Assembly (NCBI GenBank): GCA_017544165.1 | Contig: JAFYER010000009.1 | Span: forward strand, 10,401 to 74,400 | Source of the DNA: Bacilli bacterium | GTDB taxonomy: Bacteria; Bacillota_I; Bacilli_A; RF39; UBA660 | Length of the DNA: 64,000 nt | Direction: 5' to 3' | Part shown: positions 1-64,000 of the stretch, piece after piece | How the letters are laid out: every line of letters starts with the position of its first letter | How positions within the stretch are numbered: position 1 is the stretch's first letter | Made by a program: the position numbers and the translations under genes | The notes under the pieces: generated by a model | What the model was told of the DNA's origin: nothing | What the model saw: only the letters and a program-made list of their open reading frames with translations | Databases searched by the model: none

Positions 1-909
1 TGTTTTATTACCAAGTTCTGTTATTTTATTGTTGATATCCTTAACAGTTTTATCGTAAACTTCTTCGATACGTGCCGGATGGATTCTTCCGTCTTTAATA
101 AGGGTATCAAGTGTAATTTTAGCTATTTCTCTTCGAAGTGGATCAAAAGATGATATAACAATTGCCTCTGGGGTATCATCAATAATTAAATCAACACCCG
201 TAATTGATTCAATTGTTCTAATATTTCGTCCCTCTCTACCAATTAAACGACCTTTCATGTCATCATTTGGTAAATCAATAGTGCTTACGGTTTGAAGTCC
301 AACAACATCATCTGAGTATCTTTCCATTGCACTAACAATTAATTGTTTTGCTTTTTCTCCTGCTTCAAGTTTGGCTTTGGCCATCTCATCTTGAATATAC
401 TCAGCAATTTCTTTGCTCATGTCCTCTTCGACACGACTCATGATTAAAGATTTGGCTTTATCTTTACTAAAGCCTGATATCTTTTCTAGTTGCTCCATTT
501 CGCTTTTTAAAAGCGCATCCATTTTTTCCTCTTTTTCTTGGATTGCTTGAGTTCTAGATAATAAACTTTGTTCTTTTTCATCTAAAGATGCATCTCTTTT
601 TTGAAGCATTTCTTCTCTTTTATCGAGATTATTCTCACGGCTAATTAAACGATCTTCATTTTGTTTAAGTTCTGCCTTTTTTTCTTTTATTTCAGCATCT
701 GTTTGTTGCTTTAAACGAAAAGACTCTTCTTTTAATTCAAGAAGTGAATCTCTTTTTTGTTTATCTGCTTCCTTCTTAGCATCTTCAATTAGTTTATTAG
801 CTTTATTGACACGTTTTTTATTAATAATTGTAAATATTACAAATACTATAATGGCGCCAACGATTAGTCCAATAATAAGAGTTAAAATGGACATTTTTGT
901 AAATTCCAT
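1..909 (-). CDS. rny: Ribonuclease Y (5' part; runs off the window)
   Basis: Manual translation from ATG 909 (RBS AGAGGA) gives [23 protein letters not shown] (TM), a coiled coil, then the KH region [50 protein letters not shown]...[11 protein letters not shown]. Confidence 0.95.
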
Positions 910-993
910 TTTAATCCTCTCTTTCTAATTTAGTAATTTGTATAAACAAACTCCTATAATTAATTATATATTTTTTTAGAGAATAAGGCAAGA

Positions 994-1014
994 ACAAAAA
1001 AAGCCCATAGGGCT
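994..1014 (-). terminator. Intrinsic terminator after the 1015..2052 gene
   Basis: Minus strand reads AGCCC-TAT-GGGCT followed by a T run, immediately after the TAG stop. Confidence 0.7.
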
Positions 1015-2052
1015 CTACTGACGTAATACTCTTTGAAAAACATCGCGTCTTTCTTCAATTGTATCAACAATTTTATCATATTCAGCTTCATCGAGCATAA
1101 CAGGCATCATGCTACCATGAAATTTTTCAAGTATACGTTTATACTCATCATCATATGCAAGTCTTTCAGCAATTGGAAGTAATTCCGGAAAATCGCTCAA
1201 TAATTCATATAAATTCGGATCATAGCCATCATAAATGTCTTGGTACTCTTTTGCTTCATCTTGACTTTTAAATAATAGTTCAGAATTATATGGAAAAAGT
1301 GGCATCCAAACATCACCTTTTTCGTGAACAAATTGATGTTTATGGTCGATACCCAAAATACGTTCATTATCATAGACAACACTTGGTTCCAAGCCAACAA
1401 TTTTAGGAATAGAATCTTCCACTACTACCGCATCGGTGGTCTTAAATGATTTAACAATAAACTCGGGGTTTAACCTTTGTTTATAACCAATCCCTTTTAG
1501 TTTGGGAATTTGAAAACTAATATTGTTGTGATTACGGTCGACTTGTAAAGTAAAAGCATCTGCAATAAATAATTTAATAAGAAAATCTTTTATTTTAGTA
1601 TAATCGTCACTTGCTAATAAATCTTTAAAAAAGCTTAATAATGTTTTAAGTGAATAACCTCCATAAGCAACTAATGATGATATTTCCGGATTTTCAAGCT
1701 CACTTACTAAATAATAATTATTTGTATTAACTTGGAAGTTATTTGAGATTAACCCAATTTTTCTTTCCTCTTCTTTAGGCTTTTTAATGGAATCTTTTGT
1801 ACGCATATGAACAACATCAAATTTAATTGTATCAAGTCCCACTATATCTCTTGCAAATTCACTAAAAAATAGCTCACTAAAAAGTCTTAAATCATTTCTT
1901 GATTTAAAATAAACTAATCGACCATTATTTAGCTTATACCATGTTGGCTTTTCTCTTAAATAAGCCTCATTGATATTTACCAAGGTGCGTAGTTTTTCAA
2001 TTGGCACTATACTTTCATGATAATGCTTAATTAAAGCCTCATTAAATTGCAT
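1015..2052 (-). CDS. HipA/PI3K-like (CtkA-like) atypical kinase-fold protein
   Basis: Motifs YFK..., SELFFSE, GLISNNF, a catalytic-loop-like DRNHNN and a Mg-binding-like YDNE occur in HipA-like order. Confidence 0.55.
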   Translation of the reverse strand: MQFNEALIKHYHESIVPIEKLRTLVNINEAYLREKPTWYKLNNGRLVYFKSRNDLRLFSELFFSEFARDIVGLDTIKFDVVHMRTKDSIKKPKEEERKIGLISNNFQVNTNNYYLVSELENPEISSLVAYGGYSLKTLLSFFKDLLASDDYTKIKDFLIKLFIADAFTLQVDRNHNNISFQIPKLKGIGYKQRLNPEFIVKSFKTTDAVVVEDSIPKIVGLEPSVVYDNERILGIDHKHQFVHEKGDVWMPLFPYNSELLFKSQDEAKEYQDIYDGYDPNLYELLSDFPELLPIAERLAYDDEYKRILEKFHGSMMPVMLDEAEYDKIVDTIEERRDVFQRVLRQ

Positions 2053-2142
2053 ACTAGTCCCCCGTTTTTTCGAGACTGTATACTATCACATTTACACATT
2101 TTTGTCAATTTTGGCATAAAAAAATGGCTATTAAGCCACTTT

Positions 2143-2844
2143 TTAGCAATTATCTTCAATACTTATAGGAATTTTATAAGTTGTTATTTGTTCATTTTTA
2201 TAAGCTGCTACCTCAAGATATAAAGAACTATCATCATATTTATGACAAACCGAACTATAATTATTTACATTTATACTAACACTCTCAAGATAATCTTTGA
2301 TAGTTATTAAATCTTTTTCTTCACAGGCTGTAATAAGACTTGTTATATTATCTGAGGATTCATAAAGTTTACATATTACTTTGTCATATACTTCATTATT
2401 TTCTTTACCACAATAACTTACTTTATGAATATTTATATAGGTATTTGTTTTCTTTTTATTATAAGCCATACTGCCCTCAAGATTAAAACTATCACAAGTA
2501 GTACTTATTAATTTAAATTCAAAATCGTCATGATGATAAAAATGAATACAAATCGAAACGATAAACACTAAAACAATTAGAGATATAATTATTATCCATT
2601 TTTTATTTAAACTTTTTGTAATATCTTTCTTTTCACCAGTAAGAAGTTCATCTAAAGAAATATTAAATTTTTTGCTAATTTCGGTCATAATGGCAACATC
2701 AGGAACATTTTTACCATTTTCCCATTTAGAAACAGCTTGATAAGTCACACCAAAAAGATTGGCAAACTCTTCTTGCGTAAGGTTATTATCTTTTCTAATC
2801 TTTTTAATGATATTTCCAACTTTTTCTTGATCCATACTTACCAC
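2143..2844 (-). CDS. XRE-family HTH regulator with TM helix and extracytoplasmic C-terminal domain (likely start ATG 2835)
   Basis: IRKDNNLTQEEFANLFGVTYQAVSKWENGKNVPD is an HTH_3 signature, followed by a hydrophobic segment WIIIISLIVLVFIVSICI. Confidence 0.85.
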   Translation of the reverse strand: MVSMDQEKVGNIIKKIRKDNNLTQEEFANLFGVTYQAVSKWENGKNVPDVAIMTEISKKFNISLDELLTGEKKDITKSLNKKWIIIISLIVLVFIVSICIHFYHHDDFEFKLISTTCDSFNLEGSMAYNKKKTNTYINIHKVSYCGKENNEVYDKVICKLYESSDNITSLITACEEKDLITIKDYLESVSINVNNYSSVCHKYDDSSLYLEVAAYKNEQITTYKIPISIEDNC

Positions 2845-2920
2845 TTAATAAATTATATCATTTATTAAAAAAAATAAAAATTTATTTATGCTATAATTAA
2901 ATAAATATGAAAGGAAAAAT

Positions 2921-3967
2921 ATGAATAAATTTATAGATTTTTATCAAATAGTAAAACCCAAAATAAAAAAAGAAATATTGAATTTCAACAATGATATTGA
3001 AAAAGAAAAAAACTCCATAATTAAAGATAATATCGAAGCCTTTTGTTTATTAAATGAATCAGGTAAAATGGTTCGTGGTACACTTGCTGTTCTCGGCTAC
3101 TATTTTTTTAACGATGATTTTACATATGCATTACCTCTAGCTTGCGCTTATGAAGTATTTGAAACATCAATTTTAGTTCATGATGATATCATTGATAATG
3201 ATCTTTTAAGGAGAAACCAAAAAACAATTACAGCCTATAATAATGATAAATATGGTAAGTTTAAAAACAATCATCTAGCAGAATCTATTGCTATTTGTAT
3301 GGGCGATTATGGAATACATAAAGCTAATGATATAATCATTAATCACTATGGCAATGATAAAAACTTTAGTAAATTATTCAAAACTTATAACGATATTGTA
3401 ATAGATACGATTCGTGGCGAGCTTATTGACGTGATAACTCCATTCGAAGAAAAACACAATCTTTTTAAAGAAGATGTTGAAAAGAACGTTATGGATATTT
3501 ATACATTAAAAACAGCTTGGTATTCAATCGTAGGGCCCATTATTTTAGGAATGATTTTAGCAAATAGTAAAGATAATATGCTAAATGAAATAATAGACTT
3601 TGCATTACCACTTGGTATAGCTTTTCAAATTCAAGATGATTTACTTGGGATATATGCAGAATCTCAAACAATTGGTAAAAAAGCGGGTAATGATATCAGA
3701 GAGTTTAAACAAACTCTTTTATATGCCTACACCAAAAACACTTCATATTACAAAGAATTGCTAAAAGAATATGGCAATGAGAATTATGATTTAGATAAAG
3801 TTAGAGATATTTTTACACAATGTGGTGCTAAAGATTATTGTCTTAAAAAAATGGACGAATTATATAATGAAAGTATAAGCAAACTAAACAATATCAAATG
3901 GCTTGATGATATCCATAAAGAAATACTACTCGATTTAATTGAATATTTAAAAAATAGAGAAAAATAA
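2921..3967 (+). CDS. Polyprenyl diphosphate synthase (GGPP/IspA family)
   Basis: GKMVRG, first Asp-rich motif HDDIIDND..RR, KTA, second motif AFQIQDDLLG...GKKAGND. Confidence 0.92.
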   Translation: MNKFIDFYQIVKPKIKKEILNFNNDIEKEKNSIIKDNIEAFCLLNESGKMVRGTLAVLGYYFFNDDFTYALPLACAYEVFETSILVHDDIIDNDLLRRNQKTITAYNNDKYGKFKNNHLAESIAICMGDYGIHKANDIIINHYGNDKNFSKLFKTYNDIVIDTIRGELIDVITPFEEKHNLFKEDVEKNVMDIYTLKTAWYSIVGPIILGMILANSKDNMLNEIIDFALPLGIAFQIQDDLLGIYAESQTIGKKAGNDIREFKQTLLYAYTKNTSYYKELLKEYGNENYDLDKVRDIFTQCGAKDYCLKKMDELYNESISKLNNIKWLDDIHKEILLDLIEYLKNREK

Positions 3968-3994
3968 AAAACAGTAATTAATTACTGTTTTTTT
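3966..3994. terminator. Bidirectional terminator between convergent genes
   Basis: AAAAACAGTAAT-TA-ATTACTGTTTTT inverted repeat flanked by A and T runs. Confidence 0.75.
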
Positions 3995-5078
3995 AACCGC
4001 AAACATCAATATTAACATCAATCGATTTTAGAAATGTGTCTAAAGGCTCGTAAATATCAAGTCGATATTCTTTACCATCGCCATCAATTAATATATGAGC
4101 GCTATCACTATCAACCAGGTAGTTGGAGATATTTTCATTCAAAATTAAATCAAGGTTATAATTATAAGTTCCCTTTTTAATCGTAACTAAAGAATCGTTT
4201 TCGTCACGAATTGCCGCAAATAGTTCATATGTATTATCATTATAAACCTCTAATGATGGTGATAAGCATTTAAGATTTGTTGATTTTAAGGAGAAAACTA
4301 ATTCCTTCTTATTATTATTGCCATCTAATTTAAAGATAATTTCATTTAATTTATTAATAGATTCTTCATTGTATATTTCTTTTTCTTCATCGTTATGAAT
4401 AATAGAAAATGGACATAAATTATCTTCACTGGAATCTTCCTTATATAAAAGTGTATTTAAAGAATTTTTTATATTATTTGCAGATTCTTTGTCAATCTCT
4501 TTAGTGTAAATTAACCTATCTTTATAATCATATCCTTCGTATGCTCTATAATAACTTTCATATTTTTCTACTTTATTCTTAGAAAAATCAAACACATAAT
4601 AAGAGCTTTCATGTGAGCCACCATCATTAAGCATTGTTTTACACCACATATCAGTCACTAATTTATAAATTTCATCATTATTAACATTTATTAAAGATTC
4701 ATCATTATGGATAATTGCCTCGATAATATTTTTTTGTTTTAATGTCAATTCATCTTTATTTAAACTAACACTTTTCTCTTTTTTAGATTGAAATAATTCA
4801 TTAATAAAATCATTTACAACTTTTATATTATCTTTTGAAAAATTAATGTTGATAATATGTTTAATTGGTTCACATGGAGCATTTATACATTTTATTTGTT
4901 CATCATAATATAAAACTATATTATCTTTTTTTTGATATATCTTATATGTATTATCAATTTCAATAAGGTAATCATAATTATGTTCGATAAACTTTAAACT
5001 TGTTTGGCTAAATATTATTAGTAATATTGCAAGGATAGCGATTATACTAAAACAAATAATTAAATATTTCTTATTCAT
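3993..5078 (-). CDS. Hypothetical membrane-anchored or secreted protein
   Basis: N-terminal KK plus hydrophobic helix; a CINAPC motif; no family recognised. Confidence 0.7.
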   Translation of the reverse strand: MNKKYLIICFSIIAILAILLIIFSQTSLKFIEHNYDYLIEIDNTYKIYQKKDNIVLYYDEQIKCINAPCEPIKHIININFSKDNIKVVNDFINELFQSKKEKSVSLNKDELTLKQKNIIEAIIHNDESLINVNNDEIYKLVTDMWCKTMLNDGGSHESSYYVFDFSKNKVEKYESYYRAYEGYDYKDRLIYTKEIDKESANNIKNSLNTLLYKEDSSEDNLCPFSIIHNDEEKEIYNEESINKLNEIIFKLDGNNNKKELVFSLKSTNLKCLSPSLEVYNDNTYELFAAIRDENDSLVTIKKGTYNYNLDLILNENISNYLVDSDSAHILIDGDGKEYRLDIYEPLDTFLKSIDVNIDVCG

Positions 5079-5090
5079 AAACTCTCCTTT

Positions 5091-5720
5091 TTAAAACTCA
5101 TCCTCGTAGTAGTAATCCTCTTCCTCAAGATCATCTGGATCCCTATCAAATTGCCATGGCTCCCACTCACCACTTTTGACAAGTTCTTTTTCTTCTTCAT
5201 CTAGACCATAAGTTTCCATTTCTTCTTCAAGGTTTTCTCTTCTTTTTTCAGCATCTGTTTTATTATTACCAAATGCCTCATTAAAAGTATTTAACGCACC
5301 AACTATTTTTTTACCGGCATCTAATAAACCTTTCTTTTGAGAATTTGTTTTCACAAGCTCATCCTCCGCTTCTTCGACTGGCTTTGTGTAATATAGCATT
5401 TCCTCAGTAGTATATTTTTGCTCCTTTTTTTCTATACCAAACTCACTAAAAATGAAAGCATATAAGTGTTTACAATTTACACCTTTAGCAAATAATGGAC
5501 AAGTGCAATGCATTTGGGTAATATCACCTTCATCATATTTATAGGACACTTCATAATCCTGACTACCATGAACAATACCAAAGTAGAAATCATCATCCCA
5601 ACTAACAAATTCAACCCGTCCTTCTTTGAAATAATTATATCCTTTCCACTTACTACTTTCGGGAAAATAATCATCAAAATCACACTCAGGAATCACTATA
5701 GTTTTCATATTTCTACTCAC
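5091..5720 (-). CDS. SWIM zinc-finger protein with acidic C-terminal tail
   Basis: GIVHGSQDYEV...MHCTCP...NCKHLYA (CxC-n-CxH). Confidence 0.85.
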   Translation of the reverse strand: MSRNMKTIVIPECDFDDYFPESSKWKGYNYFKEGRVEFVSWDDDFYFGIVHGSQDYEVSYKYDEGDITQMHCTCPLFAKGVNCKHLYAFIFSEFGIEKKEQKYTTEEMLYYTKPVEEAEDELVKTNSQKKGLLDAGKKIVGALNTFNEAFGNNKTDAEKRRENLEEEMETYGLDEEEKELVKSGEWEPWQFDRDPDDLEEEDYYYEDEF

Positions 5721-6510
5721 ATTTCCATTTTTTCATTACCCTTTTTATTAATACTGCTACCAAAAAAATAACATTAAAAGCTATAAAATACAATAAAAGC
5801 ATCATTATAGGGTTTAAAAATTGTAAACCAAGAAAAGTAAATTTACTAGCAACATTTTCAAAAAAAGGAATACTTCCTAGATTTCGATACATCATAAAAT
5901 CTAAATTATAAATAAAATCAATAGGTATTACAATTAATGAAAATAAACAATGAAATAAAAAGCCTTTTAAAACTAGTTTATAGTTTAATTCAACATAATT
6001 AGTAACAATTAACAAGCATCCTAAGAAAACCATTAAGAAATGCCATATCATTGAATAAAATGCTCCGAACGAAAAGAATGGATAATAATTTAAAGCATTA
6101 AGTAGTACCATTGTAGCAATACCCCCAACTATTCCACCAGTACAAATCCAGCTTTCTGATAAAGACTTTAGCTTTTCCTTAGAAAAGCCCGCTAAAAGAG
6201 AGGCAAACATAACCATTGAGCAAGAATCTAAAGGAAGTAAATATGTATTAAAAGAACCAGACATTTTAATATCATATATTGATTCCCATGTTGTTTTAGC
6301 AATATAAAAAAATATCATAAATAAGCTAATCCATCTAATTACATTAAGCACTCTATCTTTTTTTGTTTTTCTTAAAACAATTAATAAAACAATTAGCAAT
6401 ATAATAGATATGATCAAATATAAATACTGAGCTATGCTACCAAAATCTTGACCAGTATAGCCTACTATATTGTACTTATAATCAAAGAAATTATAATTAC
6501 CGCGAAACAT
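5713..6510 (-). CDS. YwaF/TMEM164-like integral membrane protein
   Basis: Multiple TM helices; LLPLDSCS motif (cf. LPLHLC); conserved-like His in MIWHFLM. Confidence 0.65.
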   Translation of the reverse strand: MFRGNYNFFDYKYNIVGYTGQDFGSIAQYLYLIISIILLIVLLIVLRKTKKDRVLNVIRWISLFMIFFYIAKTTWESIYDIKMSGSFNTYLLPLDSCSMVMFASLLAGFSKEKLKSLSESWICTGGIVGGIATMVLLNALNYYPFFSFGAFYSMIWHFLMVFLGCLLIVTNYVELNYKLVLKGFLFHCLFSLIVIPIDFIYNLDFMMYRNLGSIPFFENVASKFTFLGLQFLNPIMMLLLYFIAFNVIFLVAVLIKRVMKKWKCE

Positions 6511-6676
6511 CTTATCACCTTTTATATTATAACATATACACTAGATAAACGTGAATGCTCTCTTCAGGTGGCATCCATGTATACCTTTTATATATTTTTA
6601 CATATCATTATAAACCCTTATAAATAAAGGACTTGATGAAAATTAAAAAATTAGCCGCAAAACTAATTTTCAAACT

Positions 6677-6699
6677 TTTGCCACCTAAATGCCACCTAA
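6677..6699. repeat. Left arm-type integrase-binding repeat (tandem TGCCACCTAA)
   Basis: Identical 23-mer at 20140-20162; an inverted partial copy AGGTGGCA sits at 6566-6573 next to the core. Confidence 0.75.
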
Positions 6700-6701
6700 A
6701 A

Positions 6702-6863
6702 TTATTCATCTAATTTATCAATGGTATTAACTATATCATCAAGTTTGTTTCTATACATATGCGAATATGTATTTAATGTTTCATCAATCTTTGTATGTCC
6801 TAAATACTTAGCAACCATAACTATAACTCTTTCCCCTATATCATCTTTTCCTTTGTATTTCAT
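6702..6863 (-). pseudogene. Internally deleted tyrosine recombinase/integrase (53 aa)
   Basis: RBS AAGGAGG plus ATG 6863 gives MKYKGKDDIGERVIVMVAKYLGHTKIDETLNTYSHMYRNKLDDIVNTIDKLDE*. It retains the C-terminal LGH...TLNTYSH motif with the catalytic Tyr; the R and HxxR motifs are absent. Confidence 0.85.
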
Positions 6864-7121
6864 ATTTACCTCCTTGCTAATTATTTAAACATTTAATAAT
6901 TAATTAACAAGAAGTCTAACGATAATAATCAAAATACCAATTTAAATCATTTTTAACACACTTTTATTATTCTAGATATAAACACTCAAAGATTTATATA
7001 AAAACCAAAATAAACAAGATTTAAACCCAAAGAAAAAGATTGCTAACAGCAATCCTATTATAAATATAACTGTTATCTATTTTTCAATTTTTCATAGCTT
7101 TGTTTTAATTCGCTGATTCTG

Positions 7122-7157
7122 AGGCAGAAGAAAAAGACAGAAGTTTTTCTTCTGCCT
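7122..7157 (-). terminator. Hairpin ending the island operon
   Basis: AGGCAGAAGAAAAA / TTTTTCTTCTGCCT 14-bp inverted repeat just after the stop at 7162. Confidence 0.6.
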
Positions 7158-7161
7158 ATTA

Positions 7162-7698
7162 TTAATTTTCAAATAATTTATTTAAGTCTAAATCAATATT
7201 TTCCTTTTCCATTCTATCATTACATTCTGAAATAAATGAATACATATTTGACATATAATCATCTATAGATGTGGCATTATCTAATAGTTTTTCTTTTAGT
7301 ACACTTATTCCACCAAGAATATACTTTTCATAAATCTTTTCACATTCCTCTTTTTCAGGAGTTCCATCTGCATATCTAAAAGCACGATTAATTCTCTCAT
7401 CTAAATCAATTTTTGACTTATCATGTAATAACATTATTAAAGAATAATTAAAAATCAAAATATCTTTATTAGTACTTAGCTGTTGAAAATTTATTTTTTT
7501 ATTTTCATCGTTGTCAGGATTATTTATATCTCTATCTTCTAAACGATTATATAAATAGCCAACAATTGGAGCAATAAATAATACGTCAATGTTTCTTTGA
7601 AAAATAGAGAAATTCTTAGAACCATCTATAACTGATGTTAATTTACTTACACATTCACCATGTTTACCAATAAAATTATAATCTGTTTTATTAAACAT
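7162..7698 (-). CDS. PbeD-like / dnd-system-associated protein 4-like small protein
   Basis: Position after the SMC-like ATPase; motifs IDVLFIAPIVGY and YEKYILGGISVL recall the dnd-associated protein 4 family. Confidence 0.55.
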   Translation of the reverse strand: MFNKTDYNFIGKHGECVSKLTSVIDGSKNFSIFQRNIDVLFIAPIVGYLYNRLEDRDINNPDNDENKKINFQQLSTNKDILIFNYSLIMLLHDKSKIDLDERINRAFRYADGTPEKEECEKIYEKYILGGISVLKEKLLDNATSIDDYMSNMYSFISECNDRMEKENIDLDLNKLFEN

Positions 7699-9728
7699 TA
7701 TTTATCGCCTCCTCTACTTATCACACTATCTAAAGGAACTTCAGGCGTTCTCAACGATAAGTTATATTCAATTCCAACTTTATCATTTAAATATTTTTGA
7801 GCTATTTCACCATCTGGTTTATCCTTAATAAAGATAATAACTTGTCTTGCAATTCCAGGAATTACATCACAAATGTTTTTAATACGTTTTTGATCAAATG
7901 ATGATAGTGGTGCATCCATAACCAATGGATATTCTCCATTGGTTGGAGCGTCTATACTGTCTTTTTTAGCTGTTTTTTCTCTTGCCATCTTAATAACACC
8001 AACAATAAAAGCAAATATAACTGAATAACTTTTTGCAGTATTGCTATCAATACTAGATGTTTCATTTTCTAATTCATCTACATATGTCTTTATTCTATAG
8101 TTATTATCTATAGAAATAGTTACACCGCCATCATATATTGATTCAAACAATGTATTAATTTCCTGTTCAAGCTTATTACGAACCTCGTTCTCACGATATT
8201 CATAGGAATCTTTAATCATTTCATATGCAGCTTTAGCATATTTTCTTTGAATTTCAAAAGAATCATTTTTCTTTTCTTGTAATTCTAGCTTTGTTAAATC
8301 ACTATTAATTTTACTATTATCTTTTTCTCTTAAAGATATATCTGATTTTAACTCAATCAATTCGTTTTCGCTAAGTCTTAATGCTTTCTCATATTCTGTT
8401 TGATTATTCTTAATATCTACAATTTCAATATTCTTATTCTTCATTATATTAGTATTATATTCTGCAATAGTATGTTCTTTTTCATCAACTTGATTATCAA
8501 TCGTTCGAATTGTACTAATATTATCTTTCATATTCTCAAAAAAGTTTTCACTACTTCTTAGACTATTCTTAGCCGCTTGTTTAAAGAAATTTATTTGTGT
8601 TCCTAATGATTGTGGTGGTATAAATTTTAATAATTCTTCCAAATGCTTAACCGCATCACTATTATTATCAGATAAATCTGCACCGCAAATACAAGTACCT
8701 CTTTTTCTTAAAAAATCTATAGTTGATTTTCTAATATCAGGAATTCCATTATCCAAATCACCGCTACTAGATAAATCCTCGACCGCTTCCTTAATCATTT
8801 TCTTTGAAAGGAATTTATAAGTTATAGATGAGAACGCAAAAGTAAAATTTGAAATGTTTTTTTGCTTCATATCCTTTAAATGTGATAAATCTTTTTCAAG
8901 AACATTTAACCTTTGTTGTTGTTCTTCTATATCTTTAAAGTTAATTAATTTTTCTTTACATTCATCAATAGATCTTTTATAAAACGCAATTTGATCTTCT
9001 AATTCAGCTATACGAACTTTGTTTTTTTCAATTTTTTCATTGTTATTATAAAATCTTCTTCTTAGTTCTTTTGCTTCTTGGCTTCCATTATCATCTATTT
9101 GAGAATTATATCTTCCTATTACACTTGCACTTAATGAAGGATTAAGATGATCTAAAGCCTGACTTAAGGCATCAAGTCCCAAAATATTTTGGACAGCTTC
9201 TTTAAAGTCACTTGCTTTACTTCCACTTAAAACTTGCTTTGACATGTCATTAATTCTTTCACCATCAAAGAAGAAATACTTTGATAAATCCTCTGGTAAT
9301 ATGCTATTAATAATTGAAGTGCTTTCAGCATATTCATGATATTTTGTTTGTCCATAACTATCTTTTTCAGAAACAGAAAATTTTGGACTTTCAGCTTTCA
9401 TATTGCCAAGAGAATCTTTTTTATATACTTGAGATCTAGTTATAGTATAGTCAATATCATTATGTTCAATCTCTAAAGAAACAGATACAGTTTGCATATC
9501 ATTTGCAATCATATCCTTTTCAACTAATGTATTTAATAAGCTTTTATTTATAAATCCATCAGTTTTTCCATACAAAACCCACTGAAATGCTTGTGCTAAA
9601 GTAGTTTTACCAGCACCATTTTCTGCAAGTACTAATGTGACATTTTTATCTTCTGATGTTGAAAAAATCATTTCATGATGACCTTTAAATGGTCTAAAAT
9701 TATCAAGAGTTATCTTTTTTAATTGCAT
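7698..9728 (-). CDS. Rad50/DndD-like ABC ATPase with CxC zinc hook (PbeC-like)
   Basis: LDNFRPF, Walker A AENGAGKTT, YFFFDGERI, long coiled coils with a central CICG, Walker B LVMDAPLSSFD. Confidence 0.8.
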   Translation of the reverse strand: MQLKKITLDNFRPFKGHHEMIFSTSEDKNVTLVLAENGAGKTTLAQAFQWVLYGKTDGFINKSLLNTLVEKDMIANDMQTVSVSLEIEHNDIDYTITRSQVYKKDSLGNMKAESPKFSVSEKDSYGQTKYHEYAESTSIINSILPEDLSKYFFFDGERINDMSKQVLSGSKASDFKEAVQNILGLDALSQALDHLNPSLSASVIGRYNSQIDDNGSQEAKELRRRFYNNNEKIEKNKVRIAELEDQIAFYKRSIDECKEKLINFKDIEEQQQRLNVLEKDLSHLKDMKQKNISNFTFAFSSITYKFLSKKMIKEAVEDLSSSGDLDNGIPDIRKSTIDFLRKRGTCICGADLSDNNSDAVKHLEELLKFIPPQSLGTQINFFKQAAKNSLRSSENFFENMKDNISTIRTIDNQVDEKEHTIAEYNTNIMKNKNIEIVDIKNNQTEYEKALRLSENELIELKSDISLREKDNSKINSDLTKLELQEKKNDSFEIQRKYAKAAYEMIKDSYEYRENEVRNKLEQEINTLFESIYDGGVTISIDNNYRIKTYVDELENETSSIDSNTAKSYSVIFAFIVGVIKMAREKTAKKDSIDAPTNGEYPLVMDAPLSSFDQKRIKNICDVIPGIARQVIIFIKDKPDGEIAQKYLNDKVGIEYNLSLRTPEVPLDSVISRGGDK

Positions 9729-9916
9729 TGTAATTCCTCCTCAATAATTTTCATTATCTTTTTCTTTACTTCATCAGAATTGGTATGGTTATTAACCGCA
9801 TCTTTTTCTAAAGTTAAAATTCTCTTAACAATTAACTTTAATTTTTCATTATCAATTGGATTTTCATCAGCTGGAACTTGTTCAACATTAGTATCTTCCA
9901 TATTATCATTATTCAT
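9719..9916 (-). CDS. Small protein between helicase and ABC ATPase (PbeB-like)
   Basis: 65 aa, overlaps both neighbours (translational coupling); amphipathic helices. Confidence 0.6.
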   Translation of the reverse strand: MNNDNMEDTNVEQVPADENPIDNEKLKLIVKRILTLEKDAVNNHTNSDEVKKKIMKIIEEELQCN

Positions 9917-12077
9917 ATGATCCGTCCTCCATTTCTATTATATCATCATCGTTATCTAACAAACGATACGTTTCTTTTATTTCCTCAATCATTTTATGTG
10001 ATTCCATAGAATTCATTGCAATTCTTCCAAATTCTGTTAGTCTATTTAATTCGTTTTTAACTAATCTCTTTTCTGAACGAATTTCATCATCAGTAAGACC
10101 AGAGATATCTTCTAACCTTCTAGGCAAAGTAATAAAGTCATATATTTCAGCAAAATCTTTGCCTTCCATTTTTCTTAAAACTCTACCTCTTCGTTGTATA
10201 TATTCTTTTGGATTAGTTGTACTTGCTAAAATAAATGCTGTTTTAATTGCCGGAATATTAACGCCTTCATCAAGACATTTAATAGCTACTAAAGCTTGCA
10301 AACTTTTACCATCAGCAAATTTTTCTTTAATTATCGCTCTTGTCTTAGGATCTTCTCTTGAAGTGAACCTGTGTACCTTCATATCAAACTGATTTCCTAA
10401 CATTCTGGTTATTACGTCAATTTGTTTTATATCTTCACCATTTTCATCCTGTTCATCTACTCTTGCAGAGCCACAATATACAAGTATATAATTATCATCT
10501 TTATATGGTTTAATGTAGTGAGCTAATGTTTCAATTTTGTTATACGCTCCCGCTATTATTCTTGCTCTTGCTCTAACCAACTTTTCTCCATAATCATTTA
10601 ATTTATTTTTACCATTCTTTTTAATAATACATTTTGCAATTTCTCTTGAAATAGCGTGATATTTTTCTAATTCTTCATCGGTTAATGTAACAATTATTGG
10701 ATAGTATCTATACTTAGTTAAAAATTTTCCTTCAATTGCTTCTTCTAAAGTATAAATAATACATTTTTTTTGAAAATAATTGGTTAATGTTTCAGTTCCT
10801 TCTTCATCTCCGTGTCTTTCAAATGTAGCTGAAAGGGCTAATCTGTATTTAAATCTATCATCAAGTGTTCTTAATAATGTTGGTGAACCAAAATTATGTG
10901 CTTCATCAACTATTAATAATACATTGCCTTTTAATTTGGAAATTTCAGCTTGAATTTCTGGACTACTATATGTCGCATTTGTCGATATAAAACAGAAGAA
11001 ATCTTTTACCCCCAGGTTAAAATCTAACACTGCTTTTTTTAATCTTTGTTTAAAATCTTTTTGTGGTGAGCCACCATATCCAATAATTGGCGACATATTA
11101 AATCCAATAATATCTTCAACCCACTGATTCACAAGATGAATCTGCGGACATGCAATAAATACTGATAGTTTTCCATCACATTTTTCGTATAATTTACAAA
11201 TAGAAGCTAGACCAGTGTATGTTTTTCCTGTTCCAGTTGCCATATCATATATTCCAATATAATTATTTTTTGCCCATTCATCAATTGCTCTTTCTTGATA
11301 TGGAAATAATTTTTTCCCAAATGGGATTCTCGGAATATTTGTAGTAAAATTTTCATCTGCCGACATTTTGCTCAATTCTTCTTCTGCATCAATTTGCCAA
11401 TTTACTTTATCCTTTTTATAGGACAATATTTTATCAATAGGTGCAGCTGGGAAATCAAAAACTCTAGCATTCAAATCAACATTATTCCATAATTGGTCAA
11501 AATATTTTTCTTTTCCTTCAACTCTATCTAAATCATCCCATGAAGTAAATACATCAAATGATTCATAATTATCATTAAAGGCTGTTTTTGTTTCATTCAT
11601 AGATCCGGAAAACGCTACAATATTACCTTCTTTGTCATAAAACAGACCTTGTTTTTCATGATACAAGCCTAATTTATATTGATTATTAACTGAATATGCA
11701 ATTTTAATATCTAGTTTCCCCATTGCAATTAAATTTGCAAGCATATTCAATCTTTCTTCTTCATAATAATTTTGTGGTTCTGTTATACCATTTAATAGTG
11801 CCTCTGTTTCTACTTCAACTCTATTTTTATATCCAAGATTAATAGCATTTAGATCATCATCAGAAATAACTGGAGATACAATTAACTGTATTTTCCCATC
11901 ATTTTTTATCAATTCAGAAATACCGTAAGATAATTCAACCAAAGATGAAGAAGAGAAAAAACCAACACTTCTTTTATACAATTTTGATTCTTTAAGTAAA
12001 GGAATATAAAAATTTTTAATTACATTATCACCGGGTGTTCTATAATCTTTTTTCAAATAAACATTTAAGAAACTCAC
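9909..12077 (-). CDS. PLD(HKD)-nuclease plus SF2 helicase fusion (PbeA-like phosphorothioation-associated restriction enzyme)
   Basis: N-terminal YHEKQG...FSGSMNET (PLD); MATGTGKT, DEAH, LSAT, LDEGVNIP, IQRRGRVLR helicase motifs. Confidence 0.85.
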   Translation of the reverse strand: MSFLNVYLKKDYRTPGDNVIKNFYIPLLKESKLYKRSVGFFSSSSLVELSYGISELIKNDGKIQLIVSPVISDDDLNAINLGYKNRVEVETEALLNGITEPQNYYEEERLNMLANLIAMGKLDIKIAYSVNNQYKLGLYHEKQGLFYDKEGNIVAFSGSMNETKTAFNDNYESFDVFTSWDDLDRVEGKEKYFDQLWNNVDLNARVFDFPAAPIDKILSYKKDKVNWQIDAEEELSKMSADENFTTNIPRIPFGKKLFPYQERAIDEWAKNNYIGIYDMATGTGKTYTGLASICKLYEKCDGKLSVFIACPQIHLVNQWVEDIIGFNMSPIIGYGGSPQKDFKQRLKKAVLDFNLGVKDFFCFISTNATYSSPEIQAEISKLKGNVLLIVDEAHNFGSPTLLRTLDDRFKYRLALSATFERHGDEEGTETLTNYFQKKCIIYTLEEAIEGKFLTKYRYYPIIVTLTDEELEKYHAISREIAKCIIKKNGKNKLNDYGEKLVRARARIIAGAYNKIETLAHYIKPYKDDNYILVYCGSARVDEQDENGEDIKQIDVITRMLGNQFDMKVHRFTSREDPKTRAIIKEKFADGKSLQALVAIKCLDEGVNIPAIKTAFILASTTNPKEYIQRRGRVLRKMEGKDFAEIYDFITLPRRLEDISGLTDDEIRSEKRLVKNELNRLTEFGRIAMNSMESHKMIEEIKETYRLLDNDDDIIEMEDGSYE

Positions 12078-12088
12078 TAATACACCTC

Positions 12089-13219
12089 CTATAGTGTCTT
12101 TAATGCTGATATAAGATAATCTATATCTTCAAAAGTATTGAAATAGTTCAAACTAATTCTTACAGTACCATTATACATCTTTGAACCAATAAAGTCATGA
12201 ACCAGTGGTGCACAGTGAAATCCCGTTCTAACAGCAATATCAAATTCATCATTTAATATTGACCCTACCTCATCAGCACTATATTTATCAATTCCAATAG
12301 AAACCACACCAAATATTTTATTCTCATAATCTTCAGGTAAATATAATTTAACATTGTTTAATTGTTTTAAACTATTAATTAAATAATGTGTAGCATCTAA
12401 TTCTTTTTCATAAACTTTTGTTTTTTGTAACCAATCAATGCTTGCATTCAATCCTGAGATTGCAACAATATTTGGACTACCTGCCTCATACGCCATATGA
12501 CCATTATCTGGCATATTAGGATTCATTGTATCTGAACCGTTTCCACCAAAAATAAATTTATTTAACTCAACTGTATTTTTCTTAACAAATCCGGCAATTC
12601 CAAATGATGCATATAATGATTTATGCCCTGCAAAAACCAAAAAGTCAATGTTACTATTATTTTCTACTTCTACAACTCCAAACGCTTGTGACGAATCAAG
12701 TAAATTAATTGAATTATATTTTTTACCTAATGAGAATATATTTTTGTATGGAAGTATTAAACCTGTAACATTACTTATATGTGATATAAAAATTGCTTTT
12801 GGTCTATTAATTGCAAACATATTCTCCAGCATATTATAATCTGGAATCCACGATTCTGTATTGAAAGGTATCGTTAATACATTTAATTCATATTTGTTTT
12901 TTACAACTTCAAGTGCCCTTATTATTGAATTATGCTCAAATGGTGAAATATAAATATTATCGCCCTTATTATAATTTAATCCTAATATTATATCGTTTAA
13001 TGATTGTGTCGCCGAAGATGTAAAAATAACATCAGCATCTTTCATATTACTTATTTTTCTTATTTTTTCTCTGACATTTTCAATTAATACAGAACCATTA
13101 GCTGCAACTTTATAACTGCCCCTTCCAGTATTAAATGCATTTCTATTTGCTTTATCTAAAGCATCTAAGACTTCATTAGGTTTAGGAAATGTTGTTGCAG
13201 CATTATCTAAATAAATCAT
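12089..13219 (-). CDS. Cysteine desulfurase (SspA/DndA role)
   Basis: IYLDNAATT, EHNS, PLP lysine in FAGHKSL, catalytic Cys in RTGFHCAP; located in a PT operon. Confidence 0.9.
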   Translation of the reverse strand: MIYLDNAATTFPKPNEVLDALDKANRNAFNTGRGSYKVAANGSVLIENVREKIRKISNMKDADVIFTSSATQSLNDIILGLNYNKGDNIYISPFEHNSIIRALEVVKNKYELNVLTIPFNTESWIPDYNMLENMFAINRPKAIFISHISNVTGLILPYKNIFSLGKKYNSINLLDSSQAFGVVEVENNSNIDFLVFAGHKSLYASFGIAGFVKKNTVELNKFIFGGNGSDTMNPNMPDNGHMAYEAGSPNIVAISGLNASIDWLQKTKVYEKELDATHYLINSLKQLNNVKLYLPEDYENKIFGVVSIGIDKYSADEVGSILNDEFDIAVRTGFHCAPLVHDFIGSKMYNGTVRISLNYFNTFEDIDYLISALKTL

Positions 13220-13231
13220 ATTTCACCACCT

Positions 13232-16200
13232 TTACATAAATTTTTTCATTATATTTAGCAGTATATTAACCTTCTCCTCTTCACTTATTGAGCTTCCATA
13301 CTCATCAATTATCTCTTCAATATTGTTTTTCATTGTTTTTCCTAACGCAGAAATATTATCAGAAGATGTTAAATTCTTTTCTATCGTTTTATCATTATTC
13401 ACAACTATAATTCTTTGTGAATTATCTTCCATATTAGTTTTATCATTTAACTTAGCAATTGTACTTTTAAAGTTTGAAATATACTCATCCTTTTGATTTG
13501 CTTGCCAATCTTCTACGTAGAAAGAAGTAAATATTTTTGATAATTTTTCAATGACGTCATGTTCGTCATGTGTGTTAAGATTATCTAAATAATCAATAAA
13601 GTTTCTCGTTTTAATATCATAAATATTATTCTTTATTGATTTATCAAGTTCTTTATTACACTCCATTAATAAAGTGCTTAAACTTCCTTTATATTTAGAA
13701 TTTATTAACTCTTTAGTATCTATTATCAATTTTTCAAGATAATTAGAAATATAGCTATCAAACGAATTTTTCATCACTGTTATTTTTTCAACAATCTCAT
13801 TTTTATTTTTTTCATTAAATATGTTTGGAAGTGCTACAAATAAGAACTCGTTATTGTTTATATCTGGTCTTAATAACTCTGATTTAACTTTTATATACTC
13901 ATCTATTATATTATTTTCAGCATCCGGGATATTCATTTCCCTAATTATTCTAGGTAAACCAAATATCCACTTTTTCATAGAGTCAATTAGTTCAACCACA
14001 TTTAATCTTATATTTGAATTTATATTTTGAACTCCGAATATTTTTTCTAAAGAATTAACATATTCAATTCGATCTACTGTACCTTTTTCAGTTAATATAT
14101 AATAATTATCAGGATTATCATTTATTTTTACTAAGTTAATAGAATTTAATTCTATTTCTCTATTCATATAATAAAAGATAATATTATCAGAATAATCTCT
14201 AATAGCTAATGCAACAAGAACAGGAATTGTCCCAAATCTCATTGAATATGGTTTTGAACAAATTGTTTTATACAAATCTTTAAATGACTTTTTATTATTA
14301 TCAGTTGATTGAATAAACTGTTTTATTATTTCAATAATACTTTTTATTGATTCGGTTTCACTCTTATCAACAATGGCTTTATATATAGTAGCCTCAGCAC
14401 TTGTTTTACTCTTAATTAGATCATAATTGTTTTCTAATATTGATTCTATTACAATTTCTCTAGCTTTTTTAATTGGAGCGGATAAATCATTTTTATTAAT
14501 TAGTTCATTATTAATTATTGGTGTCAGTGAATATACTGATTCACAAATACTAGATAATATAGAACTTAAATTTTTCTTTTTGCTATTTTTTTGATTAAGA
14601 TAAACATATTCTAGTATATTATCATCAGAAAAATAATACTTATAAGCATCTTTTACTGCATTTACTAATTCATTTTTCATTAATTCCAATTCAGACATAA
14701 CATCTTCATCATTATAATTGTTATTAATTAAATAATTAACTGCTTCATACTCTTTTAACAATGATAAGAAATTTTTCTTAAAAGCAAGTTTAGATATTTT
14801 TAATACTGCTCTATCATCACTAATACTTCTGAAATGATTAATTATTTCATCAATGTTTTTAGATGTTCTAATCAAATTTAAGACTATTCCATCTGATGAA
14901 TCCTGATTGTGAAAAATATCAAAGCTACTCATGTTCATTATTTCACTTTCACTAATAAATATATTAGTAAAGTATCGTGTCATTTTATATTCTTCATTAA
15001 ATCTTCTTGGTAAAGAATAAAATCTTCCTATAATTTTATCTAAAACACCTTTCTCATTTATATCAGAGAATTGATTATTAACAAGTTCCTTAATATCAGA
15101 AGTTAATTGCTTACTATACATAGTTGCAAAGTCTAAATCATCAGTTATTTTTTTCTTTCTAAGATAACTTTTTTCAAGTAACTCATCCAATGCTTTATTA
15201 AAACTTTTTTCGCTCATGTCTAGAGACAATCTTACTGTTTCAACATTAGTATTTAATTCATCTAATTCATTTATCATAAAAATAATTGAAACTGATTTAA
15301 TAATTCTTTGAGCGTCTACAGATATATTTTTCCTTAAAATGTTAGTTGCTTTATACCAAATATCTTTAATTTTTGAATCTACAGTACTTTTAAATAATGA
15401 TTCAAAATAATCATAAACTTTATCAATATTAAATAATCCAGTACTATTTGTTTTTACAAAACTTTTCAAACTATTTGAATCATCATCTGTTAAAAATGTA
15501 AATAAAGTTCTTTCATTCTGTGCAATTTTTTCTGATAATTCTATTAAAGAATATGTCGTCACAGGATTTAACGGAAAACACCCTTTAAATAAAATTTGTT
15601 CTATATCAACAGTATTATTAAATATGGTTAAATCTTTTAAAGAAAGATAAGTAGAAGCATTTTTGTTTAAATATTCCTCATAGAAGTCGTCAAAACCTTT
15701 TTGTTTTTCCAATGCATAAGAAACAATTTCATAATTTTGCTCCATGCTTCTGTTAAAATAAATATTTTTAAATCTTCCTTCAACAGTTTTATAAGCATTA
15801 ATTTTGTCTTGATCATCATCATTGACATATTCACTCATACCTTTATGAGTTATACAGCTTAAATAAATTTGCTCACTTTTTCCTGTTCTATTTGCTAGTT
15901 CAGCAAAATCTTGGAGAATTTTCAAATCCTTCATTATAGAATTTGAATCACTAACATCTAAGAACTTGCTAAATTCATCAAAAGCAATAAATATTCCAGT
16001 ATATCCTTTTGAGTCTAATAGATGTGTAATATCTTTAAAATTTTTAATAATATCATTGTTTACTAATGGATTAAAAGATTGACCATGTGTAATACATTCA
16101 TATACATTTTTAAAAACGTCATATGCCTTTTTGTCATATTTTTTTAAACCTTTTTCAAGTTTATCAAATGTTGTATTGCTGTCAGTAAAACATTTTTTTA

Positions 16201-16726
16201 AACTTCCGTTTATTTCAGAATGATTTTGATGCCAATCAATTAGTATATTACGTGCGACATCAAATGACGTATCAATTACAATATCATTTATGCCTACTCT
16301 CTCTAATGCATCATTTATTCCCAGCATAAATGCTTGATTCAAATCGTCATAATTACTATTAATAATAATTGGTAACAATTTCAATTCATTATTTCTAACA
16401 TTAGATAACAAACCAAATAATTCTAAATCTATTTTTTTTATTTTTTCTAATAATTCATTAATAACCTTCTTATCAGATAAATCATAATCGGATAAAAGCA
16501 TTAATAATACAAGTAATAAATGTGACTTTCCTTTTCCGTATGGTCCTATTAGAGATGTAGCTCTATTTTTACCATTTAAAATGCTATTAACATAAAATTT
16601 AATTATTTCACAACCATCTTTTGTAGGAATGTAATTTCTGATTTTATCTATGTTATTTAAATCAAATTGTAAATTAACTGAATATTGAAAATTCTCATTT
16701 ACTTTAATATAGTCATGATATTTCAT
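13232..16726 (-). CDS. Large P-loop ATPase (SspC/BrxC-like)
   Basis: FQYSVNL N-terminus, Walker A GPYGKGKS, Walker B FDEFSKFLD, CFPLNP, AQNERTLFTFL; follows a DUF4007 gene. Confidence 0.75.
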   Translation of the reverse strand: MKYHDYIKVNENFQYSVNLQFDLNNIDKIRNYIPTKDGCEIIKFYVNSILNGKNRATSLIGPYGKGKSHLLLVLLMLLSDYDLSDKKVINELLEKIKKIDLELFGLLSNVRNNELKLLPIIINSNYDDLNQAFMLGINDALERVGINDIVIDTSFDVARNILIDWHQNHSEINGSLKKCFTDSNTTFDKLEKGLKKYDKKAYDVFKNVYECITHGQSFNPLVNNDIIKNFKDITHLLDSKGYTGIFIAFDEFSKFLDVSDSNSIMKDLKILQDFAELANRTGKSEQIYLSCITHKGMSEYVNDDDQDKINAYKTVEGRFKNIYFNRSMEQNYEIVSYALEKQKGFDDFYEEYLNKNASTYLSLKDLTIFNNTVDIEQILFKGCFPLNPVTTYSLIELSEKIAQNERTLFTFLTDDDSNSLKSFVKTNSTGLFNIDKVYDYFESLFKSTVDSKIKDIWYKATNILRKNISVDAQRIIKSVSIIFMINELDELNTNVETVRLSLDMSEKSFNKALDELLEKSYLRKKKITDDLDFATMYSKQLTSDIKELVNNQFSDINEKGVLDKIIGRFYSLPRRFNEEYKMTRYFTNIFISESEIMNMSSFDIFHNQDSSDGIVLNLIRTSKNIDEIINHFRSISDDRAVLKISKLAFKKNFLSLLKEYEAVNYLINNNYNDEDVMSELELMKNELVNAVKDAYKYYFSDDNILEYVYLNQKNSKKKNLSSILSSICESVYSLTPIINNELINKNDLSAPIKKAREIVIESILENNYDLIKSKTSAEATIYKAIVDKSETESIKSIIEIIKQFIQSTDNNKKSFKDLYKTICSKPYSMRFGTIPVLVALAIRDYSDNIIFYYMNREIELNSINLVKINDNPDNYYILTEKGTVDRIEYVNSLEKIFGVQNINSNIRLNVVELIDSMKKWIFGLPRIIREMNIPDAENNIIDEYIKVKSELLRPDINNNEFLFVALPNIFNEKNKNEIVEKITVMKNSFDSYISNYLEKLIIDTKELINSKYKGSLSTLLMECNKELDKSIKNNIYDIKTRNFIDYLDNLNTHDEHDVIEKLSKIFTSFYVEDWQANQKDEYISNFKSTIAKLNDKTNMEDNSQRIIVVNNDKTIEKNLTSSDNISALGKTMKNNIEEIIDEYGSSISEEEKVNILLNIMKKFM

Positions 16727-16728
16727 AA

Positions 16729-17580
16729 TTACCTCCTATCAAAATATTCACTAAATATATCACTTAATGATAAAACTTTACTCATATAAATCATATTTAA
16801 TCCTGCTGTTCTATTAATTGTAATTAAATCATTTCTTCTCATGTCGTCTAAATAATCATTAAGTAAATTTTTATCTAAATTTAACAATCTTGATGGACTA
16901 TTCTGTACCTTCAATAATTCATCAATGCTAATATATTCCCTTCCATCTAATATTTTTAATATTAAGAAATATACTACCAAGAAATTCAAATTTCTATAAT
17001 TTGGTTTTAATAATTCATAATTATCCTTGCTAATTCTATTTAATAATTCCAAATCCGCTAAAGGACAATTAAAATTGTTTTCAGGATTATCAGTTGAACT
17101 ATCAACTACATATGTTTTAATAATCATGTTAATTTCATCAACTAATATTTTGTCATTATATTCTAATCTTTTTGTCTCTAAAACATTAGAAACAATATTA
17201 AATACTTCTTCCTTTGAAAAGTTTTTGGATAAAATTTTATTAAAGAATAAATTTCCAACATAGAAGTCGTCTTCATTTAACAATAAATTAATGTGAATCA
17301 TCCACCAAGTGAACTCATCTTCCATATATGGATCATATTCTAAAATCAAGTTACCAAACTCAGTTATTTTTATACTATTTTTTTCATCTTTGATTAAATT
17401 AGTAGCATATAACCAATATTTCAAGGATTTAACCATATTAGTACCAATACCTAAGGCATCTGTAGCATCATCCATAGAAAATACTCTACTATTATTTTTT
17501 ACCGCTAATAATCCCTTAGATAGCCAGCCCTCTCTAATTGAAAAGCTTTCATGTCGTTTCATTTTTACCTTATTTATCAT
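16729..17580 (-). CDS. DUF4007 family protein (SspB-like)
   Basis: RHESFSIREGWLSKG, LGIGTNMVKSLKYWL, YDPYMEDEFTWWMIH, C-terminal RTAGLN. Confidence 0.85.
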   Translation of the reverse strand: MINKVKMKRHESFSIREGWLSKGLLAVKNNSRVFSMDDATDALGIGTNMVKSLKYWLYATNLIKDEKNSIKITEFGNLILEYDPYMEDEFTWWMIHINLLLNEDDFYVGNLFFNKILSKNFSKEEVFNIVSNVLETKRLEYNDKILVDEINMIIKTYVVDSSTDNPENNFNCPLADLELLNRISKDNYELLKPNYRNLNFLVVYFLILKILDGREYISIDELLKVQNSPSRLLNLDKNLLNDYLDDMRRNDLITINRTAGLNMIYMSKVLSLSDIFSEYFDRR

Positions 17581-17582
17581 AT

Positions 17583-19337
17583 TTATTCACCGTCACTTTT
17601 CGTCCTTAATACTTTCTTTAAATAACAACCACCTGAAAAATGCGAAACACACTCTAAACATCCAACACATTTTTTTTCGTCAATCAAGTAAGTAATATCA
17701 TTATCATTATTGTTTCTTGCTGAAATAGCATTATGTTTACAAACACTTTCACATGCCCTACATGCTAAACAAGTTTGATACTTTGTTATCTGATATTTAA
17801 TATACATTTCTATATATTTTTGATTTTTTATGTTTTTAGGCATGTTCAAAATTGATATTTTCACAATTTTGTCACCTATTTTTCCTTTAATTTTTAATAT
17901 TGGTTGTTTATTAGCCCTATTTAAGACATATACTTCCCCTAATCTTTTATTTCCTATATTAAAGTCTAAAATACCAAATGGTTTAAAAAGTTCATATAAA
18001 GTAGTTGTAATAGATCTATTTAATTCAAAATTCAATGTATTTTCTTCTAAAACACAAGGTTTAAATGAAATAATTGCATTTTTGCTATAATCTAATCCAT
18101 TTCCCCCTTGACGAGCTTTCCAGCCTCCAGTACTTACATACTCCTCAGGATCTGGTTTTCCAACCTGTTTTGCAAAATCTATAAGAATTTTGTGAAATTC
18201 AGTATATTCTTTATTCATATAAATATGTGATAAAAACTCAGACCAATATCCGTTATTAGGACAGCACCAGCAGCCAACTCTCGAGAATCCTTTTCTATAT
18301 GCTGGATTAAAAGGTATTTTTTTAGACAATATATACAACCACACATCAAAGTCTAACCAATCAATAATAGGAGCAGCAACCTTTTGTTTTGTTATTTTTG
18401 CCCCATTACTTTCTCTATCATATTTTTTTCTTGCTAAAGATTCATTTCTACGCAAGCCTTGGAAAGATAATATTTTAGTTTTATTCTTAAATGTAGCTTC
18501 AATTTTTCTTGTTAAAGATCCTGTTTTAAAAATTGTACAACACCAGCGCATCATTCTACTTGGCGGCCCAACAATCTTACATAAATCATTAAAATTTTGA
18601 TCTTTATTTTTAGCTACTAATAAAGGTGTGGTTGGATAATATTTTTTAAATTCATCCAAATATACTGCTGTTTCAGGATATTCAAGTGTAGTATCCCCAT
18701 AAAGATGAATAACATTTGGAGTTCCCAATGCATTAATCACTAAATCACTAGTTACAGAAGAGTCCTTACCACCAGAAAATGAAACAAACATAGAATCAAA
18801 ATCATAATCAGCTTTAACATCTTTAATAAAATCATGTGCTTCCGTAACTATATTATTTAATCTAATTTCATTTGCTTTAACAAAATTAACAACGAATGGT
18901 TCGTTATAAAATGAATCAATATATTTCAAATTTTGTTTTTCTAATTCTTCTATTTTTTCTCTAATTGAATCAGCGTCTTTTGTTCTAGCTATTTCTTTTA
19001 AAGATAATTTTATTTTTTTTCCATCTACATAATAATTTCCGCCAGAAGTGCACCAAACAGATTTTCTTGCAAAAGATAATGGTTTATCTAAAATTACTTC
19101 AATCAATAATCTCTCTTCAGGAAATACTGGTCTAATATCTGTCCCAATATATTTTCCCTTTTCTCCGCATAATGGGCAAACTTCTTCATATAAAGGCATG
19201 TTGCAGTGATTACAATAAAATATCTCTGACTTACTCACATATGTTCTTTGATTACAAACAGGACAGGTACTTGTATCACAGATAAGATGATTACAGTTTG
19301 AGCATTCATATTTAATCATTGCCATCACCACCATCAA
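17583..19337 (-). CDS. PAPS-reductase-family ATP pyrophosphatase (SspD/DndC role) with N-terminal Zn ribbons and C-terminal ferredoxin-like domain
   Basis: SFSGGKDS, RWCC, GLRRNES..R, RVGCWCCP; four N-terminal CxxC; C-terminal CLACRACESVC and CVGCLEC. Confidence 0.85.
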   Translation of the reverse strand: MMVVMAMIKYECSNCNHLICDTSTCPVCNQRTYVSKSEIFYCNHCNMPLYEEVCPLCGEKGKYIGTDIRPVFPEERLLIEVILDKPLSFARKSVWCTSGGNYYVDGKKIKLSLKEIARTKDADSIREKIEELEKQNLKYIDSFYNEPFVVNFVKANEIRLNNIVTEAHDFIKDVKADYDFDSMFVSFSGGKDSSVTSDLVINALGTPNVIHLYGDTTLEYPETAVYLDEFKKYYPTTPLLVAKNKDQNFNDLCKIVGPPSRMMRWCCTIFKTGSLTRKIEATFKNKTKILSFQGLRRNESLARKKYDRESNGAKITKQKVAAPIIDWLDFDVWLYILSKKIPFNPAYRKGFSRVGCWCCPNNGYWSEFLSHIYMNKEYTEFHKILIDFAKQVGKPDPEEYVSTGGWKARQGGNGLDYSKNAIISFKPCVLEENTLNFELNRSITTTLYELFKPFGILDFNIGNKRLGEVYVLNRANKQPILKIKGKIGDKIVKISILNMPKNIKNQKYIEMYIKYQITKYQTCLACRACESVCKHNAISARNNNDNDITYLIDEKKCVGCLECVSHFSGGCYLKKVLRTKSDGE

Positions 19338-19782
19338 GTTCTTTTAAAACACTTAAAACAAAGGCAATATTTTCTTCTTTTTGATTCTTTGATTGTTTCT
19401 TCTGAAAATTAAAAAATCTTCTCAATTTTACAACTTTTCCATTATTTTTTAACGATATAATACTATTTCTCACAGATGTAGATACTCCATTAGTAGATAA
19501 TTTATTATTTAACGAGATTTCAACTGCGGTTTTAGGAACTCCGCTAATTAATCCGTACTTTTCTATTAAAGCTTCTTTTGCATTAGGTTTTAAAATATTT
19601 AAACAATCATCAAACGCCTTAATAAATTCCATATAATTTACAACATCAAAAGAAGGATTAATAATGCACTCATAAATGTTTTCTTCTAAAAATCTAAATA
19701 CATAAGTTAAATTATATTTTCGCAAGCGATTTTCTTCAAATAATGCTTTTAACTTTTCTGCAGTGATTCTTACTTCATTCAC
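19312..19782 (-). CDS. Sigma-70 region-4-like HTH protein leading the PT operon (start GTG 19782)
   Basis: RBS GAAAGAGGGA before GTG; LNILKPNAKEALIEKYGLISGVPKTAVEISLNNKLSTNGVS resembles sigma70 r4. Confidence 0.6.
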   Translation of the reverse strand: MNEVRITAEKLKALFEENRLRKYNLTYVFRFLEENIYECIINPSFDVVNYMEFIKAFDDCLNILKPNAKEALIEKYGLISGVPKTAVEISLNNKLSTNGVSTSVRNSIISLKNNGKVVKLRRFFNFQKKQSKNQKEENIAFVLSVLKELDGGDGND

Positions 19783-19821
19783 GCATATCCCTCTTTCTGA
19801 CACTATAAATATTATATCATA

Positions 19822-19867
19822 AAAAACTGGAAAAAATAATTCGATTATATGTTTTTTTCCAGTTTTT
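19822..19867. promoter_or_regulatory. 15-bp-arm inverted repeat upstream of the island operon (operator or hairpin)
   Basis: AAAAACTGGAAAAAA-N16-TTTTTTCCAGTTTTT directly upstream of a minus-strand TGATATAAT (19811-19819). Confidence 0.55.
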
Positions 19868-20139
19868 ATTTTCAATATATTAAAAATTAATTTTTTAGCA
19901 TTGTAAATTTCTATTTTATACTATTTTATAAAGAAAAAATAAAGGTGATAAATATATCACCCTTTCTCACAACAAAAAACATACTTTCTCTTAATAAAAA
20001 CTATCAAGTTAATAGTTTATACCATGAAATATTTTTATACTTTGAAAATATCTTATATAATAATTTATTTTGTCTACTGTTAATAGATTTTACCTATTAG
20101 GTGCAAATAACCGTAGAAAACAATTTATCGCTTATATGA

Positions 20140-20162
20140 TTTGCCACCTAAATGCCACCTAA
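20140..20162. repeat. Right arm-type integrase-binding repeat
   Basis: TTTGCCACCTAAATGCCACCTAA, identical to 6677-6699, about 80 bp inside the right core. Confidence 0.75.
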
Positions 20163-20213
20163 TTCAATTTTTCAAAATAAGCAATGTCTCTCAATCCCTT
20201 TATTTTCAAGCAC

Positions 20214-20244
20214 AAAAAATGAGGAAACATATAATCGTTTCCTC
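20214..20244 (-). terminator. Island-supplied terminator for the flanking gene
   Basis: Minus strand reads GAGGAAAC-GATTATAT-GTTTCCTC-A-TTTTTT. Confidence 0.6.
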
Positions 20245-20263
20245 TTCAGGAGGAAGAGAGCAT

Positions 20264-20815
20264 TTAATATTTTATGCCATCTTGTTTACCAATCATTGAT
20301 TTTTGTAATACTCTTGTTCTTTCTATGTAATCTAATTTATAAACATTAATACCTTTGAAATAATATAAGTAAGCTTCAACTGCTTTTTCATGATCATATT
20401 GACTTCTATTACCTTTTAGTATTTGTAAAGCTTCTTCTTCAGTTGGCTTAAATGTTGCAAATAATTTAACAATATCCGAGGATGATGAGTGTGACATTAT
20501 ATCAATTATTTCTTCTCTTGAAAGAAATTTTATTATTTGAATATCACTTACACTATACATACCATAATAAGGTTCTGCCCAAGTTTCGTCTTCACTTAAA
20601 ACATAATCCCCACTTCCAATAACATAGGCGACATCGATATCATTAGGATCAAAATATCTAAATACATCGCTTAAATGAACACACATATGAAAACCATTAC
20701 CATTATTGCCAAAAGAAATAGGTCCATCTATATGATAGTTTTTTCCCTCTTCGAAGAGCATTCCATACCTATTTGTTCTATTTTTATTAAACGCTTTATA
20801 ACCCATTATCTCCAT
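20264..20815 (-). CDS. Hypothetical protein with a phage-type GYK...GFHxC domain
   Basis: GYKAFNKN...FEEGKNY...GNGFHMCVHLSDVFRYF resembles a domain common in phage proteins. Confidence 0.55.
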   Translation of the reverse strand: MEIMGYKAFNKNRTNRYGMLFEEGKNYHIDGPISFGNNGNGFHMCVHLSDVFRYFDPNDIDVAYVIGSGDYVLSEDETWAEPYYGMYSVSDIQIIKFLSREEIIDIMSHSSSSDIVKLFATFKPTEEEALQILKGNRSQYDHEKAVEAYLYYFKGINVYKLDYIERTRVLQKSMIGKQDGIKY

Positions 20816-20870
20816 ATGATTCCCCCATATTAATTATAACATGTTTTTTAGTACAACTTAAAAACAGTAT

Positions 20871-21809
20871 TTAACCTAATGGCCAACCAATAAAAGAAAC
20901 TATTTTTTTATATTTAGTTATGAAATCTTCTATTTCTTTTTTATTAATTATGATAATGTTTTTGTTTTTTTCATATTTACCATATTGATTTATATTTGAA
21001 AAGAAATAAAACTTATTCTTTGTGTAAATATTTTTATAATTTAAATCGCCTATGTTTATAGGGCCTTTTTTAATTTGAACGTATGCTAAGCTTCCATCAT
21101 TTCTTGAAAAAAGTACACACTCTTGAGTCTTTGTTGATTTTTTACAAGTACTAGAATAAATACCATAATTCTTTTTTATCTGTAAGTATAATATTATTAA
21201 TTCTTCTAATTGATCAGGTTTTATATTACTCCACATATCATTAATATTTTTTACTTGATCAACTTTATAATAATTCTTATTTGTTAATTTATTATATAGT
21301 GCTTTAGAAAAATTTGTTGTTACATCTCTGTTTTTTTGGATTTTGCAAATAGTTCCAACATTGAAGGAATCAACAATATCACCATTTACTTTTTCTTCGG
21401 TCCCCACCTCTAATATTTCACATTTTATACCATGCCAAATGTCATAATTATCATGTTCTTTTTGCTCTTCTGGAGACATTTCATTTCTAATATAATCAAC
21501 CTTATTGCCTAATACTCTACACAAATAATAAATGCTACCGCTTCTAGTCCATATTAAATCATCTTTCTTAATTTCAAAATAAGCTTTTAACACTTTTTTG
21601 AAGCTACTACTATTCCAATTAGGTTTGAATGAAATATGTTCATTAACTATTTTATTAATATCATGATTCGAATTACCAATATTATATTTAGTTTCCCAAC
21701 CAATTCCCAAAATGTTTTTAGATTTGCAATAATTAAACGTTAATACTTGTTTATCTTTACTTTCATGAGTATGAATATTAATTCACCATAATACTATATT
21801 ATCTTTCAT
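20871..21809 (-). pseudogene. Restriction-endonuclease-like (Mrr/PD-(D/E)XK) gene with in-frame TGA at codon 9
   Basis: RBS AGGAG plus ATG 21809 gives MKDNIVIW*INIHTHESKDKQVLTFNYCKSKNILGIGW..., continuous with the 279-aa ORF; C-terminal PDQLEELI...ECVL...YVQIK. Confidence 0.65.
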
Positions 21810-21939
21810 ATATAAGTTCTCCTAACTATTTTTATTAAATGCCTTATAGCCTCTTATCTTTATGGCATCTCCTTTTAATTAAGTATATCATCTTTTATCT
21901 CCAATTAAAAAACATATAGTGTTTTCTATATGTTTTTTC

Positions 21940-22314
21940 TTAATCATAAATTCCTTCTTCGAATTCAGAGCGATCTAGAATTCTAATATTTTTTTCAAGA
22001 GCTTTATCTTTAATCTTTTGTTTGACATAAAAGTTAGTTACTATAATACCATGGGCTACATCTTCTTTTTCCATATCTTTAAACGTTTCTTCGATTTGTT
22101 TTTCAGTAATTTCAGTGTTCAAATATGATTGAACAGTATACTTAACACCATCTTTAGCTACTCTTTGATCATTATCATTTGTTTTATCACTATCTGCAAG
22201 TCTTACATCATCGATAGTGATAGGATTATAATGATGTTTATAAAACATCGTGTTAATATAATTTCTAAATTCCCTTTCATCCATATAATTGTCTACTATT
22301 TTAATTTCTTCCAT
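21940..22314 (-). CDS. Stand-alone Mrr_cat-like restriction endonuclease domain (degenerate active site)
   Basis: MDEREF...D..VAKDGVKYTVQSY...GIIVTN...A..NIRILDR follows the Mrr fold pattern; QxK is replaced by QSY. Confidence 0.6.
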   Translation of the reverse strand: MEEIKIVDNYMDEREFRNYINTMFYKHHYNPITIDDVRLADSDKTNDNDQRVAKDGVKYTVQSYLNTEITEKQIEETFKDMEKEDVAHGIIVTNFYVKQKIKDKALEKNIRILDRSEFEEGIYD

Positions 22315-22350
22315 AAAAACTTCCTTTACTTTAAATAATTATATCATATA

Positions 22351-24180
22351 TTATTCAACAGTAACTGATTTAGCTAGATTTCTAGGTTTATCAACATCTA
22401 CTCCCCTTGAAACCGCGATATAATAACCAAGAAGTTGAAGTGGTATGACAGTAAGTGATGGATAAAAAAATTTATTTGTCTTAGGAATACTAATTTTATA
22501 ATTAGATACTTTACTAACATCAATATTATCCGGAGAAATTGTTAAAATATAACCTCCTCTTGCCTTAACTTCCGTTAAATTACTTAAAGTTTTTTCATAT
22601 ACAGCTTCTTGAGTTACAACACCGATTACTAAAGTATTATCTTCGATAAGACTAATTGTTCCATGTTTGAGCTCCCCAGCGGCATAAGCTTCACTATGAA
22701 TATAACTAATTTCTTTTAGTTTTAGACTTCCTTCGAGTGATATTGCATAGTCAAGTCCTCTTCCTATATAAAATGCATCTTGAGCACTAGAAAGTTCACT
22801 AGCTATTTTTTGTATACCTTTTAAATCATCATTTAAAATATTATTTACTTTTTCAGGAAGCGACTGCATTTCTTTTAACAAATCAGAATATACTTCTTTA
22901 TCAATTTGTTTTTTAGCACAAGCAAGCTCAATAGCTAATAGATAAGAAACAATCAATTGAGTGCTAAATGCTTTTGTCGTAGCTACAGCTATTTCTGGAC
23001 CTGCTAAAGTATATAAAACATAGTCAGCTTCCCTAGCTATCGAAGAGCCAACTACATTTACAATTGCAAGAGTTTTGATACCTCTGTTTTTAGCTTCCCT
23101 TAGGGCTGCTAAAGAATCAGCTGTCTCACCTGATTGACTGATAATTATGACAAGGTCATTTTCCTTTAATAAAGGATTTTTATATCTAAACTCAGAAGCC
23201 ACATCCACTCTTACAGGGACTCTCGCTAAATCCTCGATAACATAACTTGCACATACACCAACGTGATAAGCCGAACCGCAGGCAACGATATATATTTGCT
23301 CGACATTTTTTAAGATATCCTTTGTTAAATTACATTTAGTAAAATCAATAGAACCATCATTAATATAAGAACTAATAGTCTTTTTTATTACTTCAGGTTG
23401 TTCATGAATTTCTTTAATCATAAAATGCTCATAACCTTCTTTTTCCGCCGAGGTTATATCCCAATCAATTACTTTCAATTCTTTTTCAATTGTATCACCA
23501 TTTAAATCATAAAAAATAATCTCGTCTTTTTTAAGACATGCTGATTCTAGATTATCAATATAGTAAACATTATTTGTATATTTAAGTATTGCCGGTACAT
23601 CAGAAGCTAAATATACACCGTCTTTACCTTTACCAATTATCATTGGGGAATCTTTTCTAGCCACCCATATTTCATCTGGATGATTTTTAAACATAACCGC
23701 TATGGCATATGATCCCCTTACCCTAACCATCGTCCGGTTAATGGCATCACTAGGACCATTTTTATATTTTTTATAATAATAATCAATTAAGTTTGCAAGA
23801 ACTTCAGTATCTGTTTGACTATAAAAGATGTATCCATGTTTCTGTAATTTTTTAATTAACTCTTGATAGTTTTCAATTATACCATTATGAACTAATGTAA
23901 CGCTTTGGTCATTTGATACATGAGGATGTGCATTTGTTTCGCTCGGTTCACCATGGGTAGCCCATCTTGTATGACCTATTCCACATGTACCATTCAATTT
24001 TTTATTTTTTAATTTTTCCTCAAGGTTGATTATTTTTCCTTTTGCTTTATATATTTTAATATCTTTTTCTTGAACGGCAACTCCAGCTGAATCATATCCA
24101 CGATATTCTAGTTTAGAAAGACCATCAAGTAAAATATCTATTGCTTTGTTTTTTCCATTATATCCTACTATTCCACACAT
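22351..24180 (-). CDS. glmS: Glutamine--fructose-6-phosphate aminotransferase (true start MCGIVG at 24180)
   Basis: MCGIVGY, LEYRGYDSAG, GHTRWATHG, SQSGETAD, C-terminal DVDKPRNLAKSVTVE. Confidence 0.98.
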   Translation of the reverse strand: MCGIVGYNGKNKAIDILLDGLSKLEYRGYDSAGVAVQEKDIKIYKAKGKIINLEEKLKNKKLNGTCGIGHTRWATHGEPSETNAHPHVSNDQSVTLVHNGIIENYQELIKKLQKHGYIFYSQTDTEVLANLIDYYYKKYKNGPSDAINRTMVRVRGSYAIAVMFKNHPDEIWVARKDSPMIIGKGKDGVYLASDVPAILKYTNNVYYIDNLESACLKKDEIIFYDLNGDTIEKELKVIDWDITSAEKEGYEHFMIKEIHEQPEVIKKTISSYINDGSIDFTKCNLTKDILKNVEQIYIVACGSAYHVGVCASYVIEDLARVPVRVDVASEFRYKNPLLKENDLVIIISQSGETADSLAALREAKNRGIKTLAIVNVVGSSIAREADYVLYTLAGPEIAVATTKAFSTQLIVSYLLAIELACAKKQIDKEVYSDLLKEMQSLPEKVNNILNDDLKGIQKIASELSSAQDAFYIGRGLDYAISLEGSLKLKEISYIHSEAYAAGELKHGTISLIEDNTLVIGVVTQEAVYEKTLSNLTEVKARGGYILTISPDNIDVSKVSNYKISIPKTNKFFYPSLTVIPLQLLGYYIAVSRGVDVDKPRNLAKSVTVE

Positions 24181-24246
24181 AAGTATTCCTCCATTAAATA
24201 ATATATATAAGTATAACATAGAATAAAAAAAATAAAAAAGATGTCT

Positions 24247-24966
24247 TTACACATCTTTTTCAAAATTATCAATTATTTCAATAATCTTTTCTTTATGAGT
24301 ATTGGCTATGTCATGGCCTCCACCTTCAATAATTGCTATTCTTTTCTTTATATCATTTGATACATTATTTATTACCAAATTAGGATTAACCTGATCATCA
24401 TCCAATCCATATATTATTTTAAGCACATTTGGATTTATCTTTTCTAAATCATCAATTAATTCCTCTCTTACGATATTTTGATAGGAAGCATTTAAAAATT
24501 TTGTTCCATGCATCATATAAGGATTTTTAATAATATGTTTCAAATACCAATCACGTAATACAATTCTTAATTTTTGCATAAATCCCGGTGTTTTAATCAT
24601 ATTCTTTGATTTAGTCTTATTTCTTGTTATAGCCGGTGAAACAAGGATTATCTTTTGATTTTTATCATATAAAAGATGATATTTTAAAGCAACTGCCCCA
24701 CCAAAAGAATAACCTAAAATATAATCAACCTTTAAACTATTATTTTGTAAATAGTTTTTTACATAGTAAGCATAATCCTCCAAATTAAATGGCTTATTTG
24801 GTTCTTTTTCACCACAAAAACCTGGGAAGTTAATTTTATAAACATCATATTCTTTTCCTAAAGCATTTACAAAATCCTTGCGGTTTTCCCAAGCATCTTT
24901 TGAATTTGTCATGCTAGTATAATTTTTCCAATTCCACCCATGTAATAATAATATCTTTTTTTTCAT
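24247..24966 (-). CDS. Alpha/beta hydrolase
   Basis: LLHGW, FPGF, nucleophile GYSFGG, D in GLDD, H in GGGHD. Confidence 0.88.
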   Translation of the reverse strand: MKKKILLLHGWNWKNYTSMTNSKDAWENRKDFVNALGKEYDVYKINFPGFCGEKEPNKPFNLEDYAYYVKNYLQNNSLKVDYILGYSFGGAVALKYHLLYDKNQKIILVSPAITRNKTKSKNMIKTPGFMQKLRIVLRDWYLKHIIKNPYMMHGTKFLNASYQNIVREELIDDLEKINPNVLKIIYGLDDDQVNPNLVINNVSNDIKKRIAIIEGGGHDIANTHKEKIIEIIDNFEKDV

Positions 24967-26378
24967 TTCTCTTCCTTTATAATAGGATATTTTTCTTTAT
25001 CATAAATATTTAAATTATTTTCATCATAATTATCCCATACCCGAAAATATCCCGAATAATGATATATAATAGTTCCTTTTAAATCTTGCATAAAATCATG
25101 ATTATTTACAACTACTACATTATCACCATCTTTTAATTCCTCTAAATACTCAACATCACCAAATATATATACTTTTTTATACCTATCAAAAAAGTCTTTA
25201 ATGTTAGCTATTCTTAAGGTGTTTTCAGCACTACCAACTTTTCTTAAAACTAAATATTTATTTTGATACATATTATCAGATAATTCTTTAATTCTTTCAT
25301 ATGTTGTTACATCACCATCAAATAAAATCGTTTTACCAAATGCTATCTCTTTTTGGACACGGTTTTCAACAGGAATATACTCTTCCATACCCTTTTTTAT
25401 TTCAACATTTGTTAAACCAAGCTCTTTACCAATTTCGTAAGCAACTGCATATTGCTTTTTAGATAAACTGGAAAGCATAAAAGGTTCAATAACAATTTGA
25501 TTATCAATATTAAAACAATCATTTTCTATTGTTATTTTATCTAAATCAATTCTTTCTAATTGTAGGTTACTATTATTAAGGATAGTTTTGTCATCATATT
25601 TTAAAATATCAGAATCAAGGTGCAATTTATCTAAATAAGGATCACCTTTAATTAAAAAACATTTTTTCGAACACTGCATTATATATGACTTATAAAAACA
25701 TATATCATCTATGGTCTTAAGTTTTTCAATACCTAAGTGCGATGATTCTATATTTAAAATAGCACTTATCTCAGGATTTAATAAACCTGCTAAAATCTTA
25801 ACATGATCGTGGTAATATATGCTATTTTCTAAAACAATATAATCAATTTCATCGTTTAAATTATTGATTATAGTTGATTTTAGAACTAATGGTGTAATTC
25901 TTTTAGAATATATTCTAAATACATTGTACTTTTGCTTCAAGATGGATTCAATTAAACCAACACAAGTAGTCTTTCCAACTGAGCCTGTGACCGCAATCGT
26001 TTTAGCATGAGATTTACTTTTAAAATAGTTAAATAAATCATCGATAGTTTGATTAACGTCTTCGACCATAATATATTTATAATCACAGTTCTTTAATTTA
26101 CTCTTCATTGTTTTATCAACTATAAAAGTATAATTAGGATAATTACACATAAGTTCAAGTAAATTACTCCGCATATCAATATCATTTATATACCAAGCGT
26201 CTAAAGCCTCTTCATGTGTTAAATATAAAACAAAAAACAAAGGATTTGAAAAACTGCTTTCAAGAACACTGGTATTATGAGCAATACGAAAGTAATCAAA
26301 TAAAGTGACACTATCAATATTGTTAGAGCCTATAACATTGGTAATATTTTTTAATTCATCAAAGCTTATTTTATTCAT
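24963..26378 (-). CDS. Divergent Mur-ligase-family protein (MurF-like)
   Basis: IAVTGSVGKTT P-loop, IVLE, ILNIESSH, ENR; overlaps the hydrolase gene (ATGA). Confidence 0.75.
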   Translation of the reverse strand: MNKISFDELKNITNVIGSNNIDSVTLFDYFRIAHNTSVLESSFSNPLFFVLYLTHEEALDAWYINDIDMRSNLLELMCNYPNYTFIVDKTMKSKLKNCDYKYIMVEDVNQTIDDLFNYFKSKSHAKTIAVTGSVGKTTCVGLIESILKQKYNVFRIYSKRITPLVLKSTIINNLNDEIDYIVLENSIYYHDHVKILAGLLNPEISAILNIESSHLGIEKLKTIDDICFYKSYIMQCSKKCFLIKGDPYLDKLHLDSDILKYDDKTILNNSNLQLERIDLDKITIENDCFNIDNQIVIEPFMLSSLSKKQYAVAYEIGKELGLTNVEIKKGMEEYIPVENRVQKEIAFGKTILFDGDVTTYERIKELSDNMYQNKYLVLRKVGSAENTLRIANIKDFFDRYKKVYIFGDVEYLEELKDGDNVVVVNNHDFMQDLKGTIIYHYSGYFRVWDNYDENNLNIYDKEKYPIIKEEK

Positions 26379-26432
26379 AAGAAATCACCACAATAATTAT
26401 ATCATACATATATATAAATAAAAACAAGCACG

Positions 26433-26860
26433 AAAAAAGATATGCTGCATGTCGAACAACATATCTCCTCTGCGGTTAATTTCTCACTATGAACTTCTCG
26501 ACATTTAATCCATAGCTCTTATCAAGTTTCCGCAAGTGACACTCAGTTAATAGCCTTGATAAACGCAATCATTAATATTTTTAAATATAATTATTTAATT
26601 AATACAATTAAGTAAATAATTAAATATATTATAAATAATTAATTAATAATACTGCATATTTTTTTAATTTTTAAATATTACTATTTAAAAATCTAATAAT
26701 ACTTTTTATATATCATTATATTATTCATATAATAATATATTTTTTTATACTATTATATTTATCATATAATAATATAATTTTAATATTAACTTATTTAACT
26801 TTATTCAAGTTATTTAAATTATATTAATAGTATTATTTATGCATTGCTTACTATTAACTG
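26433..26860 (-). ncRNA. Candidate structured non-coding RNA or leader (AU-rich 5' part, pseudoknotted 3' part, terminator)
   Basis: Promoter-like TTGACT-N18-TACAAT (26895-26866), no ORF, stems TTATCAAG/CTTGATAA and CTATGGATT/AGTTCATAG, terminator AGATATGTTG/CAGCATATCT-TTTTT. Confidence 0.5.
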
Positions 26861-26969
26861 TATTTATTGTACTACATGGCAAATATAAAAGTCAACACTT
26901 TTTTACAAATTTTTTAAATTTTTTTCAAAAAAAATGAACTACCCTTAAAGATAGCCCATTTTATCGCTA

Positions 26970-28076
26970 TTATTGATCTAGTGTAAAGCCTATATTAAAT
27001 GTAATATTTGCACCAGACGCAGAAGTATCACAGTCAATATCTTGACCCTCAATCCATAAGTATACACGAATTTTTGTAATACCTGCGCTTAATGATAAAC
27101 CAATACTAACTGGTGTTGGAGCAGGAGTCCCTGTATTTGTTGTGAAAGCTGCTGTTGTTCTAGTTAAGTAGTTACCAGTCATCGCTGTAAAATAACTACC
27201 ACTATCATGAGCATTAGTATTTGCCCAAGCAATTTCATTTGAATCAGATATTGCGGCTGATACACCATCCCATGATACCCAATCATTACCAGTACCCTCG
27301 CTTAATGATGTATAATCAGCACCTGAAGTTGATCCATATGTATAATCTTGATAATATTGACGAGCTTGTTCAATACCAAATGCGTTGTGTTGATCGGAGT
27401 TTGGTTCTACTATTAACACACTAGTTCCTCCGGAATATGCAGCCAACGTTGCTGCTGGAGTTGTTGCGGCACCATTACCTTCTACAATGAATCCCATTCT
27501 AACAGCGTTTTGTGCACCTTTATCAGCATTGTTCCCAGTTACTATTGCACCAGACCCAACATTTAAGTATACCGGTCCAGCTTCATCAACTTTTAAGAAA
27601 ATATCAAATGCAATGAAATCGCCAGTAGTAGTTGATTTAGCTTCAGCTGGTGTTGCCGAAGCAGTTAAGCCTAGAACACCATCAGTATTCTTATCATCGA
27701 TAACACCTTTATACATAACAAGCTTTCCACCTGAAACGGCACCCGCTGTTGATACAGGGCTTAAGTTTGTTAATGAAAATTGATTTTGATCGACTAAATC
27801 ATTAACACTATCATTATCCGTATCAAATGCATAACCTGTTGTTATATCGCTATTAGATATTAATGTTTTCCAAGAGTTTGCATCCGTAGATATTTGAATA
27901 CCATTACTGGTAGATACTGTTACGTTAATTGCATCAATTGTAACACTTCTATTAGCGGTAAACCATGCATAGGTTGATGTTGCTAATAAAATAATTGTTA
28001 AGAACAGTAATAACAGCAATGATCCTAATTTTCTTCTCTTCTTTCCATTTTTCTTTCTAGAACTCATTTCCTTCAC
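26970..28076 (-). CDS. SipW-type-signal surface protein (candidate major TasA-like fibre subunit)
   Basis: Basic N-terminus, hydrophobic helix, then STYA/WF; Thr/Ser/Gly-rich beta sequence; C-terminal YLWIEGQDIDC. Confidence 0.7.
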   Translation of the reverse strand: MKEMSSRKKNGKKRRKLGSLLLLLFLTIILLATSTYAWFTANRSVTIDAINVTVSTSNGIQISTDANSWKTLISNSDITTGYAFDTDNDSVNDLVDQNQFSLTNLSPVSTAGAVSGGKLVMYKGVIDDKNTDGVLGLTASATPAEAKSTTTGDFIAFDIFLKVDEAGPVYLNVGSGAIVTGNNADKGAQNAVRMGFIVEGNGAATTPAATLAAYSGGTSVLIVEPNSDQHNAFGIEQARQYYQDYTYGSTSGADYTSLSEGTGNDWVSWDGVSAAISDSNEIAWANTNAHDSGSYFTAMTGNYLTRTTAAFTTNTGTPAPTPVSIGLSLSAGITKIRVYLWIEGQDIDCDTSASGANITFNIGFTLDQ

Positions 28077-28087
28077 TCCATTTCATT

Positions 28088-28795
28088 CTATCTTGTATTA
28101 ACGTGTTCCTCAGTAACCTTCATATGCATTTTTATTTGGCCACCAATTAATGCATCAATGCAATCAGGGTCATCACCTTCAATCCATATGACTACAGTTA
28201 CTTTGTCAAATTCGCCGGGTGCTAAATTTTTTCTAACTTCTCTTATTACAGTACCATCTTTTTCCTGTAGAAAACCTTCCGTATCCTTTTCAGGTTTTCC
28301 ATCAAGATGATTCACTTTGGCATATATTTTTCGCTCATCGTTAACAATAATCATTACCCGAATTGCCTCATCGACATCTCTAACAACGTCATCTGAATAC
28401 ATTTCATACCAGTAATTAAACACGGTATCGCTTTGATTTTCGACGTAAAATGTATATGCTATATAATTATCTCCATTATGTGACCCTTCCGCCTCTTCAT
28501 CGATATTCTTAGGAATCCAATCTATAGATATATTATCCATGAATTGAAGATTCTCGGCTTTCAATCTTCTTTTAGGCGTTGGATCTTTTTGAGATTCATA
28601 AATAGCCATACCACTTTCTAGTTGTTCATTATCTCTTATGCTTACATAAAAGCTACCATTATTGATTCTAAATTCTAGAACAATATAGATAACAAACAAA
28701 ATCATCAGCAATAATAATACTGATAGTTTAAGCCTTTTGCCAAAGCTTTGCCACCACTTTATCTTCGAGGCAGTTACAATGACATCTTTAGCCAT
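28088..28795 (-). CDS. Membrane-anchored paralogue of 26970..28076 (candidate fibre anchor)
   Basis: N-terminal TM without the TYAxF motif; shares C-terminal VIWIEGDDPDC and AIRVMII/AVRMGFI motifs. Confidence 0.65.
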   Translation of the reverse strand: MAKDVIVTASKIKWWQSFGKRLKLSVLLLLMILFVIYIVLEFRINNGSFYVSIRDNEQLESGMAIYESQKDPTPKRRLKAENLQFMDNISIDWIPKNIDEEAEGSHNGDNYIAYTFYVENQSDTVFNYWYEMYSDDVVRDVDEAIRVMIIVNDERKIYAKVNHLDGKPEKDTEGFLQEKDGTVIREVRKNLAPGEFDKVTVVIWIEGDDPDCIDALIGGQIKMHMKVTEEHVNTR

Positions 28796-29023
28796 ATAAC
28801 CACTCCCTTCAGAACTTGTGGCTATTATAATGTATACGAACTTACCTTATCATATACACTACCATTATAATATAAAGGATTTTATAATGCAACAAAATTC
28901 GACCATTTTTTCCTACAATTATTTATATGTAAAATATGCTGTAAAATTGACAATTATTGGCATTTATTCGATTAGTTACTGTACATTTTATTGTATAATA
29001 AAAGAGAATAAGGAGGAGTCTAT

Positions 29024-29602
29024 ATGAGATACGGCAGAAAAATTGTTGTTTTTGCAGCATTAATCGCATTATTTTATTGTGTCTCAATAATAGAGTCCAC
29101 TTATGCTAAGTATTTAACAACTGCAGTAGGAACTGCAAACATGACATTTGCAAGATGGAATATTTTAGTAAATTCACAAGATGTTATTAATAATTCTAAC
29201 TTCAGTTCTACTATCCAACCAGATTTTACAGGAACTGCTAATATTGCTTCAGGAGTAATTGCTCCGACAGCTCAAGGTTCATTTGATATTGAGCTTGATA
29301 TGACTGAAGTTGACGTTTCCCTAGATTATACTGTATCTGCTGCTCTATCAAGCAGCAATACAGTTACCGATTTAAGAATTCTAAGTTATACAATTGATAA
29401 TGTTACTACTCAATATAATGGTAGTTTTACAAATAGATTGCTTGTAAATGCTGTTAATAGAACAGTTACTATAACATTTAATGTCGAATGGGTTGAAGAT
29501 CTTCAAGATGGTGCGATAATGAATAATGCTGCAGATACAGCAGCAGCCACAAATGGTGTTGCTGCCATCGATGTAAGCGTAAACTTTGTACAAGTAAGAT
29601 AA
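29024..29602 (+). CDS. SipW-type-signal TasA/CalY-like subunit
   Basis: RBS AAGGAGGAG; STYA/KY, ARWNILVN, GVIAPTAQGSFDIELD. Confidence 0.75.
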   Translation: MRYGRKIVVFAALIALFYCVSIIESTYAKYLTTAVGTANMTFARWNILVNSQDVINNSNFSSTIQPDFTGTANIASGVIAPTAQGSFDIELDMTEVDVSLDYTVSAALSSSNTVTDLRILSYTIDNVTTQYNGSFTNRLLVNAVNRTVTITFNVEWVEDLQDGAIMNNAADTAAATNGVAAIDVSVNFVQVR

Positions 29603-29634
29603 AAAAAATAATGGTCTATTTCCATTATTTTTTT
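29601..29634. terminator. Bidirectional terminator
   Basis: AAAAAATAATGG-N7-CCATTATTTTTT between convergent stops. Confidence 0.75.
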
Positions 29635-30310
29635 ATGCGCTTTGATTAACATATACTTTAACTGTTAATGTGATGCCTGGGTCTGTAGGATTTGTACTAT
29701 AGTATGTATAAGCTTCTTTTCCCCAATAAGTATCCGCATCATCATCTCCCGACTCATATGGCCAGTGGACAGTTACCGTAAAATTTGATGTGCTTGTAGC
29801 ATTATTGATAATTTCTGATAATGAAGCGCTTGATAAGGCAAAAGTTATTGTAAAAGGATAGTCGGTTGCTAACTTTGTCTCTAATTGGGCTGATGTTAAA
29901 TCATCTTGCTCTATCTGCTCACCGGCATCTGTCCTTCCCTCCTCGGTTACATAAGTATCGCTAAATATTCTTGCCTCCAAAATTTTATATGTAATATCGG
30001 CCGCAACTTCACTCGCATTTTCTATTGTTAATGTATCTGTATAATCGGTCATTCCTGGATAAACTGATGAGACACTAACACTAAAATAGTCAGATACCGA
30101 TGTTTGACCAGATTGAAATAATACATTCCAAGCTCTTACATGAACATCAATACTAGTTGAAACTTTGCTAGAATATACAAACCAAGCATAAGTATTTCCT
30201 ACAAGTAGTATTATCAAAAACACTATTTGATGAGGTTTTAAAATCTTTTTTAAGTTTTTAAGAATTATCCGTAGCTTTTTCTTCTTCATCGCCATCTTCC
30301 TCGTCTTCAA
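29633..30310 (-). CDS. SipW-type-signal TasA/CalY-like subunit
   Basis: NTYA/WF, RAWNVLF, VYPG, C-terminal HWPYESGDDDADT. Confidence 0.75.
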   Translation of the reverse strand: MKTRKMAMKKKKLRIILKNLKKILKPHQIVFLIILLVGNTYAWFVYSSKVSTSIDVHVRAWNVLFQSGQTSVSDYFSVSVSSVYPGMTDYTDTLTIENASEVAADITYKILEARIFSDTYVTEEGRTDAGEQIEQDDLTSAQLETKLATDYPFTITFALSSASLSEIINNATSTSNFTVTVHWPYESGDDDADTYWGKEAYTYYSTNPTDPGITLTVKVYVNQSA

Positions 30311-30854
30311 ATTGAATTTTTACGATTTGATAAGATGCAAATAAGCCAACTATTGTAAATAAAGCATAATATGAATAAATATTACTCATGAGTCTACCAA
30401 AGTAGCTGAATACTACAGTTTTATAAACAACTTTACCATATATTTGTGAATAAGCTATTTCCGGATCTTCAACTTCATTTGAGGTTCCCTTAGTTACATA
30501 ATAATAATCATTATTATCTTTTCTTATTGAAACGATTTTATGGGTAATTATTAATCCATTTAAATTGCTTTTTTGGCCAATATATGTAACATTATCGCCA
30601 ACTTTTAATTTGGAAGCCTCTTCTTCTTTGATAATGATAATATCCCCGATTGAATATTCATCTTTCATAGATTCAGATGCAACGCTAAATACTCGATAAC
30701 CCATAATTGCTTTGTTATTAAAAAACTTTTGAATTAAAACAACAGCTAAAGCAATTGCTAAAAAAATAGAAAATAAAACTTTTACTATTTTACAAAAAAT
30801 ATATAAAGCTTTATTATTTTCAATCTTTGACTTGATTTCTTTTAATTTTTTCAT
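30258..30854 (-). CDS. sipW: Signal peptidase I, SipW/ER type
   Basis: VASESM (Ser), GDIII, ITHKIV (His), YVTKGTSNEVED; TM helices at both ends. Confidence 0.85.
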   Translation of the reverse strand: MKKLKEIKSKIENNKALYIFCKIVKVLFSIFLAIALAVVLIQKFFNNKAIMGYRVFSVASESMKDEYSIGDIIIIKEEEASKLKVGDNVTYIGQKSNLNGLIITHKIVSIRKDNNDYYYVTKGTSNEVEDPEIAYSQIYGKVVYKTVVFSYFGRLMSNIYSYYALFTIVGLFASYQIVKIQFEDEEDGDEEEKATDNS

Positions 30855-30856
30855 TT

Positions 30857-31987
30857 TTAACTCCTAAAATCAAAGGTAACTATTCTACTAATAGCACTTT
30901 GAATCTTAACATTGATTTTTTGTTGAATCTCCTCAAGTGAAGCTTCCTTTTTATTCCTAATAACAGCTATTCTGTCACCAATAATCTTTTGTAATTCTTC
31001 CATCGGCAAATCAGAGTTAAGTTCAACAATTTTTGTTATCATATTATTCGTTAAATTTTCAACAACTTCCCTATTCTTTTCAGATTTTAATTGCTCCTTA
31101 TTTTCGCCGAGGCTATTAACAATTAAATAGTTAAGTAAGAAAACATCATCAAACATTGCTTTAACTTTAACATTTTCTTTTATTGTGGAACTACTCTTAG
31201 TAGTCTTATTACCATTATCGATATAAGTTTGCAAGAAATCCCATAACTTCATTGCATATTGAAAGTTGGTATTTTTTAAAATTAAGTTTGTTTTCTTAAT
31301 TGGCGGAATTACTCTTGCAACATTGGCTTTATCAAGCATTTTATATACATCAGTTCTTGTTAAATCAGAAATTTGTAATTCAAGTTTATCAATTCTTTGT
31401 TCAACAGACAAATCGTTATTTCTTCCATACTCCGAAGTAACATTTGACCTTGAAGCAAGAGAAACATTAATATCAACTGTTTCAGAACCTACTCTTGAAG
31501 AACCGTGATACTCACTTTTTTTAGTATCCTTAGTAAAAGATTTTGTTACTAAGTCCCTTTTTCGCATAGAAATAAAAAGTTGCATGTTTTTTATAAGAGT
31601 ATATATTAACCTATTTTCATAAGTATTATAGTTTTCATCTTTGTTGATATTTAATATTTTTGAAGGCTTAACATCGCCATTTTTTTCAATTTTTTGTATC
31701 ATACTGGTGTTTCTAGCTAGATGTTTGATACTTTCAACGGTTACTCTTCTTGCTTTTTCAATATTTACTACTTCTTCTTCGTTAATGATAAAACGATTGG
31801 GATTTCGTAAAATATTATCAATATATACAATGGTTTCTTCCATAAGTTCAAGCCACTCAAAATTTGTTTCAAATGACTCAACATTGGTACTAACAGTAAA
31901 CTCTGAACGAACACTATTATTAAAAGAATTGATTTTATTTGTACTAGTCTTGGTATATAAATCTAATACCTTTAATTCGTTATTCAT
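30857..31987 (-). CDS. DUF2357/McrC-like protein lacking an evident nuclease domain
   Basis: ESIKHLAR, ENYNTYENRLIYTLI, KKTNLILKNTNFQYAMKLW follow the DUF2357 pattern; the helical C-terminus has no PD-(D/E)XK motif. Confidence 0.7.
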   Translation of the reverse strand: MNNELKVLDLYTKTSTNKINSFNNSVRSEFTVSTNVESFETNFEWLELMEETIVYIDNILRNPNRFIINEEEVVNIEKARRVTVESIKHLARNTSMIQKIEKNGDVKPSKILNINKDENYNTYENRLIYTLIKNMQLFISMRKRDLVTKSFTKDTKKSEYHGSSRVGSETVDINVSLASRSNVTSEYGRNNDLSVEQRIDKLELQISDLTRTDVYKMLDKANVARVIPPIKKTNLILKNTNFQYAMKLWDFLQTYIDNGNKTTKSSSTIKENVKVKAMFDDVFLLNYLIVNSLGENKEQLKSEKNREVVENLTNNMITKIVELNSDLPMEELQKIIGDRIAVIRNKKEASLEEIQQKINVKIQSAISRIVTFDFRS

Positions 31988-31997
31988 TGTTTACTCC

Positions 31998-33533
31998 CTA
32001 AGACATTTTCTTAAGTCTTAAAAGAGTTTCAATGCATTCGTGCATTTTGTCTTTACCGAATGTTTTATCCAAAAATTCAATAAAACCATCGATTTCATCT
32101 CTTATATAGGAAATATTTAATTGTTCAAATTTTCTTAAAATCTTTTTAGCAATGAAATAATCTACACCATCAATTTCATCGCCGCCGCAGGCTACATAAA
32201 CCGGAACAAACTTTCTCATATGGGCAACAATACGGTTACCAAACGCGATTCTGAAATGTGATATTACATAATCATCCATTTCATTGATTTTATTTAAAGT
32301 ATCTTCCTTAATTGGATTTGCATCCATTGCTTCTTTAAACTTCTTATTTAAATATGTAAAGTTAACATCTTGTGCCTCGGTATCTTCTGGGGTAAATACT
32401 TTACCTTTATCGTTAATATCAATTGGCATAGCCCGGTCATAAACCTTATCAGTTACGGCAAATGTTGAGTCATCGTTATTGATTGTTCCAATATACCAAA
32501 CGTTTTCAGGAATTTTGATTTTACCATTGATAAGTCGTTTAGGATCACTCTTCCAAGAAGATGCAACAACTTCAATAATCCATTCATCTTTATTAGGCAT
32601 TTCAAGAATAGATAACATTTCCGCAAAATAATACTCAACTCTGGAAATGTTCATTTCATCAAGTATTACTGTATAAATATCATCGGTATAACCAGCTTCA
32701 TACAAAACTTTTAAAATATCCGTTTCATTAAATTTCTTAGTAAATTCGTTAAAATATCCGAAAAGCTCAGATCTATCACGCCAAGATGGTTGAACTGAAG
32801 CAACACAAGAATCATGTTTTAAAAACTTTCCCCATGCATAAGCAAGTGAAGTTTTACCTGTTCCAGAAATACCTTGTAGAATAACAAGTTTTGTACTAGC
32901 AAGGGCTGCAACATATAATCTAATCATATCAGTTGTATAATATAATCCTAATTTACTTGCGGCGAAATTTCTAAATAATTCAACAAATTCTGGTAATTCA
33001 AAAGAATTGCCATATTCTTGAATTTTATAATCAGCATAAGCTATATCAACATCATTAAGTTTAGAAAATCTAATATCAGTAGTTTGATCAACTGAAGATT
33101 CTCCCTCTTGCCCTTCAACTTCTTCAGTTTCATTTTCAGTAGGTTTTAATCCTAAATGGGATACTTTCATTGCTAGAATCTCTTCTTTTTCTTGGACTAA
33201 AGAAGCAACTTTATTATTTAAGGTTGATATTTCGGCAAGCATAGATTCTTGCTCTACTAATGTCTTTCTAAAACGAATATATTTTCTCAATAAAAAGATA
33301 ATTAAAAGAACAAATGCCACTATTAAAGCAATAAGTATCGCAGCAGCAATACCAAATAATATCCATTCTCCAATACCAAAATCTGATTTATAATTACCAA
33401 CAATTTTTAAATATTGTTTAATGCCAAACATCTTAGCAATTCCATTAATAATTCCTAAAATAATAGCCTTAATACCAGAGAAAAATTGAGCTAAAAATTC
33501 ATATAAAAATGTAAAAAATGTATTCATATACAC
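31998..33533 (-). CDS. McrB-like AAA+ GTPase with N-terminal membrane helices
   Basis: GISGTGKT, VQPSWRDRSELFGYFN, ILDEMN.SRVEYYFA, signature GTINNDDST, DKVYDRA; TM segment WILFGIAAAILIALIVAFVLLIIFLL plus a coiled coil. Confidence 0.85.
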   Translation of the reverse strand: MYMNTFFTFLYEFLAQFFSGIKAIILGIINGIAKMFGIKQYLKIVGNYKSDFGIGEWILFGIAAAILIALIVAFVLLIIFLLRKYIRFRKTLVEQESMLAEISTLNNKVASLVQEKEEILAMKVSHLGLKPTENETEEVEGQEGESSVDQTTDIRFSKLNDVDIAYADYKIQEYGNSFELPEFVELFRNFAASKLGLYYTTDMIRLYVAALASTKLVILQGISGTGKTSLAYAWGKFLKHDSCVASVQPSWRDRSELFGYFNEFTKKFNETDILKVLYEAGYTDDIYTVILDEMNISRVEYYFAEMLSILEMPNKDEWIIEVVASSWKSDPKRLINGKIKIPENVWYIGTINNDDSTFAVTDKVYDRAMPIDINDKGKVFTPEDTEAQDVNFTYLNKKFKEAMDANPIKEDTLNKINEMDDYVISHFRIAFGNRIVAHMRKFVPVYVACGGDEIDGVDYFIAKKILRKFEQLNISYIRDEIDGFIEFLDKTFGKDKMHECIETLLRLKKMS

Positions 33534-33534
33534 C

Positions 33535-34494
33535 TCATTGACTAATTATTTTTGTATTTATATTATCCTTATTCTCTATTACTATATCATAATATTCATA
33601 TTTTTCATATATAAAAACATAAGAAAATATATCTAATATTTTCAAATTTTCATCGTAAGTTTCATCAAGCACAATAGCAACATTAAATCCATTGTTGATA
33701 AATGTGTTGATTTTATCCTTATTTTTCATATAAGTTGCATAATTAAATCTAAAATGAACTCTAGGTTTAACAACCTTATTATCAAGCACTTTAGTATATT
33801 TATTAATTTTCTTTTCTTTAGCAAATAAAGATTCAGGAAAATCAACAATGTATTGCTCACTAAAATTTAATTCAATTGTATTTTTTAAAATATAACCAGA
33901 AAGCATTAAATATAATAAATATTGCTTGTTTTCCAAAACAGTGCCACTATTATAAGCTTTATCGATAGCCCAATCACTATATATCGGAGATAATTTACAA
34001 TTTTGTTTAATCTCCACTTTTTTAACATTTCTAGCAACTCTTTTTAAATCAATATTAAAATTTTTATCTTCGTAAATTGCAAAGAAATCTTTTCTAGCTT
34101 TAATAAAATCACTGATTGCACTTTTTAATTCTTCTTGTTTCTCACTTGTTAGGTTTATATCATCTCCAATTGTTTTAATAAGTGAATTTAAACTGTCATA
34201 CTCACTGCAATCATCAATATATAAAATGTACCCAAATAAAGTAAAAATCTCTTTTACTTCATTTTCTAGAGCACTTTCTTCATTAATTATTCCTTTTGCA
34301 ACATTTTTAAGTTCAGCATTTAACTTATTAATAAAACTATAACCCCTACTATAAACACTATTATTGTAATATCTTACATCAACGTATTTTTCAATAAAGG
34401 GCATTAATAATTTTTTATCATAACCATTACCTAGAATAATTCGGTAGTAATTTAATAAAAAACTTTCAAAATATTTTATATAATTTTCTATCAT
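33535..34494 (-). CDS. Hypothetical protein, C-terminal half resembling a degenerate EAL domain
   Basis: YIVDFPESLF...PRVHFRFNY...FINNGFNVAIVLDE...LDIFSYVFI parallels the EAL beta/alpha pattern (svNls...rlvlEitE...G..iAlDDFG...vd.iKiD) with catalytic residues lost. Confidence 0.45.
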   Translation of the reverse strand: MIENYIKYFESFLLNYYRIILGNGYDKKLLMPFIEKYVDVRYYNNSVYSRGYSFINKLNAELKNVAKGIINEESALENEVKEIFTLFGYILYIDDCSEYDSLNSLIKTIGDDINLTSEKQEELKSAISDFIKARKDFFAIYEDKNFNIDLKRVARNVKKVEIKQNCKLSPIYSDWAIDKAYNSGTVLENKQYLLYLMLSGYILKNTIELNFSEQYIVDFPESLFAKEKKINKYTKVLDNKVVKPRVHFRFNYATYMKNKDKINTFINNGFNVAIVLDETYDENLKILDIFSYVFIYEKYEYYDIVIENKDNINTKIISQ

Positions 34495-34502
34495 AAATCC
34501 TC

Positions 34503-35435
34503 CTATAAAGCATTAAATGTAATTATCGACGGATCATTTTCATGCGGGAACGTATAATTTTGTGAAACATCCAACTTGTAAAATCTAATAACATTACTAC
34601 TCATCGGATCGACATCAAACGTGATTGATGATATATAGGCTACACCATTAACAGTAGTAGTTGTATATGTCGCAGAATTAAGTAAATTGCTCGTTGTGTC
34701 GATAATGACATCTGTTGGATCAAATGTTAATGTTATCCTAGCTGAATAACATTTTGCCTTCTCCGCTGCGCTTAAAGCCATATATTCATCAACTGTAAAA
34801 GAATGATTAAGCTCATAAGTTCCAAAAGCCTCACCAGCAATATAATTATCTCTAGCATTTGTTATTGTCATATTTAAATAAGGTCTATTAATTTCGTCTT
34901 CAATATCATAAGAAATGCCTTGTCTTCCTACAGTTATTACATAATATGCTTTTAATTCTTTGACATATGGAGCTGATGAAGTAGCCGTAACAGTAATTGT
35001 TACAGATTCCCCAGAGTTAAATACCCTTTGAGGTGTAATAATAGCTTCATAACTATCAGTCATTTCATCAGTATAAATAGTTCCTGATACAGTAGTTATT
35101 GTACTAGTAACACCAGTCGGAGTTTGAACAGTTACTGTATAATCAATATCACTAGCACTAACTAAAAGATTATTCTTATGGTTATTTAAAGAAAATTGAA
35201 TTTTAAAATTACTTACACCACTCCAATTATTGGCATGATATGTAATCGCAGGACTAGCAAGCTTATCACTGCTGAAGTAAAAGTCATTCATTTCAATTAA
35301 ATAATCACCAATAAAGTCATGAACATATTTTGAAAAAGTTATTCCCACAGGAATAAGCATTAATAATATAAACATTATTAACAAAAGTTTTATTCTTTTT
35401 CTTATATTAAACTTAAATGCCTTTTTATTTATCAT
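34503..35435 (-). CDS. SipW-type-signal surface protein (two-domain minor subunit)
   Basis: Basic N-terminus, hydrophobic helix, ITFS/KY, FYFSSDKL; Thr-rich beta sequence. Confidence 0.7.
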   Translation of the reverse strand: MINKKAFKFNIRKRIKLLLIMFILLMLIPVGITFSKYVHDFIGDYLIEMNDFYFSSDKLASPAITYHANNWSGVSNFKIQFSLNNHKNNLLVSASDIDYTVTVQTPTGVTSTITTVSGTIYTDEMTDSYEAIITPQRVFNSGESVTITVTATSSAPYVKELKAYYVITVGRQGISYDIEDEINRPYLNMTITNARDNYIAGEAFGTYELNHSFTVDEYMALSAAEKAKCYSARITLTFDPTDVIIDTTSNLLNSATYTTTTVNGVAYISSITFDVDPMSSNVIRFYKLDVSQNYTFPHENDPSIITFNAL

Positions 35436-35471
35436 ACTGCACCTATTGTAATTTTATCAAATTAATAAAAA

Positions 35472-36068
35472 TTAAACAACTTGTTCTGCAGTAATAATTA
35501 CACTTAATAACTCAATTTTTCCTTGATAATCATCAGGAAAATCTTTATACGCTATAGGATATTCAACAACAATTATATAATAGTCTTGTTCATTTGCTGT
35601 GTAATGAAATTGATAATCTTGGGTTGTATTATAATCTTTGTAATAAACATCATCATCAGTTCGATAACTTGATGATGTTATAATATTTGTCGCATTGGCG
35701 CTATAAGGCTCGTTGCGAAGAAGTTTAATATTTATTGGTAAATTAGTAGTCGTTTCTATTGTGACATGATAAGATAAATCAACTTGCGTGCGCATAGTTT
35801 GATTGAAATTTTTAACGTCAACACGAAATCTATATGGTTCTACGGAAGGTTCTAAGCCCTCGAGCGCAATTGAACCACTATAAGATCCTTGCTCAACCAA
35901 AAAAACTGCAATACTTGATTGAATATCCATATTAGCTACTGATTGATATCTTGAATATGAGATATCAACAAGATTTACTATTAAAAGGACACACAAAACC
36001 AAAATTGTTAATTTAAGAGCAATTCCAAATCTTTTTCTATCAAATTTTGCTAGAAACTTTCCTTTCAT
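35472..36068 (-). CDS. SipW-type-signal TasA-like subunit
   Basis: ISYS/RYQS after a hydrophobic helix; GLEP; C-terminal IITAEQVV. Confidence 0.7.
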   Translation of the reverse strand: MKGKFLAKFDRKRFGIALKLTILVLCVLLIVNLVDISYSRYQSVANMDIQSSIAVFLVEQGSYSGSIALEGLEPSVEPYRFRVDVKNFNQTMRTQVDLSYHVTIETTTNLPINIKLLRNEPYSANATNIITSSSYRTDDDVYYKDYNTTQDYQFHYTANEQDYYIIVVEYPIAYKDFPDDYQGKIELLSVIITAEQVV

Positions 36069-36796
36069 TGTTTATCCTTATCTAATTTTGACTTAATCTC
36101 TTTTTGAATACTAGCTAAATCTAAACCGATTGTATATTCCAATTCTTTTTTTTCTTCGTCGTTTTTAACGGAAACAACCTTTTCATAAATTGCTTTGAGT
36201 TCATCTTTACTTATCTTATTAATATCAATTTTATCTTTAGATTCTTCTTTTGATACTTTTGTTAATTTTGCTATTTTTGGTAATTTTGATTCTTTTGGTT
36301 CCTTTTTCTCTTTTTTGAATCCTTTATATGAAAAAGCAAAATCGAATAAAATTAGCGTTAGAAAAATCAATATAATAACTTTTGGCGAAGTTAGTATTTT
36401 TTGCCAAATGCCCGCATCAGCATAAACTTTAACTACTTTTCCAAGTACCGCATTTTTATTAATCGCTAAATCATTAGCGTTATTTGCATCACCTTTAGTT
36501 ATAATATTATTGTCATTTATTGTAACAACTCTATGAGTAATATATGAACCATCTTTTTCAAATGTAATAATATCATCAACATCGTATTTAACATTCATTT
36601 GAACAACAATGATATCATTTTGTTTAATTGTTGGTTCCATACTTCCGGTAGCAACATTAAATACAGAATATCCAAACACTTCAAAATAATCTTTTTTACT
36701 AATCATCATTTTTACTTTGGCAAATATCATAATTGCTAAAAGTACAAAGACGCATATAGTTAAAACATTAATAATGATTTCTGCTACCTTTCTCAT
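36065..36796 (-). CDS. sipW: Signal peptidase I, SipW/ER type, with charged cytoplasmic C-terminal tail
   Basis: VATGSMEPTI (Ser), DDIITF, ITHRVV (His), TKGDANNAND. Confidence 0.92.
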   Translation of the reverse strand: MRKVAEIIINVLTICVFVLLAIMIFAKVKMMISKKDYFEVFGYSVFNVATGSMEPTIKQNDIIVVQMNVKYDVDDIITFEKDGSYITHRVVTINDNNIITKGDANNANDLAINKNAVLGKVVKVYADAGIWQKILTSPKVIILIFLTLILFDFAFSYKGFKKEKKEPKESKLPKIAKLTKVSKEESKDKIDINKISKDELKAIYEKVVSVKNDEEKKELEYTIGLDLASIQKEIKSKLDKDKQ

Positions 36797-36813
36797 ATTT
36801 TTTTACCTCTTTT

Positions 36814-37425
36814 TTATTCTCCTACATATGGTACTATCGTTTCTCCTAAATACTGTACAACCGTAATTTCGGCTGGTATAGTTATATTATTGTTGGGCGT
36901 TAATCCAAGCTCAGTATCATGTTCATCATAAGCACTATTATCAAGCCATTCAACCACAATTCTAAGCGTCGCAACATCCCCATTTTCAATTTCTGATAAA
37001 TCAAGCACACCGGAATATGTACTTTCTCCTGTCCTAATTGCTGAACCATTATTGGTGTCTACATAGTATGTAATATTATCGCCATAATCTTCTTCCATAT
37101 CAAGTGTTATATCATATCTAATAGAAACATCTGATCCATCAGGGTCGATGATAACTTCAAAATAACCTGATCTACCAGGAGCAATTACGCCATTTGCAAT
37201 ATGTGAACTATTACTATATGTAAAATTATTGGCATTAAAACTGATTGTTTCTCCCGATGATATATCGACACTATTTAATCTAATTACCCAACTTCCAATA
37301 TCGAGGTTGGCAGTACCATTAGTAATCGTTTCATAAACTGCATATGTCGATGAGACACAATATATAAGTGCCATCGCAACAACAAATAGTACTATATATA
37401 ATATTATTTTTACTCTAGATTTCAT
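36814..37425 (-). CDS. SipW-type-signal TasA/CalY-like subunit
   Basis: STYA/VY, GSWVIRLN, GVIAPGRSGYFEVIID; clear paralogue of 29024..29602. Confidence 0.75.
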   Translation of the reverse strand: MKSRVKIILYIVLFVVAMALIYCVSSTYAVYETITNGTANLDIGSWVIRLNSVDISSGETISFNANNFTYSNSSHIANGVIAPGRSGYFEVIIDPDGSDVSIRYDITLDMEEDYGDNITYYVDTNNGSAIRTGESTYSGVLDLSEIENGDVATLRIVVEWLDNSAYDEHDTELGLTPNNNITIPAEITVVQYLGETIVPYVGE

Positions 37426-37985
37426 TAATCATCGTTTTCTTCAGCTTCAGCTAATTCTTTAGCTGATTTCTTCTTTACTTCAACGGCAATAGTATATACT
37501 TCATAAACAAAAGCATAAAGTGTTGGTAATATTATTAAGAACATAAAGCCCCATCTAGATTCTAATAATCCTAGTAAAAGTCCTAATTTTTTAATTCTAA
37601 GTGCGCCATTAGCAAGTCCTAATATATCGCCATATGAAACTTTGTCATCCGCAAAATAGAATGAATCTTCTGCACCATCGGCTCTTTCCGCTCTTTCGAT
37701 GATACTATAGTTTATAAAACTTTTAGTTTCTATATTACCAGCAGAGTAAAATACGCCACTGCCTTCCGTATATTCTTTTTCTAACCCTTTTGTGACGATG
37801 ATAATATCGTGTTTATTAAAACCAAACTCCTCTAAGGAACGATTGTCGACTATAAATAATGATGTATCACCAAATTCACTAATACCATATTCGTTTGACG
37901 AAAGCAAACAAACTGTTGTAAATATAGCAATTATAACCCAAATTCCTATAAGAATTTCCTTAAAAAAGTTTATTATACTCTTCAT
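37425..37985 (-). CDS. Degenerate SipW-like signal peptidase paralogue
   Basis: Same topology as SipW (TM, FGDTSLFIVDNRSL, HDIIIV, C-terminal GFMFLIILP TM) but the ITHR and TKGD motifs are missing. Confidence 0.6.
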   Translation of the reverse strand: MKSIINFFKEILIGIWVIIAIFTTVCLLSSNEYGISEFGDTSLFIVDNRSLEEFGFNKHDIIIVTKGLEKEYTEGSGVFYSAGNIETKSFINYSIIERAERADGAEDSFYFADDKVSYGDILGLANGALRIKKLGLLLGLLESRWGFMFLIILPTLYAFVYEVYTIAVEVKKKSAKELAEAEENDD

Positions 37986-38050
37986 ACTATCACCAATTTA
38001 TATGATAGCATAAAAAAAAACAATTGTAAAATAAAAGAACTAGTTAAAAA

Positions 38051-38827
38051 TTAGTTCTTTTTCTTTAATTTACCCGTATCTTCATTTAATTTTTTGACAT
38101 TAATTTCGCCAAAGCCGACTTCAATTATTGAATCGCGAAGAATATCTGCTTTTTTAATATTAATATCGCCAAAATCATTATTGATATTGATATATTTTTT
38201 TACATAATCGACATTCATATCAAGCAATGTACTATTTGAAAATAAATTATCTACTTCATCAATTTTTAGTCTTCCCCAAAAACTATAAATATATGCATTT
38301 GCGACTTTTCCAATATTAATACTTCCCCTTCGTGATTTTACTTTTACTACTTTTGCTTCTTTAACACTTATATTTCCAAGTTTACTTGTAATAGCCATCG
38401 TAGTATTTGGAAAGTTTTCAATATTAATATGGCCATGTCTATTACTTATCGTCATATAATCTTTAAAAGTACTTGGAGCAGTTATCTCAATTACATTCAT
38501 TTTGCAAAAAAAGCATCCTTCATAGTTTTCAACTTTCATCGATAATTTCCCATTATATGCTTTTAATTGAATGTTTTTACGATTAGATAATACTTTAACT
38601 TTTATAGTATCTTCATTACCATTTTTTATATTGATAATAGCATTATCGACATCAATATATATTGTATCAATATCTTCATATTTTTCATTATAAAGTTTAG
38701 TGCTACTTTTCTTACCAAAAAACATTTTATTAGTAAAATGAAAAGGTTTATAATTATTAATTATTCCAAGAATAATAAGTATAATTATTATAATTATGGA
38801 AAGTATTATAATTATTCTTTTCTTCAT
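38051..38827 (-). CDS. DUF4097-like beta-strand-repeat membrane-anchored protein
   Basis: N-terminal TM; repeated S..G.I.I motifs (RHGHINI, KLGNISV, RRGSINI, DFGDINI). Confidence 0.7.
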   Translation of the reverse strand: MKKRIIIILSIIIIIILIILGIINNYKPFHFTNKMFFGKKSSTKLYNEKYEDIDTIYIDVDNAIINIKNGNEDTIKVKVLSNRKNIQLKAYNGKLSMKVENYEGCFFCKMNVIEITAPSTFKDYMTISNRHGHINIENFPNTTMAITSKLGNISVKEAKVVKVKSRRGSINIGKVANAYIYSFWGRLKIDEVDNLFSNSTLLDMNVDYVKKYININNDFGDINIKKADILRDSIIEVGFGEINVKKLNEDTGKLKKKN

Positions 38828-38828
38828 A

Positions 38829-40310
38829 CTACTTTTCTTTCATTTGATTGACATACATAATAAATTCCAATTCTTCGGTGTTAATTTTATTGTTAATAAT
38901 ATCATAACTTAATATTACATTATCTAAATTTTTTAGATATGAATCAACAGTATCCTCAGTTATTTTATCTTCCCCTATGTTGATGTTGACTAAACGATAA
39001 CGATCACTTATTATCTGTGGAATATTTTTATCTTCTGTAATGCTAATATTATTAATAATATTTAAGTCATTACAATAAACAAATTTAAATAATTCGATGA
39101 TGTTGTTATTAATGTCATTCATTGAAATAATATCATTTTGTTCTTTAAGAAGTTTTACAAAATAATTGAAATTAGCACTTGCTATCATCAAAAGATTATA
39201 ATAGCTTGTATCATTATTAACACTAGTAAAAATTGTATCATTTATTTTTAAATCATCTAACTCGCGATATAATCTATATAATTCAATGATACAATTATTT
39301 CTCATGAGCTTTGTATCACTACTAGAAAATCTAGAATTAATTTTTCGATTTAATTTGAATAATTCCTTTTCTTTTTTTGAAATCTCTTTAAATTTATTAT
39401 TATAAACGCCTTTATATTCTTGTTTATGTTCAAATAACTTTTTTAGATTGTCAATAATGTAAATAAAACGCATTAAATACTTGTATTCAAATAATGAATC
39501 TTTTAATTTTAGTAAATTATAATGATTAGCTTCATCCTCTTTTAAAAATAGTTCAGATGTTATAGATTTAATATTTTTTTCTGATACATCTGTAAGTAAT
39601 ACAGTTTTATTCAAAATAAGTGAGGAAATATATTTAATACTTGTATGATTATATTTATCAATAGCAGTATGATTATCTTTATATTGATTTATTATATCTT
39701 CAAAAGAAGATTTTTTCTTTTTAAAATATCCATCAATCTTCTTCTTATATTTAAAATATAAATATCGAAAATTCAACTCAATTTGATTGATTAAATTAGG
39801 ATTTTCCCAGTATAGCATTTCAAAAACTTGATGAATATCTTCTTTTTTTCCTAATAATGAACCCATATATTTACTAACTACTTCAGTATAATTAAAATCT
39901 TCGATAGTAAGAGTAATACCGACTTTTTCAAAAGAGTCGATTAATGTAAAAATGACTTCATTTGTTTTATCAAGATCTTCCTTATAATAATGACCGATTT
40001 CATAGATATAATAAGGTAAATTCATTCTTTCATAACTATCAAAAAAACTGTTATTGAATTTTAAAGATAATATATCAATTTTTTCATCAATTTTTAAATC
40101 AGTCCCTGTTGTATATTTTTCAACATATTTGTTATATCTAGCATCTAGTTCATCTGTTATTTGTTTTAATTTTTGATTAAAATCCGCAAGTTGTAAATCA
40201 ATGTACTTAATATATTCAGCCTTATTTTTTTTAGTATCAGTAGGAAGAATAGAAAGATTGTTATTAATGGCGTCAATTGATTTTTGAATATCATTTATCA
40301 TTTGAAACAC
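38829..40310 (-). CDS. Hypothetical helical/coiled-coil cytoplasmic protein (likely start ATG 40301)
   Basis: 493-aa ORF coupled to its neighbours; no family recognised. Confidence 0.7.
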   Translation of the reverse strand: MFQMINDIQKSIDAINNNLSILPTDTKKNKAEYIKYIDLQLADFNQKLKQITDELDARYNKYVEKYTTGTDLKIDEKIDILSLKFNNSFFDSYERMNLPYYIYEIGHYYKEDLDKTNEVIFTLIDSFEKVGITLTIEDFNYTEVVSKYMGSLLGKKEDIHQVFEMLYWENPNLINQIELNFRYLYFKYKKKIDGYFKKKKSSFEDIINQYKDNHTAIDKYNHTSIKYISSLILNKTVLLTDVSEKNIKSITSELFLKEDEANHYNLLKLKDSLFEYKYLMRFIYIIDNLKKLFEHKQEYKGVYNNKFKEISKKEKELFKLNRKINSRFSSSDTKLMRNNCIIELYRLYRELDDLKINDTIFTSVNNDTSYYNLLMIASANFNYFVKLLKEQNDIISMNDINNNIIELFKFVYCNDLNIINNISITEDKNIPQIISDRYRLVNINIGEDKITEDTVDSYLKNLDNVILSYDIINNKINTEELEFIMYVNQMKEK

Positions 40311-40395
40311 CTTCTTTGCTATCCTCTAGTGATTTTATAAATTGTAAAACTTTTTCATATAATTCAATTAATTCTTTATCTGTTAAATCTTTCAT
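40291..40395 (-). CDS. Unannotated 34-aa small protein
   Basis: RBS GGGAG upstream of ATG 40395; MKDLTDKELIELYEKVLQFIKSLEDSKEGVSNDK*. It fills the gap in the operon and its stop overlaps the next start. Confidence 0.6.
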   Translation of the reverse strand: MKDLTDKELIELYEKVLQFIKSLEDSKEGVSNDK

Positions 40396-40407
40396 TTTTC
40401 CTACTCC

Positions 40408-43400
40408 CTACTTAATTATTATATATTTTTCTACAGTTCCTATCAATGAATTATTATCATATAACATAAACTGCATCATGTAAGTTCCCGGTGTTAAATC
40501 ATCATTCATGCTAAGTACTAAGGTTGTCGTTTCTGCAGGGCTGCTTACAATCAAATATTCATTTGCATTAGCGGTTATTTGTAAAGTATTACTTACATAA
40601 TCCGCTAAATCTACTACTGAATAATTTGTTGAACCAACGACCGAATATGATGATCTTCTATACATTTTAAGTCTAATAGATGGATTAGTTAATCCTGAAT
40701 TATAACCTATAGTGTATGTCACATTATTACTATTATTTAATGTATATCCGGTTTCTTTGTAAACAATCATATCTTCATTAGCTACATCGACATCTAGTCC
40801 GTAGATTTCATTTATAATAGATATATTGAAATCAACATAATCGGATGTGTTAAGACCATAATAGATACCATCTGGCGAACCAAATGATTCAACTCTTAAT
40901 ACATAATTACCGGTTGCTAGATTAGATGTTCCCGTTTTAACTTTAACCCATGTTTCGATGTTACCTACCCGTTCAGAAATTTTAATTCTCGTCGTTCCAT
41001 CGATATTTGGTGAATAATCAACACCATCTATTTCATATGTTAAACCAAGTAGTGCAACCCCGGATACAACTTGATTATTTTTAAACAAAGTTAATTTTAA
41101 ACCGACTTTTTGATCGAACATGTGGGTATCATTGATAACAATACCTGCGACTTGTGATTGGGTATAATTAGTTTGTAAATCCATTGTTACTGTTTCACCA
41201 CTATAGATAGTATCGCTACTGATTGTTCCACTAATGTCAATGACCGCGTCAAGTCCATCATAGATATCGTAGTGCATTCCACCTTCTTGAATACCTAAAA
41301 CACTGACCATTGTTTGATCATTGCCATTTTGAAGTTCAAACAAAATATAATTATCAAGTGAATCATCTGCAAATTCCGTATCTTCAAAATCGATAATAAA
41401 AATAAACTCTTCCTGGCAATAACCACCTGTCTGTGAATAATAAAGTGAATTCATCTGGGAATCATTATAATGAACGCCACTATTAAATGCTCCCATTACT
41501 TCAAACATTGACAAATCATAGTTAGCTTCATTATGGAAAGAAATTTGACTTTCCGCCGCAGCCACATCTGCAGCTGTTATAACATGATAATAGTACTTCG
41601 CTTCATTTAAGCTTAAATCAATCATTGTTATTTTTGTATTTTCGGGTAAAGCAATGTTTGATACTAATGCTCTATGATATCCATTACCATAAATACTTTG
41701 TCCTTGTGAAAACAATGAAAAATAGGCACTTATCGAAGACTTAGAAGTTATTTTAGTTGTTGTCGGTGTAAATAAATCATATTTTCTACCTGCTGTTAAA
41801 GCAGCTTCATAATCATTTGTCGCAATTAAAATTCGTGAAATATTAACATTAATTATTAACGTTTCAGGATCTGATGTTAAATCATCTATACGGCTAGTAA
41901 CACTAACTTCTATTTGTATTGTTCCAAGCGAACCAGTTGTTTGTAAGTTTTTAGAATGGTATAAGTAAAATAATAGTGAAGGTACATTTGTACTATTTTC
42001 ACCAATATAATATCTTAAGCCCTGAATTTGTGGGGTTGTCGTATTATAAAATGATGTTTGACCTGCTGTTAACCAACCTGTGTTACTTGTTTCCATTGAA
42101 AGTCCCATAGTTGTATCAACTGTTGATAAATTCGATGAAATCTTTGGAATCGAGTTTTTATTAACTATTTGTACGCCGCTTTCAAGCCCAGTAAAGTCAA
42201 CCCTTGTTATTTCAAAAGTTGTATTTGGCACAGTGTAGTCAATTAATGGAAGCTCAACAGCACCCATTGTTGAATATTTAGATGCAACAAGATTTACTTC
42301 ATAAGTTTGAACGTATTGACCAATAATCCACATATACATTGGAGAATCAGCAGGTGTAGGTTCTATTATTTTAATTGTATTAATACCTTCTTCATCGACA
42401 AAATTGCTATAAAAACCATCAGCCGTAATGTCATGATCATTTTTATGAGCACCTAATACATAAGAACCCGTTGTAAATAACCCGCTATTTAAATCGACAT
42501 GAGCTCCATAAGCATAATCATCATAAATACCTACTACTATTGAATTGTTAGCGCCATATTTAAATAATCCAAAGAATGTCATTCCTTCGACATCACCATA
42601 TGTTGTTAGTGTTTCATTAGCAATATTCAATACTTTATTATTGGCGCCATACATATAGATACGATTATCAGCATCTCTTGTAAATGTACCAAGTTCATCA
42701 TTGATAGTTATTGTAACTGGATCACCATTTGCTTGTAAACTTTTATAACTTCTAAGCTCATTTGCTCCTGTTTCAAGGAATAGTGTCGAATTATTCTTTA
42801 AATCCATTTCATCAATAATTGATAAGGTAAATAATACGTCACTATATTCGTTTGTTCTATCAGTTGCACCACTTAAAGTAAATGCTGAATTATCAATTAC
42901 TAATAGATTAGTTCTTTGAATAGATATATTATGTTTAGGATTTGCAAACGTTCCATAATTTTTAATATTTATTGTACTTGTTCCTGTTGTTGTTGAGGCA
43001 TTACCACTTCCAAAGATTGAGCCCTCAATAATGAAATTATTATAATTTAAGGCATTTATATTAACATATATAGCTTCTGTTACACCGACGAAGTGCCAGT
43101 CATAGTTTTCAGATCCTGAAGCATTTGCTTCACCACCACCAAAGACTGTACCGTGAATTAGAACATTACCCCTAGTTGATTCAGAAGTGGTTGCAACATC
43201 TGCACCAATATTAACACTTGTTCCACCATAAACAACAGAAGTATTAGCTCCACCATAGATATTTCCATAAATGGTTGCTCCCAATATTTTTACATTTGAT
43301 TGAGAAGTATTTAATGTTGAATCTCCGGTAAAGGCCGCATTTCCTCCGCCAAATAGTGAACATTGTGATTTAATAACACAATTGGCAGTTCCAATCGTAG

Positions 43401-46400
43401 TTGTACCACCAACAGTTATATTAGTATTACCTAAAACTGTCGCATTAGATCCGTTACCACCACCATATGCACTACCATTAATTGTTCCGTTATTGATTAT
43501 TACATTAGTATTTCCTGAGGTAGCACCATCGTTACCGCCACCAAAGACATTTCCACTTATTGTTCCACCAAATATTTTTAATGAAGTATTATTATTAACA
43601 GCAGCTTGGTTACCTCCGCCATAAACGCTTCCAGTGATTGTCCCAGAATTAATTGTTACATTGGTTGCTCCAACGGCCGCTAGGTTTCCTCCACCATAAA
43701 CATTAGTTACTGTACTTCCCCCAACAGTTACATTAGTAGTTGATGATATACCACCCTGATTATTACCGCCATAAATATCACCAATTGTTCCACCTAAAGA
43801 GGAAATAGTTGTCGTAGTTACATTACCACTTTGATTTGAACCACCATAAATGTTTGTAACACTCGCTGTTGAAGCACTAGGAATTGATATGCTAGTTGTC
43901 GTAGCCCCAGCTTGATTTCCACCGCCATAAATGGCAGATATTGTATTGGTTGAACCATTAACAGTTACATTAGTTGCTCCAACTGTTGCTAGATTTCCAC
44001 CACCATAGATATTAGTTAAAGTTCCACCATTTATTGTTACATTTGTGGTTGAAGAAACTCCACCGGCATTATTTCCGCCGTAAACGTTAGTTACTGTTCC
44101 ACCTGATATAGTAGTATTAGTCGTAGTTATATTACCACTTTGATTTGAACCGCCATAGATGTTAGTAATACTTGCTGTTGAAGTCGATGGAATAGTGATA
44201 TTTGTTGTTGTAGCTCCTGCTTGATTACCTCCGCCATATACAGCAGGGATTGTATTTGTAGCACCATTAATAATCACATTGGTATCCCCGCCGACATTAC
44301 CAGCATTTCCTCCGCCGAATATAGAACCACTTATTGTTCCACTATTAATTGTCACATTTGTATCATTTGTAATAGCAGCTTGATTACCTCCACCATAGAT
44401 TGTCGTAAAGGTTCCACCATTTATCGTAATATTTGTATCATCACTTACAGCTTCATTTCCTCCACCATAAGTAGTAGTTACTGTTCCACCATTAACAATA
44501 ATATTTGTTTCAACGGTTTTTCCACCGGCATTATTTCCGCCATAAAGATTAGTAACTGTTCCGTGATCAATAGTAACATTAGATTCATTAACATTACCGC
44601 TTTGATTTGAACCACCATATACATTAGTAACAACTATGTTGTTGCTTCCACTTCTTGTGTGTAAATCAATATTTGTTGTAGTAGCACCGGCATTATTTCC
44701 ACCACCATAAATAGCTGTAATAGTTCCGGCGTGATTATATACATCTATATTAGTTGTTGTTGTACTAACTAAGTTACCTCCACCATAAATGGTTCCTATC
44801 GAACCGCCTGTAACTTCAATATTTGTAGTACCACAAGTTCCGCCTTCATTGTTTCCGCCATATACAGTTGTGGCACTACCTGAAGAAATATTGACATTAG
44901 CAGTTGTAACACTACCCGATGTATTAGAACCACCATAAATGGTAGTAGTTGTAGCACCGGAAAGGTAAACATGCGTGTTAGTAACCGAAGATTTATTACC
45001 TCCACCAAAAGCATCAGTTATTGTTCCGCCATTTAAGTGAACTTCATTTTGTTTGGTATGGCTTCCTGCTTGATCGTGGCCGCCAAAAACTTTGCCTATA
45101 GTACCACCATTAACTGTAACGTTAATATTTCCATTTACAACTGGTGTATGCGTATTATCTCCTTGACCACCGCCAAAGACACTATTTGTAATAGTACCTT
45201 TGTTAACCGTAACATTTACATTTCCACGATTTATATCATTAACACTACCAAATGCGCTTCCACCATATACGCTACCATTAATAGTAGGGCCACCATTAGA
45301 ATCACCTATTGTTACATTAACTCCATTTGTTGTGAATGTTCCATCTGTCGCAGGGTCAGGTGGGTCTGCAGGTGCAGCACCTCCTTTACCACCGCCATAG
45401 ACATTACTAGTTATTGTTCCACCAGTAACCGCAACATCAATATTCCCGTAGATAGTTCCATGTCTATTAGATCCACCATAGACATTTCCTATCGTTCCAC
45501 CTGTAATATCTATATCAATTAAACTTGATGTTTGATAATTTGATTTACCAAAATCGGCAGACCTACTTCCACCATAAACGCTTCCGATTGTTCCAGATAA
45601 TACTTCAATTTTAGCCGTTGACGTATTATTATAAACAGTTCCTGTAGAACCATAGTTTCCTCCGCCATATACAGCTGAATTTATTGTTCCACCATTAATA
45701 ATAACATGCGAATTATAAACTGTTCCTTTTTCAGTTGAGGAAGTATCTCCTCCTCCTGCGCCAAATACAGTACCTGATTCAACTCCGTATAATTTGTCAT
45801 TTTGACCACCTATTGTTACATTTCCACCAACATAAACAAGTGTTGATCCTTCCAAAACACCATCATCTGTATATCCAGATTCAAAACTGTTAGAGCCACC
45901 TAAGACGCTATAGCTAACTGTTCCACCCGTGACACATATAATCCGATTGCCTTTTGTAGTTGAGTGTCCTGCACCGCCATATATAGATCTTACAGTTCCG
46001 CCACTCATTCCAATAAATGTTGAATTAGTTGTCTCAGAGCCATTATAACCATAACCACCTACTATAGTGTTTATATTTCCGCCTTCGATCTTAGCGCCAG
46101 TAATGGAGTTAGCGTACGTTGAAGCTCTTGCTCCTATATATAACCCGGCAGTATCATCAGTATTTGGTGTATCGTCATAGTTGTAGCCAAATGTACCACT
46201 TTTAATGATGTTAAAAGACATAAATAAAGATTCGCTACCGGCGGTATTGTTTCCACCTGCATAGCCATCAAGACCGATTTCAAAGAATAATTTCTTGTGA
46301 CTATTATTAACGCGATCATAATCACTGCCAAAAATAGTTGTTTCATTGAATGTATAACTCGTTGTTGAACTACTCATTCTACCACTGTGGTAAGCAAAGT

Positions 46401-49374
46401 AGTTACCACTTTCCACTATTACTCTACATAGTCCAGATGGGCTTGAACCATAAGCTCCACCATATATACCACCAGTTGAAAGATATGAAGCTCCATCCGA
46501 AGGTGTAACATTTCTACCTATCTTAAAATTCTTGGAATTAGCAAATATTGCACCATATGTTTGGTAATTTGTGGCATCATAACCTAAGGCTCTATTTTTA
46601 TTATTATTAGTATTTGTATTATAATTTGGACCATCCATTCTGATGTTTTCAATAACAATATCACCAGGAACTGTCCATCTACCAGTTCCCATGGTAATAG
46701 TTCCACTTGCTGTTGTTCCATTAACCGCAGTCCCCGTTAAAGTATAAGGACGATTTGTAGTAAGATTAGAATAGCTTACCGTACCAGTTATTCTAACTAT
46801 ATTCATATCTCTAGTAACTAGGTAATAGTACTTGTCGCCATCAATTACTTCATTATTAGAATCTTCCTCAATAATGGATATACTATTTCCATTACTCTTA
46901 ATTGTTGCATCATCATAATGAATTAATTTGTATGCTGTAGAACAACTGCTCGTATTTGTACATAAAGATCCAGATGATGTATAATACATTCCAGTTTGTA
47001 GCATTGCTGCGGTCGGATTACTTACTTTGTAATAAAAACCTTGCGTGTCATTACCAGTTGGTATATAGGACTTTTGTCTTTGGACAGTCTCACTATATGA
47101 ATATTGCCCATCAGGATCATCTAATAATTCCATGTAAGTTGTATTGTACGAATTAATTGTAGTCTCTGTATTACTATTAGTTGGTCTAAAATTAGTAATA
47201 AAAGTTACAGAACCGCCATTGTATTTTGAACCGCCAACAATAGCTGAAGTATTAGGATAAAATACATAACAAGTTTGATTCCTACTACATCTAGTTCTAT
47301 AAGAATTGTAATAATAAGTACCACTATTCCTATTAGTTCGATAAAAACTACCAGCAGGCATATAGCCATCTTGGTCATCGCCCCTAGCGTACTGACGGTC
47401 AAACTCCATTTGTGTATAATTTTGTCGCCAAAAATAACTAGCCCTATGTACTATCACTTCAGGAACAGTATAACCAGTAGATACCATCGTCATTGAGCTC
47501 AAATTAGTTATATTATTATACGAAGTTACAACATCTGCTTCATACCAATTAGCATTGAGATGAATTACAACTTCACTGCCCCCATCAATAGGTACTTGCA
47601 TATATCTCGTATAATCGTCAGTGTTAATACTAAAAGTTGAAGATGCACATACACCACTAGTGGTATCAACGTCTTGATTACATACCCAACCATTAAATCC
47701 ATATTCAGTTGAATTAGCATATGGCCTTTTGCTAAACGGATTATCTATTAATTCAATTTTAATGTAATTGTTTCCACCAGCATCAGTGGCAAGAGTTCCA
47801 TTAGATGATCTTTCCAATGGAATGTATTTAAAATATACATATTTATTAGAAGTTTCATTGTTAATCGGGGAGACACTACCAACCAGGTTAGAATTATTAA
47901 GATCAGAGCCATCGTAAATAAGCTCAACTTTTACTAGGTTTTCTGCATCATAATAATGAGTGCTATTTCCACTTGGTAGACTAGTATTTCTAACTTCGGT
48001 ATAATTTAAACCAGTTAAATAATTTAAATCACTAGTTAAATCATTGACGTAAACAGTATTATTAGTTATACCACTATCATGTGCACTAATAGTACTTCTT
48101 TTCATTCCGCTTTTCGGAGCATTAACTATATCTTTAGGCTCAACACCATTATTAACTATTCTAAATTCTCCATTTTCATATTTCCAAACTAAATCACTAT
48201 TTTCATTCAATGATTTAACAACATATTCTAAATCTCTTACACTATTAAAAGTTATTTCGTCTTTTTCAATACTATATTCATAAATATCGTGCTTTTCAGT
48301 ATAATCGAACTCATCAATTAAAACAAGATTACTAGATTCAAACATAATATTATTTAAATTAGTACTACCATTAAATTTATCTATTAAAATATTGGTGCTT
48401 TTAACCTCGCTACTACCAGAAATATTAATATTAGAAATATTATTTAATCCATTATCATTAAGAATAAATAATGATGAATTCAATAAATCTTTATCACCGG
48501 CATATTCGATATTGATATTATTGATATTAATATTTGTAATAGTACTTTCTTCGACATTTCTAAATAAACTCGCATCAACTCGGCGAATTGCAGCTTCTAT
48601 TTCTTCTTCATCTTTTTTATCTTCATTAATATCCTGCTTACTATCAACTTCACTTACTTCATCAGTTTTTTCTTCGATATTTTCGTCAATTCCATCGGTT
48701 TTTTCATTAGAGGGTTCCTCTTTAATTTCTTCATTTTTATCTTCGATGATTTCTTCATTATTTTCTTTGGAAGGTTCTCCATCAGTTATTTCTTCTATAT
48801 CTTTGCTAATTTCTTTTTCATTTTCTTTAATTGGTTCTTCCTTAGTCTCTTCTTCAATTATTTCAGAAACCATTTTGTCGTTAACAGCTATAGTTATATC
48901 TTTAAAATTTATATTTTTAATTTCAGCATTATATAAAGAAGACATCAAACTAAAACTTGCAGTAGCTTCGTTTACATCAGTATAATAATTACTTATTGTA
49001 AAATTTGATATTGTGTATCCACCGCCATTTATAGTTCCGCTAAATTGTTTATTAGGGCTGACAAAAAAGAATTCTTTGCCATTAAGATTGATATTATTAT
49101 TTATTTCATAATTCTTATTAAAATAATCAGGAGATTCATCACCATTTATAAGTTCAAAGAAATAGGCAAGCTCACTACCATTGCTTATAATGTATGGATC
49201 TAAGCTAGTTCCTGTTCCACTACTAAAAGATTTAGCAACAGTTCCATCCCATATAGATGAACTTGTTTTTTCAGAAAAAGTTTTCTTATTAAAATGCACG
49301 AAGAAAACAAGAATGGCAAGCACTCCCATTAATAGTATTAAACGTTTATAATTAGCTTTTAAAAACTTCTTCAT
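40408..49374 (-). CDS. Giant (2988 aa) secreted adhesin-like protein with GG-rich beta-helix repeats
   Basis: Signal/TM ending KKTFS; WDG...GTGTSLDPYIISNGSEL (GLUG-associated N-terminal motif); acidic linker; dozens of I.GGT...YGG.N repeats; no LPxTG or C-terminal TM. Confidence 0.85.
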   Translation of the reverse strand: MKKFLKANYKRLILLMGVLAILVFFVHFNKKTFSEKTSSSIWDGTVAKSFSSGTGTSLDPYIISNGSELAYFFELINGDESPDYFNKNYEINNNINLNGKEFFFVSPNKQFSGTINGGGYTISNFTISNYYTDVNEATASFSLMSSLYNAEIKNINFKDITIAVNDKMVSEIIEEETKEEPIKENEKEISKDIEEITDGEPSKENNEEIIEDKNEEIKEEPSNEKTDGIDENIEEKTDEVSEVDSKQDINEDKKDEEEIEAAIRRVDASLFRNVEESTITNININNINIEYAGDKDLLNSSLFILNDNGLNNISNINISGSSEVKSTNILIDKFNGSTNLNNIMFESSNLVLIDEFDYTEKHDIYEYSIEKDEITFNSVRDLEYVVKSLNENSDLVWKYENGEFRIVNNGVEPKDIVNAPKSGMKRSTISAHDSGITNNTVYVNDLTSDLNYLTGLNYTEVRNTSLPSGNSTHYYDAENLVKVELIYDGSDLNNSNLVGSVSPINNETSNKYVYFKYIPLERSSNGTLATDAGGNNYIKIELIDNPFSKRPYANSTEYGFNGWVCNQDVDTTSGVCASSTFSINTDDYTRYMQVPIDGGSEVVIHLNANWYEADVVTSYNNITNLSSMTMVSTGYTVPEVIVHRASYFWRQNYTQMEFDRQYARGDDQDGYMPAGSFYRTNRNSGTYYYNSYRTRCSRNQTCYVFYPNTSAIVGGSKYNGGSVTFITNFRPTNSNTETTINSYNTTYMELLDDPDGQYSYSETVQRQKSYIPTGNDTQGFYYKVSNPTAAMLQTGMYYTSSGSLCTNTSSCSTAYKLIHYDDATIKSNGNSISIIEEDSNNEVIDGDKYYYLVTRDMNIVRITGTVSYSNLTTNRPYTLTGTAVNGTTASGTITMGTGRWTVPGDIVIENIRMDGPNYNTNTNNNKNRALGYDATNYQTYGAIFANSKNFKIGRNVTPSDGASYLSTGGIYGGAYGSSPSGLCRVIVESGNYFAYHSGRMSSSTTSYTFNETTIFGSDYDRVNNSHKKLFFEIGLDGYAGGNNTAGSESLFMSFNIIKSGTFGYNYDDTPNTDDTAGLYIGARASTYANSITGAKIEGGNINTIVGGYGYNGSETTNSTFIGMSGGTVRSIYGGAGHSTTKGNRIICVTGGTVSYSVLGGSNSFESGYTDDGVLEGSTLVYVGGNVTIGGQNDKLYGVESGTVFGAGGGDTSSTEKGTVYNSHVIINGGTINSAVYGGGNYGSTGTVYNNTSTAKIEVLSGTIGSVYGGSRSADFGKSNYQTSSLIDIDITGGTIGNVYGGSNRHGTIYGNIDVAVTGGTITSNVYGGGKGGAAPADPPDPATDGTFTTNGVNVTIGDSNGGPTINGSVYGGSAFGSVNDINRGNVNVTVNKGTITNSVFGGGQGDNTHTPVVNGNINVTVNGGTIGKVFGGHDQAGSHTKQNEVHLNGGTITDAFGGGNKSSVTNTHVYLSGATTTTIYGGSNTSGSVTTANVNISSGSATTVYGGNNEGGTCGTTNIEVTGGSIGTIYGGGNLVSTTTTNIDVYNHAGTITAIYGGGNNAGATTTNIDLHTRSGSNNIVVTNVYGGSNQSGNVNESNVTIDHGTVTNLYGGNNAGGKTVETNIIVNGGTVTTTYGGGNEAVSDDTNITINGGTFTTIYGGGNQAAITNDTNVTINSGTISGSIFGGGNAGNVGGDTNVIINGATNTIPAVYGGGNQAGATTTNITIPSTSTASITNIYGGSNQSGNITTTNTTISGGTVTNVYGGNNAGGVSSTTNVTINGGTLTNIYGGGNLATVGATNVTVNGSTNTISAIYGGGNQAGATTTSISIPSASTASVTNIYGGSNQSGNVTTTTISSLGGTIGDIYGGNNQGGISSTTNVTVGGSTVTNVYGGGNLAAVGATNVTINSGTITGSVYGGGNQAAVNNNTSLKIFGGTISGNVFGGGNDGATSGNTNVIINNGTINGSAYGGGNGSNATVLGNTNITVGGTTTIGTANCVIKSQCSLFGGGNAAFTGDSTLNTSQSNVKILGATIYGNIYGGANTSVVYGGTSVNIGADVATTSESTRGNVLIHGTVFGGGEANASGSENYDWHFVGVTEAIYVNINALNYNNFIIEGSIFGSGNASTTTGTSTINIKNYGTFANPKHNISIQRTNLLVIDNSAFTLSGATDRTNEYSDVLFTLSIIDEMDLKNNSTLFLETGANELRSYKSLQANGDPVTITINDELGTFTRDADNRIYMYGANNKVLNIANETLTTYGDVEGMTFFGLFKYGANNSIVVGIYDDYAYGAHVDLNSGLFTTGSYVLGAHKNDHDITADGFYSNFVDEEGINTIKIIEPTPADSPMYMWIIGQYVQTYEVNLVASKYSTMGAVELPLIDYTVPNTTFEITRVDFTGLESGVQIVNKNSIPKISSNLSTVDTTMGLSMETSNTGWLTAGQTSFYNTTTPQIQGLRYYIGENSTNVPSLLFYLYHSKNLQTTGSLGTIQIEVSVTSRIDDLTSDPETLIINVNISRILIATNDYEAALTAGRKYDLFTPTTTKITSKSSISAYFSLFSQGQSIYGNGYHRALVSNIALPENTKITMIDLSLNEAKYYYHVITAADVAAAESQISFHNEANYDLSMFEVMGAFNSGVHYNDSQMNSLYYSQTGGYCQEEFIFIIDFEDTEFADDSLDNYILFELQNGNDQTMVSVLGIQEGGMHYDIYDGLDAVIDISGTISSDTIYSGETVTMDLQTNYTQSQVAGIVINDTHMFDQKVGLKLTLFKNNQVVSGVALLGLTYEIDGVDYSPNIDGTTRIKISERVGNIETWVKVKTGTSNLATGNYVLRVESFGSPDGIYYGLNTSDYVDFNISIINEIYGLDVDVANEDMIVYKETGYTLNNSNNVTYTIGYNSGLTNPSIRLKMYRRSSYSVVGSTNYSVVDLADYVSNTLQITANANEYLIVSSPAETTTLVLSMNDDLTPGTYMMQFMLYDNNSLIGTVEKYIIIK
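43100..46100 (-). repeat. Intragenic ~25-28-aa repeat array with higher-order duplications
   Basis: Recurrent ccaccata/ccgccata on the + strand; the GGSNQSGN block recurs at ~43822, ~44131 (309 bp apart) and ~44593. Confidence 0.85.
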
Positions 49375-49465
49375 CTATACTATCCTACGTGTATCATTAT
49401 ATCATAGGATTTTCACATTTAAAAGAATATCATAAAAAAACTCAGGTAAAAAACCCAAGCCTTTT

Positions 49466-50641
49466 TTAATCTTTTTTAGGAATTATTATTGGCGTAATAA
49501 CATAATCCATCAATAGCATTAATCCTACAGATAATAGTATTGTTACGCCATATGTTACAAGACATGTAGTATGGAGATTTTCAATACCAACAAATTTATG
49601 AAGATATCCTATAATTGGATAATGTAGCATATAAATATATAATGCTAATTTTCCAGGATATTTCCAAATTGGATAATCAAGTAACTGAGTTAAATAATCT
49701 TGATTTAAAAGTACTAAGAAAACAACAATTGCACAAAGCCCATTAATTGTTGCAAATGTAAATGATGTTCCCCATATCATGTGATAAACAACAATTGCAC
49801 TTGCTAATACATTTGCTATTGTCAAAAATACTTTTGAGCCAGTACCAAATTTATGATTATTTAACTTGTCAACCCATACATAGAACACACAACCCATACC
49901 AATACATACTAATGCTTGTAAAAATGCTGTGCTGAAACTACTTTTGCCAATAAATGTATACCACATACCAGATATTCCATTTAGGTGGAAGTATCCATAT
50001 ACAAAGATAAAGCCAATAGGTGCAAGTATACCAATAAACCAATCTTCACATTTTTCAAGTAAGAAATAAATAATATATCCTACGATTAAAAGACATGAGA
50101 TAAACCATAAAGGTCCATTCATTAGCATGTGACTTTCAGGCATAAGTCCATAAACACTATTTCCAATTCCTAAACCAGAAAGAACGCATCCACCCCATTC
50201 CCATAAAGAGTCAACAGCTACTTTTAACCATTGGTTAACAGGAATGTCATTATAAAGATTTGTTAATACCAAGCCAAATACTAAGCAAATCAAGAAAGCA
50301 GGATAAAAAGTTTTAATACGTTTTGCCAAATACTTTCCAGCTTCACTAGATGCAGTTGTTTTTTCTTTATCGCCACGAGCATTTTTATTTTTAACATGCG
50401 TTTTCATTAAGAAAAAGCCGGTAATTAAATAGAAAATAATAATTACATCAAGACTGCCTTTGAACATAACATGAGGTTGTCCATTTATTATTTTAACCCA
50501 TGGAGCTTCATGCCAATATACTGTTGGATATACGATATAAACATGTACTAAAATAAATATCATACAGCTTACAAAACGCCAAAATTCAACAGCATAGTTC
50601 ATCTTTTTTACTGGTTTTACTTCTTTTTTGGTTCTTGCCAT
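49466..50641 (-). CDS. Acyltransferase-3 (OafA-like) membrane O-acyltransferase
   Basis: VEFWRFVSC...VH, FYLITGF, KRIKTFYP, NGPLWFI, LYIYMLHYP; about 10 TM helices. Confidence 0.85.
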   Translation of the reverse strand: MARTKKEVKPVKKMNYAVEFWRFVSCMIFILVHVYIVYPTVYWHEAPWVKIINGQPHVMFKGSLDVIIIFYLITGFFLMKTHVKNKNARGDKEKTTASSEAGKYLAKRIKTFYPAFLICLVFGLVLTNLYNDIPVNQWLKVAVDSLWEWGGCVLSGLGIGNSVYGLMPESHMLMNGPLWFISCLLIVGYIIYFLLEKCEDWFIGILAPIGFIFVYGYFHLNGISGMWYTFIGKSSFSTAFLQALVCIGMGCVFYVWVDKLNNHKFGTGSKVFLTIANVLASAIVVYHMIWGTSFTFATINGLCAIVVFLVLLNQDYLTQLLDYPIWKYPGKLALYIYMLHYPIIGYLHKFVGIENLHTTCLVTYGVTILLSVGLMLLMDYVITPIIIPKKD

Positions 50642-50750
50642 ATTACTCCTTTCTAAAATAGTTTCCTATCTTAAAATAATTATATCAAATACTAAAAGCA
50701 AATCAATTATTAATTGACTTATAATAAATTGAAAAAATATATGTAAGTAT

Positions 50751-52184
50751 TTATCTGGAATTTCTCGTTTGTGCTTGAGCCATTTCTAAATAATCATCTG
50801 CCCATTTTTCAAACAAGCCGATATCAATTCTTCCTATAAATTTTAAATTATAATCATTAATATTTCTTGGATCAGCATCAAACATAATTATTTTTTGATC
50901 TTGAGTTACATACCATCTTCCATGGGCGAAAGAATTTCTTATTTTTTCTTTATCATAAACTCTTCCCGCAATTTGGATTTTGTCGTCGTAACAATAATGC
51001 ATTATAACGGCATCTATGTAAGTTATCACAGGAAAAACTTGTATAAATTCACCATCTAACATATTTTTAAAAAAATCTCTAGAATAACTATATCCCCTGA
51101 TGGATAACAAATCATGTAATTCACTATCCATATCATTGTAAGAAGATGGTTTCGCATCTCCATTTAAAACTATTGCTATATGGTTTATTACTTCGCGAAT
51201 GCTTAATGATGGATTTTCAAAATAAGAGCCACATAAAATCACTTGTTGCTCAATATCCTTCTGTTTCATTGCCGCTATTGGAATAACTTTTGCCAAAAAA
51301 TAATACATAATAGCATTTACATCGTCATCAAGTAGATCTCTATAGTTAGTCTTGTATCTTACTATTAAGTCTTTAAGCTTCCTTTTTTGGAATTTGTCCA
51401 AACTATATACTACTGGTTCACTTATTGTTTTAGCAAAAGCATGCATTTCATCACTTCTTGAAAGTAGCTCTTCATTTGTTAATCCTGATGTATTTATAAA
51501 AGCATTAAATCTTTCGATTGTTTCTCGTGGCATTTTTCTTGTAAAATAATAATGAATAAATTTTATCTTATCGAGCTCAGTGTCTAAATCACTAGAAAAA
51601 ATATTAAAATCATCAGGAATATCAAAACTCAAAAACAATTGATTTTGTCTTTTAGAAATTACCATTCTAAAAACTTTTAGCAAATATTCAAAATCAAATT
51701 TAATTTTTACCAATTGAGCGGTTATTCCCTTTTCTATCTCTTTTTTTGTCCTAATATCACGTAATTCTATTTCAAAATTTTTTCCATTTTCAGATATTTT
51801 AAATTTATCAAAATCCGGTGAATCATTATGGTTAAAGGCATTTCTAATTATTTGAATTATTTTTTTGTTAGTTAATCCAGAAGGAGCATTAATAATATTG
51901 CATCCCTCTTCCATTCCCTCTAAATCGTTATTACTTAAAAAATCTTCTCTATTAAGTAAAAAATCCTCAACTATGGAAAAATTCTTAAAAATATTATATG
52001 CAATATAAACTCTTCGCATTCTATCATAATACTCTTTGGAATTATCTTCAAATCTACCGCTTCTTATCATATAATTTTCAAATACTCTACCAATTGAAAT
52101 ACTTGGATTACTCATTAAAATATTTTGAATGTTTGCATAGTCTTTCAAGTATTGAAGCATTTTTTCTTTTGACATTGATACCAT
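50751..52184 (-). CDS. Hypothetical protein with two HEPN-like RxxxxH motifs
   Basis: IRNAFNH near residue 115 and IRNSFAH near residue 417. Confidence 0.55.
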   Translation of the reverse strand: MVSMSKEKMLQYLKDYANIQNILMSNPSISIGRVFENYMIRSGRFEDNSKEYYDRMRRVYIAYNIFKNFSIVEDFLLNREDFLSNNDLEGMEEGCNIINAPSGLTNKKIIQIIRNAFNHNDSPDFDKFKISENGKNFEIELRDIRTKKEIEKGITAQLVKIKFDFEYLLKVFRMVISKRQNQLFLSFDIPDDFNIFSSDLDTELDKIKFIHYYFTRKMPRETIERFNAFINTSGLTNEELLSRSDEMHAFAKTISEPVVYSLDKFQKRKLKDLIVRYKTNYRDLLDDDVNAIMYYFLAKVIPIAAMKQKDIEQQVILCGSYFENPSLSIREVINHIAIVLNGDAKPSSYNDMDSELHDLLSIRGYSYSRDFFKNMLDGEFIQVFPVITYIDAVIMHYCYDDKIQIAGRVYDKEKIRNSFAHGRWYVTQDQKIIMFDADPRNINDYNLKFIGRIDIGLFEKWADDYLEMAQAQTRNSR

Positions 52185-52245
52185 TATTTCACTTCCAATA
52201 ATATTATAGCATGGAATCGAAATTAAAATATTTAATATCCATTGT

Positions 52246-54210
52246 TTAACATCTATGATTCATGTCTAAAGATTCAGCGGTATTTAAAAAATGTTCATTA
52301 TTTGATGTTTCATTTTTTGTAAAAATTAACTTACGATTTTTAATTTCATATCCAACATTCAATAATTCAGAATAATAATGTTTTAATACTATAGGATCGT
52401 CACTATTAACAAATGTATCTATTGTTCCATCTTGAAACACCATAATAAACCAGTTTAAAGTACATATTGTATACAATTCACTTTTCGATAATAAATCATT
52501 ATAATAGCGAGCCATTTCTTCTTCAGTAGTTACTTTAAACTTAGCATAACGTAATGAAATTAATATTTTTTCAATTTTTCCATATATGGCACTATTAATT
52601 GGGGTACTTTTATTTCTTCTATAAATGGTATTATTTACTTCATGATATCGTGCATCAGGTTCAAATAATCTTATATCATTTATTGATTTGCCATCCTTTA
52701 AAGATAATAAACCTTGATAGTTTTCTATACCATTATAAAATTGATGATTATTATCCAAAATAGGATTGATAATAAATGGTAATGTTTTTTTATTGTAGGG
52801 TATTGTATTATTATTTGATAATCCTATAATACTTGCCACTATTTCATCTTGACCATTATTCATTTGGAGCATTATAAAATTAATTGCTTTTTTAACAGCA
52901 TTATATAGTTTTTCACCTGTGATTTGATTAGGTATTCTTTTACTTAACTCTATTCCTTGTGCAATCAGCACATTACCATTACGCATTAATAAAACCATTC
53001 CAAAATCTTTATATTCTTTTGTAGAAATTGCTAATATGCGCATATGAGGATTACTCAAAAAATTATTAAAAAGCATAAAAGCATCTCCATTTATTCTAAA
53101 ACAATTGCCCGCTCTATAACCCATAACAAGGTTTCTAGCATCGGTTAATGGTAGTAAATCAAAAATATAACCATCTTCACTTGGAATTTTTGTACTAATG
53201 ATAGATGATTTTGTTTTAAACTTTAATTTAGAATTATAAGCTTTTAAATTCTTTTCAATTATTTCAGACTCGCTTTCTGTTATCCCGTATTTATGATAAT
53301 AAGATGAAAGCATATCGTTTAAAACATCTCCACTCAATTCTGGATTCTCCAACTCTGGAGCCAAATATCTCTCTTTTAATAAAATAGATACTTTTGATGG
53401 ATTAAGCTTAGTTCCCAATTTATCTATAAAGCAATTAATAGTATTATAAAAGTAATCAAAATTAATGAATAATTCTAGATTTCTACCCTCTAACATCAAT
53501 CTCATATTATTATTGGGATCTTTTTTACTTCCAAACAAAAAATTGTTAAAAACTTTGTTAATATCATCACTAGCATTTTTTACATTTAGATTATTAAATA
53601 AATAAAAAATACTATCATAATCTACAGTACCATATTTACCTTTTAAAATATCTATTGTATTATCAAGACCAACTGATAAATACATTATTATAGCAATTCT
53701 TATATATTCTTTTTCACTGCCAAAACAAGGTTTTCTAAGCAACCATTGGGCTTTGCTTGCAAGCATTTTCTTTAATTCTAATTTATCATTTTTTATATCT
53801 AATGATTTAAGAAGGTCTACTATAAGTTTAATATGTTTATTCGGTAAGTTATAAAAGTCAAAGGGACTAATAAGTTGTTCTATTTCATACGCATTTACAT
53901 CAATATTTTTTAAGAATCTGATTAAATCATAAATGTTTTTTGTTAATAATATATTGAATAATTCTTTATATTTATAACTATGAAGATAATTCATAAATAA
54001 TACATAAAAATCTTCGGGGAAATCGATAGAAGTATAATAATTATTCAAAAAAATTTTTACAAAATCAATATCAGTATTTTGTAAATGAGTTAACATAATA
54101 AATAATCTTGCAGTATCAAAAATATTTAATTGTTGTTTTTTACTTAATTTTATTAAAGATGCCTTTTTATTAAGCTTCATAACCCCCACCTGTGTTATGT
54201 ATTCTAACAT
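52246..54210 (-). CDS. Hypothetical protein, possible PcfJ-like C-terminal domain
   Basis: MGYRAGNCFRINGDA followed by a beta-rich segment; otherwise unrecognised. Confidence 0.55.
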   Translation of the reverse strand: MLEYITQVGVMKLNKKASLIKLSKKQQLNIFDTARLFIMLTHLQNTDIDFVKIFLNNYYTSIDFPEDFYVLFMNYLHSYKYKELFNILLTKNIYDLIRFLKNIDVNAYEIEQLISPFDFYNLPNKHIKLIVDLLKSLDIKNDKLELKKMLASKAQWLLRKPCFGSEKEYIRIAIIMYLSVGLDNTIDILKGKYGTVDYDSIFYLFNNLNVKNASDDINKVFNNFLFGSKKDPNNNMRLMLEGRNLELFINFDYFYNTINCFIDKLGTKLNPSKVSILLKERYLAPELENPELSGDVLNDMLSSYYHKYGITESESEIIEKNLKAYNSKLKFKTKSSIISTKIPSEDGYIFDLLPLTDARNLVMGYRAGNCFRINGDAFMLFNNFLSNPHMRILAISTKEYKDFGMVLLMRNGNVLIAQGIELSKRIPNQITGEKLYNAVKKAINFIMLQMNNGQDEIVASIIGLSNNNTIPYNKKTLPFIINPILDNNHQFYNGIENYQGLLSLKDGKSINDIRLFEPDARYHEVNNTIYRRNKSTPINSAIYGKIEKILISLRYAKFKVTTEEEMARYYNDLLSKSELYTICTLNWFIMVFQDGTIDTFVNSDDPIVLKHYYSELLNVGYEIKNRKLIFTKNETSNNEHFLNTAESLDMNHRC

Positions 54211-54319
54211 TAATAGGTTTTTTTCTCAAGTTTTTTATATGACAAAAAAAAGAGCAATATTTATAATAAATTACTCTTTAATTCGTATGTAAAAACTAAT
54301 ATTTAGACGTTTTTGCAAA

Positions 54320-54682
54320 TTATCTATGCGGCGCACTTAATTCTTCAAGCCCAGTTTTAGAAAAATCCATATTTTCAACTTCTTCTTTTGTACGAAAAGA
54401 TTCAGAACCAAGCATTTCATATCCAATATTTAATAATTCATCAAGCGAACTATAAACTGAAGTTGCCCAACCTTTAACCACCAAAGAGTCAGTAGGGCTG
54501 GATAAACCAGATGATACCGGAATAAACTCAACACTCATACAATAATCAGAATTTTGACCATCTTGAACAGTTAACAATCTAACGCCATTATCTTGTATTA
54601 TTTCTCCACAGTATTTACAATACTTCTTGAATTCTTTGTACAATTCTAATTGATTAACCTTATTTTTAATTTCAATATTCAT
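54320..54682 (-). CDS. Hypothetical protein
   Basis: RBS AGGAGG and an upstream TGTTATAAT extended -10; 120 aa. Confidence 0.7.
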   Translation of the reverse strand: MNIEIKNKVNQLELYKEFKKYCKYCGEIIQDNGVRLLTVQDGQNSDYCMSVEFIPVSSGLSSPTDSLVVKGWATSVYSSLDELLNIGYEMLGSESFRTKEEVENMDFSKTGLEELSAPHR

Positions 54683-54760
54683 ATCATACCTCCTAAGGAG
54701 ATTATAACATATGTTTTTTTAACTGTTATTAATTATTATTTTATTTTACACACCTATCAC

Positions 54761-54868
54761 AAAAAATGGAGCCTTTCGGCTCCTTCAGGGGGTTTTGGTA
54801 CACACTCTTCACATTATTGTGCGTAAAGAGGTGTATTATTTAGTATAGCAATCTCTACTATACTAAAT
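54761..54868 (-). ncRNA. Candidate sRNA (two hairpins, C-rich linker, terminator)
   Basis: Promoter-like TTGCAT-N17-TATCAT or TTGATA-N18-TATAAT; hairpins at 54838-54868 and 54799-54835; AAAACCCCC; GGAGCC-GAAA-GGCTCC-ATTTTTT. Confidence 0.55.
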
Positions 54869-54921
54869 TAATGATATTATAGTTTTTTTAAAAATGCAAT
54901 ATCAATAAATTAACTTTACAG

Positions 54922-56889
54922 CTAGTCTACAATTTCCAAATTATCAACAATATTTTTATAATAATCATTGCTTAAATATCCTTGATCTCTTATATATTCA
55001 TTTGAATCATTCTTGGCTTGGACTAAGATATCATAATCATTTTTTAAATTAGCTATTTTAAAGCACATATCTCCATGTTGCCTTGTTCCAAACAAATCGC
55101 CATGACCACGAAGTTCAAAATCTTTCTCAGAAATATAAAAACCATCATTGCTTTCTTCCATTACTTTAAGTCTTGCATTATCTTTATTACTGATTAAATA
55201 GCAGTAACTTTGTAAATCATTTCTTCCTACTCTACCTCGAAGTTGATGAAGTGATGCTAGTCCAAATCTTTCAGCATTATAAATTATAATCGTTGTCGCA
55301 TTAGGAACATCAATTCCCACTTCAATAACTGTTGTTGAAATAAGTATTTTTATTTTATTATTTTTAAAATCATTCATAATGGCATCTTTTTCATTTTGTT
55401 TCATTTTACCGTGAATAATTTCTGTTCGTATTTTACCTTGAAAAGCTAAATCATATTTTTCTTTTAAAAGATTTACACTTGTTAAATCAAGTTCATCATT
55501 TTGATCGACAAGCGGCGAAACAATATATACTTGATGACCTTTTTTTATTTCCTCGAGAACTGAAAGAAGCACATCTTTTATTTCACTTTCTTTTTTGACT
55601 TTAGTAATTATTTCTTTTCTACCACTCGGTTTTGTTTTAATCATTGAAATATCTAAATCACCATAAATAGTCATTGCATAAGTTCTAGGAATAGGTGTTG
55701 CGGATAAATATAAAATATCAGGACTTGTTGATTTTTTTTGTAAAACACTTCTTTGATTAACCCCAAAACGATGTTGTTCATCAGTAATTACTAAACCTAA
55801 TTTTTTGAATTCAAGTTTTTCATTTAATAAAGAATGAGTTCCAATTAAAAGGTCAACTTCACCTGCTTCTACTCTTTTATAAATTGCTTCCTTTTCTTTT
55901 TTTGTTAGAGAGCCAGTAATAACGTCGACCGATATCTTATATTTTTCCAATGTTTTTTTAATTGAAAAATAATGTTGCAATGCAAGAATTTCAGTCGGAG
56001 CCATAAGTGCAGATTGATATCCTGCTAGGAAACTAGCATAAATAGCTATTGTCGAAACAATCGTTTTTCCGCTTCCTACATCTCCAAGTAAAAGACGATT
56101 CATTTTTCTTTCGGAAGCTAAATCTTCATTTATTTCTTTTACGGCTTTTAATTGATCTTTAGTAAGTGTAAACGGCAGATTTTTAATAAATGTTTCTATT
56201 TTATCATTGGAAAAATTCTTAGCTATTCCTTCACTTTTTTTATTTTTCTTATCTAGATAATTCATTTTAAATGAAAACTCAAAAAGCTCTTCATATACTA
56301 GTCTTTTTCTTGCATTTGCAATATCAATCTTTTTTTCAGGAAAATGAATTTTGGTAAGTGACTCTTTTAAACCTAAAAAATTATATTTTGTATTGTATTC
56401 TTCTGGTATTCTATCTATATAATTGCCATAATCTATAGCACTTTTAATTAACTTTGAAATTGCTTTATTTGTTATGCCGCTTGTCAAATGATAAACTGGT
56501 TCAATATCACCAGACTTAATATCAAACTTAATATCACTTGCTGTAAAAGTATTACCTTTATACTTGCCAATTAAAGTAACTATTTTTGATATCTGTAAGC
56601 TTTGTTTTAAAAATGCCCGATTAAAAATGACAACATTGACAATTGAATTATTAATCATTGTTTTAAAAGATAATTTATTTAAATTTCTTTTTATATAGGA
56701 AACAACTGGTGCTGACTCTATCATTGCACTTACTATTATAGTTTCATCTGTTTCTTTCAATTGATCAAAAGAATAAGTATTATATCGATATGGATAATAT
56801 GATACTAAATCATTTATACTCTCGATGTTTAACTTTTTTAAATAACTAATTGTTTTAGGTCCAATACCTTTTAGTTGATTTAATTCCAT
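54922..56889 (-). CDS. recG: ATP-dependent DNA helicase RecG
   Basis: RLLLGDVGSGKT, MAPTEILA, DEQHRFGV, SATPIPRT, LHQLRGRVGR, DFELRGHGDLFGTRQHG. Confidence 0.97.
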   Translation of the reverse strand: MELNQLKGIGPKTISYLKKLNIESINDLVSYYPYRYNTYSFDQLKETDETIIVSAMIESAPVVSYIKRNLNKLSFKTMINNSIVNVVIFNRAFLKQSLQISKIVTLIGKYKGNTFTASDIKFDIKSGDIEPVYHLTSGITNKAISKLIKSAIDYGNYIDRIPEEYNTKYNFLGLKESLTKIHFPEKKIDIANARKRLVYEELFEFSFKMNYLDKKNKKSEGIAKNFSNDKIETFIKNLPFTLTKDQLKAVKEINEDLASERKMNRLLLGDVGSGKTIVSTIAIYASFLAGYQSALMAPTEILALQHYFSIKKTLEKYKISVDVITGSLTKKEKEAIYKRVEAGEVDLLIGTHSLLNEKLEFKKLGLVITDEQHRFGVNQRSVLQKKSTSPDILYLSATPIPRTYAMTIYGDLDISMIKTKPSGRKEIITKVKKESEIKDVLLSVLEEIKKGHQVYIVSPLVDQNDELDLTSVNLLKEKYDLAFQGKIRTEIIHGKMKQNEKDAIMNDFKNNKIKILISTTVIEVGIDVPNATTIIIYNAERFGLASLHQLRGRVGRNDLQSYCYLISNKDNARLKVMEESNDGFYISEKDFELRGHGDLFGTRQHGDMCFKIANLKNDYDILVQAKNDSNEYIRDQGYLSNDYYKNIVDNLEIVD

Positions 56890-57004
56890 ACTACCTCCAT
56901 AGCTATACTATATAATGTTTTTTTAATAATGACAATTGCCAAAAATAAATTGTAAATTTTGTGTAAATATCATTGACTTTTAATGCCCTTTGAATTAGTA
57001 TAGT

Positions 57005-57100
57005 AAATACCAAATCACTTGAGAAGGCGATTTGGTGCTAGTATCACACTAGTCAACCCCTTTTTATTCTTTGGAGCCATCACATAAGTGATGGCTTCGT
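57005..57100 (+). ncRNA. Candidate sRNA with the same architecture as 54761..54868
   Basis: TTGACT-N17-TAGTAT (56973-57001); hairpins at 57008-57037 and 57038-57052; AACCCC; GGAGCCATCAC-ATAA-GTGATGGCTTC. Confidence 0.45.
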
Positions 57101-57130
57101 AAATTTACACATTAAAAAACTGATTTAAAA

Positions 57131-60100
57131 TCAGTTTTTATTTTGCAAATCTTTATAATAACTATAGCGTTTTATGGCATTTTGTTTTTGCTCTTCGAGG
57201 ATAATATCGGCAAATTCTTTATTCTTAATTTTTAAAGCTTTAAACCTTACTTCATTATCTAAGAAGGCTTGATATTTATCAAAGTTAGGTTCTGGCGAAT
57301 CTAAATAAAGCTTACCATTGATGCTATGCATTAAGAGCGTATATCCGCATTCAACAGCGAGTTTTTCCTCACTAATTGAGCATGAAAGGCCATTTTTAAT
57401 ACCATGCTCATTACATGGGCAATAAGCTATTATTATAGCAGGTCCTTGATGTTCATCAGCCTCCTTGAATGTTTTAATTGTATGCATCATATTAGCACCC
57501 AATGAAATACTTGCTACATAACAGTTTTCAATAGAACTAGCAATTCTAAATAAATCTTTTTTATTGGTCTTTTTACCAAAGTCGGCAAACTCTGCAACCG
57601 CTCCTTTATTAGTTGCTTTACTAGCTTGACCACCAGTATTTGAATAAACTTCAGTATCTAATACTAAAATCTTAATATTTTCATTTGAATGAAGAATATG
57701 ATCAAGACCATTATAGCCAATATCATATGCCCATCCATCACCACCGATAGCCCATACAGTTCTTGCTGGGAGATATTCTTTTAAATTTTTTAATTCTAAA
57801 GGAATACTTTCATCTTTTAGATTATTTGCTACTTTTGTAGTAACATCCACATTTTCCTCATTATTTAAATATTCATTAAATAATTCTTTAGTTTGATTAT
57901 CGACAGCCTCTAGAGAGTTTTCCATAATACTTCTTATTTGTCTTCTTTTTTGCTTATAAGATATATGAAGTCCATAAGCAAATTCAGCATTATCCTCGAA
58001 AAGCGAATTAGCCCAAGGAATTGAATATGGTGTCGAAGGACTGCTTGCACCATAAATACTTGAACATCCTGTTGCATTGGCAATAACTAATTTATCACCA
58101 AATAATTGGGTTAATAGTCTAATATAAGGAGTTTCACCGCATCCAGCACATGCACCAGAAAATTCAAATCTTGGCTTTTCTAAGCTAGCTCCCTTTATTG
58201 TGAATTTATCAAATAATTGATAATTAATACTATCAAAAAGTTTGTCTGTCGGCTCAACATTTTCTTCCATAGTAAGTGCTTTAGTAGGACAAATTGAAGC
58301 ACATAAATTACATCCTGTACAATCCTTATTAGAAATACCTACATAGAAATTATAATCTTCTTTTCCTGTTAGTGGTTTACCAATAGTTTTATCTTTTGTT
58401 ACAAAATTTCGAATTACAGCATGAGGGCAAACCATAGCACACATTCCACATTCAATACATTTTTCGCTATTCCATTTTGGTGTTAGAATAGAAATATTTC
58501 TTTTTTCTTTCTTTGACAAACTTCCCGGAATAGAACCATCTGCAATTGGTAAAACATCTTTGACAGAAAGACTATTACCCTTACGATTTTCCATAATGCT
58601 AAAGATATCTTCATCATTATTAACACTGCTATTATTTACATCATTTATTTTAATTTCTACAATACTATTAAGTGATTCATTAACAGCATTAATATTATTA
58701 TCAACAATATCTTGGCCTTTTGTAGCAAATGCTTTTTTAATTGATTCAATGACTAGTTCTTTAGCATTTTCTATACCAAGTAGCTTTAAGATATTTACTT
58801 CCATTATTTTGCTTATTTTACCTTTTATATTGTTGGTATAAGCAATTTTATCAGCATTAATAATATTTATTTTTAAATCTTTTTCTTTAATAATCTTTTT
58901 AACATCATTTGGTATTAACTTATTTAGTTCTTCTTCATTTCTAATAGTATTAATTAAGATATAAGCTCCATTTTTAGCATCACTAAGCATATCATAATGC
59001 TTAAAATATTCATCTTTAGTAATTACCACTATTTCGGGATTTTGAACGTAATAAGGAGCATTTATAGGTTTATCACCTATTCTCAAATGTGATATAGTAA
59101 CTCCACCACTTTTTTTGGAATCATATTCAAAATAACCTTGAACATATTTACCATGAGCTTCATTAACAAGAGTCAATATATCTTTTGAGGCACTAACCAT
59201 TCCATCAGAACCAAAACCATATATTTTAAATTCACTAACACCTAAATCTATCAAATAGTCTTCGGTTGGTAAACTAAGATAAGTTACATCATCATTAATA
59301 CCTATTGTGAAATTATGTTTTGGACTGCTTGCAAGCATATTATAAACCGCCATTATTTGATCAGGTGAAGTATTTTTTGAAGAAAGTCCATATCTTCCAC
59401 CGACAATTTCAATATTAGTGTTTTTTAAGGCTCCTAAAACATCTAGATAAAGTGGTTCACCAATAGAACCAGCTTCTTTTGTCCTATCTAAAACAGCAAT
59501 TTTTTGAACTGTTTTTGGTAAGACATTTAATAGATACTTTTCACTAAATGGTCGATAAAGATGAACTTCGATTAATCCTAGTTTATTACCATTCTTATTT
59601 TCTTTATCAATTACTAATTTTATAGTATCACAAACGCTTCCCATAGCAACAATAACATTTGTTGCATCATTTGCGCCATAATAATTAAATGGTTTATAAT
59701 CTTTACCAGTTAATTTATTAATCTCTTCCATGTAACCGTTAACTATATCAGGTATTTCAAGATATTTAGGATTTCTTGCCTCCATACATTGGAAATAAAC
59801 ATCTTCGGTTTGACTTGTACCAAATTCTTTATGACAGCCAACATTAAGAGCTCTTTGTTTAAATTCATTTAAAGCTTTTTTATCAACTAGTTTTAATAAA
59901 TCAACTTCATTTAATTCACTTATTGTATTAAGTTCATGGCTTGTTCTAAAACCATCAAAAAAATGAATGAATGGAAGTGAACCCTTAATTGCTGACAAAT
60001 GAGCAACAGCAGCTAGGTTAGCGGCATCTTCGACATTAGTAGAAGCAAGCATACACCATCCCGTTTGTCTTACAGCGTATATATCTTGATGATCACCAAA

Positions 60101-60469
60101 GATCGAAAGAGCATGCGTAGCTAAACTTCTTGAAGCAGTATGAATAACCCCTGGCCACATCTCACCAGCTATTTTATACATATTTGGAATCATAAGTAAT
60201 AGACCTTGACTAGCCGTAAATGTCGTAGCAAGTGAGCCACTCATAAGTGCTCCATGAAGCGCCCCAGCAGCGCCAGCTTCCGATTCCATCTCGACTACCT
60301 CAGGCTTAAAATTATATAAATTATTTAAATCTGTATGTGATAAATAATCAATATTTTCTGCCATCGGCGAAGAAGGGGTTATAGGATAAATAGCACATAC
60401 CTCACTAAAAAGATATGCCACTCTACTACAAGCTTTATTTCCATCAACGATTTTCATTTTCATCACCAT
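57131..60469 (-). CDS. nifJ: Pyruvate:ferredoxin (flavodoxin) oxidoreductase
   Basis: YPITPSSPMAE, TFTASQGLLLMIPN, two CxxCxxCxxxCP clusters, FSGACAGCGETPY, GGDGWAYDIG, YSNTGGQ. Confidence 0.97.
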   Translation of the reverse strand: MVMKMKIVDGNKACSRVAYLFSEVCAIYPITPSSPMAENIDYLSHTDLNNLYNFKPEVVEMESEAGAAGALHGALMSGSLATTFTASQGLLLMIPNMYKIAGEMWPGVIHTASRSLATHALSIFGDHQDIYAVRQTGWCMLASTNVEDAANLAAVAHLSAIKGSLPFIHFFDGFRTSHELNTISELNEVDLLKLVDKKALNEFKQRALNVGCHKEFGTSQTEDVYFQCMEARNPKYLEIPDIVNGYMEEINKLTGKDYKPFNYYGANDATNVIVAMGSVCDTIKLVIDKENKNGNKLGLIEVHLYRPFSEKYLLNVLPKTVQKIAVLDRTKEAGSIGEPLYLDVLGALKNTNIEIVGGRYGLSSKNTSPDQIMAVYNMLASSPKHNFTIGINDDVTYLSLPTEDYLIDLGVSEFKIYGFGSDGMVSASKDILTLVNEAHGKYVQGYFEYDSKKSGGVTISHLRIGDKPINAPYYVQNPEIVVITKDEYFKHYDMLSDAKNGAYILINTIRNEEELNKLIPNDVKKIIKEKDLKINIINADKIAYTNNIKGKISKIMEVNILKLLGIENAKELVIESIKKAFATKGQDIVDNNINAVNESLNSIVEIKINDVNNSSVNNDEDIFSIMENRKGNSLSVKDVLPIADGSIPGSLSKKEKRNISILTPKWNSEKCIECGMCAMVCPHAVIRNFVTKDKTIGKPLTGKEDYNFYVGISNKDCTGCNLCASICPTKALTMEENVEPTDKLFDSINYQLFDKFTIKGASLEKPRFEFSGACAGCGETPYIRLLTQLFGDKLVIANATGCSSIYGASSPSTPYSIPWANSLFEDNAEFAYGLHISYKQKRRQIRSIMENSLEAVDNQTKELFNEYLNNEENVDVTTKVANNLKDESIPLELKNLKEYLPARTVWAIGGDGWAYDIGYNGLDHILHSNENIKILVLDTEVYSNTGGQASKATNKGAVAEFADFGKKTNKKDLFRIASSIENCYVASISLGANMMHTIKTFKEADEHQGPAIIIAYCPCNEHGIKNGLSCSISEEKLAVECGYTLLMHSINGKLYLDSPEPNFDKYQAFLDNEVRFKALKIKNKEFADIILEEQKQNAIKRYSYYKDLQNKN

Positions 60470-60499
60470 TTTAATTATAAAATAAAAACTAGCAAATTG

Positions 60500-61732
60500 C
60501 TAGTTTTCGTTAATTTCAAGTTCAATAGCAGTTAAACGATTATATTTAGCTATTCTTTCGCCTCTTGATACAGAACCAGTTTTAATATATGGTAAATGTA
60601 ATCCTACTGCTAAATCTGCTATAAAAGTATCCTCAGTTTCACCACTTCGATGAGAAATAATCATTTGATAATCGTTTTCTCTTGCAAGTTTTATTGTTTC
60701 AAAAAATTCAGTTATTGTTCCAACTTGATTAGCTTTAAGAAGTATCGCATTGGCTGCGTGTTTTTCAATCCCTTTTTGAAGATATCTTGCTTGAGAAACA
60801 AAGAAATCATCCCCGACAACCATTATTTTATCGCCAGCTTCTTTAGTTAAAAGAGCAAAGCTTTCAATATCATCTTCATCAAAAGGATCTTCAATACTAA
60901 TTATTGGATACTTTTCTATTAAATCTAAATAATAATCATTCAACTCTTTAGCAGACATTTTTTTACCATCTAAAGTATATTCTTTAGTTTCTTTGCTATA
61001 AAATTCTGAGGCTGCTGCATCAATAGCAAGAGCAATGTCTTTACCTGGTACATAACCTGAACTTTCAATAGCCCATATTAAATATTTAAAACACTCTTCA
61101 TTATTAGCAAGGTTCGGAGCAAAGCCTCCTTCATCCCCAACTCCAGTAGCAAGGCCATCATTTTTTAGCATTCCTTTTAAAGTAACAAATACCTCGGAAG
61201 CAGCTCTTACCCTCTTTTCTTCCGTATCTAAAAGCGGTACTAACATGAATTCTTGAATATCTAAATTATTATCAGCATGTGCTCCACCATTGATAACATT
61301 TATCATAGGAATCGGTAAAGTGTAATTACCATCGCCAACATATTCATATAATTCTTTGTTTTCTAATTTAGCTAAACATTTAAGAGTTGCAAGCGAAACA
61401 CCCAAAATTGCATTAGCTCCTAAAGAAGATTTATTATCGGTACCGTCAAGTTCTAATAATAAATTATCTATAGCTTTTTGATTTAATTCAACTCCTTCTA
61501 ATTTGGGAGCAATTATTCTATTAACATTATTAACAGCAGTTAATACTCCTTTTCCATGATACCTTTTATCATCTTTATCACGTAATTCTAAAGCCTCCCT
61601 CGAACCAGTTGAGGCACCCGAAGGTACTGAAGCAACAGCACTAATGCCATTTTCTAGAATCATTTTAACTTCCACGGTAGGATTACTGCGACTATCTAAT
61701 ATTTCTCTAGCTTTTATTTCTTTTATTTTCAT
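60500..61732 (-). CDS. eno: Enolase
   Basis: REILDSRSNPTVE, PSGASTG, GDEGGFAP, LLKANQVGT, SHRSGETED. Confidence 0.98.
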   Translation of the reverse strand: MKIKEIKAREILDSRSNPTVEVKMILENGISAVASVPSGASTGSREALELRDKDDKRYHGKGVLTAVNNVNRIIAPKLEGVELNQKAIDNLLLELDGTDNKSSLGANAILGVSLATLKCLAKLENKELYEYVGDGNYTLPIPMINVINGGAHADNNLDIQEFMLVPLLDTEEKRVRAASEVFVTLKGMLKNDGLATGVGDEGGFAPNLANNEECFKYLIWAIESSGYVPGKDIALAIDAAASEFYSKETKEYTLDGKKMSAKELNDYYLDLIEKYPIISIEDPFDEDDIESFALLTKEAGDKIMVVGDDFFVSQARYLQKGIEKHAANAILLKANQVGTITEFFETIKLARENDYQMIISHRSGETEDTFIADLAVGLHLPYIKTGSVSRGERIAKYNRLTAIELEINEN

Positions 61733-61803
61733 ATATCCTCCTAATTTAATTATAAATTTATTGTCTTTTTAATGCAAATAAAAAACGCCAAAAGGCATTT
61801 TCT

Positions 61804-62382
61804 TTACCAAAAAAGTTTAATTATTCTTTCCGCTCTTCTTTTAATCATTATTGTATCAGTTAAATCTAGAACACTAGCTAAAATAATAAAATAACTAATC
61901 AATTGTATTAAAGTTAAGTTTGCAAAAGGGTTAATAATAATTAAAAAGCCAAAGACAACCAACATAATACCAATAAACATTGTTAAAAACCAAGAAGAAT
62001 CATCAGCAATTTTAAACCATACTGCATAATTAACCTTATTAGAACCAATAGCTATTAAATAAACACCGAAAATAACCACTACAAAAGAATTAACAGTATA
62101 TGGAACGAGAATTATTAACAACCCTAATGCAAGATGAATTAAAGCAAATAGCCAATTGAAGCGATATAGTTTAGCTCCATCCTTTTTTAAAAATTTAAAA
62201 AGTACGTTAATACAGTAAACAAAACAAATTCCGCCGCATATATAACCTACAGTTTTAATGTCTAAATTTTTAATAAAGAGCATAGAGCAACCTGCTATTA
62301 AAATCAATAATTCCAAAAAAATTGAAAAGTTAAGCATTTTTCGATAATCTTCAACTGTTTTATGAACAATAAATTTTTTCAT
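61804..62382 (-). CDS. HdeD/DUF308-like membrane protein
   Basis: Six hydrophobic helices with repeated G-x-x-I-I-x-N/V-P-F/Y pattern. Confidence 0.65.
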   Translation of the reverse strand: MKKFIVHKTVEDYRKMLNFSIFLELLILIAGCSMLFIKNLDIKTVGYICGGICFVYCINVLFKFLKKDGAKLYRFNWLFALIHLALGLLIILVPYTVNSFVVVIFGVYLIAIGSNKVNYAVWFKIADDSSWFLTMFIGIMLVVFGFLIIINPFANLTLIQLISYFIILASVLDLTDTIMIKRRAERIIKLFW

Positions 62383-62496
62383 AAATCACATCCTCCATTT
62401 AATTATAAGGCTTTTTTATTTTTTATGCAAATAATTACTTGAATAATAACTATAAAAAATGATATAATAATATCCTTTTGGATTAAGGAGGGAGTT

Positions 62497-63726
62497 ATGA
62501 AAATACGTAATTTAAGTATTACAGAATTTCAAGAATTTATCCGTAATAACAAATATGGTAGTTTTAGGCAAACACTTGATTATGCATTGCTAAAATCAGA
62601 ATATGGATATGAATATGAAATTATTGGATATTGTAATGGTGAAGATATTTATGCAGCTGCTTTAGTACTTGTAAAATTACTAGATGGTTATCTATATGCA
62701 TACATACCATCAGGTTTTATTGCCGACTATGATAATACTCGCTTAATTCAGGATTTTACCGAAGATTTATATAATTATTATAAAAAAGAGGATGTTATTT
62801 TTATTAAAATAAACCCACCTATCCCTATCGCTGAGATTGACAATAAAAAATATAGTAAAAAGTATAATAAAAATTATCATATTGTTTCTACTTTAAAAGA
62901 ATGTGGATTTGAAAAAACAAAAGATTCAAAAAATTTTGAAACAATGTTGCCTACAATAAATGCGATTGTTGATTTAGATTATTATGATGAAGAAAATTTA
63001 AATAAAAATACAAAAAATAAAATAAGGAAAGCTGTTCGTAAAGGATTATCCTTAGAAATTGGTAACATGGCCAATATTGATATACTAAATGAATTTGTTA
63101 AGAAAAAAATAAATAGATCTGACTTTTATTATAGTGACTATTATAGTATTTTTAAGAAAAGTAATTCTATTGATTATTTCCTTGTAAGTATCGATTATGA
63201 AAAATTAATCATTAATTCTCAAGAAGCATACAACAAAGAAACTAGAAAAAATAATAAATTGAACGAAAAAATTGCTTTTAGGCCAAAAAATAAGACTATT
63301 AATGTAAAGATGAATTCTGATAGAGCATTAGAATCTTATAAAAACGATATAGTTTTGGCAACTAAAAAAATTAATAATACCGAAAAAGAATATATAGCCG
63401 GTGCCTTAGTTGTTCATTTTGGAGATACTGCAACAATAATAATAAGCGGATATGACAAAAAATACGGTATCTATTCACCAAATTATTTTTTGTATAACGA
63501 GATTTGTAAATATTATAAAAATGAAGTTAAATATTTGGATTTAAATGGTCTTACAGCTGATTTCTCTAAAGAAAATAAATATCATGGATTAAATAATTTT
63601 AAATTGGGTTTTAAACCAAAGATTTATGAATATATTGGCGAATATGATTTGGTAATTAATCAAAGGGTTTACAACCATTTAGGTAAAAAAGGACTACTAG
63701 AAAAAGAAATAAAAAATAGCAAATAA
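62497..63726 (+). CDS. FemAB/MurM-family peptidoglycan interpeptide-bridge transferase
   Basis: FRQT..YA.LK, IFIKINP, KNKIRKA.RKG, IAGAL, GLNNFKLGF...EYIGEYD. Confidence 0.9.
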   Translation: MKIRNLSITEFQEFIRNNKYGSFRQTLDYALLKSEYGYEYEIIGYCNGEDIYAAALVLVKLLDGYLYAYIPSGFIADYDNTRLIQDFTEDLYNYYKKEDVIFIKINPPIPIAEIDNKKYSKKYNKNYHIVSTLKECGFEKTKDSKNFETMLPTINAIVDLDYYDEENLNKNTKNKIRKAVRKGLSLEIGNMANIDILNEFVKKKINRSDFYYSDYYSIFKKSNSIDYFLVSIDYEKLIINSQEAYNKETRKNNKLNEKIAFRPKNKTINVKMNSDRALESYKNDIVLATKKINNTEKEYIAGALVVHFGDTATIIISGYDKKYGIYSPNYFLYNEICKYYKNEVKYLDLNGLTADFSKENKYHGLNNFKLGFKPKIYEYIGEYDLVINQRVYNHLGKKGLLEKEIKNSK

Positions 63727-63742
63727 TTGCTATTTTTTTCAA

Positions 63743-63771
63743 AGAAAAAAGACGATTTCTCGTCTTTTTTT
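63743..63771 (-). terminator. tuf terminator
   Basis: AAAAAAGACGA-N-TCGTCTTTTTT inverted repeat just past the tuf stop. Confidence 0.75.
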
Positions 63772-63775
63772 GTAA

Positions 63776-64000
63776 TTACTTAATTATTTCAGAAATTACA
63801 CCAGCACCAACAGTACGGCCACCCTCACGAATTGAGAACTTAGTTCCTTGTTCAAGTGCAACTGGAGCGATTAATTCAACAGTCATGTCAACGTTATCGC
63901 CAGGCATAACCATTTCTACTCCAGCAGGTAATTCGATAACACCAGTAACATCTGTAGTTCTAAAATAGAATTGAGGTCTATAGTTAGAGAAGAATGGAGT
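63776..64000 (-). CDS. tuf: Elongation factor Tu (3' end)
   Basis: Translation [74 protein letters not shown]. Confidence 0.98.

Follow-up and report, generated by a model that had tools for sequence, protein, structure and literature searches.

The window, by which we mean the whole 64,000-nt stretch of DNA analysed, carries a cluster in which the genes of a membrane-anchored McrB-family GTPase and a McrC-like partner lie among genes for SipW-type signal peptidases and exported proteins (Table 1). Both open reading frames singled out in the initial annotation are present on the minus strand. The sole plus-strand gene of the cluster, that of the 192-aa exported protein, is likewise inverted in relatives, and the membership of the 493-aa protein is uncertain. 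Searches of Pfam, NCBIfam and PDB sequences assigned no family to the seven exported proteins or to the 319-aa, 493-aa and 2988-aa proteins.

Table 1. Genes of the cluster and their positions in the window
Feature	Coordinates	Strand	Remarks
Exported 368-aa protein	26970..28076	-	Signal region ending STYAWF; beta-rich domain
Membrane-anchored 235-aa protein	28088..28795	-	Cleavage-type motif absent (0/44 in family)
Exported 192-aa protein	29024..29602	+	STYAKY motif
Exported 225-aa protein	29633..30310	-	NTYAWF motif; long basic N-region
SipW-type (archaeal/ER-type) signal peptidase I	30258..30854	-	TIGR02228, 2.7e-20; catalytic Ser and His kept
McrC-like partner, 376 aa	30857..31987	-	DUF2357 N-domain; helical C-terminal part
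McrB-family AAA+ GTPase, NxD branch, membrane-anchored	31998..33533	-	511-aa ORF
Cytoplasmic 319-aa protein, no known family	33535..34494	-	Proposed adaptor between McrC-like protein and SipW
Exported 310-aa protein	34503..35435	-	ITFSKY motif
Exported 198-aa protein	35472..36068	-	ISYSRY motif
SipW-type signal peptidase I	36065..36796	-	Second TM helix; charged cytoplasmic tail
Exported 203-aa protein	36814..37425	-	STYAVY motif
Degenerate SipW paralog	37425..37985	-	Tyr in catalytic His column
Cytoplasmic 493-aa protein, no known family	38829..40310	-	With the cluster in 21/80 loci

Translation of the GTPase probably starts at the ATG at 33527 and yields 509 residues, because its relatives begin at residue 3 of the open reading frame (M3 is invariant). 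The protein is laid out as a weaker hydrophobic helix (residues 5-38), one strong transmembrane (TM) helix (about 57-82; Kyte-Doolittle 3.5), a charged helical linker (88-126), an acidic linker (127-152; 8 D/E against 1 K/R), an AAA+ core (about 195-401) and a helical lid (402-511). Pfam and NCBIfam searches found no domain within residues 1-190, which hold only these hydrophobic helices, the charged helix and the acidic linker. The alignment with E. coli McrB (6hz4_A; E about 5e-5, more exactly 4.7e-5; residues 197-374) is ungapped across the signature and the arginine region. Together with the TM helix and the family motifs, this bears out the earlier description of a membrane-tethered McrB-like GTPase. 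The NCBIfam McrB profile matches weakly (2.5e-6; 26.5 bits where the cut-off is 637) and, judged by its sequence, the protein is no equivalog of that family.

Its catalytic motifs are intact, as had been claimed. Walker A reads GISGTGKTS (221-229) and Walker B VILDEMN (289-295); among 29 diverse relatives G221, G224, G226, K227, T228 and D292 are invariant, as are N352, D354, S356 and T357 of the signature and R367 of the proposed arginine-finger region, DKVYDRA (362-368). The signature, GTINNDDST (349-357), was correctly located and needs to be reclassified: the family motif is G-T-x-N-x-D-[D/E/Q]-S-T, with the conserved Asp at the third position, which makes it NxD and not NxxD. A similar revision applies to the N-terminus, where the membrane helix, the acidic linker and the missing DNA-binding domain all stand and the coiled coil is not confirmed. 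Residues 88-126 form a charged stretch free of Pro and Gly, and a crude heptad test on them gave no significant result, the observed value being reached in 345 of 2000 shuffles; nor was there any Pfam match to FtsB/DivIC in the GTPase. The phylogeny that had been proposed as a check placed the protein in the NxD branch, within a separate split of 37 rows (SH-aLRT 98), 36 of which have one or two TM helices; the closest non-membrane relatives are proteins of 700-870 aa that lack TM helices. The ancestry of the system lies in defence systems.

The partner retains the DUF2357 domain (4.8e-9, residues 16-157) and, as first reported, its TYENR motif (122-126), followed by a long beta-hairpin (149-186). 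The claim that its helical C-terminus lacks a nuclease was also confirmed: all 38 family members match DUF2357 and none matches a nuclease family in Pfam, the family alignment contains no invariant acidic residue after E124, and the full-length AlphaFold2 model (pLDDT 75, pTM only 0.50) consists entirely of helices from 273 to 372. A PD-(D/E)xK-like string picked up by a regular expression at residue 280 was dismissed, as its columns are not conserved and it lies in a helix of the model. McrC chains are the top fold matches of the model, weak ones that cover only residues 41-259 (6ut5_G, Z 7.4, rmsd 5.3, 127 residues aligned; 6hz4_M, Z 7.3, rmsd 5.8, 139 aligned). Foldseek returned nothing from the PDB for it at E <= 0.001, and the sole match of the family profile among PDB sequences was a designed helical protein. 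Clostridia relatives are 700-850 aa long, with 300-450 extra residues that match coiled-coil families; in the AlphaFold2 model the window protein has a helical tail of only about 100 aa.

That the DNA-binding and nuclease domains are gone is what would be expected of a decayed McrBC restriction system that came to lie beside a secretion operon by chance. We regard this as scarcely credible, since the counts on synteny and conservation already contradict it. Synteny was counted in the best 80 loci, drawn from a set of at least 593 genomes of different species in which a relative occurs. The McrC-like gene lies directly downstream of the GTPase gene in 78 of these loci, the two misses being at contig ends, a SipW-family ORF is found in 79 and an exported family in 76. 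Spacing in the window is tight: gaps of 7-10 nt separate the genes of the adaptor, the GTPase and the McrC-like protein, and the gap to SipW is 2 nt. The catalytic residues are all invariant, and the frames are open over their full length throughout. The same gene order recurs in six genomes, down to a GTPase identity of 60%.

By a wide margin the most conserved of all the cluster genes is that of the GTPase, with a median identity to the window protein of 65% across the 80 loci; for the others the values are 28-47%, as would suit a conserved motor whose surface parts evolve fast. Carriers of the GTPase make up 8 of the 21 genomes of the genus and 93 of the 301 of the order, so that the system is accessory. 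It is common, given the number of species genomes with relatives and its spread through an order of gut and rumen bacteria with genomes of about 1 Mb, more than 1% of which it occupies. Weak evidence of expression comes from a single metatranscriptome, short contigs of which lie on parts of the operon; DNA carry-over could account for them, and stretches without cover carry no meaning. A promoter scan returned 115 sites against 110.6 expected.

Such a patchy distribution is one of several features that could point to an anti-phage or conflict system, in which the GTPase would sense an invader at the membrane and set off a response of the membrane or the surface, the exported proteins serving as effectors or decoys. 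The GTPase shares the NxD branch with the CoCoNuT defence candidates, the PADLOC defence-candidate model PDC-M26A matches it at 6.6e-36, and an Ssp/Pbe defence island occupies 7.1-21.7 kb of the window, about 5 kb from the cluster. The PADLOC match is limited, however, to the AAA+ core (residues 195-319), and housekeeping genes (glmS, a hydrolase and a Mur ligase gene) separate the cluster from the island. Moreover, no nuclease family was found in the 15 cluster proteins searched, nor did the pair or the cluster yield any other known effector; conservation of the GTPase is unusually high and the synteny of 10-14 genes is stable across related loci; and the gene fusions described below connect a signal peptidase, rather than a sensor, with the motor. 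On balance a defence role seems very unlikely.

The evidence points instead to the cell envelope. Two of the three SipW paralogs in the window retain their catalytic residues and the third has lost them. In the family of the paralog next to the McrC-like gene, Ser is kept in 69 and His in 70 of 72 members, against 17 and 14 of 63 in the family of the degenerate one. Within the genus, SipW-type matches number 4-8 in genomes that carry the GTPase and 1-3 in those that lack it. Six of the seven exported families, the presumptive substrates, have a signal motif behind their hydrophobic region (for example in 60/71 and 39/48 members), compared with 48 of 845 control ORFs. The exception, the 235-aa protein, is always encoded directly upstream of the 368-aa family, and the two families have in common a C-terminal WIEGxDxDC strand (hhalign probability 91%, E 1.1e-6, 35 columns), which in the 368-aa protein takes the form W-x-E-G-Q-D-x-D-C.

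The 368-aa protein was modelled at pLDDT 82.6 and pTM 0.81. A wide structure search with this model was dominated by the N-terminal helix, and a second-look mode was used instead. The best non-helical match was then the TasA fibre (8aur_A, Z 4.9, rmsd 4.3, 139 residues aligned), followed by the Sulfolobus thread (7pnb_A, Z 4.8) and FimA (Z 4.2-4.6). These best matches are thus donor-strand fibre subunits, though weak ones, and the model-based likeness may reflect merely a common beta-sandwich, as all Z values are below 5. Foldseek against the PDB gave nothing at E <= 0.001 (TasA, E 0.15). Besides the protein's own unnamed family, an Atlas search offered Peptidase_M73 as a weak lead (0.85); that family (PF12389) had no match in the locus, and its best match in the genome (E 0.029) lies on another contig.

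The motor and the peptidases appear to be tied together by the 319-aa protein. In structure predictions, the C-terminal helix of the McrC-like protein (347-374) docks on it with a score of 0.81, a mark attained by solved complexes in 58 of 80 cases and by mismatched pairs in 2 of 110, in a calibration that is only rough, the alignments being self-made; the best of three controls scored 0.01. The runs share at least 59% of contacts, with a partner pLDDT of at least 85. The 319-aa domain is, in addition, fused behind SipW in ten loci (L011 and 9 of the 80), the paralog concerned being that at 36065..36796, and at one locus, L095, a single frame encodes a 998-aa McrC-like protein that has a SipW domain as well as a coiled coil and a TM helix. 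The link between motor and peptidase is therefore supported by both the predicted adaptor contact and the SipW fusions. Beyond its own unnamed family, the Atlas gave only a weak lead for the 319-aa protein (EAL, 0.88). With the operon of SipW and exported proteins and the missing nuclease, the predicted contact and the fusions also lend support to the suggestion in the initial annotation that a restriction motor has been repurposed for a membrane role other than DNA cutting, for which export, remodelling and signalling are all candidates. Neither the operon context nor the published CoCoPALM class figured in that annotation.

The same links could also serve a secretion, quality-control or regulatory module, in which the ring would control SipW activity or rid the membrane of uncleaved signal anchors and cleaved signal peptides in the manner of FtsH-like AAA+ rings, exerting no force on a filament. 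A membrane-tethered AAA+ ring has the right architecture for this, the adaptor and the fusions lead to SipW, the long basic N-regions of the pre-proteins lie opposite the acidic linker of the GTPase, and a dead peptidase paralog is at hand. Against this, McrC occupies the ring pore in solved McrBC complexes, which makes the threading of substrates unlikely, and Pfam and NCBIfam searches found no protease domain in the GTPase. We consider such a module rather unlikely, noting that it overlaps with the fibre-building machine set out next and differs from it mainly in the use made of the energy.

Our preferred interpretation, held with moderate confidence, is that the cluster encodes a GTP-driven membrane machine of the CoCoPALM type, known from genes alone, which is coupled to signal peptidases and builds a TasA-like surface fibre. 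On the pattern of the homologous McrB hexamers, the GTPase would form a membrane-tethered ring on the cytoplasmic face of the membrane, into which the DUF2357 domain of the McrC-like protein would plug and stimulate GTP hydrolysis. The C-terminal helix of the latter is predicted to grip the 319-aa adaptor which, to judge from the gene fusions, would sit on the cytoplasmic tail of SipW. GTP-driven movement could in this way reach the peptidase platform and gate or power the cleavage of signal anchors after [ST]-[YF]-[AS]-x-[YF]. The cleaved subunits would then be handed to a growing surface fibre, where they might polymerise like TasA by means of the N-terminal strand that cleavage exposes. Candidates for base or anchor parts, speculatively, are the dead peptidase paralog and the 235-aa protein, which stays uncleaved. 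That assembly of the fibre is itself energised, the ring being mechanically coupled to SipW by way of a McrC-like shaft and the adaptor and GTP hydrolysis driving cleavage-coupled donor-strand polymerisation and perhaps extrusion through the wall, is a more tentative proposal. To our knowledge, Bacillus TasA fibres assemble without a cytoplasmic NTPase, which counts against a fibre built by a motor.

Were energised assembly to prove correct, monoderm gut bacteria would have a new class of fibre-assembly machine, to be set as a third solution next to type IV pili on the one hand and sortase or chaperone-usher pili on the other. A restriction motor wired to signal peptidases in the membrane would be a case of an AAA+ GTPase re-used at the cell envelope. 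If a fibre is built, it probably serves a large group of uncultured gut bacteria as a main organelle of adhesion or biofilm formation, and it would be the first of the TasA-like fibres to come with a motor of its own.

Among known systems, McrBC, the textbook DNA-cutting restriction motor, is the natural point of reference for the pair. The window proteins resemble those of E. coli and T. gammatolerans (6hz4, 6ut6, 6ut5) in the AAA+ core, which aligns without gaps, and in the DUF2357 N-domain of the partner. In the window GTPase, however, a membrane anchor replaces the N-terminal DNA-binding domain and the signature is NxD where that of McrBC is NxxD; the partner lacks the PD-(D/E)xK nuclease; and the genes form an operon with exported proteins, whereas McrBC is a stand-alone two-gene unit. 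At the level of analogy only, the proposed machine recalls the PilB-PilC-PilD arrangement of type IV pili as well as of type II secretion, which likewise combines a hexameric cytoplasmic NTPase, a membrane platform, a dedicated leader peptidase and membrane-anchored subunits. The two are not homologous: the motor is of the McrB and not the PilB type, the peptidase is a Ser-His enzyme of the SipW type where pili use an aspartyl prepilin peptidase, and beta-rich subunits stand in contrast to the alpha-helix-anchored pilins. The “Pam” pilus of CPR bacteria (PMC13278184) is a different system, and in the available text of its description no mention is made of a signal peptidase, an AAA protein or a GTPase.

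A closer parallel on the side of the substrates is the tapA-sipW-tasA operon of Bacillus subtilis (PMC9674648), where a SipW-type peptidase also adjoins exported proteins, of beta-sandwich fold there and putatively so here, whose signal region ends in an aromatic-Ala-x-aromatic site. The window differs in having no sequence-level TasA homology, and in the number of its paralogs, which make up seven families of exported proteins and include three peptidases.

On the side of the motor, the window GTPase belongs with the GTPases of the CoCoNuT systems (CnuB/CnuC) in the NxD branch. As Bell et al. describe these systems (2024, eLife 13:RP94800, PMC11090510), HEPN or other nucleases are always nearby and the McrC homologs are often nuclease-less; no HEPN or other nuclease was found in tandem among the 15 proteins searched in the window cluster. 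The same paper names CoCoPALM in a single paragraph and defers its analysis; we found no study of the system in the literature beyond that paper and its preprints. The paragraph describes an NxD GTPase fused to an N-terminal TM and coiled-coil (FtsB-like) segment, and a nuclease-less McrC homolog with a coiled coil, accompanied by genes of the signal-peptidase family in Bacillota. As far as this one-paragraph description goes, the window system matches CoCoPALM: it has the NxD GTPase with an N-terminal TM and helical segment, the nuclease-less McrC homolog and three SipW-type signal-peptidase genes, and it comes from a member of the Bacillota. It departs from the description in that the coiled coil of the GTPase linker was not confirmed and the tail of the McrC-like protein is short and helical, the long coiled coils being found in the Clostridia relatives. 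The name CoCoPALM has already been published; the adaptor contact and the gene fusions described here provide a concrete, testable wiring diagram.

The McrB-like GTPase (511 aa) and its McrC-like partner (376 aa) are encoded by intact genes in a minus-strand cluster that extends from 26970 to at least 37985. Spacing is tight: 7-10 nt separate the genes of the adaptor, the GTPase and the McrC-like protein, and the next gene follows after 2 nt. The DNA is of low GC content (about 28%) and comes from a ~1.05 Mb genome, 88% complete, whose close relatives are gut and rumen MAGs labelled Bacilli, Mollicutes/Tenericutes or Erysipelotrichaceae. The pair proposed in the initial annotation, a membrane McrB-like GTPase with a nuclease-less McrC, is real, and the GTPase motifs and membrane tether described there are all present. 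Residues 197-374 of the GTPase align without gaps to E. coli McrB (E 5e-5); PADLOC PDC-M26A matches the AAA+ core only (6.6e-36), and the NCBIfam McrB match is weak (2.5e-6, with a bit score of 26.5 where the cut-off is 637). The probable start is the ATG two codons downstream of the annotated one, since M3 is invariant and relatives are 506-509 aa long. The signature previously read as NxxD, however, is by sequence comparison the NxD variant: the family motif across 150 representatives is G-T-x-N-x-D-[D/E/Q]-S-T, N352 and D354 are invariant among relatives, and the apparent NxxD arises from a second Asp following NxD. According to Bell et al. (PMC11090510), the NxD variant is strictly conserved, and the next residue is usually Glu or a second Asp.

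Features of the window and structural matches of the 368-aa exported protein (strand in brackets)
Feature	Location	Evidence
Phosphorothioation-type defence island	7162-21710(-)	PADLOC
SspA	within island (-)	PADLOC 1.5e-34
SspC	within island (-)	PADLOC 5.7e-96
SspB	within island (-)	PADLOC 1.3e-53
SspD/BrxP-like PAPS reductase	within island (-)	PADLOC 5.3e-81 to BrxP
PbeA	within island (-)	PADLOC 3e-240
PbeC	within island (-)	PADLOC 6e-109
PDC-S02 candidate	within island (-)	PADLOC 8.3e-58
Small Mrr_cat nuclease	21940-22314	
Seven proteins with N-terminal hydrophobic region	cluster	
Exported 192-aa protein	29024-29602(+)	
Two SipW-type signal peptidases (198 and 243 aa)	30258-30854(-), 36065-36796(-)	TIGR02228 at 2.7e-20 and 1.2e-20
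Third peptidase paralog (186 aa), degenerate	37425-37985(-)	
McrC-like protein	30857-31987(-)	
DUF2357	McrC-like residues 16-157	4.8e-9
TYENR	McrC-like residues 122-126	inside DUF2357
GTPase: Walker A, Walker B, GTINNDDST, DKVYDRA	31998-33533(-)	motif inspection
Weaker hydrophobic helix	GTPase residues 5-38	
Strong TM helix, one	GTPase residues 57-82	
Charged segment without Pro/Gly	GTPase residues 88-126	
Acidic linker	GTPase residues 127-152	8 D/E vs 1 K/R
Adaptor, 319-aa cytoplasmic protein	33535-34494(-)	
DUF4097 (toastrack)/LiaG-like membrane protein	38051-38827(-), between cluster and 493-aa protein	Pfam 1.3e-9; NCBIfam LiaG 1.8e-14, under cut-off
2988-aa protein	40408-49374(-)	N-terminal TM or signal helix
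TasA fibre 8aur_A	368-aa beta domain	Z 4.9, rmsd 4.3, 139 aligned
Sulfolobus thread 7pnb_A	368-aa beta domain	Z 4.8, rmsd 3.6, 128 aligned
FimA variants	368-aa beta domain	Z 4.2-4.6
Cannula CanA	368-aa beta domain	Z 3.5
Bundling pilus 7ueg_A	368-aa beta domain	Z 3.0

The McrC-like protein carries the DUF2357 domain with TYENR that had been assigned to it, and DUF2357 was matched by all 38 aligned family members, none of which matched any nuclease family. A search of PDB sequences with the family profile found neither McrC nor a nuclease, and the family alignment holds no invariant acidic residue after E124. The AlphaFold2 model (pLDDT 75.2, pTM 0.50) comprises helices, a long beta-hairpin (149-186), a short hairpin (261-270) and a purely helical region (273-372). 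Foldseek gave no significant matches with this model; in a wide VIA search the top two rows were McrC chains, 6ut5_G (Z 7.4, rmsd 5.3, 127 aligned) and 6hz4_M (Z 7.3, rmsd 5.8, 139 aligned), both confined to residues 41-259 and with middling Z values that unrelated helical proteins tie. On the basis of the DUF2357 matches, the null nuclease searches, the all-helical C-terminal model and the McrC fold matches, the protein is best described as an McrC N-domain with a predicted helical tail, modelled within the full-length protein, and with no sign of a PD-(D/E)xK fold by Pfam, family profile, Foldseek or VIA. In Clostridia relatives the McrC-like proteins are 677-853 aa long, with coiled-coil-type matches and no TM helix.

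It is the SipW peptidases and exported proteins around the pair that change the picture of the system. The motif [ST]-[YF]-[AS]-x-[YF], which resembles the SipW-cleaved signal of TasA, lies right behind the hydrophobic region in six of the seven exported families (60/71, 39/48, 36/56, 24/41, 16/50 and 13/34 members), compared with 48/845 control ORFs and 0/44 members of the 235-aa family. The catalytic Ser and His are retained in the 243-aa (43/43 and 42/43) and 198-aa (69/72 and 70/72) peptidase families; the corresponding counts in the 186-aa family are 17/63 and 14/63, and the window's copy has Tyr in the His column. That the locus is a decayed remnant is scarcely credible, and the GTPase is computationally an intact, strongly constrained, membrane-anchored McrB-type NTPase. 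Five genes are partly covered by contigs of one metatranscriptome (X20), which match the stretch 30839-31081, for instance, without differences; this could be DNA carry-over.

Several further features of the neighbourhood were observed. The 192-aa gene alone runs opposite to the rest of the cluster, an inversion shared by almost every related locus with this gene, and only L016, the closest relative, has the DUF4097/LiaG-like gene next to the cluster. The 2988-aa protein, for which Pfam gave no match even with the limit relaxed to E <= 1 and whose gene has a GC of 0.35-0.38 vs about 0.28 in its surroundings, may be a giant surface protein of the same system, since its homologs adjoin the cluster in 5/6 relatives examined. 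Many genomes of the genus also encode SipW-type domains within open frames of 375-391 aa, about double the usual length and with an extra domain (in genome G000, C6:33890-34264 and C9:4523-4897, with similar places in relatives); the roughly 1-Mb G000 genome has seven SipW-type matches in total.

Relatives of the GTPase number 8452 representative clusters with a cut-off of E <= 1e-3, or 760 if it is set to E <= 1e-30, and occur in at least 593 species genomes. Among the best 80 loci from these genomes, the McrC-like gene lies immediately downstream of the GTPase in 78, both misses being contig ends, while 79 contain a SipW-family ORF and 76 an exported family; computationally, the adjacency is obligate, as is the association with SipW peptidases and exported proteins. 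Gene order is the same across six genomes whose GTPase identity goes as low as 60%. Over the 80 loci the GTPase has a median identity of 65% to the window, compared with 28-47% for each of the other cluster genes. The system is accessory, being found in 8/21 genomes of the genus (10/41 searched) and in 93/301 genomes and 53/127 genera of the order, with two full-length copies on different contigs in 10 of these 93. SipW-type genes are present in all 21 genomes of the genus, with 4-8 matches per genome with the GTPase and 1-3 without.

Motor and peptidase are linked in three ways. The McrC-like last helix (347-374) is predicted to contact residues 1-8 and 133-197 of the adaptor, for which no known family was found. 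The complex scored 0.81, against 0.01 for the best of three controls, with at least 59% contact agreement between runs and partner pLDDT of at least 85; the score mark was reached by 58/80 solved complexes and 2/110 mismatched pairs, a calibration that is only rough because the alignments were self-made. Gene fusions also exist of SipW to both proteins. An 834-aa protein in locus L011 (genome G030) joins a SipW domain, TM helix, basic helical linker and 319-aa domain, and such fusions lie immediately upstream of the GTPase in 9/80 best loci; in locus L095, a 998-aa open frame joins an McrC-like domain, long charged coiled coil, TM helix and SipW domain with GSMEP and THR motifs retained (1/78 McrC-like genes). 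The earlier idea of a restriction motor repurposed for a non-DNA-cleaving membrane role is supported, and sharpened by this context. A role at SipW in secretion, quality control or regulation, with no fibre involved, is possible on these links, if rather unlikely.

We consider a motor for fibre or pilus biogenesis the probable function. The GTPase would, by homology, form a ring into which the McrC-like protein inserts, GTP-driven motion would be passed on to the peptidase platform, and donor-strand fibre assembly would be coupled to cleavage. TasA works without a motor, which counts against this reading. The 368-aa family (26970-28076(-)) gave a good model (pLDDT 82.6, pTM 0.81) with no significant Foldseek match, and every structure match of its beta domain has Z < 5; donor-strand fibre subunits are a recurring theme, each single match being weak. 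The Pfam TasA family was undetected in the locus. The 235-aa protein (28088-28795(-)) and the 368-aa family share a C-terminal W-I-E-G-x-D-x-D-C strand (hhalign prob 91%, E 1.1e-6, 35 columns). In TasA, SipW cleavage exposes an N-terminal strand, by means of which the protein polymerises (PMC9674648). Besides weak fold evidence and accessory distribution, the fibre reading has against it ancestry in defence systems, the GTPase match to a PADLOC defence-candidate model and an Ssp/Pbe island ~5 kb off, with glmS, a hydrolase and a Mur ligase in between. A defence role appears improbable.

When 132 representative AAA+ domains are placed in a tree, the window GTPase falls in a split of 37 rows (SH-aLRT 98), 36 with one or two TM helices, apart from a clade with at least three and from TM-less CoCoNuT-length proteins. 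The clade with at least three has 39 rows (protein representatives P0166-P0253; SH-aLRT 98) and holds NxD McrB-like GTPases of 550-840 aa fused to a polytopic N-terminal domain that contains these TM helices, a further membrane-bound version of the motor. Searches for the name CoCoPALM returned as relevant only Bell et al. and its preprints, and those for the system found no further study; the supplementary file of Bell et al. may already list the adaptor or fusions. Bell et al. (PMC11090510) call the association CoCoPALM and defer its analysis to later work, and the system described here belongs to a kind already named in print and uncharacterised.
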